Origin: Pseudomonadota bacterium
GTDB lineage: Bacteria; UBA10199; 2-02-FULL-44-16; JAAZCA01
Assembly: GCA_043798915.1 (NCBI GenBank)
Contig: JAZDOG010000063.1
Location: 1 to 21,361 of the forward strand
DNA: 21,361 bases
Direction: 5' to 3'
The notes under the pieces were generated by a model that was given only the letters and a program-made list of their open reading frames with translations, searched no databases and was not told the origin of the DNA. The translations under genes and the position numbers were made by a program. Shown piece by piece: positions 1 to 21,361 of the stretch (positions are counted from its first letter, which is position 1; every line of letters starts with the position of its first letter).

Positions 1-246
1 TGCGGCCAGGCACTCCTTGCAGCAGAGCGCGCCGGTCGGACATATCCTGGCGCAGGAGGCGGCAAGGACGTTTGCGCGCTTCAGGAGTCTCACCGCGCCC
101 GAGAGGTTGTCGAACCTGATCTTCCGGATGAAGGAGCGCGCATCGACGCCAGACGGACAGTTGCACGTGCAGGGCGCATCGGCGCACATGAGGCAGCGGG
201 ACGCTTCAATTCTGGCTTGGACTGGCGTGTAGCCTTTTTCCAACAT
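1..246 (-). CDS. N-terminal part (runs off the window) of a dihydropyrimidine dehydrogenase PreT / glutamate synthase small-subunit-like Fe-S flavoprotein
   Basis: Not in the ORF track; translated by hand from ATG at 246: MLEKGYTPVQARIEASRCLMCADAPCTCNCPSGVDARSFIRKIRFDNLSGAVRLLKRANVLAASCARICPTGALCCKECLAA. EASRCxxCxDAPCxxxCP and C-ARICP...LCxxxC are the Fer4_20 cluster motifs of DPD/PreT/GltD. Confidence 0.85.
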   Translation of the reverse strand, partial: MLEKGYTPVQARIEASRCLMCADAPCTCNCPSGVDARSFIRKIRFDNLSGAVRLLKRANVLAASCARICPTGALCCKECLAA

Positions 247-284
247 TATTCTTCCATGTGATAAAAAAATGAATAATGCAACGA

Positions 285-321
285 CAAGAAAAGGGCCCTG
301 GGGTTATCCCAGGGCCCTCTT
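285..321 (-). terminator. Rho-independent terminator after the 341..853 gene
   Basis: Perfect 11-bp stem AGGGCCCTGGG/CCCAGGGCCCT (292-302, 308-318), 5-nt loop, followed by TTTCTT on the minus strand. Confidence 0.85.
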
Positions 322-340
322 CGATCGGTTTTATATGCCC

Positions 341-853
341 TTACTTGCTCTTTTTCTGCTCGTTCTTCTGGAGTTCCTTCCCAGCGTCATTAATTGCATT
401 CACCGTCTTCGCTGCGTCGGACTTCTGGATCCCAGTGATGACCGCAACATCGCCGGCTGAAAGCGGATAGGTCGAGGTGACCACTACCGTGTCGCCCTTC
501 TTGAGGAGCATATCTTTCTTCACGTTCTCCGTGAGGGTGTGCTTCAGGCGGACCACCTTGCTGTCCTTCACCACATAGATGTAATCGCCCTGGTTCTCCC
601 ACTTCTCGAATTTCACGGTCTCTTCCTTCACTGCGCCCTTCGCCGTCTTCGTCTCAACTTCTCCCTGGACCGTCTTGCCCTTGACCTCCATCTCCGTCTT
701 CGTCTTCGTGCCTGCCGCCTTTTCCTTTACTTCCACCTTCTCTGTGCCGCCCTTATCCGTAACCTTTACTTCCTTCTTCGTCGTGTCGCCAGCCCACACC
801 GTGAAAGCAAAGGCCACCACCACCATCACCACCACTGCCATAAGCTTCTTCAT
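341..853 (-). CDS. Secreted Lys/Glu/Val-rich hypothetical protein (170 aa)
   Basis: Start moved to ATG 853 (GGAGGGAG ribosome-binding site). MKKLMAVVVMVVVAFAFTVWA is a Sec signal peptide; the mature part has repeated K-x-E-V-K strand-like segments. Confidence 0.8.
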   Translation of the reverse strand: MKKLMAVVVMVVVAFAFTVWAGDTTKKEVKVTDKGGTEKVEVKEKAAGTKTKTEMEVKGKTVQGEVETKTAKGAVKEETVKFEKWENQGDYIYVVKDSKVVRLKHTLTENVKKDMLLKKGDTVVVTSTYPLSAGDVAVITGIQKSDAAKTVNAINDAGKELQKNEQKKSK

Positions 854-887
854 AATAACTCCCTCCCTTTTTGTTAACGTTTCGCGC

Positions 888-916
888 ATCCTAGACACGG
901 ACCGCAAAAAAAGCAA
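888..916 (-). promoter_or_regulatory. Putative sigma70 promoter of the secreted-protein gene
   Basis: TTGCTT (916-911), 17-nt spacer, TAGGAT (893-888) on the minus strand. Confidence 0.45.
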
Positions 917-922
917 ATATAT

Positions 923-1864
923 TTATGGAACGATCCTCGTCCCCGTCTTTCCATCCAGCGCATCCTCAAGATGCGCCGGGTCGGTGATCAGCGCCTCTTT
1001 GCCACCCATCGAGAGGAAGTTCAAAACCGCCTTGATCTTGGGCAGCATCGAGCCCGGCTTGAAATGGCCCTCTTCGATATATCCTTTCGCCTCGGCAGCG
1101 GTCATCCTGTCTATCGCCTCCTGGTTCGGCTTCCCGAAATTGATGCAGACCTTTTCCACCGCCGTGGAGATGATGAACAGGTCGACCTTCAGCTTGCTGG
1201 CCAGAAGCGCGGACGCGTAGTCCTTGTCGATCACCGCGGCCGTGCCCTGCAGATCGCCCTTTTCATTCCTGACGACCGGAATGCCGCCGCCCCCCACCGC
1301 GATGACGACGATGCCACCGTCGATGAGCTTCCTGATCGCGTCGAATTCCACGATCTCTTTAGGGAGGGGCGACGCGACGACGCGGCGCCACCCGCGGCCC
1401 GCGTCCTCCACGACGTCCCATCCATCTTTTTCCTTGCGCAAGGCAGCCTCTTCCTCCGAGTAAAAGGGCCCTATGGGTTTTGAGGGATCCTTGAACGCGG
1501 GGTCGTCTTTGTCCACGACGACCTGTGTCACCACCGTCACCGCCGACTTTTTTATCCCGCGCCTCTTGAACTCGTTGGCGAGCGCCATCTGGAAATTGTA
1601 TCCGATCGCCCCCTGGGTGTCAGCGCCGCAGGAATCGAGCGGCACCGTGTGCATCTGGTTGCGGGCTATCTCCGAACGCAGGAGGATGAACCCGACCTGG
1701 GGCCCGTTGCCGTGCGTGATGACCACCTCATAGCCCCTCGCTATCATGCCGGCGATGTGCCCCACCGTCTTCGCCACGGCCTCATACTGAGAGGCAACGG
1801 ATTGATGCTTGTTGTCGAGGATTAGAGAATTTCCGCCGACCGCCACGACCGCTTTTTTTGTCAT
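923..1864 (-). CDS. arcC: Carbamate kinase
   Basis: VVAVGGNSL, ITHGNGPQVG, PSKPIGPFY, WRRVVASP, GGGGIPV, AVIDKD and GSMLPK motifs; 313 aa. Confidence 0.97.
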   Translation of the reverse strand: MTKKAVVAVGGNSLILDNKHQSVASQYEAVAKTVGHIAGMIARGYEVVITHGNGPQVGFILLRSEIARNQMHTVPLDSCGADTQGAIGYNFQMALANEFKRRGIKKSAVTVVTQVVVDKDDPAFKDPSKPIGPFYSEEEAALRKEKDGWDVVEDAGRGWRRVVASPLPKEIVEFDAIRKLIDGGIVVIAVGGGGIPVVRNEKGDLQGTAAVIDKDYASALLASKLKVDLFIISTAVEKVCINFGKPNQEAIDRMTAAEAKGYIEEGHFKPGSMLPKIKAVLNFLSMGGKEALITDPAHLEDALDGKTGTRIVP

Positions 1865-1866
1865 AT

Positions 1867-1905
1867 CTCTACCCCACCCTAACCCTCCCCTTACAAAGGG
1901 GAGGG
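1867..1905. repeat. Palindromic intergenic repeat, half copy (copy 1)
   Basis: CTCTACCCCACCCTAACCCTCCCCTTACAAAGGGGAGGG matches the right arms at 2964-3002 and 16279-16317; internal hairpin CCCTCCCCTT-ACA-AAGGGGAGGG. Confidence 0.9.
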
Positions 1906-1915
1906 GACAATAGGT

Positions 1916-2893
1916 TTACATCGTCATCGCCATCACGGCCTTCTGCACGTGCATGCGATTTTCAGCCTCGTCATAGACGACAGAGTGCGGGCCATCGATG
2001 ACCGCATCCGTCACCTCGATATTGCGATCGGCCGGCAGGCAGTGCATGTAGATGCTGTCCGGCTTCGTGAGCTTCATCTTCTTCTCGTCGCAGATCCACG
2101 ATTTGTACTCCTGGGCTATCTTGACGCCCTTGTCGGCGTCCGTCGTTGTGAGCATGCAGCCCCAGCTCTTGGGATAGATGATGTCGGCGTCCCTGAACGC
2201 CCCTTCCATATCGTCCGTCACCTCAAAGCCCGTGTTGTTCTTCTTGGCCTCCGCCCTGGCCTGCTCCATAATCTCCGGCATGAGCTTGAATTCGGGCGGA
2301 TGCGCGAGCACGACGTCGAGGCCGAACCTAGGCATCTGCAGGATCAGGCTCTGCGGCGCCGACATCGGCTTCTGATAGGATGATGCGTACGCCCAGGAGA
2401 CGACCATCTTCTTGCGCTTCAAGTTCCGGCCCTTCTTCTCGATGATGGTCAGGAGATCGGCCAGGCACTGGAACGGATGATAGACCTCGCACTGCATGTT
2501 GAGGACCGGCGTCGGCGAATGCTTCGCCACCTCGTTGATGTATTTGTTGCCGAGCATCCAGTCCACCTCGCGGATCGCGATGCCGTCGAAGTAGCGGCCG
2601 AATATCTCGCCGATCTCCTTGGGCGTATCGCCGTGCGCGATCTGCGTCGTCTTGGAATCGATGAACGCCGCGTGGCCGCCCAGCTGCGCCATGCCGGCCT
2701 CGAATGACCCGCGCGTGCGCGTCGAGCTGAAGAAGAAGAGCATCGCGAGCGTCTTGTCGCGCAGGAGGGCATGGGCCTCGCCGTTCCTGCGCTTCAACTT
2801 GAGATCGATCGCAAGATTGATCACCGCCTCGACCTCTTCCCTGGAAAAATCAAGATCGCCGATGAGATCGCGCCCGCGCAGATTGACTGACAT
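1916..2893 (-). CDS. Carbamoyltransferase of the OTCase superfamily, YgeW/N-acetylornithine (knotted)-type
   Basis: SSTRTR carbamoyl-phosphate motif, HPFQ, MHCLPADR, EAENR. SWAYASSYQKPMSAPQS and YPKSW resemble YgeW (TWAYSPSYGKPLSVPQG, YPKSW). The DxxxSMG ornithine-binding motif of true OTCases is absent. Confidence 0.85.
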   Translation of the reverse strand: MSVNLRGRDLIGDLDFSREEVEAVINLAIDLKLKRRNGEAHALLRDKTLAMLFFFSSTRTRGSFEAGMAQLGGHAAFIDSKTTQIAHGDTPKEIGEIFGRYFDGIAIREVDWMLGNKYINEVAKHSPTPVLNMQCEVYHPFQCLADLLTIIEKKGRNLKRKKMVVSWAYASSYQKPMSAPQSLILQMPRFGLDVVLAHPPEFKLMPEIMEQARAEAKKNNTGFEVTDDMEGAFRDADIIYPKSWGCMLTTTDADKGVKIAQEYKSWICDEKKMKLTKPDSIYMHCLPADRNIEVTDAVIDGPHSVVYDEAENRMHVQKAVMAMTM

Positions 2894-2918
2894 TATGAAT
2901 CCTCCTTATGAATCCTCC
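2893..2918. repeat. Perfect 13-bp tandem duplication covering the ribosome-binding site
   Basis: TTATGAATCCTCC at 2893-2905 and 2906-2918; the minus strand reads AAGGAGGATTCATAAGGAGGATTCATAATG. Confidence 0.9.
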
Positions 2919-2927
2919 TTTTACTCC

Positions 2928-3003
2928 TCCCCTCCTTTGTAAGGAGGGGAAGGGGAGGTAGACCTCTACCCCACCCTAGCCCTCCCCATACAAAGGGGAG
3001 GGA
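2928..3003. repeat. Palindromic intergenic repeat, full copy (copy 2)
   Basis: TCCCCTCCTTTGTAAGGAGGGG...GGTAGA-CC-TCTACCCCACCCT...CCCTCCCCATACAAAGGGGAGGGA; two hairpin arms in inverted orientation. Confidence 0.92.
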
Positions 3004-3012
3004 ATATTAAAT

Positions 3013-3966
3013 TTATTCAACCGCTCCCAGCACCGATGCCAGAAGCGCCATGCGCATCACCACGCCGTTGAAGGCCTCCTGCCAGTAACGGGCGTGGCGC
3101 GTCGCATCCACATCCGGCGGCAGCTCGTCCATCCTCGGCAACGAGTGCAGGACGATGGAATCCGGCTTCGCCTTTTTGGCCAGGAGCTCCCTCGTGACCT
3201 TGTACGCGGCCGGGGTGAGGCCCTTTTTGTCCGTGGCCTCGCAGCGCGCCTTCGTGTAGTCGGGTTGGACGACCGGCTCCATGTAGATGACGTCGGCCTT
3301 GGCTATGACCTGATCGACGTGCTCCGCGACCTCGAAGCGCAGGTTCTTCTCTTTGAGCTCCTCCTTGAACTCCGGTAGGAGGGACATCTCCGGCGGAGAG
3401 ATGTAGATGGCCTGCATGTCGAACTGCGTCATGGCGTAGGAGATCGAGTGCATCGTGCGCATCCTCATATCGCCTATGCACAGCACCGTGAGGCCATCGA
3501 GGCGTCCCTTCTCCTTCCAGATCGTGTACATGTCCGTGAGGACCTGCGTGGGGTGCTCGCCCCAGCCGTCCCCGCAGTTGATGACGGGGACGCTCGACCA
3601 CTTCGCCGCCTCGGCCGACGCGCCCTGCTGAAAATGGCGCATGGCGATGACGTCGCCGTAAAACTCGAGCATGTGGACGGTGTCCTTGATCGATTCCTGA
3701 TAGAAGTCGCCGGCGCGGGTCATCTTCGCGTCGGAAAATCCGAGCACGTGGCCGCCGAGCCTCGCCATCGCCGCCTCGGTGGCCAGCCTCGTGCGCGTGC
3801 TGGGCTGATAGAATGCGGTCAGAAGCGTCTTGTCCTCGAGGATATCGGAATTGCGGCGCTCCCTCGCTATCGGCTCAAGCCTGTCGGCTATCCCGAACAG
3901 ATATTCGTACTCCTCCCGTTCAAATTCCTTCAGCGACAGGATGTCGCGGCCCATGAAACTGCGCAT
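3013..3966 (-). CDS. Aspartate carbamoyltransferase-like protein (pseudo-ATCase; substrate probably not aspartate)
   Basis: FYQPSTRTR, MRH, GDGWGEHPTQ, GDMRMRTMHS and HSLPR indicate the ATCase fold; the KGE loop and the RxQxER motif are replaced (YQES, YMEPVVQPD). GAGGAGG ribosome-binding site. Confidence 0.88.
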   Translation of the reverse strand: MRSFMGRDILSLKEFEREEYEYLFGIADRLEPIARERRNSDILEDKTLLTAFYQPSTRTRLATEAAMARLGGHVLGFSDAKMTRAGDFYQESIKDTVHMLEFYGDVIAMRHFQQGASAEAAKWSSVPVINCGDGWGEHPTQVLTDMYTIWKEKGRLDGLTVLCIGDMRMRTMHSISYAMTQFDMQAIYISPPEMSLLPEFKEELKEKNLRFEVAEHVDQVIAKADVIYMEPVVQPDYTKARCEATDKKGLTPAAYKVTRELLAKKAKPDSIVLHSLPRMDELPPDVDATRHARYWQEAFNGVVMRMALLASVLGAVE

Positions 3967-3997
3967 GTCTCCTCCTCACCAGGTTGGTTATTGGTCA

Positions 3998-5374
3998 TCA
4001 AGCGCCGCGGCGCACAAATCTCCCAAAACCAGGGGCAGCGACAATCCCCTTGCCATCTTCATAGATGACGGCGCCCCGGCACATCGTGAGAACCACCTTG
4101 CCAGTGAACTCCTGGCCCTCGAAGGGCGTGAACTTGCCCTTGGAACCGAATGCCGCGCCCTTGACCTTCCAGCGGGCATCGGGGTTCACGAACACGAAGT
4201 CCGCGTCGGTGTCGACGGCGATCGCGCCCTTGCGCGGATAGAGCCCGAAGCGCCGCGCCGCCGCCGAAGAGGTGACCTCGACGAGCCGCGCGAGCGTCAT
4301 GCGCCCCTTGAGATATCCTTCAGAGAGGGCATAGGGAAAGAGGAGCTCCGTGCCGGAGATGCCGCCGTGGTCCGTCCAGATGCTGCCTGTCTCCTTCTCC
4401 TTCGCCTGACACGGTGAGTGATCGCTGGAGAGAAAATCGATTTCCCCTTCCACGAGATATTTCCAGAGCTTCGCCGAGTCCTCCTTCGTCTTCACGACCG
4501 GCGCGGTCTTGAGTATGGACCCTTTGGCCACAAAGTCTTCATGCGAAAAAGCCAGGTAGTGGATGCAGGTCTCGAGCGTGACGTTTGCGCCGTTCTTCTT
4601 AGCCTCGATGACCAGATCGGCCGCCTTGGCGGAACCGACGTGCACTACATGCAGCGCACAGCCGGTCTCGGTGGCGACCGCAAGCCCCTGTCTCACGCCG
4701 TCCACCTCGGCCGGGTCGCACCTCGCCTCGTAATAGGCCTTGGGGTCCAGACGCCCGAGCGTCTGGAGGCCCGCGGTGCGGCGCTGGACGAGGTCGCGAT
4801 CCTCCGCGTGCAGGCCGACGACGAGCCCCAGCTCATGGGAACGCCTCATCACCTCTACGAGTTCAAGGGGCAGCAGGTGCTCGAAGGAGCGCATGCCGGA
4901 GAGCAGATAGCACTTCACCCCGACGCAGCCCTCGATCTTGAGCTGCCTCACGTGCGAGCGCCAGCCGCTCGTGCGCATGGCGTTGCCGGAGACGCCGCCC
5001 CAGAGCGCAAAGTCGATGACCGACATATCGCCGATGGCGCGGAGCTTGCCCATGAGGCTCGTCCGGTCGGTGACCGGCGGGATGGATGTGTCCGGCATGT
5101 CGATGACGCAGGTGACGCCGCCGGCGGCCGCGCTCATCGAACCGCATATGAATTCCTCGCGGTCCGTGTAGCCGGGGGTGTTGAAGTGGACGTGTGGATC
5201 GATGGCGCCGGGGAGGACGAGGAGGCCGGTGGCGTCGAAGACGTGGCTGCTGCCCGGCGCCCTGGTGGTCGCCGGGATGATATCGCGGACCGCCTCGCCC
5301 TCGACAACGATGTGGACTTTCTGCGTATCGTTGTCCTTGCCAGTCGAGATCGTAGCGTTGGCTATTACCGCCAT
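3998..5374 (-). CDS. Cyclic amidohydrolase (allantoinase / hydantoinase / dihydroorotase family)
   Basis: PGAIDPHVHF (HxH), AAAGGVTCVIDMP, carbamylated-Lys region GVKCY, HAED, HVVH, ETCIHYL, SSDHSP; 458 aa. Confidence 0.92.
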   Translation of the reverse strand: MAVIANATISTGKDNDTQKVHIVVEGEAVRDIIPATTRAPGSSHVFDATGLLVLPGAIDPHVHFNTPGYTDREEFICGSMSAAAGGVTCVIDMPDTSIPPVTDRTSLMGKLRAIGDMSVIDFALWGGVSGNAMRTSGWRSHVRQLKIEGCVGVKCYLLSGMRSFEHLLPLELVEVMRRSHELGLVVGLHAEDRDLVQRRTAGLQTLGRLDPKAYYEARCDPAEVDGVRQGLAVATETGCALHVVHVGSAKAADLVIEAKKNGANVTLETCIHYLAFSHEDFVAKGSILKTAPVVKTKEDSAKLWKYLVEGEIDFLSSDHSPCQAKEKETGSIWTDHGGISGTELLFPYALSEGYLKGRMTLARLVEVTSSAAARRFGLYPRKGAIAVDTDADFVFVNPDARWKVKGAAFGSKGKFTPFEGQEFTGKVVLTMCRGAVIYEDGKGIVAAPGFGRFVRRGA

Positions 5375-5450
5375 CCCTTGAACTCCTGTCTATAAGCGAC
5401 GATATAACACCAAACCCCTGCCTTGCCAACAATCCGTGCAAAAAATGTGT

Positions 5451-6836
5451 TCAAAATCCCCTGCGCTCGCGGATCATGCTGTCCGTGTGCGGCACCCTGG
5501 CCTGCTGCGCCTCCCAGTGCTCGCTGGAGCGCTGGGCGCGCAGCTCCTCGGCCGTCTTCCCCTGCTGTTCCACCCAAGTATAGTACTTGAGGTTGGCCCA
5601 GCAGTCGCGCGCGTGCTGCGTTCCCTCGCGGATGTAGTCCGTCCCCTGCCTGTGGAAGATGGAATCGAGACGCCTCTCTGCCTCGGCGGCATCCATCTTT
5701 CCCTGATCCCTGTTCATCGCTTCGAGGACGCTCAAGTAGCGCTCGGTCGAGTCGGTGGCGATGGTGAAGATGATGTCGTCCTTGCCAAGGTTCCAGTGCT
5801 TCGCAGACTTTATCGCGCCCAGGATGTTGCAGATGCCGGAGATGCCGAAGAGGTCGCGCATGCATTCCAGCCCTGCCCCGTCCTTGCCGTGCTTGGCGAC
5901 GGCTTTCAATCCTGCATCCTCGTGGACGAGCTGCATGCCCTTCTTGCAGTCCCACTCGTCGATGCAGACGATGGCGTCCATATTGTCGGTGTTGTGGATC
6001 CAGGTCACATGCTTGTCGCCGATGCCCTGTATGTCGTGGCCACCGAAGCCGTTGGAGTAAAGCGTCGGGCACTGTATCGGCTCCAGGCCCACGATCCTGC
6101 ATTCGGGATTCGCCTGCTTCACGCGGTCGCCGCACGCTATCGTGCCGGAGGAGCCCATTGCCGACGTGACGGCAGCAAAGCGTTTGCACACGCCCTTGGC
6201 TTTGAGCTCGCCAAAGAGCTCGACCATCGTGTTTCCGGTGACGAAGTAGTGAAAACGGTAATTCGCGAAATCGGCGAACTGGTTGACGATGATGGTGTTC
6301 GGCTCCTTCTCGAGCTCATGCGTCTTGTCGTATATCTCCTTGACGCTGGATTCGCATCCCGGCGTCTTCACGTATTTGGCGCCGTAGTATGTGATCTTGT
6401 CGAAGCGCTCCTTGCTCATCTCCTCTGGCAGGATGACGAGGGAATCGTAGTTCATCCGCTCGCCGACATACGCGCCGCCGACGCCGAAGTTTCCGGTGGA
6501 CGGCCACACGAGCCTGTGTTTCCCGGGGGTGATGGTCCCCGCGACCTGCCGCTCGACTGTGCAGGAATATGTTGGCCCCACCTTGTGGCTGCCTGTCGGA
6601 AATCCGCGGCCGACAAGGACGCAGATATTGGCATCGATGCCCGTGAGCGCTCGGGGCAATATGACGTGCCTTATCCTGTCGTCGCCGTCGCGCCACGTGA
6701 TGTTGAAGAGGTTAAGCGGCGAAAGGGGATCCCCTTCCAGCGCCGGCAGGGCCTTCTTCCGCAGATCGGGCTTTATCTTCGACGGGTGCAGCATCTCCTC
6801 GAACGTCGGACCCCAGACATGATTGCCTTCCGTCAT
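5451..6836 (-). CDS. PLP-dependent enzyme, fold type II (cysteine synthase / TrpB superfamily), 461 aa
   Basis: Start moved to ATG 6836 (ATGA overlap with the upstream stop, GGAGG ribosome-binding site). PTGSHKVG (Schiff-base Lys), WPSTGNFG, GSSGTI phosphate loop, HDIQGIGD. Confidence 0.9.
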   Translation of the reverse strand: MTEGNHVWGPTFEEMLHPSKIKPDLRKKALPALEGDPLSPLNLFNITWRDGDDRIRHVILPRALTGIDANICVLVGRGFPTGSHKVGPTYSCTVERQVAGTITPGKHRLVWPSTGNFGVGGAYVGERMNYDSLVILPEEMSKERFDKITYYGAKYVKTPGCESSVKEIYDKTHELEKEPNTIIVNQFADFANYRFHYFVTGNTMVELFGELKAKGVCKRFAAVTSAMGSSGTIACGDRVKQANPECRIVGLEPIQCPTLYSNGFGGHDIQGIGDKHVTWIHNTDNMDAIVCIDEWDCKKGMQLVHEDAGLKAVAKHGKDGAGLECMRDLFGISGICNILGAIKSAKHWNLGKDDIIFTIATDSTERYLSVLEAMNRDQGKMDAAEAERRLDSIFHRQGTDYIREGTQHARDCWANLKYYTWVEQQGKTAEELRAQRSSEHWEAQQARVPHTDSMIRERRGF

Positions 6837-8179
6837 ATCCGCCTCCATAATTGTTTGGCCAGTTTTCTCGCCTCTTTCGCCACCAGTTCCTCGTCGACCC
6901 CGGCGATTTTGAAATCGCGCATCCTGACTGCGCCGCCGACGATCGCCGTGCGGACCTCGGCGTCGAGCGCGCCGAAGAGGCAGTGCCACCAGGCGTTCTT
7001 TGACGTGATTTCGGTCGGCGGGATGGCGTTTGAAATTATGACGTCCGCAGCGGCGCCCTTCTCGATCGAGCCGACTTTCAGGCCGAACATGTCGGAGACG
7101 ATCTCGGGCGCGGTATCCCACAGCGCATCCCGCGCCTCCAAGGCCCCGGCCTGCGCGTCGCGCGCGCCGATTCTGTGCAGAACGGAGGCGAGCCTCAAAT
7201 CCCCCGCGATGCCTGCGCTCATCCCGTCGGTGCCGACGGCCACGGGGATATTGCGCCGCCGCATCTCGAGGAAGGGTGCGATGCCCACAGCGTTTCCGAG
7301 GTTAGAGAGCGGGCAGTGGACGGCGGTGGCGCCGGACGCTTTGAGGATCGCGATGTCGCGGGAATCGGCGTGGACGCAATGGACAGCGAGCGAGTCCGGC
7401 CTCAAGATCCCCCTCTTCGCCAGCCTCGCGACGGGCGAGGAGCCGTTGAGTTTTTTTGTGGCCTTCACGTCCTCCACACCTTCCGCCACGTGGACGTGCG
7501 CACCGACTTCATAGATTCCCATGAGTTCGCGCGCGGCGTCGAGAGTGCCGTCCGAGAGCGTCATCGACGCATGCAGCCCCACCATCCCGCGCTGCAGAAA
7601 ACCTGGCGCCCGCTCGCGCCGGTGAGCGGCGTTCTCGAGCCAGAGGCCGGACTCGGCCAGGGCTTCATCGCGAGCGCGCTTGCCGGCGCGGTCCGATATC
7701 TCGAAGCAGAGCGAGGCGCGGACGCCGATCTCTGCCAGCGCCTCGGATATGCTGCCCAGCGAGCCGGAGATCGCGCCATAGCTAGCGTGGTGATCGATCA
7801 AGGTCGTGACGCCGGAGCGGATCGAGCTGATTCCACCGAGGAGCGCGCTGATGCGGATGTCGTCGGGCGACAGCGCACGGTCGAGCTTCCACCAGAGCCC
7901 CTCGAGAATTCTGCCGAACGACGGCATCCTTCCGACGGGCATCCCGCGGGCAAGCGCGCTGTACAGATGCATGTGGGGATTGATGAACCCGGGCAGAACG
8001 TAGCGGCCGCCGGCGTCGATGACCCGGGACTTGAGACCTGAGACTTGAGACTTGGGGTTATTCGGGCCGACTTCGGAAATTCTGCCGCCGCTGATATGGA
8101 TGAAGCCGTCGGGATAGACCGGGCCTTTGCCGGTTATCACGCACGCGTTTTTGATTATTATGTCTGCTGAATTGGGCAC
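6833..8179 (-). CDS. ssnA: SsnA-like metal-dependent aminohydrolase
   Basis: PGFINPHMHLYSALARG, LWWKLDRAL, GVTTLIDHHAS, GLHASMTLSD, HVHVAEG and GTDG match the SsnA/chlorohydrolase pattern; GTG start. Confidence 0.85.
   Translation of the reverse strand: MPNSADIIIKNACVITGKGPVYPDGFIHISGGRISEVGPNNPKSQVSGLKSRVIDAGGRYVLPGFINPHMHLYSALARGMPVGRMPSFGRILEGLWWKLDRALSPDDIRISALLGGISSIRSGVTTLIDHHASYGAISGSLGSISEALAEIGVRASLCFEISDRAGKRARDEALAESGLWLENAAHRRERAPGFLQRGMVGLHASMTLSDGTLDAARELMGIYEVGAHVHVAEGVEDVKATKKLNGSSPVARLAKRGILRPDSLAVHCVHADSRDIAILKASGATAVHCPLSNLGNAVGIAPFLEMRRRNIPVAVGTDGMSAGIAGDLRLASVLHRIGARDAQAGALEARDALWDTAPEIVSDMFGLKVGSIEKGAAADVIISNAIPPTEITSKNAWWHCLFGALDAEVRTAIVGGAVRMRDFKIAGVDEELVAKEARKLAKQLWRRI
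8028..8055. repeat. Four tandem 7-bp units inside the ssnA-like gene
   Basis: GACTTGA GACCTGA GACTTGA GACTTGG. Confidence 0.8.
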
Positions 8180-8185
8180 GGACGC

Positions 8186-8214
8186 GTTCTAGCCTCGCGC
8201 GCCGCCCTTGGCAA
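8186..8214 (-). promoter_or_regulatory. Putative promoter of the catabolic operon (possibly leaderless)
   Basis: TTGCCA (8214-8209), 17 nt, TAGAAC (8191-8186), then 6 nt to the GTG start; no Shine-Dalgarno. Confidence 0.4.
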
Positions 8215-8233
8215 GGGTCATGTTGTGCCCGGC

Positions 8234-10399
8234 TCAAAATGGGGCGATGACAGCCGCGGCTGGGACAGCAAACGGCATCGCCGCCCCGCCAAAATAAACC
8301 GCCTCACTCCCCGTCATCGAGGAAGGGACACCATTTTCGCCACTGACAGCTCGCTCACGGGCGATCCTCGCGGCGAGGCTCGGCCTCTTTTTTCCTTCCA
8401 CGTGCGCCCGATGATACAGGCTGACTCCGGATACGCCGGCGACGATGATCCCGCCGCCGCCCTCCGCGGCCGGGCCTGCGGAACCCCCCGAACCGTTTCC
8501 ACCCGTCGGCGATGAATCGATGATATCCCCCTTGCGCGGGATGACTGTGAATCTGGTGCCCGCGCCTTCTTCGGAATCGACTTCAATCCTCCAACCGAGT
8601 TCCTCGGCCGACCTTTCCGCAAGCCAAAGGTAATTAACTTTTTCTGCGCCTTTCTTCCATGCCCCATTGAGATCCGCTATCCACTTGCCGTTGTCCTCGA
8701 CGACGATGGCCTTTTTTCCCTTGTCCCACCAGACCCTCACGCCGCGCTCCGAGCGCGCAGCGTCATAACGATCCGCAGCGCTCCGAGCGAGACCGAGGAG
8801 AATCTGATCCGCCCTCTCAAAAACGAGCCCATCCCTGTAGCGAAGGCCATGTGGCAGATCGACGTCAATCCTCACGCCTGACTTGAAAGCCTGGACGGCC
8901 ACCGGGAGGAGAACCTGGGTCGTTCGGTCGCGGAGATTGAGGGTCCTGCGGTCGTATGTGGCGAAGTCCGAGAGAATCTTGAGGACCCTCGCCTCCCCGG
9001 TTTTAGGAACGGCCCCAAGCGCGACAAGGCGCCTGAAGAGCTCGCCGTGGACCCGAACCACAATTTCCGTTTGCGAATCAAGGGCATCGCCAAACACCCT
9101 TTCAAAGATGAACATAAGCGTCCAGGCAGGTCCAAGCCATGTATCGCGCGCGTATCGAAGAGCATCTTCCCGGCTCTTGCCGCCGGCCATGACGCCCGGG
9201 GCTATCCTTGCAAAGACACCATTGAAAAACCCCTTCGCCCGCTGTTCAAACTTATCGGGTTTGCTTATGCCCAAAAGCTCTCTCAGGAAATCGCCATTGA
9301 CCGGCAACTCCCTGGCCGGGCCGGCAAGGATGGAATCACTCGATGCGATCCGAGTAATAAAATTGGCCGATTCCTCATCTCCGCTGGCAGCGTATACCGC
9401 AAGATCAGCCAGGCCATCTCCCAGGGCTTTTACACCTGGAAACGTCGCCGGCAATTCGGTTGTGAGGAGCTCTGCGGGAAAACCGTCATCCGGGCGAGGA
9501 ACTGCAGCGACTGACACAAGGGTCGCAAAGCGTTCTGGAGAAATTCCTGGTCCCGCGCTCCAATCGCTCATGTCTATCTCCAGGCGAACTGTGGTCCCGC
9601 GGCCTGGCTCCGACTCGACCTCGGCCTTACCCCCAAGCGCTTCAGTTGTCGCTTCGGGCGCATTTCGCCGAAGCAGATTCTCCGTATCCTCCAGAATTTT
9701 ATCGTCCGAACGAGAGTGCGTGCCGATCAGCTCCAGGATCATGTTCGCGAAAAGGGCAAAATGGCCGAAGAGCATCTCCTTGAAGGAGCGGTCCCTTGGG
9801 AATGATGCGTCGAAGATGCGGCTGGCCACCCACAGCGGCCCCCGCGCGATCTCCTCTGCGTATACGACCGCACGGGCCCTCCCTTCGTTCCCGGACATGA
9901 TCTCATCTGCGATCCTCAATTTGACGCCTGTGTAAAACTCTCTCACCATTTGGCGAAACACGCCCGGGTCGGGCTCGCTGTGGAGGGACTTTAAAAAATG
10001 GAGGCTCTCGCTGGTGCGGAGCGCCGTGCCGGCGAGCAGGGCGTTGCTTTTGGCAAGGCTGTGCAGCTCCTGCTTTTTGCTATCATCATCCAATGCAGCG
10101 ATGGAGAGTTTGGAGAGCTCATCCACGAGATATTCCAGCTCATCCCTTTCTTCCGGCAGATTCCTTACGGAGAGCGCCGACATGATTTCCTCAGGCGAAC
10201 CAAAAAGCCTGCCGCTCCACCAGACGATCCCCCTGCCATTTGCGTCTCCAAAGACAAAGCGTTGATGCATGATGCCACTCGGGACATAGCTGTCGACTGC
10301 TGCGCCTTGAGGCTCGCGTGGCTGGTCAGACTTCGGCAACAGCCAGGCAGGCAATATGCTGCGCAAAAATTTCCCCACAGGACCCGACTTCATTCCCAT
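8234..10399 (-). CDS. Large hypothetical protein (721 aa): two ~105-aa repeat modules, degenerate HATPase_c domain, Gly-rich linker and conserved C-terminal tag
   Basis: Long ORF with AGAGG ribosome-binding site; IVVEDNG and LGWRIEVDSEEGAGTRFTVIP resemble histidine-kinase ATPase boxes; paralogous to 10419..12575. Confidence 0.8.
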   Translation of the reverse strand: MGMKSGPVGKFLRSILPAWLLPKSDQPREPQGAAVDSYVPSGIMHQRFVFGDANGRGIVWWSGRLFGSPEEIMSALSVRNLPEERDELEYLVDELSKLSIAALDDDSKKQELHSLAKSNALLAGTALRTSESLHFLKSLHSEPDPGVFRQMVREFYTGVKLRIADEIMSGNEGRARAVVYAEEIARGPLWVASRIFDASFPRDRSFKEMLFGHFALFANMILELIGTHSRSDDKILEDTENLLRRNAPEATTEALGGKAEVESEPGRGTTVRLEIDMSDWSAGPGISPERFATLVSVAAVPRPDDGFPAELLTTELPATFPGVKALGDGLADLAVYAASGDEESANFITRIASSDSILAGPARELPVNGDFLRELLGISKPDKFEQRAKGFFNGVFARIAPGVMAGGKSREDALRYARDTWLGPAWTLMFIFERVFGDALDSQTEIVVRVHGELFRRLVALGAVPKTGEARVLKILSDFATYDRRTLNLRDRTTQVLLPVAVQAFKSGVRIDVDLPHGLRYRDGLVFERADQILLGLARSAADRYDAARSERGVRVWWDKGKKAIVVEDNGKWIADLNGAWKKGAEKVNYLWLAERSAEELGWRIEVDSEEGAGTRFTVIPRKGDIIDSSPTGGNGSGGSAGPAAEGGGGIIVAGVSGVSLYHRAHVEGKKRPSLAARIARERAVSGENGVPSSMTGSEAVYFGGAAMPFAVPAAAVIAPF
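8381..8492. repeat. Near-identical DNA segment shared with 10551-10725
   Basis: 8381-8458 vs 10551-10628: 78 bp with 3 mismatches. 8453-8492 vs 10686-10725: 40 bp identical. Confidence 0.95.
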
Positions 10400-10418
10400 G
10401 TCCTCTCTAACAGCCGTA

Positions 10419-12575
10419 TTACGGGACTACTGCGGGGATCGGTGGTGCCACAACAGCACCGCCGACAAAAACCGCCGCGCTATTTTCAAAAGGGCCGTCT
10501 GTTCCGTCACGATGAGCAGCCCGCTCGCGGGCAAGCCTCACAGCGACACCCGGCCTCTTTTTTCCTTCCACGTGCGCCCGATGATGCAGACTGACTCCGG
10601 ATACGCCGGCGACGATGACCCCGCCGCCTGCCTGCCCCGACGCCGCTGCCCCCGATGAAGGAACCGGCGCAGCGCCGCTTCCCGCGCCGCCGCCCTCCGC
10701 GGCCGGGCCTGCGGAACCCCCCGAATTGCTCCCGCCCGGAGCCTTCGGTGGTTTTGTCGCTTCATCGCCGGTCTCGATCGCATCGGCACGCCTTGCCGGC
10801 GCAGCCTCCGGCAGAAAGTGCTTGATGAATTCGATGAGCGGGCCGGGGATGATGTGGTCGAGCGCCCACGCGACTCCAGCGGCTCCCGCGAGGGCAAGGC
10901 CCGATGCGATGGAAATGGTCGCATCGGCCGGGCCGTAGGCCGCCTGCCCGCCTGCTGCCAAAGCCTCCGCAGGCGCATCCTCCGGCGCGGCCTGGGCCAT
11001 GCGCCGGCTAAGACTTGTGCCGCGATAGGCGCGCGCGCCCTCCGCATCGGCCTTCTTTTCCGTGATGCTTCCCGGCGGCGGCACGATAATAACGGACCCC
11101 GATCTATAGATCAGCCTCCACTCCTTTGGGAGTTCGACGGAAGAGAGATCCGGAATTCGACCAGTCGATGCGACGACCTCAATGCCGCCCGCCTCACCGA
11201 ACTTCACCCATCCGATCTTTATCGTCCGATCGCCGGAGAGTTTTTTGTCGGCGGCTATTGCGGAGCGGACTATCGACCGAAGCGGCGCGTCGAGGCGCGA
11301 CGCCGATTCCGCGTCTTTGAAGCCGAGGCTGGAGGGGATATCGAATTCGACTCCGATCCCGGCCCTCTGTGCTTCAAAGAGCTCCGCGCCCAGCGCGCCG
11401 ACGGCGCGGCTGTTCAGAGATGCCACGGCAAAGAAGCTGTGCAGAAAGCTCGTGGAGCCAAGCCATTCCCTGAGGGCCTCTTCGGAGGTCAATGAGGGAT
11501 CCTGTGCAGTGTTTTCAAGCATGGCATACATAGCGATCTGCGTGCCAGCGAGATTCGCCTCCATGTCGCTGCGGTCAAAACCCATGCGATCGTACAGCAG
11601 CTTAATCGCCGCAAAAGGCCCGCGCGCCATCTCCATCGCGCGCGTCCTCGCCTGCTCTGAGGCGTCGCCGCCGGAGGCGATTCCCGCTGCCATCTCGACT
11701 GCGGCCCTCCGGTAGAGATCGAGGGCCCGTGAGTTCCACTCCGCAGGATCGGGGGCTAAGGCCACGCGCCTCATGATCTCCAGATGCTCGATCACGCGCG
11801 CGGCGGTCCCGGCGAGCGCCGCGTCGCTTCCAGCCAGCCACCGAAGCGCCTCGAGCGCCCCGGCGTCGCCGCGGACCGCGGCGGCCGAGAAGTGGGCCAG
11901 CGTCCTGAAGGCCCCAGAGCTGCGTTCGTAGAGACCCTCCATCCGTCCGCGCAACATCAGCTCGCGCGGCAAACGGCCGGGGGGTTGCTTGGGGAGGCCG
12001 GAGCCGGGGATTGGACTCGCACGGAAATCATCCGGGCCGGCGGGGGGATCGGCGCGGTCGAAGCTTCTGATAAAGAGATCAAGGATGCCGTGTGAGAAAA
12101 AACCGCTATGAACGTCGCTCCCCCCGAGAAGCGAGTCGTCTTTATTCGCAAAGCGCCGTGAGTATATGAGGCGCGCCGCCCACAGCGGACCCAGAGCGAA
12201 GTCCCTGATATACGCACCGCCCAGCTCGCCGTCCGCGCGGTAGCTGGTCGCGCCAGGCTCCATAATCGTTCCGCCGGACCCCATCATGAACTTGCCATTG
12301 ACGCGGGCCATGAACTTTTCCGGTTCGTCCATCCCGAGCAAAAGCTCGAGGTCCTTTCGGCTGTCGAGGATTCTCCGCGCGGCGCCTGCAAAGGGCGATT
12401 CGCTGACCGCGATCTCCTCGAGCCTTCGCGCCGCACCCTCGCTGCCATCCGCCATCTCCATGGCGAGCCGGGCAAGATCATCCGCAGTTGGCCCGCCGGA
12501 GAAGGCCCGCAGCGCGACTGATGCGCCACCGGCCAGAAACGACTCGGCAATTTCGAATATCGACTTTATGCCCAT
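10419..12575 (-). CDS. Large hypothetical protein (718 aa), paralog of 8234..10399
   Basis: Same MG(I/M)KS start, same repeat module twice, a more eroded HATPase-like segment, Ala/Gly/Pro-rich linker and the same C-terminal tag. Confidence 0.8.
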   Translation of the reverse strand: MGIKSIFEIAESFLAGGASVALRAFSGGPTADDLARLAMEMADGSEGAARRLEEIAVSESPFAGAARRILDSRKDLELLLGMDEPEKFMARVNGKFMMGSGGTIMEPGATSYRADGELGGAYIRDFALGPLWAARLIYSRRFANKDDSLLGGSDVHSGFFSHGILDLFIRSFDRADPPAGPDDFRASPIPGSGLPKQPPGRLPRELMLRGRMEGLYERSSGAFRTLAHFSAAAVRGDAGALEALRWLAGSDAALAGTAARVIEHLEIMRRVALAPDPAEWNSRALDLYRRAAVEMAAGIASGGDASEQARTRAMEMARGPFAAIKLLYDRMGFDRSDMEANLAGTQIAMYAMLENTAQDPSLTSEEALREWLGSTSFLHSFFAVASLNSRAVGALGAELFEAQRAGIGVEFDIPSSLGFKDAESASRLDAPLRSIVRSAIAADKKLSGDRTIKIGWVKFGEAGGIEVVASTGRIPDLSSVELPKEWRLIYRSGSVIIVPPPGSITEKKADAEGARAYRGTSLSRRMAQAAPEDAPAEALAAGGQAAYGPADATISIASGLALAGAAGVAWALDHIIPGPLIEFIKHFLPEAAPARRADAIETGDEATKPPKAPGGSNSGGSAGPAAEGGGAGSGAAPVPSSGAAASGQAGGGVIVAGVSGVSLHHRAHVEGKKRPGVAVRLARERAAHRDGTDGPFENSAAVFVGGAVVAPPIPAVVP
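10551..10725. repeat. Second copy of the shared C-terminal-tag DNA, with 63 extra bp
   Basis: Direct alignment with 8381-8492; the extra 63 bp lie between GCCGCC direct repeats (10623-10628 and 10686-10691). Confidence 0.95.
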
Positions 12576-12608
12576 GACCGCCTTCTATTGATAGAGGCCG
12601 ACAACCCC

Positions 12609-12635
12609 TTATCGGCGTTGGCTCAAAAAAGTTGC
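12609..12635 (-). promoter_or_regulatory. Putative alternative-sigma (sigma28/FliA-like) promoter
   Basis: Minus strand GCAACTT-N12-GCCGATAA, 33 nt upstream of ATG 12575. GCCGATAA is the exact FliA -10 consensus; the -35 is not the enteric TAAA. Confidence 0.55.
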
Positions 12636-12651
12636 GTGAAATTTTCGTTAA

Positions 12652-13671
12652 TTATTGTCTTCCCTTGCCCTCGATCTGATATTCCCGGACGCCCTGCATG
12701 TGCTCAGCCAGGGTAGCGGTGAAGAGGTGGGTCCCGTCGTTCTTCGACACGAAAAAGAGGTAATCGCTCTGGGCAGGGTGCAGGGCCGCATTCAGCGAGG
12801 CCTTGCCGGGATTGCATATGGGCCCGGGCGGCAAGCCCGGATGGACATACGTGTTATAGAGATGCGGGTTAGTGATATCCCCTTTATGTAAATTGCCGTC
12901 AAAATTGGGCAGCCCGTAGATGATCGTCGGGTCGCTCTGCAACGGCATCTTGTTCTTCAATCTGTTCATGAAGACCGAGGCGATGAGAGGGCGCTCGTTG
13001 GCCGCCCCCGTCTCCTTCTCGATGATCGAGGCGAGAGTCACGATGTCTTTCTCCTTCATCCCCGTGGCCTTCAGCGCGGCGCCATCGAGCGTCTTCCACA
13101 CTTCGCGGAAGCGCGCGACGAGCCTCTTTATCAGCGCCTCGGCGGTGACCGGCTTCGAGATGAGATATGTGTCGGGAAAGAGATAGCCCTCCAGGGAGTT
13201 CACCCCGGCAAACCCCAGCTGCGCGATGAATGTGGGATCGCGGGCCAAAAACCTGAATCGCGCTGCGATATTTGACCCTGCCGCAAACGGCCCCCGTTCC
13301 AGCGTCCGCGCGGTATCCTCCATCGTCTGGCCTTCGATGATCGTGAACGGATATTGCTTCACCTCGCCGCGCGCGACTTTTTTGAACGCCGACATGAGCG
13401 TCGTGCCAGCCTCGAACTCGTATGTCCCGGCGCGCAACTTTCCGCCGATCCCCCTGAACCTTGCAAGGGCCACGAAGAGGGCCGGCGTGCGGATGACATT
13501 CTGTTGTGCGAGATCCGCGGCTATCCTGTGCACGGAAGAGCCGGGCGCGATCTCGACCTCAACGGTCGCGGGCGAATGCCACTGCGTGGCAGCCGTGTAG
13601 AGCGACACCCCCACCACCGCCACGGCAATGAGCGCGACAATCATTACTCCGGCCAGGAATATCCTGAACAT
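12652..13671 (-). CDS. mltG: Endolytic peptidoglycan transglycosylase MltG (YceG)
   Basis: N-terminal TM anchor, LEGYLFPDTY, LASIIEKET (catalytic Glu), MPLQSDPT, YNTYVHPGLPPGPICNPG, YLFFV. Confidence 0.97.
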   Translation of the reverse strand: MFRIFLAGVMIVALIAVAVVGVSLYTAATQWHSPATVEVEIAPGSSVHRIAADLAQQNVIRTPALFVALARFRGIGGKLRAGTYEFEAGTTLMSAFKKVARGEVKQYPFTIIEGQTMEDTARTLERGPFAAGSNIAARFRFLARDPTFIAQLGFAGVNSLEGYLFPDTYLISKPVTAEALIKRLVARFREVWKTLDGAALKATGMKEKDIVTLASIIEKETGAANERPLIASVFMNRLKNKMPLQSDPTIIYGLPNFDGNLHKGDITNPHLYNTYVHPGLPPGPICNPGKASLNAALHPAQSDYLFFVSKNDGTHLFTATLAEHMQGVREYQIEGKGRQ

Positions 13672-13688
13672 GCAGCCTCCTGTGGATC

Positions 13689-14141
13689 TTAGCCTTCGTT
13701 CCCTTCAGCCGCCGGCGCCTCGTGCGCCCTGAGGTAATCCTCGAGTATCGCGACTGCAGCCATCTTGTCGATCACTTCCTTGCGCCGCGCTCGGCTCACG
13801 TTCGCCCCGATGAGCCGTTCCTCGGCGATGGCGGTGGAATAGCGCTCGTCCCACATCTCGACCAAAACCTCGATGCCGGATGACTTCAGATGCGCCTCGA
13901 CGCGCTCCGCAAATGCCTTCACCTTTGCCGCCTGGACCCCAACCCCGCCCTCCTCGTTGAGCGGGATGCCGATGACTATGTGCTCTGCCGCAAGCTTGCG
14001 GCAGAGCGAGGCTATCGCTTCCAGGTCGCGCACACCCCCGCGGCGCTTGAAGACGCTGACCGGCTGCGCTGTCCATCCAAGAGGATCGCTCACGGCAACC
14101 CCGATGCGCTTGGTCCCTATGTCGAGACAGAGAATTCTCAC
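13689..14141 (-). CDS. ruvX: YqgF/RuvX family nuclease (150 aa)
   Basis: Start moved to GTG 14141: RILCLDIGTKRIGVAVSD, VIGIP, WDERYST, IDKMAAVAILEDYL; typical ruvX-mltG synteny. Confidence 0.95.
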   Translation of the reverse strand: MRILCLDIGTKRIGVAVSDPLGWTAQPVSVFKRRGGVRDLEAIASLCRKLAAEHIVIGIPLNEEGGVGVQAAKVKAFAERVEAHLKSSGIEVLVEMWDERYSTAIAEERLIGANVSRARRKEVIDKMAAVAILEDYLRAHEAPAAEGNEG

Positions 14142-14148
14142 AAGAGGC

Positions 14149-14177
14149 ACAGTAACTTGGCGGTGTTTTTGTGGCAA
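14149..14177 (-). promoter_or_regulatory. Putative sigma70 promoter of ruvX-mltG (possibly leaderless)
   Basis: TTGCCA (14177-14172), 17 nt, TACTGT (14154-14149), then 7 nt to the GTG start; no Shine-Dalgarno. Confidence 0.55.
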
Positions 14178-14220
14178 CAACTTCTTGATTTTGCATAGGC
14201 AGCTTGGCATCAATGCAGAT

Positions 14221-14493
14221 ATGGAGCGTCTGCATCTCGTGATCCACGGCCGCGTGCAGGGCGTCTTTTTCAGGGCCAATGCTCAGAAGGAGGCGTCAAA
14301 TCTCGGGCTCTGCGGTTGGGTCCGGAACACGGCCGACGGCGGAGTCGAGACAGTGGCCGAGGGCGAGAGGCCTGATCTCGAGGCCTTTGCCGCCTGGTGC
14401 CGCCGCGGCCCCCCTCACGCCATGGTTCAGAAGGTCGATATCTCGTGGGAGGCCTCAGAGGGGATGCCTCCCGGCTTCCGCATTGAATACTGA
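14221..14493 (+). CDS. acyP: Acylphosphatase (90 aa)
   Basis: From ATG 14221: VIHGRVQGVFFR, GWVRN, GGVETVAEG, GPPHAMV, FRIEY. Confidence 0.96.
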   Translation: MERLHLVIHGRVQGVFFRANAQKEASNLGLCGWVRNTADGGVETVAEGERPDLEAFAAWCRRGPPHAMVQKVDISWEASEGMPPGFRIEY

Positions 14494-14515
14494 AAAACCC
14501 AAAGGTACGAAGGGT

Positions 14516-14545
14516 TTGACAGCACCTTGAGGGCGGGTATATAAA
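14516..14545 (+). promoter_or_regulatory. Putative sigma70 promoter of the PPIase gene
   Basis: TTGACA (14516-14521) followed after 16-18 nt by TATATA/TATAAA. Confidence 0.5.
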
Positions 14546-14589
14546 CCTGACTTCTTGATAATTATCAAAGATATCCAAAGGAGGATGAA

Positions 14590-15654
14590 ATGAGGAACTG
14601 GATAGCACTTCTGGGGCTCGTTGTATGGATGGCGGCCATCGGCTGCGGCGGACCATCGTCCGGCAAGGTGTTGGCGGAGGTCAACGGCAGCAAGATAACC
14701 GAGGGCGACCTGAAATTTCTAGGCGAAATCAATCCACGCATCAAAATGCAGATCAACGATCCCGCCGGCCAGAAGCGCATCCTCGACAATCTGGTCGAAC
14801 AGGACCTGCTCTATCAGGAAGCGGTGAGGGAGGGCATCAACCACAGGGCCGACGTCAAGGCTAAGATCGATCTCTATCGCAGGGTCATCATCTCGCAGTC
14901 GCTGATCGATGCCGACATCGAAAAAGCGGCAAAGAAATATTACGATGAACATCAGGGCGAATTCAACAAGCTCGTCCTCTCGCACATCATGGTCAAATAC
15001 GCTGCGCCCGAAGAGACGAAGAACGCCAAGAAGGGCGAAAAGCTCCGCACCGAAGAGGAGGCTCTCAAGGAGGCGCAGGATATCAAGGCTCGGATCGACA
15101 AGGGCGAGGAGTTTGCAAAGGTAGCGAAGGATACCTCCGACGATGTCGCGTCCAAAGCGCGGGGCGGCGATCTCGGGCCCGCAATGAAGGATGAGCCGCG
15201 CCTTGTGCAGAGGGGATTCGGGCCGCTGCTCGAGAAGGCCTCCGAACTGAAAGTGGGCGAAGTTGCTGGCCCCATCAAGACCGACAAGGGCTACCACATC
15301 ATCACTGTGACGCGCGGCCTCGAGCTGGAGCCATTCGACGAGGCGAAGCAGATGATCGTCATGAAGCTGCGGGATACCTCAAGGCAGGACCTTCTCGCCC
15401 GCCTGAAGAAAGACGCGAAGATATCGTTCCCTGAGGACGAGAAGAAAGAGGCTGAGGCCAAGAAACAGGCCGGGGCAAAGCCGGCCGAAGGCGCGCAGGC
15501 TGCAGCACCGGCCGAAGGCGCCGCCTCACCAGAAGCCGCCGCGGCCAAGCCAGCACCGGCGCCCGAGGTCAAAGCACCGGCCCCTCCAGCCAAGACCCCA
15601 GCCCCCGCCGAGAAACCGACGGCCAAGACTGACAAGAAGGCGCCCAGGAAATAA
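14590..15654 (+). CDS. Parvulin (PpiC-type) peptidyl-prolyl isomerase lipoprotein, PrsA/SurA-like
   Basis: Lipobox AAIGC, LAEVNGSKIT, SHIMV, FAKVAKDTSDD..SKARGGDLG, GPIKTDKGYHII; Ala/Pro/Lys-rich tail; AAGGAGG ribosome-binding site. Confidence 0.93.
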   Translation: MRNWIALLGLVVWMAAIGCGGPSSGKVLAEVNGSKITEGDLKFLGEINPRIKMQINDPAGQKRILDNLVEQDLLYQEAVREGINHRADVKAKIDLYRRVIISQSLIDADIEKAAKKYYDEHQGEFNKLVLSHIMVKYAAPEETKNAKKGEKLRTEEEALKEAQDIKARIDKGEEFAKVAKDTSDDVASKARGGDLGPAMKDEPRLVQRGFGPLLEKASELKVGEVAGPIKTDKGYHIITVTRGLELEPFDEAKQMIVMKLRDTSRQDLLARLKKDAKISFPEDEKKEAEAKKQAGAKPAEGAQAAAPAEGAASPEAAAAKPAPAPEVKAPAPPAKTPAPAEKPTAKTDKKAPRK

Positions 15655-15662
15655 CAAGTCGA

Positions 15663-16211
15663 TCATTTAGGCCCTATGCGTTTTTCCACCGCATCGCCGA
15701 CCTTGATACCGCGCTTTGCTACGGTGCCGGCGTTCACCTCGAGGACATAGCGGAAATCGGCCGGCGACTCGATCAGCTCCGTCGACTCCGGAACCGAGTT
15801 CTCCTTGAAGCCGACGACCTTCATGTCATCGCCGACGAATATGAGGTCCAGCGGAATCTTCGTGTCCTTCATCCAGAACTTCTCGCGCCCCGCCTGAGCG
15901 AAGACGAACCACATGCCCGAGCTCTCCGCGAGCGACTCGCGATTCTGAAGCCCGTTTCTGCGCTCGTCATCGGTCTCCGCGATCTCTGCAGCTATCGGCG
16001 CATCGCCGGAGGCAGCCTTGATGACGATCGTCGCGACCGACGTGTTCGTGCCAGGCAACTGAGCCTGCGCAACAGAACCCGTGTTCTGCCCGGCCGTGGC
16101 CTCGGGCGTCGCGCTCTCATTCACCGAATTTGTCTGGAGTTTTTCGCAGCCAGCCATAAGGATCAGCGCAGATGCACGCATGCATGCAACCATCACCACC
16201 ATCTCTTTCAT
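15663..16211 (-). CDS. DUF192 family protein, probable lipoprotein
   Basis: AEIAET..ERRNGLQNR, GMWFVF, FWMKDTKIPLDLIF, YVLEVNAG, GIKVGD; lipobox-like LMAGC; AAGGAGG ribosome-binding site. Confidence 0.92.
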   Translation of the reverse strand: MKEMVVMVACMRASALILMAGCEKLQTNSVNESATPEATAGQNTGSVAQAQLPGTNTSVATIVIKAASGDAPIAAEIAETDDERRNGLQNRESLAESSGMWFVFAQAGREKFWMKDTKIPLDLIFVGDDMKVVGFKENSVPESTELIESPADFRYVLEVNAGTVAKRGIKVGDAVEKRIGPK

Positions 16212-16236
16212 AACCCCTCCTTTATATTATAAATAT

Positions 16237-16318
16237 TCCCCTCCTTTGTAAGGAGGGGAGGGGGGAGGTAGACCCTGTCTCTACCCCACCCTGACCCTCC
16301 CCTTACAAAGGGGAGGGA
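16237..16318. repeat. Palindromic intergenic repeat, full copy (copy 3)
   Basis: TCCCCTCCTTTGTAAGGAGGGG...GGTAGA-CCCTGTC-TCTACCCCACCCTGACCCTCCCCTTACAAAGGGGAGGGA; matches 2928-3003. Confidence 0.92.
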
Positions 16319-16358
16319 AATGTGTATCCGTTACTTCAAACACTGCAGATTGGCAATA

Positions 16359-17102
16359 TCATCCGCGGAAAAGCCGGCGGATAGCATGTCCCGTGGCAAT
16401 CCATCCCAGTCGCGCGACGGACTCGCCCAGCGGTATCCCCTTGGGGCACGCGGCCTCGCACGCCTCGGCGCCGGCGCAGTCGGAGATTCCGCCGCGCTGC
16501 AGGAGCGCATCGAGCTTCTCGCCCCTGCCCATGCGACCGATCGGATGCTCGAGGAGCGGAAGGGTCTGGCTGAAGAGAAATGCCCCGGCAAATTGCGATC
16601 TGGCGTTCACCTGAGGGCACGCCTCGGAGCAGGCGCCGCACATTATGCAGCTTGCGAAACGCTTCATCCCCTCATGCTCTTCAGGCGAAACCCTGATGGC
16701 CGGACCACCGCCCGGGACACCATCTATCCCGACCCACGCCCGCGATCTCTCGAGGGCGTCGAACATGCGCTGCCTGTCCACCTTGAGATCCCTGACGATC
16801 GGAAACTTCGAGAGCGGTTCGAGCACCACCGGCGAAGACAGATCTTCGACGGGCGTGTGGCAAGCGAGCCCGACCCTCCCGTTTATGATCATCGCGCACG
16901 CACCGCACATCCCCTCCATGCATGTTGTCTCCCACACGACAGGCGCGGTCGGATTCCCGTCGGCGGTGACGGGTTTTTCCCGCACAGCACGGAGCGCGGT
17001 GGCTACCGTCATCCCGGCCTTAAACTCGACATCGAATATCTCCCAGTATGGAAGATCCTCAGGGTCGTCCTGCCGCTTGATTTTCAGAGATATGGTTTTC
17101 AT
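16359..17102 (-). CDS. sdhB: Succinate dehydrogenase / fumarate reductase iron-sulfur subunit
   Basis: Start moved to ATG 17102 (GGAG ribosome-binding site). CMEGMCGAC...LAC (2Fe-2S), LEPLSKFPIVRDLKVDR, CIMCGACSEACP, CAGAEACEAACPKGI. Confidence 0.93.
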   Translation of the reverse strand: MKTISLKIKRQDDPEDLPYWEIFDVEFKAGMTVATALRAVREKPVTADGNPTAPVVWETTCMEGMCGACAMIINGRVGLACHTPVEDLSSPVVLEPLSKFPIVRDLKVDRQRMFDALERSRAWVGIDGVPGGGPAIRVSPEEHEGMKRFASCIMCGACSEACPQVNARSQFAGAFLFSQTLPLLEHPIGRMGRGEKLDALLQRGGISDCAGAEACEAACPKGIPLGESVARLGWIATGHAIRRLFRG

Positions 17103-18816
17103 CCAAAATCTCCACCCTCTCGGAATGATCGAGCGCAAACCCATCGGCGGATTTGCGGGCGACCGTCGTCACGAGCCATTTTTTGTCGTTTCGCTCCGGG
17201 TGGGCCGGTTTGAAATGGGCGCCGCGGCTCTCCTCCCTCGCGATCGAGGCGGCGACGAAAAGCCTTGCGAGCACGAGGTCCGATCTGCACCTGCGCATAA
17301 ACGGCAGTTCGCCATTTGCCCACTCCGCGCGGTCCGCGATGGGCGCGCGTCCGAAGCGATCGGATATCTCATCGATCTTCTCCGCAGCCTTCGCCAGGGC
17401 CTTATTGTCCTTCGCAACCAAGGCGGCCGCGGCGAGCGCGCCGCAGAGTTCGGCCTTGAGGGCATGCGCGCTCTCATCCCCTTCCTGTCCGGAAAAATGG
17501 GAGTTCACATCCTCCTCGCGGCTCTTTGCAGACTCGAACAGGGAAACCGGCGCCTCTGATTGAAGGCCAAGCCCATGCGCGTGCCTCGCTGCGCTCCTGC
17601 CTGCTATCATTCCGCCATAGGCCGACGCCAGGAGTTCGTTCCCGCCGAGCGTCCCCGCGCCGTGGTACTGCGAGGCGGACGAGCCCGCCGCAAAGAGGCC
17701 GGGGATGCTCGCGTAGTGTTCGGCATCCACCCGGAGCCCGCCGAGCGTCTGATGCGCGGCGGGAACGACCCTCATCGGCGAGGCTAAAGGATCCTCGCCG
17801 GTCAATCTCCCGTAGATATCCATCGCCTCGCCGAAGTTTGCATCGAGCCAGTCAGGGTCGACCGCAGAGAGGTCGAGGAAGGCTTCGGGGCCGCCCTCCC
17901 CCTCGGGTGCGGCCTCGCGCCACGCATCCCACATCGCGCGCACGGCGACGTCGCGCGGCAGGCGCGCGCCATGCGAGGGGAATTTCTCCTCCAGGAAGTG
18001 CGATTGCCTTCCATCGCGCCGGATCGAGACGCGCGCGCCGGCGCAGATGACCGCGTCGCCGACCGGGATGCGCTTGTCCGCTGTCTCGATCGCAAATGGA
18101 TGAAACTCGACGAATTCGGGGTTGGCGAAGAGAGAGCCCTGTTCAAAGCACGCAACGGAAGCGGAGCCACCGCTCGATGGGTTGCTGCTGTACGGACCGA
18201 ATATGCCTGCGTATCCCCCCGCGCATATTATCACGGCATCGGCGGGGAAGGATTTCACTTCCATGTTCCTGAGATTCATAGCCACGGCGCCGCGACAGGT
18301 TCCGGCATCGTCGACGACGAGCGACAAAAACTCCCATCCCTCCAGGAGGGAGAGCCTCTCTTCCGAAGCGAGGCGGCGCAGTTGGCCATCCAGCGCCGAT
18401 ACGACCCCGTGCCCCGTGCCCCAGCCAGCCGCGGCCGTGCGCGCAGCCTGCGCACCGCACGAAAAACCCTGCGCGATGAGACCGTCGCGCGTCCTGCCGA
18501 ACATCACGCCCATGCGGTCGAACATATGCGCGATCGAAGGCGCAGCCTCGCACATCTTCATGACCGGCCCCTGGTGCGCAAGAAACCCTCCGCACACGAC
18601 GGTATCGCGCGCATGCGACGCCGCGGAATCGCCCTCTCCCTGGGAATCGAGCGCTGCGTTAAACCCGTCGTGGATGCAAGATGAGCGCGAGCGCCTCGGC
18701 GGCACGGAGGCGACGAGCATGACCTCCGCGCCATCATGCACCGCGGAGAGCGCGGCCATGCAGCCCGAAACTCCGCCGCCGACAACGATGATTTTGGATC
18801 TCTTCTTCGATGGCAT
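17059..18816 (-). CDS. sdhA: Succinate dehydrogenase / fumarate reductase flavoprotein homolog with divergent active site
   Basis: IIVVGGGVSG FAD motif, FANPEFVEFHP, PRDVAVR, HQTLGG, GLFAAG, REESRGAHFKP; lies between the cytochrome b and Fe-S genes. Confidence 0.88.
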   Translation of the reverse strand: MPSKKRSKIIVVGGGVSGCMAALSAVHDGAEVMLVASVPPRRSRSSCIHDGFNAALDSQGEGDSAASHARDTVVCGGFLAHQGPVMKMCEAAPSIAHMFDRMGVMFGRTRDGLIAQGFSCGAQAARTAAAGWGTGHGVVSALDGQLRRLASEERLSLLEGWEFLSLVVDDAGTCRGAVAMNLRNMEVKSFPADAVIICAGGYAGIFGPYSSNPSSGGSASVACFEQGSLFANPEFVEFHPFAIETADKRIPVGDAVICAGARVSIRRDGRQSHFLEEKFPSHGARLPRDVAVRAMWDAWREAAPEGEGGPEAFLDLSAVDPDWLDANFGEAMDIYGRLTGEDPLASPMRVVPAAHQTLGGLRVDAEHYASIPGLFAAGSSASQYHGAGTLGGNELLASAYGGMIAGRSAARHAHGLGLQSEAPVSLFESAKSREEDVNSHFSGQEGDESAHALKAELCGALAAAALVAKDNKALAKAAEKIDEISDRFGRAPIADRAEWANGELPFMRRCRSDLVLARLFVAASIAREESRGAHFKPAHPERNDKKWLVTTVARKSADGFALDHSERVEILDENHISENQAAGRP

Positions 18817-18819
18817 ATT

Positions 18820-19434
18820 CTAAAATGCGAGGATCACCCTCGCGCCCCACCCTGCAAGAATGATCGTCACTACCCACATTGCCATCGCCGCCGCGTCCTG
18901 CGCGCGGCGGGAGGCGGTGATCCCCCATCTCGTGAGCGCAAAAGAGATGCCGTTCCCTATGTGAAACGCGGCGCACGCGACGCCGGCGCCGTAGATCGCC
19001 TTCACCCACGAGGGGGCCAGGAGCTTTTGCATGTACGCGAATTCGGCATGCCTCCCCGTGAAGGCGAAGACGAGCTCGGTGGTGTAGATGTAATGGATTA
19101 TCGGCACGATGACCAGAATGCCAGTCAGGCGCTGAAGGGCGTACATCCAGTTGCGGTACGACGAAAAGGCGATGACGTTGAACTGCGAGCTGTAGATGAC
19201 CGACAGGCCGACCGCCGCATGGAACATGAGAGGGGCGACGACGAAGACCATTTTGATCGCTGAGAGGAGCGGGACCTTTTCCCCGATTGCGGCAACGAGA
19301 TTGAAAGAGGAAGCCCCGCCCAGCGCGGCCGAGCATGGTATGAGGAAGAAGGCGATATAGCCGACGGAGAGGAGTATGCCCGACAGCGAATGCAGGCGTC
19401 TGAGCCAGAAGTATCCTGTCCCCGCGGTTCCCAT
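18820..19434 (-). CDS. sdhC: Diheme cytochrome b558 membrane anchor of SDH/FRD (Bacillus-type)
   Basis: LRRLHSLSG, FHAAVG, NWMYALQRLTG, IIHY, FHIGNGI, WGI: five TM segments and four His ligands; the second ATG (19434) is best spaced from GGAGG. Confidence 0.92.
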   Translation of the reverse strand: MGTAGTGYFWLRRLHSLSGILLSVGYIAFFLIPCSAALGGASSFNLVAAIGEKVPLLSAIKMVFVVAPLMFHAAVGLSVIYSSQFNVIAFSSYRNWMYALQRLTGILVIVPIIHYIYTTELVFAFTGRHAEFAYMQKLLAPSWVKAIYGAGVACAAFHIGNGISFALTRWGITASRRAQDAAAMAMWVVTIILAGWGARVILAF

Positions 19435-19452
19435 GTCCATCCTCCCGAGGGG

Positions 19453-19481
19453 AATCTACATGCGGGCGCCTGCGCCGTCAA
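19453..19481 (-). promoter_or_regulatory. Putative sigma70 promoter of sdhCAB
   Basis: TTGACG (19481-19476), 17 nt, TAGATT (19458-19453). Confidence 0.6.
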
Positions 19482-19506
19482 GGATTGAGGCTGGCTAGTG
19501 AAGTGA

Positions 19507-20088
19507 CTACTCTGATTTCAGCTTCTCTTCCAGTCGCGCAAACAGGCCGCCCTTCCCGTATTGTCTCATGACAAAATTGAAATGGCCGCGATAGTTTCTC
19601 GAGAGCAGCGCCCCGTCGAAATCGTAATCAGCCACGCGATAGCGACCGCCCTCCCGGACCAGGAAGATGTCGAGCCCAATGGTTCCTCTCCTGACCTTCA
19701 GTGCGTTGTCGATCTTCGTCAGCCCGTCCACAACGCCTGTTTTGCCGGGCACCATGCGGAAATCGGTGTCCTCCTTCGTGAAAATCATCTTCTCGTTCAT
19801 CCTCTTCCTGATATTGCGCTCGAGGAGATCCAGAAAACGTTCGCGCTCCGCAGGCGTGAGTTCCTCCCAGTGGTCGGCGAGGCAGCGCCGGCCGAAGGTG
19901 GCCATGTCGAAGTGCTCGGCGAAGAGGAGATTCGCACGCCTGAAATCACCGGCGCGCAGCATCGCGCGCATCTCCATCTCCAGGCTTCGGACGAAAGAGC
20001 GCGGCGAAGACGGCGCTGCAGCGCATGGCAGCGAGACTGAGACGAACACCAGGAGGACAGCCGCACGAATGCGGGCAGAAATCTTCAT
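19507..20088 (-). CDS. MlaC/Ttg2D-like periplasmic lipid-binding protein
   Basis: Signal peptide from ATG 20088; HFDMATFGRRCLADHWEELTPAERERF, YRVADYDFDGALLSRNYRGHF and GLFARLEEK match the MlaC pattern. Confidence 0.8.
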   Translation of the reverse strand: MKISARIRAAVLLVFVSVSLPCAAAPSSPRSFVRSLEMEMRAMLRAGDFRRANLLFAEHFDMATFGRRCLADHWEELTPAERERFLDLLERNIRKRMNEKMIFTKEDTDFRMVPGKTGVVDGLTKIDNALKVRRGTIGLDIFLVREGGRYRVADYDFDGALLSRNYRGHFNFVMRQYGKGGLFARLEEKLKSE

Positions 20089-20105
20089 GGACCTCACGCC
20101 CCTCC

Positions 20106-21135
20106 TCAGGCCTGCCATTTCCCGAAACGATGGCCCTTTATGGCGTTGAACAGCTTGTAATATGGCCCCTGGATCGCATGGACGGCGCTGGAAAATACCT
20201 TGGCGTGGGTTCCAATTCTAAAATCACAAGCGGAGCTGAGCATCTGCTGCCAATACGCCTCGACCGCTTCGATTCTGTGGCCATCGAGCACAAACGGGTC
20301 CGACTGTATCTTGCTCCCGTCCGCCGGGTTCTTGAAGAAGTTGTCGATGTTGGCGGTGATGTCCGGCTGGATGTCGACTATCTTCGTATCGGCCCCGAAA
20401 GACGCGAGCACCGAGCTCGCTATATCATAGAGTTCCTGATAGATCTGCTTGTTGTCTGCGCTCAAATTTTCCATGCCGCCGGATGAACCCGCAAGAACCT
20501 CGCCCAGCGCCTGTTTTGAATATGTCGCCCAGCTCTGCATGTTGATGCGGGCGCTCGCAAGCCTGTTGTCCTGGCGCAGGGCGAACTGCTGGTTGAGCTC
20601 ATCCACTATCTGCTGCGAGGTCATCAGCGCGATGCCTTCGCTGTCCACAAATTTGGAGAGATCGAGATCGAAGGTCCAGGAGTTTGCAAAATCGGGCGCG
20701 TGCTGTCGCTGGACTGGTGAGCGTCTGAGCAAAATATCCGTTTGCCCCGAAAACATTGGAGGCCTTCCATGGCGCCTGGCCAAAGCCGGCGAGCATGGCC
20801 GTCGCCGGGTCCTTCTCGATGAGGAGGATGATATCGCACAGCGCCCGCCCGAAGTGCGCCCCGGTCTTGGCGAGGTCGGGGACCTCCGTCGCCTTTAACT
20901 TCATGGCTTTGCCAGCGGTTCCATCGCCGATGATAGCATCATAGGCAGCGCGGGCACCGGCTACATCACCATTGGCCAGTGTCACCGATGCCTGGGCCAG
21001 CTGGTCCGCGACAGGCGTTTGTGTTGTTTCCGCGCTGGTGCTGCCACCACCGCCGCCTTTTTCGCATGAAAGGTTGAATATCGACGACATCGCGAGGCAC
21101 AAGATTGCGACAAAACATATCTTCGCTGACCTCAT
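20106..21135 (-). pseudogene. Probable single lipoprotein gene split by a frameshift near 20700 (pseudogene or sequence error)
   Basis: ATG 21135 with AAGGAG ribosome-binding site and lipobox FNLSC. Protein-like sequence runs to GYFAQTLTSPATA, then continues in the +1 frame as APDFANSWTFDLDLSK to the stop at 20106. Confidence 0.6.
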
Positions 21136-21234
21136 TGGAAGCTCCTTTCCGCTATGGATTCCTGAACATCTCCCGCTACCAAGCCCAGATAACAGCAAGA
21201 TGCGTGCCAGGATTTATACTAGCTAACCTATTGA

Positions 21235-21265
21235 ATTATAGGGGGGGGGGGGGGGGTAAAAACAA
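21235..21265 (-). promoter_or_regulatory. Putative promoter with a C16 homopolymer in the -35/-10 spacer
   Basis: Minus strand TTGTTT-TTA-C16-TATAAT (G16 at 21241-21256 on the plus strand). Confidence 0.6.
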
Positions 21266-21361
21266 TCAAATTAAAAAATTTGAAAGTCAAAAAATTGACG
21301 ATTTAGGTTTTAAGCGACAAAAAACAGTCGGACACGCAAAACGCTGGAGAGTTGCAAAAAT

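Follow-up and report, generated by a model that had tools for sequence, protein, structure and literature searches.

The 21,361-nt stretch of DNA analysed here (the window) carries a cluster of six genes in which two different carbamoyltransferases precede a single carbamate kinase. We read it, with somewhat better than even confidence in the full interpretation, as an environmental, previously uncharacterised variant of the reductive urate (2,8-dioxopurine) pathway that is built from non-canonical parts, the window encoding what would be the hydrolytic, energy-yielding half of reductive urate/purine degradation. In the window's lineage, a cassette formed by an ATCase-like carbamoyltransferase (TC1), a carbamoyltransferase of the OTCase/AOTCase/YgeW branch (TC2) and arcC occupies the operon slot that is held by YgeY in close relatives. 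If the reading is correct, a hydrolase has been swapped for a second carbamoyl transfer, and the yield to the cell may be two ATP per purine, not one. We found no paper in the literature on a two-carbamoyltransferase variant of the urate pathway.

Features of the cluster and of the adjoining window edge (positions in the window; scores in bits)
Feature	Position	Strand	Remarks
PreT/GltD-like Fe-S flavoprotein, N-terminus, 82 codons (putative ring-reductase subunit)	1..246	-	gene runs on into contig C54
Terminator-like hairpin	288..322	-	15 pairs, 10 of them G-C, then a T-run
Small Lys/Glu/Thr-rich ORF, 191 aa	341..916	-	N-terminus signal-peptide-like
Carbamate kinase ArcC	923..1864	-	NF009007 436.5 (cut-off 266); TIGR00746 389.6 (cut-off 358.25)
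TC2, carbamoyltransferase of the OTCase/AOTCase/YgeW branch	1916..2893	-	below every family cut-off
TC1, ATCase-like carbamoyltransferase	3013..3966	-	TIGR00670 248.3 (cut-off 236.95)
Allantoinase-like cyclic amidohydrolase	3998..5374	-	TIGR03178 364.5 (cut-off 357.85)
CysK-like fold-type-II PLP enzyme	5451..6836 or 6848	-	PF00291 82
SsnA-like amidohydrolase	6833..8179	-	NF005540 418.7 (cut-off 444)

An earlier note on this DNA, made from the sequence alone, had described six co-oriented, closely spaced genes; all six are on the minus strand, and its coordinates match ours. The SsnA-like and PLP genes meet in an ATGA-type 4-nt overlap that includes the SsnA-like stop codon (PLP start at 6836), or in 16 nt with the alternative start (6848), and the gaps that follow the PLP gene are, in order, 76, 31, 119 and 51 nt. 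The arrangement is not due to chance, since in 59 of 80 related loci TC2 lies no more than 2.6 kb after TC1, and in 53 arcC comes next, less than 1 kb past the pair; TC1-TC2-arcC is a highly conserved cassette and appears to be horizontally mobile. The cluster extends past position 923 and runs off the window edge, where the start of the window (in reverse complement) matches the start of contig C54 exactly over 141 nt. C54 contains the remainder of the PreT/GltD-like gene (whose window part is 74% identical over 81 N-terminal residues to a GltD-like gene of locus L107), a PreA/PydA-like gene with DHO_dh and 4Fe-4S domains, and a ThrC-like PLP gene, and its predicted reductase is of a split YgfK-like type (PreT-like plus PreA-like) that continues the cluster across the contig join.

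[quoted passage not shown] The window and C54 parallel it step for step, with a ring-opening enzyme of the SsnA type, a cyclic amidohydrolase, a carbamate kinase coupled to a carbamoyltransferase, a ring-reducing enzyme and, at the end, a fold-II PLP enzyme, and Mo hydroxylases are encoded elsewhere in the genome. They differ in the PreT/PreA split of the reductase, the allantoinase-like character of the hydantoinase, the origin of the two transferases in other branches of the superfamily and the presence of two PLP enzymes (CysK-like and ThrC-like), and no protein here reaches the cut-off of the canonical YgeW, YgeY, YgeX/DpaL, YgfK or HyuA families. A different variant is found in Clostridioides difficile, which uses the PydA-like reductase UacX and the D-aminoacylase-like hydrolase UacY (Li et al. 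2025, PMC12507026). Its reductase is of the DHO_dh type instead of YgfK, as in the window cluster, and the variant shows that ring reduction and ureido cleavage are modules that can be exchanged. As far as that account is available, the C. difficile route is fully hydrolytic, with no transferase or carbamate kinase, whereas the window cluster is the opposite, apparently fully phosphorolytic. Phosphorolysis of a ureido group coupled to ATP is also seen in the arginine deiminase and agmatine deiminase pathways (catabolic OTCase or PTCase with carbamate kinase), but there one transferase acts on one ureido group per substrate, whereas the window has two transferases before one kinase.

The earlier note had placed the cluster in an SsnA-type anaerobic purine pathway, and the ring reductase across the contig join and the presence of SsnA (E<=1e-90) in 44 of 50 genomes with TC1 bear this out. 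Across an evenly drawn set of 301 Chloroflexota genomes (the even sample), SsnA is found in 15 of 21 that carry TC1, as against 37 of 280 that do not; the six TC1-positive genomes with no strong SsnA match count against the link. Other TC1 loci carry XDH, a true SsnA (523 bits), HyuA and an F420-type reductase, as well as adenine deaminase, an 8-oxoguanine-deaminase-like gene and purine-nucleoside-type ABC transporters. The genome to which the window belongs (97% complete) encodes two XDH-family Mo enzymes, one of them together with XdhC, a MocA-like gene and an FAD subunit; these were found in a genome-wide search, proposed in the earlier note, that returned nothing above cut-off for ygeY, dpaL (best 21.3 bits, cut-off 274) or ygfK.

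SsnA is by far the best-scoring family for the putative ring-opening amidohydrolase, though neither SsnA cut-off is reached (TIGR03314, 392.8 bits against 455.5; the runner-up family scores 209.7). The protein is 37% identical to the bona fide SsnA of locus L061, its nearest relatives (50–65%) come from loci L107–L110, where the order of the genes is the same, and its probable reaction is to open the six-membered ring in a reduced dioxopurine. The PLP enzyme scores 119 bits with the cysK/cysM models, whose cut-offs are far above this, and its homologues adjoin SsnA or TC1 (65–70% identity in L107–L110, 58% in L061 and 39–45% in many other loci); it is a candidate full or partial replacement for DpaL/YgeX. 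The cyclic amidohydrolase occupies the place of HyuA, and therefore probably opens the ureidomethyl-hydantoin ring; it shares 29% identity with HyuA from L061, 70–71% with its counterparts in L107 and L108, and 46% with that of a class relative (G076). The divergence of both proteins, one below the SsnA cut-offs and the other scoring best as an allantoinase, means that the true substrate could differ.

One such substrate would be allantoin, the amidohydrolase producing allantoate (diureidoacetate), TC1 converting allantoate and phosphate to ureidoglycine and carbamoyl phosphate, TC2 dealing with the second ureido group or with oxalurate, and ArcC producing ATP. The amidohydrolase does pass one allantoinase model (see table) and fails the D-hydantoinase model TIGR02033 (260 bits, cut-off 393), and the same role has been proposed for a pseudo-ATCase that adjoins allantoinase and carbamate kinase (Barba et al. 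2013, PMC4016543, available part). We nevertheless regard this as improbable: two other allantoinase models are failed widely (382 against 631 and 263 against 688), the SsnA-like gene, the PreT/PreA reductase and the two PLP enzymes are left with no role, the hydrolase in syntenic relatives is of the YgeY family and not AllC-type, TC1 has the motif HSLP where the allantoinase-linked group 1 described in that source has HPLA, and none of the 80 TC1 loci has an allantoinase-like gene at 35% identity or above.

Aligned to the Pyrococcus abyssi ATCase 1ML4, TC1 retains STRTR, HPTQ and the 'RT' arginine, with KKGE replaced by FYQE, TRIQKER by EPVVQPD and HPLPR by HSLPR. The carbamoyl-phosphate motifs and the equivalent of R167 are thus retained and the equivalents of K84, R229 and Q231 replaced, residues whose roles we take to be those given in the E. 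coli ATCase literature; the substitutions are invariant or nearly so across 80 aligned family members. TC1 is accordingly best classed, as in the earlier note, as a pseudo-ATCase; it is derived from ATCase with loss of the aspartate side-chain binding residues and alteration of the second-substrate site, and in the full reading it would, on balance, be a distinct second transferase for an alpha-amino acid with a non-acidic side chain. That TC1 and the amidohydrolase are instead an ordinary ATCase and dihydroorotase (in biosynthesis or in reversed orotate fermentation), and TC2 with ArcC an arginine/citrulline module, is scarcely credible: TC1 does score above the ATCase equivalog cut-off, and public sources label its relatives 'aspartate carbamoyltransferase', but the genome has a genuine pyrB-pyrC pair (its pyrB is 33% identical to TC1) and argF elsewhere, the aspartate side-chain binding residues are replaced throughout the TC1 family, TC2 has no OTCase ornithine motif, and the context of the 80 loci is purine rather than pyrimidine or arginine.

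By motifs and gene context, TC1 is closest to the subgroup 2 pseudo-ATCases of Barba, Dutoit, Legrain and Labedan (2013, PMC4016543), of which the Nocardioides sp. JS614 member adjoins a ygeW homologue, xdhABC and hyuA; subgroup 1 includes Rubrobacter Rxyl_2847, a proposed ureidoglycine carbamoyltransferase. Like these proteins, TC1 has kept STRT and HPTQ, has lost the RXQ motif and has an H[ST]LP motif, and like subgroup 2 it adjoins a second transferase in a purine-catabolic context with carbamate kinase nearby. Its fourth motif is PVV in register, with VQP two residues on, and fits neither GX[SC] nor, cleanly, VXP. The available part of the 2013 study, which predates the diureidopropionate pathway, gives subgroup 2 no function.

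TC2 was called YgeW-like in the earlier note, which does not hold as a family assignment: it scores 202–207 bits with the YgeW models (cut-offs 453–500), less than with those for OTCase (258.3, models 258–260; cut-off 280.85) and AOTCase (N-acetylornithine carbamoyltransferase; 250.7, cut-off 288). It has 'KSWG', as in the AOTCase 3L04, where OTCase has 'DVWxSMG'. Among the 52 SsnA-positive Chloroflexota, 49 encode TC2, including 35 of the 37 with no TC1, and by its coordinates in those genomes it often adjoins YgeY; this distribution marks it as the predicted usual functional stand-in for YgeW in environmental SsnA genomes. Six of the 50 TC1 genomes have no TC2 match, and three of these six are the only ones of the 50 with a true YgeW, so that TC1 is accompanied by a second transferase, TC2 or true YgeW, in 47. 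ArcC is the sole carbamate kinase of the genome (a single tblastn match).

The adjacency of TC1 and TC2 in 59 of the 80 loci and the unusual conservation of both (70–80% identity across phyla; 72–90% for TC1 across several phyla) would fit a single hetero-oligomer, or a non-catalytic TC1 partner, the two jointly equalling YgeW and yielding one carbamoyl phosphate. This is very improbable, with TC2 occurring alone in 35 of 37 TC1-negative SsnA genomes, TC1 paired with true YgeW in three genomes, every carbamoyl-phosphate-binding motif retained in TC1, and only 32% identity between the two; carbamoyltransferases are, moreover, homotrimers.

The earlier note had reported a cluster without ygeY and suggested that TC1 replaces it. 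The absence is confirmed and extends to the genome (best 72.9 bits, cut-off 321.5), in which no HyuC/AllC-type carbamoylase was found either, so that TC1 is the only conserved candidate there for removal of the second ureido group. In the two closest syntenic relatives that reach far enough, L107 and L108, the genes for the SsnA-like, CysK-like and allantoinase-like proteins follow the window's order (53–71% identity), and a true YgeY (530 and 417 bits, cut-off 321) stands at exactly the position of TC1. YgeY is missing from 35 of 50 TC1 genomes, most of the genomes being MAGs, in which absences are soft, and related genomes being non-independent. YgeY is above cut-off in only the other 15, as against 34 of 37 TC1-negative SsnA genomes, which favours replacement. 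The proposal that ygeY and the pseudo-ATCase exclude one another nevertheless does not hold: in the even sample YgeY is kept by 11 of 15 TC1-positive SsnA genomes, often next to TC1, and the difference from the TC1-negative ones (34 of 37) is not significant (Fisher p = 0.17). Routine carriage of ygeY by homologous clusters, which the note had named as evidence against its proposal, is seen in part: in 17 of 80 loci YgeY lies no more than 10 kb from TC1, and in 13 it is directly upstream. Replacement is thus supported by absence and position and opposed by co-occurrence, and genomes with YgeY, TC1 and TC2 have three enzymes for only two ureido groups.

Such tight YgeY-TC1 gene pairs could mean different substrates. 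In a reductive purine cluster TC1 might phosphorolyse another carbamoyl compound (the exocyclic ureido group of ureidomethyl-hydantoin, the ring-opened minor product 5-ureido-dihydrouracil or the other stereoisomer of the diureido acid), the second ureido group being removed here by TC2 or an unrecognised hydrolase. Hydantoins can racemise, and the frequent association of YgeY and TC1 fits complementary roles. SsnA also yields two products in vitro (Li et al., PMC12507026, available part). We think this rather unlikely, as YgeY is absent from the window genome and at least 35 of the 50 TC1 genomes, the window genome has no HyuC/AllC-type carbamoylase, and YgeY and TC1 swap positions in otherwise syntenic operons.

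From the observed gene content, family assignments, active-site substitutions, synteny and co-occurrence we infer the substrates and ATP yield of the preferred route, in which TC1 takes YgeY's step and whose correctness as a whole we put slightly above even. A Mo hydroxylase from elsewhere in the genome would produce a dioxopurine, to be dearomatised by the adjacent PreT/PreA-type reductase; the SsnA-like enzyme would open the six-membered ring and the allantoinase-like enzyme the hydantoin ring, giving 2,3-diureidopropionate. TC2, in YgeW's role, would take off one ureido group with phosphate (probably the 3-ureido group, by analogy with N-acetylcitrulline), and TC1 would take off the remaining N-alpha-carbamoyl group with phosphate, a step that E. 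coli YgeY performs by hydrolysis. Both carbamoyl phosphates would pass to the single carbamate kinase, for up to 2 ATP per purine, and 2,3-diaminopropionate would be converted to pyruvate and ammonia by the CysK-like and/or ThrC-like PLP enzymes, replacing DpaL. ATCases use L-aspartate. This is a point against the reading of TC1, the published intermediates being proposed as R (D-configured) (Liu et al., bioRxiv 10.1101/2025.04.24.650524; Percudani commentary, PMC12990295; available parts). The same preprint reports that YgeW and YqeA make ATP from 2,3-diureidopropanoate. In their available parts, the two 2025 papers (PMC12507026; bioRxiv 10.1101/2025.04.24.650524) disagree on which ureido group YgeW removes, which makes the assignment of steps to TC1 and TC2 uncertain.

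The 191-aa ORF downstream of arcC has no match in Pfam or NCBIfam, and it may lie outside the pathway. Given the hairpin between this ORF and the reductase gene, the reductase genes may be transcribed on their own. At the other end of the cluster, L108 has MltG upstream, as does the window, where MltG lies farther upstream, past two inserted genes.

It was not until 2025 that the reductive urate pathway was worked out, and for gut bacteria only. In the passages of Li et al. (PMC12507026) and Liu et al. (10.1101/2025.04.24.650524) that set it out, XdhD converts urate to 2,8-dioxopurine, and reduction by YgfK (UacX in C. difficile) together with ring opening by SsnA gives ureidomethyl-hydantoin; HyuA then forms 2,3-diureidopropionate, YgeW cleaves this by phosphorolysis to carbamoyl phosphate, from which YqeA makes ATP, and hydrolysis by YgeY leaves diaminopropionate, which YgeX (DpaL) turns into pyruvate. 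On the ureido group taken off by YgeW the two papers differ, and Percudani's commentary (PMC12990295) names the order of ureido cleavage among its unresolved points.

The window is one whole contig of a genome of 2.34 Mb in 105 contigs, estimated to be 97% complete. All six genes of the earlier note are present, on the minus strand and exactly where it placed them, and they are compactly organized: from arcC to the PLP enzyme gene the gaps are 51, 119, 31 and 76 nt, and the SsnA-like and PLP genes meet in an ATGA-type overlap. SsnA is the top family of the SsnA-like gene by about 200 bits (second-best family, 209.7 bits). The Rfam scan of the window returned neither a riboswitch nor any other RNA family, and the promoter scan 5' of the cluster gave nothing usable.

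Features of the window, with family scores against model cut-offs
Feature	Coordinates	Strand	Scores and remarks
PreT/GltD-like N-terminus, 82 residues	1-246	-	ORF runs off the left end of the window
Terminator-like hairpin	288-322		3' of the 191-aa ORF
191-aa ORF	341-916	-	Lys/Glu/Thr-rich, hydrophobic N-terminal segment, no family match
Carbamate kinase ArcC	923-1864	-	NF009007 436.5 bits vs 266; TIGR00746 389.6 vs 358.25; both passed
TC2, second carbamoyltransferase	1916-2893	-	under every family cut-off
TC1, ATCase-like carbamoyltransferase	3013-3966	-	TIGR00670 248.3 bits vs 236.95
Cyclic amidohydrolase, allantoinase-like	3998-5374	-	TIGR03178 364.5 bits vs 357.85 (narrow pass)
CysK-like fold-II PLP enzyme	5451-6836/6848	-	PF00291 82 bits; cysK models 119 bits, far under cut-off
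SsnA-like amidohydrolase	6833-8179	-	NF005540 418.7 bits vs 444; TIGR03314 392.8 vs 455.5
Paralogous protein, ~720 aa	8234-10399	-	no family match
Paralogous protein, ~720 aa	10419-12575	-	no family match
Succinate dehydrogenase/fumarate reductase flavoprotein	17059-19440	-	no NCBIfam cut-off reached; highest score 526 bits vs 855

The cyclic amidohydrolase narrowly passes one allantoinase model and falls under two others (NF004839, 382.3 vs 631 bits; NF005960, 263.4 vs 688) as well as under the D-hydantoinase cut-off (260 vs 393). An allantoin/allantoate route for the cluster is improbable in our judgement.

The cluster extends beyond the window. The first 141 nt of the window, reverse-complemented, match the first 141 nt of another contig of the genome (C54) exactly, and C54 carries the remainder of the PreT/GltD-like gene whose N-terminus lies at the window's left end and is 74% identical to that of a GltD/PreT-like protein from a related metagenome locus. 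Further genes on C54 code for a DHO_dh protein with 4Fe-4S (PreA/PydA-like), a ThrC-like PLP enzyme and an H+-pyrophosphatase. From the overlap and the gene order on C54, arcC is followed by the genes of a YgfK-like ring reductase in split form and then of another PLP enzyme, with the 191-aa ORF and a strong terminator-like hairpin, the strongest in the region, lying between arcC and the reductase genes. YgfK itself is not found over cut-off in the genome (best 321.8 vs 835.3 bits), and a ring reductase of the YgfK/UacX type is present solely in this substitute form. Two molybdenum enzymes of the XDH family (MoCoBD genes), candidates for the XdhD-type hydroxylase, are encoded elsewhere, on contigs C20 and C31 and not adjoining the cluster; the one on C20 is accompanied by XdhC, a MocA-like gene and an FAD subunit. 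The earlier note had seen neither ygeY nor dpaL in the cluster, and this holds for the whole genome, where the best scores are 72.9 bits (cut-off 321.5) and 21.3 bits (cut-off 274), respectively. Nor does any carbamoylase of the HyuC/AllC type score over cut-off in the genome (best 25.9 vs 204 bits).

A genuine pyrB-pyrC pair is located on contig C76 and argF on C80, with about 33% identity to TC1 or TC2 in each case. This real pyrB-pyrC pair and the lost aspartate-binding residues of TC1 rule out that TC1 and the amidohydrolase are an ordinary ATCase and dihydroorotase, and we give next to no credence to the wider notion that the two transferases are ordinary pyrimidine or arginine enzymes, even with TC1 passing one ATCase model.

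The aspartate-binding residues of E. coli ATCase include K84, R229 and Q231; the beta-carboxylate of the substrate is bound by K84 and R229, its alpha-carboxylate by R167. In an alignment with P. abyssi ATCase (1ML4), TC1 retains STRTR, HPTQ, the RH of R105 and the equivalent of R167, and differs in three segments: KKGE is FYQE after a two-residue insertion (K84 to Y), TRIQKER is EPVVQPD (R229 to P, Q231 to V) and HPLPR is HSLPR. These altered segments are invariant or almost so among 80 aligned family members. Because the K84 and R229 equivalents are lost and R167 is kept, the likely substrate of TC1 is an alpha-amino acid whose side chain is not acidic. TC1 passes an ATCase equivalog cut-off though unable to bind aspartate in the usual way; it is under that of a second ATCase model (NF002032, 224.7 vs 263 bits), and has neither the pyrimidine gene context nor the aspartate-binding residues of an ATCase.

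The label pseudo-ATCase given to TC1 in the earlier note is borne out: STRT and HPTQ are kept, RXQ is lost (PVV stands there) and HSLPR is a variant of HPLP. These are the motif features of the 'pseudo-ATCases' named, in the relevant passages, by Barba et al. 2013 (PMC4016543), with motif 4 ambiguous between their subgroups 2 and 3. The best 120 database clusters for TC1, at 77–100% identity (100% being the window's own protein), are named aspartate carbamoyltransferase by their source records, which is probably a systematic mis-annotation. Relatives occur in at least 588 confirmed stretches of the species-representative genome collection, and in the 80 of these studied here as loci, TC1 is 72–81% identical to the window's protein. 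The loci derive from metagenome-assembled genomes (MAGs) labelled as Anaerolineae and other Chloroflexota, Actinomycetota, Verrucomicrobiia, Phycisphaerae, Zixibacteria and Coprothermobacterota; such high identity among MAGs whose labels span six or more phyla is unusual for a metabolic enzyme.

The second carbamoyltransferase, TC2, had been called YgeW-like, a description that the scores do not sustain (TIGR03316, 202.2 vs 500 bits; NF005538, 207.2 vs 453), and at 325 aa it is shorter than the 391–396 positions of the YgeW models. Its top scores are to OTCase (TIGR00658, 258.3 vs 280.85 bits) and N-acetylornithine carbamoyltransferase (AOTCase; NF003384, 250.7 vs 288), both under cut-off. At the position of DVWASMG in P. 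furiosus OTCase, TC2 has PKSWGCM, DxxxSMG being the ornithine-binding motif of OTCase, and it shares the KSWG segment with the AOTCase 3L04.

Gene neighbourhoods were surveyed by tblastn of the 80 TC1 loci with the window's proteins and proteins from two of the loci. TC2 follows TC1 within 2.6 kb in 59 of the 80, and arcC lies within the next 1 kb in 53, counts to be read against the 67 loci that have at least 2.5 kb of downstream sequence. A typical Anaerolineae operon begins with an 8-oxoguanine-deaminase-like gene, adenine deaminase, GntR and sometimes YgeY, and continues after TC1 with TC2, arcC, a PnrA-type ABC transporter and a ThrC-like PLP enzyme. The pathway is encoded in full in one locus (L061), which has two XDH sets, PLP enzymes of the ThrC-like and CysK-like kinds, an LLM reductase of the F420 type, YgeY, TC1, TC2, arcC, HyuA (487 bits) and a true SsnA (523 bits); an F420 variant in Chloroflexota is mentioned in a passage of Li et al. 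(PMC12507026). Three loci of Anaerolineaceae/Chloroflexota (L050, L053 and L091) have the order TC1, TC2, YgeY, with YgeY in the usual position of arcC and no arcC within the locus stretch examined. The SsnA-like query retrieved 63 loci, in 14 of which (L111, L115-L122, L125 and L127-L130) the gene immediately after SsnA codes for a ThrC-like PLP enzyme and the next for a CysK-like one, often with XDH upstream.

Genome-wide searches covered 50 genomes, those of the first 50 TC1 loci, a non-random sample of best matches. SsnA is present at E<=1e-90 in 44 (38 over cut-off), TC2 also in 44, and true YgeW in three, all of which are among the six without a TC2 match. No DpaL scores over cut-off in any of the 50, with one truncated candidate, and from gene content the ThrC-like and CysK-like pair seems to take the place of YgeX in environmental genomes. 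YgeY over cut-off in 15 of the 50, plus one truncated copy, shows that it is often absent alongside TC1 in this sample, which is non-random and made up of incomplete MAGs whose members, being relatives, are not independent.

A control sample of 301 Chloroflexota genomes, evenly drawn and at least 85% complete, contains SsnA in 52 and TC1 in 21, of which 15 also have SsnA. TC2 is found in 49 of the 52 SsnA-positive genomes, 14/15 with TC1 and 35/37 without, and YgeY is its frequent neighbour there. Its presence in those 35 makes TC2 a general stand-in for YgeW, predicted to work without TC1. The independent distributions of the two genes disfavour an obligate TC1/TC2 heteromer, which we regard as very improbable despite the frequent adjacency of the genes. 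YgeY occurs in 45 of the SsnA-positive genomes of this sample, namely 11/15 with TC1 and 34/37 without (Fisher p = 0.17), and YgeY, TC1 and TC2 form a single block in many genomes. The mutual exclusion of ygeY and TC1 proposed in the earlier note is refuted in its strict form by these counts. The frequent pairing with YgeY would be accounted for if TC1 acted on a different carbamoyl intermediate; this is the main rival to a replacement of YgeY, unlikely in our estimate, and the other three are graded less likely still.

The most direct support for TC1 replacing YgeY, as a predicted swap, is the comparison of the window with its closest syntenic relatives, found by a metagenome scan with the SsnA-like protein as query. 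In one (L107), SsnA-like (63%), CysK-like (70%) and allantoinase-like (70%) genes are followed by a bona fide YgeY (530 vs 321 bits), two ORFs without assignment, a TC2-like transferase (43%) and a PreT-like gene; in the other (L108), MltG precedes SsnA-like (53%), CysK-like (69%) and allantoinase-like (71%) genes and a YgeY cut by the contig end (417 bits). In the window, where MltG lies further upstream, the three front genes are the same and lead into TC1-TC2-arcC. Genes of other phyla are 80% identical to TC1 and TC2, yet TC1 is absent from all 21 same-family or same-order genomes and present in one of nine of the same class, where an allantoinase-like gene and XDH are nearby; the TC1-TC2-arcC cassette therefore looks acquired, and placed where relatives have YgeY plus a transferase.

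On balance we favour, with modest confidence, an amended form of the reading in the earlier note, a pathway in which TC2 would carry out the YgeW step and TC1 the YgeY step, by phosphorolysis rather than hydrolysis, with both carbamoyl phosphates passing to ArcC and the CysK-like and/or ThrC-like PLP enzymes acting instead of DpaL. A more specific version, which we put forward tentatively and would not rate as probable, is that TC1-TC2-ArcC moves horizontally as an 'ATP-upgrade' cassette that serves reductive purine fermentation: TC2 would take the 3-ureido and TC1 the N-alpha-carbamoyl group of 2,3-diureidopropionate, both with phosphate, doubling substrate-level ATP to two per purine and making YgeY discardable. 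TC1 and TC2 would then each add a new substrate specificity to the carbamoyltransferase superfamily.

Where the two transferases come from bears on the order of cleavage. TC1 derives from ATCase, whose chemistry is at an alpha-N-carbamoyl group, and TC2 resembles AOTCase, which acts on the side-chain ureido of an N-alpha-acylated amino acid; this agreement would favour the order of Liu et al., and the ancestry offers a testable handle on the question. Phosphorolysis of both ureido groups would double the substrate-level ATP from purine fermentation in these organisms, and two large families now annotated as aspartate or ornithine carbamoyltransferases would gain their true functions. The TC1-TC2 variant appears to be a common environmental form.

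The pathway itself is known, and a pseudo-ATCase paired with a ygeW homologue had been noticed by 2013: a passage of Barba et al. (PMC4016543) describes a Nocardioides pseudo-ATCase adjoining a ygeW homologue, xdhABC and hyuA, with no function assigned. Li et al. (PMC12507026), in the passage concerned, coloured every PF00185 protein as 'YgeW', which would not tell TC1, TC2 and YgeW apart. In the titles, abstract openings and passages judged, no report describes a variant with two transferases, separates the three or proposes double phosphorolysis. New here are the contig join with the reductase that it adds, the positional YgeY/TC1 swap, the predicted role of TC2 and the negative outcome on exclusion.

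Upstream of the cluster, the two ~720-aa paralogues, located between MltG and the SsnA-like gene, have a Gly-rich C-terminal tail in common (58% identity over 64 residues), and one has a weak HATPase_c match (35 bits); the pair looks like an insertion because MltG directly precedes the SsnA-like gene in L108. The flavoprotein gene further upstream is itself preceded by one for a b558-type cytochrome b subunit, and RuvX, MltG and a PpiC-type isomerase nearby provide an ordinary housekeeping context.

What the first reader, a model, noticed from the sequence alone, without database searches (positions are those of the whole stretch)
17059..18816. SdhA homolog lacking the covalent-FAD histidine and dicarboxylate-binding residues, in an otherwise intact sdhCAB operon
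Seen versus canonical motifs (E. coli numbering): RSHTxxAQGG (His45, covalent FAD) reads RSRSSCIHDG; L(V/M)(T/S)ExxRGEGG (Thr254/Glu255) reads PVGDAVICAGA; HGANRLGGNSL (Arg399) reads HGAGTLGGNEL. Equivalents of His242, Arg286 and His354 remain. SdhB keeps its cluster cysteines, SdhC keeps four heme His, and a good promoter is present. Known: covalent FAD is needed for succinate oxidation and Arg399 binds a substrate carboxylate. Inference: a complex-II-like quinone oxidoreductase with a different substrate and non-covalent flavin, or a pseudo-enzyme paralog.
Basis: partly seen in the sequence, partly recalled or inferred. Interest (0 to 1): 0.7.

Follow-up and report, generated by a model that had tools for sequence, protein, structure and literature searches.

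The report
Succinate-blind respiratory complex II
This anaerobic bacterium and its relatives keep all three genes of succinate dehydrogenase under selection although the succinate site and most heme anchors are gone, which suggests that this textbook respiratory enzyme has a second job unrelated to succinate.

Summary
The SdhA substitutions are real and not private. All 12 sdh-bearing genomes of the family lack the covalent His. His242, Arg286 and His354, which the query keeps, are mostly lost in relatives, with no new conserved pocket. Several orthologs have deleted the whole capping domain. The operon is the genome's only sdh, so it is not a paralog. FAD-fold residues, the A–B interface and all 11 SdhB cysteines persist; dN/dS is 0.10–0.32, relaxed but purifying. 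The state arose at least 4 times in the class. In 25 of 27 cases succinyl-CoA synthetase was not found or a second SDH is present. Best reading: a succinate-blind complex II kept for a non-succinate role, most likely a low-flux flavin/Fe–S link to the quinone pool; the partner is unidentified. A new substrate is unlikely. The scan earlier noted other His-less SdhA look-alikes on other DNA, of different types, and none by sequence.

The parts
17059..18816 (-). sdhA, Bacillus-type flavoprotein, 585 aa (P0001); FAD fold and SdhB interface kept, succinate site degenerate
   Evidence: PRK08641 526.5 bits, cut-off 855; pLDDT 88.1
18685..18687 (-). codon Arg44, in place of the covalent-FAD His45
18055..18060 (-). 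codons Gly253-Asp254, in place of Thr/Ser254-Glu255
17770..18096 (-). capping domain (about residues 241-349); present here, deleted wholly or partly in several orthologs
17650..17652 (-). codon Thr389, in place of Arg399
16359..17102 (-). sdhB, all 11 Cys for [2Fe-2S], [4Fe-4S] and [3Fe-4S]; likely start 17102, overlapping the end of sdhA
   Evidence: (PRK08640 276 bits, cut-off 244)
18820..19440 (-). sdhC, b558-type anchor; proximal-heme ligands His74/His160 kept, distal-heme columns are Phe32 and Tyr117
19345..19347 (-). codon Phe32 of SdhC, in place of the TM1 distal-heme His
19453..19481 (-). sigma-70-like promoter match, 9 of 12, upstream of sdhC
   Evidence: consensus match only
16237..16259 (-). 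terminator-like hairpin after sdhB, where sucCD follows in canonical relatives G016, G017 and G021

Best explanation
This is the lineage's ancestral Bacillus-type complex II. It has lost succinate/fumarate chemistry but is still kept under selection as an intact SdhC-A-B trimer. SHOWN: loss of the covalent His and of four dicarboxylate-site residues; loss of the distal-heme ligands; retention of the FAD fold, the A-B interface and all Fe-S ligands; purifying but relaxed selection; repeated origin where succinate oxidation became dispensable. INFERRED (about 0.75): it no longer turns over succinate or fumarate at a useful rate, yet has a selected non-succinate role. INFERRED, mechanism (about 0.4 overall): it is a low-flux redox link between cytoplasmic carriers and the menaquinone pool. 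Electrons would pass through an exposed, non-covalent, lower-potential FAD and the three Fe-S clusters to the proximal quinone site beside [3Fe-4S]. The distal heme, which serves the proton-motive-force-driven succinate-to-menaquinone step, is no longer needed. The proximal heme ligands are kept only in the two family genomes where a ferrochelatase was found. The donor or acceptor at the flavin is not identified.
For: Retention of canonical-invariant SdhA sites in the family: substrate/covalent 10/109, FAD-contact 126/161, cap 188/420, other core 810/1238. GxGxxG is intact in 113 of 130 degenerate rows. All 11 SdhB Cys are kept in 11 of 11 family genomes, together with Arg107, Trp126 and Pro166. 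Cap deletions end at the domain borders given in PMC5773532, and a cap-less relative folds at pLDDT 90.5. dN/dS is 0.10-0.32 against 0.02-0.17 in canonical pairs. sucCD is absent from the locus while sdhCAB stays. Four changes are forced by starred branches, and the AU test rejects a single origin at p=6e-7. HemB was found in 3 of 13 family genomes and ferrochelatase in 2 of 5 tested, G000 and G004, exactly the two that keep His74+His160. A UbiA-family prenyltransferase occurs in 13 of 13; the G000 copy is MenA-like, below the cut-offs. PMC12663545 describes a proximal menaquinone site nearer to [3Fe-4S] than the heme is, and PMC3290573 notes that heme-free complex II retains activity. SdhA-SdhB model: ipSAE 0.92, best control 0.02, mark reached by 116 of 157 solved and 2 of 215 mismatched pairs, contact agreement at least 94%, partner pLDDT 86. 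This is a textbook pair and may pass from memory.
Against: No donor, acceptor or partner gene was found. Retention does not track complex I (G003, G007 and G008 have no NuoH match), terminal oxidases (COX1 0/13, cytochrome bd 1/13) or ETF-QO (2 of 5 tested, one of them the sdh-less G002), so the redox context is unclear. Some distant orthologs have also lost Fe-S ligands (G021 [3Fe-4S], G026 part of the [2Fe-2S] motif) or the second Gly of the dinucleotide motif (G026, G084, G085), which a redox link should not tolerate. Glu388 is kept in only 49 of 133 degenerate rows, so FAD occupancy is unproven. G002 (99% complete) and G014 (93%) have no sdhB match, so the operon is dispensable in some relatives. 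Cys retention could reflect folding alone.
Confidence: 0.4

Rival explanations
1. Non-redox pseudo-enzyme: the trimer is kept as a membrane scaffold or assembly partner, and cofactor ligands persist only because the subunits need them to fold.
For: Each cofactor site is lost in some lineage while the three ORFs and the A-B interface residues remain. The best fold match is an integrative model of SdhA with AtpF from crosslinking data, entry 9a55, a precedent for extra partners; the paper behind it was not found.
Against: The tested partners fail. FliG is absent in 12 of 13 family genomes and present in the one lacking sdh. G009 keeps sdh while its ATPase matches look V/A-type by frame length (my reading). 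The complex I link fails. His160 tracking ferrochelatase in the family suggests heme is still loaded where it can be made.
Confidence: 0.25
2. Very slow decay: function is gone, and only weak selection against misfolded expressed protein slows the drift before eventual deletion.
For: dN/dS is 3-5 times that of canonical copies. In one genus the degenerate SdhA copies are 36-47% identical while the adjacent working SdhA copies are 78-82% identical. SdhB branches are long. The operon is missing in G002 and G014. Erosion is graded across lineages.
Against: No stop codon lies inside the SdhA match of any of the 12 family genomes, at about 42-53% identity to the query. dN/dS resembles that of ordinary neighbouring genes (0.085-0.25; one DUF192 pair 0.49). 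Deletions are in frame and domain-precise. The neighbouring sucCD was removed outright.
Confidence: 0.15
3. One reading: a quinone oxidoreductase for a different small substrate, with non-covalent FAD.
For: The fold and cap are intact in the query, with His239, Arg288 and His355 kept. A few family-specific residues recur: Glu394 in 22/27, Arg49 in 19/27, Asp or Glu at 50 in 19/28. Earlier scan notes describe re-tooled SdhA look-alikes elsewhere (unchecked).
Against: The pocket columns are variable and below variable-site retention. The cap is deleted in family members G009, G006 and G011 and in other families. No conserved catabolic neighbours were found. The query itself lacks Arg49 (His).
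Confidence: 0.12
4. The query retains weak menaquinol:fumarate reductase activity.
For: PMC5773532 states that variants without the covalent ligand keep fumarate reduction. The query keeps His239, Arg288 and His355. G000 has fumC and an ETF-QO/complex I quinone chain.
Against: The same paper names FrdA Thr244 and Arg390 among the five substrate-binding residues; both equivalents are lost. The residues kept in the query are not kept by relatives: His242 2/12, Arg286 4/11, His354 1/11.
Confidence: 0.08

Closest known systems
Bacillus-type (type B, diheme) succinate:menaquinone oxidoreductase SdhCAB (NCBIfam PRK08641/PRK08640/TIGR02046; solved relative C. aurantiacus 9LAY)
   Same: Gene order, single b558-type anchor, SdhA fold (TM 0.87 to 9lay_A, 0.93 to 9a55_A), 42-44% identity to Bacillus SdhA, three Fe-S clusters, proximal heme ligands.
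   Different: No covalent His; Thr254, Glu255, Arg258 and Arg399 equivalents lost; distal heme ligands lost; SdhA and SdhC below the family cut-offs; no succinyl-CoA synthetase or citrate synthase found in the genome.
E. coli quinol:fumarate reductase FrdABCD and heme-free complex II variants
   Same: Precedent for quinone chemistry without heme (PMC3290573 passage).
   Different: FrdA has a covalent FAD and a full dicarboxylate site; its anchor has two subunits.
Non-covalent-FAD members of the superfamily: L-aspartate oxidase NadB, flavocytochrome c3
   Same: Non-covalent flavin in the same fold.
   Different: E. coli NadB keeps His242, Thr254, Glu255, Arg286, His354 and Arg399 equivalents and has no SdhB/C partners. 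G000 has a separate nadB, 54% identical to E. coli's, on contig C76.
His-less SdhA look-alikes noted earlier in this scan (e1-5492908, e1-2328315, e1-4348997)
   Same: The covalent His is absent.
   Different: By their notes (unchecked) they are E. coli-type second copies with conserved partner genes, or an anchor-less type-E-like paralogue. This one is the sole Bacillus-type copy, with an anchor and a randomised pocket.

Membership tests
Type B succinate:menaquinone oxidoreductase | sdhC-sdhA-sdhB operon with one b558-type anchor | tested here: met
Type B succinate:menaquinone oxidoreductase | His for covalent FAD (E. coli His45) | tested here: not met
   Arg44; absent in 12 of 12 family genomes
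Type B succinate:menaquinone oxidoreductase | complete dicarboxylate site (His242, Thr254, Glu255, Arg286, His354, Arg399) | tested here: not met
   3 of these 6 kept; roles from PMC5773532 passages
Type B succinate:menaquinone oxidoreductase | SdhB with 11 Cys for three Fe-S clusters | tested here: met
   PRK08640 over its cut-off
Type B succinate:menaquinone oxidoreductase | four His ligands for proximal and distal heme b | tested here: not met
   His74/His160 kept; Phe32 and Tyr117 at the distal columns
Type B succinate:menaquinone oxidoreductase | SdhA score over the equivalog cut-off | tested here: not met
   PRK08641 526.5 vs 855; TIGR01811 410 vs 541.35
Type B succinate:menaquinone oxidoreductase | succinate:quinone activity | not testable with these tools
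   needs an enzyme assay
Fumarate reductase with non-covalent FAD | FrdA His232, Thr244, Arg287, His355, Arg390 equivalents | tested here: not met
   Thr244 and Arg390 equivalents lost
L-aspartate oxidase NadB | best match to the NadB family; stand-alone gene | tested here: not met
   TIGR00551 179.7 vs 452.75; the true nadB is on C76
APS reductase AprA | family score | tested here: not met
   PRK06854 54.7 vs 557
SdhA/FrdA structural superfamily | FAD-binding, capping and helical domains; FAD-binding motifs | tested here: met
   11 of 14 FAD-contact invariant sites kept. FAD binding itself was not tested.

The most novel reading that the evidence does not exclude
Bacillus-type complex II carries a second, succinate-independent function that outlives its catalytic one. 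Whenever succinate oxidation becomes dispensable, evolution repeatedly strips it to a substrate-less, often cap-less and heme-less, membrane-anchored flavo-Fe-S module that links an unknown cytoplasmic redox partner to the quinone pool. This would be a recurrent pseudo-complex II class in anaerobic small-genome bacteria and in some Polyangiaceae.
Probability: 0.35. Interest if true: 0.8.

Novelty: new variant of a known kind. Interest (0 to 1): 0.6.

Why it matters
Complex II is defined by its dicarboxylate site, and these genes are annotated as succinate dehydrogenase in public records. Here natural selection has run the catalytic knock-out at least four times in one class and kept the complex. 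That separates whatever else complex II does from succinate turnover and offers a graded natural series for biochemistry: His-only loss, site-less, cap-less, heme-less. In practice, sdhCAB in such genomes should not be read as evidence of succinate respiration, fumarate respiration or a TCA cycle.

Tried and rejected
Second canonical sdh in G000: not found; the other SdhA-like hit is nadB.

Partner and context ideas, all rejected or weak:
- Link to complex I: suggested by 5 genomes, rejected on 93.
- Flagellar-switch moonlighting (recalled from E. coli Frd-FliG work, no paper read): rejected.
- Oxidase-linked respiration: COX1 0/13, bd 1/13.
- ETF-QO link: no pattern in 5 genomes.
- ATP synthase b-subunit scaffold: weak; not modelled.
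- Other quinone enzymes in G000: no match with E. coli DsbB, GlpD or HemG, only weak matches for Ndh and PyrD ('not found with these queries'). A motif scan showed no multiheme terminal reductase.
- Futalosine MqnA/D: 0 of 22 genomes in the order, including canonical ones, so uninformative.

Expression: no RNA holder listed (no evidence either way). Codon-adaptation percentiles of 29-62 for the three genes are uninformative.

Trees: the careful SdhB tree and the 63-row AU test did not finish. The AU result comes from an 18-row subset chosen to avoid long branches, quick LG+G4, with 20 active-site columns removed. The group table ignores ungrouped canonical rows and should not be read as one origin; one search counts 4 changes. 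The column printed for SdhC position 116 is off by one; position 117 is the ligand column.

Cap-less model fold search: only the SdhA/NadB/AprA family at the top, no separate cap-less family listed.

Literature: searches (listings only) showed no paper on such degenerate bacterial complex II. Searches returned nothing; some served for background. Subscription journals are largely not covered and no supplements were read.
Full report
What is there. The window carries sdhC (18820-19440), sdhA (17059-18816) and sdhB (16359-17102) on the minus strand. There is a weak promoter-like match upstream and a terminator-like hairpin downstream. All three proteins score best against Bacillus-type families. 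SdhB passes its cut-off; SdhA (526.5 vs 855) and SdhC (46.3 vs 96) do not. The genome (2.34 Mb, 97% complete) has no second sdh, and the only other SdhA-like gene is nadB. Public relatives are labelled 'Deltaproteobacteria bacterium' or 'bacterium' MAGs; the taxon name I searched is my guess.

The substitutions. Against E. coli SdhA the query has His45->Arg, Gln50->His, Gly51->Asp, Thr254->Gly, Glu255->Asp, Arg258->Ile, Glu388->Ser, Asn398->Gly, Arg399->Thr and Ser404->Glu. It keeps His242, Arg286 and His354. PMC5773532 (passages) states that the covalent bond raises the FAD potential from -145 to -55 mV and is required for succinate oxidation. It also names FrdA His232, Thr244, Arg287, His355 and Arg390 as the substrate-binding residues, and gives the capping domain as residues 233-351. 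The AlphaFold2 model is confident (pLDDT 88.1) and matches SdhA folds.

SdhC correction. PMC12663545 (passages) gives His-C32/His-C135 as distal and His-C81/His-C188 as proximal heme ligands in C. aurantiacus. A profile of the query and 11 class SdhC proteins aligns its columns 32 and 117 to the distal pair. That match is weak (E 0.049) but in register on the histidines. The query has Phe32 and Tyr117 there. So it has at most the proximal heme.

It is family-wide. Of 13 genomes in the family, 12 carry the operon and all 12 lack the covalent His. Arg399 is absent in 11 of 11 that cover it. His242 is kept in 2 of 12, Arg286 in 4 of 11 and His354 in 1 of 11 (G006 is cut by a contig end). G002 has no match beyond nadB and no sdhB. 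I defined invariant sites on 43 canonical sequences. Family members keep 10/109 substrate/covalent sites, 126/161 FAD-contact sites, 188/420 cap sites, 810/1238 other core sites and 175/1080 variable sites (kin are not independent). No new pocket is fixed, though Glu394 (22/27) and Arg49 (19/27) are common in 28 family-like rows. SdhB keeps all 11 Cys in 11 of 11. In SdhC, His32 is kept in 1 of 10, His117 in 5, His74 in 9 and His160 in 2; His160 is Tyr in 7.

It recurs. Among 93 genomes of the class I fetched and aligned most Bacillus-type loci: 36 are canonical and 27 degenerate. I left out G063 (fragmented) and G068 (truncated, divergent), and did not fetch G061 or G067 (partial). An SdhB tree needs 4 changes of state. 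An 18-row SdhA+SdhB tree also needs 4, all forced by starred branches, and rejects one origin (p-AU 6e-7). Of the 27 degenerate genomes, 14 have no SucC over the cut-off (the 12 family genomes, G013, G026). In these the citrate-synthase match is absent or only a weak hit in a long frame, which in G000 is ATP-citrate lyase. Another 11 have a second sdh operon of a different type, adjacent in 9. G090 (84% complete) shows neither SucC nor a second sdh, and G021 (83%) has SucC and no second sdh found. Of the 36 canonical genomes, SucC was not found in 2 (G020, G056) and a second sdh is listed in 1 (G041); 37 weaker matches were not displayed. Other routes to succinate were not excluded. In canonical G016, G017 and G021 sucCD follows sdhB; in the family it is gone and DUF192 follows directly.

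A profile search added 146 cluster representatives. Of these, 102 are Bacillus-type degenerate and 22 of those are cap-less. The deletions often end at the cap borders, and one cap-less protein folds at pLDDT 90.5. Twenty-five degenerate representatives are closer to Sorangium SdhA than to the canonical set, and some are labelled Polyangiaceae. However, 111 of 118 hits around one of them are fully canonical, including the named Sorangium, Polyangium and Chondromyces proteins I printed. In lightly degenerate rows His45 goes first (5 of 7 single losses), then Arg286. Structural constraint could explain this order as well as selection could.

Selection. Nei-Gojobori dN/dS between related genomes is 0.10-0.26 for degenerate sdhA, 0.19-0.22 for sdhB and 0.17-0.32 for sdhC. 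Canonical pairs give 0.02-0.09, 0.03-0.07 and 0.03-0.17. dS is near saturation (1.1-1.9), and several pairs in family f17 are saturated. So constraint is relaxed several-fold but real.

Physiology. G000 looks like a fermenting anaerobe. It has 2-oxoacid:ferredoxin oxidoreductases, a soluble NiFe hydrogenase cluster, ETF with ETF-QO, two complex I clusters, cytochrome bd and a MenA-like prenyltransferase (103 of about 1,957 called genes were scanned). The family has no heme-copper oxidase (0/13), and bd occurs only in G000. HemB was found in 3 of 13, and ferrochelatase in G000 and G004 of 5 tested. These are exactly the two that keep both proximal ligands. The complex is therefore kept even where heme synthesis is not found. 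Outside the family, His160 is often Tyr despite HemB. Links to complex I, flagella, ETF-QO and ATP synthase failed or were weak.

Mechanism. What survives most consistently is the FAD fold, the A-B interface, the three clusters and the cytoplasmic loop of the anchor (Asn97 in 22 of 22). The interface model scored 0.92 against a best control of 0.02 (mark reached by 116/157 solved and 2/215 mismatched pairs). It may pass from memory, but it involves residues kept in the degenerate set, such as SdhA Arg108 and Gln145 and SdhB Arg107 and Trp126. In C. aurantiacus the SdhB/SdhC cytoplasmic interface forms a proximal menaquinone site. I therefore favour a low-flux flavin/Fe-S link to the quinone pool (0.4) over a purely structural role (0.25), slow decay (0.15), a new substrate (0.12) and residual fumarate reduction (0.08). 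Against the favoured reading, no partner is known and a few distant orthologs have lost cluster or dinucleotide-motif residues.

Verdict. The operon descends from type B complex II and is built like it, but fails three defining features, so it should not be filed as a succinate dehydrogenase. I found no description of it in searches (open-access listings only). It is a new variant of a known kind: solid as an evolutionary pattern, open as to mechanism.

Noticed in passing
window 923-8179 (-): Cluster of carbamate kinase, two carbamoyltransferase-family genes, allantoinase, a PLP-dependent (PALP) enzyme and an SsnA-like amidohydrolase; resembles an anaerobic purine/allantoin breakdown locus (my inference).
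   Followed up: partly
window 8234-10399 and 10419-12575 (-): Two tandem ~720-aa ORFs with weak mutual similarity and an 84%-identical 133-nt repeat at their 3' ends (8347-8479 / 10517-10649). One has an HATPase_c-like stretch, the other no family match; no other copy was found in the genome.
   Followed up: partly
window 12652-16211: MltG, RuvX, a PPIase and DUF192 lie downstream of sdhB; this block is syntenic across the order.
   Followed up: partly
P0159, P0167, P0173 and similar: A separate group of about 20 SdhA-like representatives has Gln in place of the covalent His but keeps 6 or 7 of the other 7 catalytic residues; candidates for non-covalent-FAD fumarate reductases.
   Followed up: no
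G000 contigs C94 and C16 (L260-L262): Two complex I gene clusters; the C16 copy showed no nuoE/F/G match among the hits printed.
   Followed up: no
G000 C12 (L267:2911-12584): NiFe hydrogenase cluster with NuoEF-like and MvhD-like subunits next to HdrB-like and truncated HdrA-like genes.
   Followed up: no
order-level searches: The order lacks futalosine MqnA/D (0 of 22) while all 22 have a UbiA-family gene, MenA-like in G000; suggests salvage of a naphthoquinone precursor.
   Followed up: partly
G063 (L132), G073 (L146): Canonical-type sdhA genes split into several frames, probably assembly errors or recent breaks.
   Followed up: no
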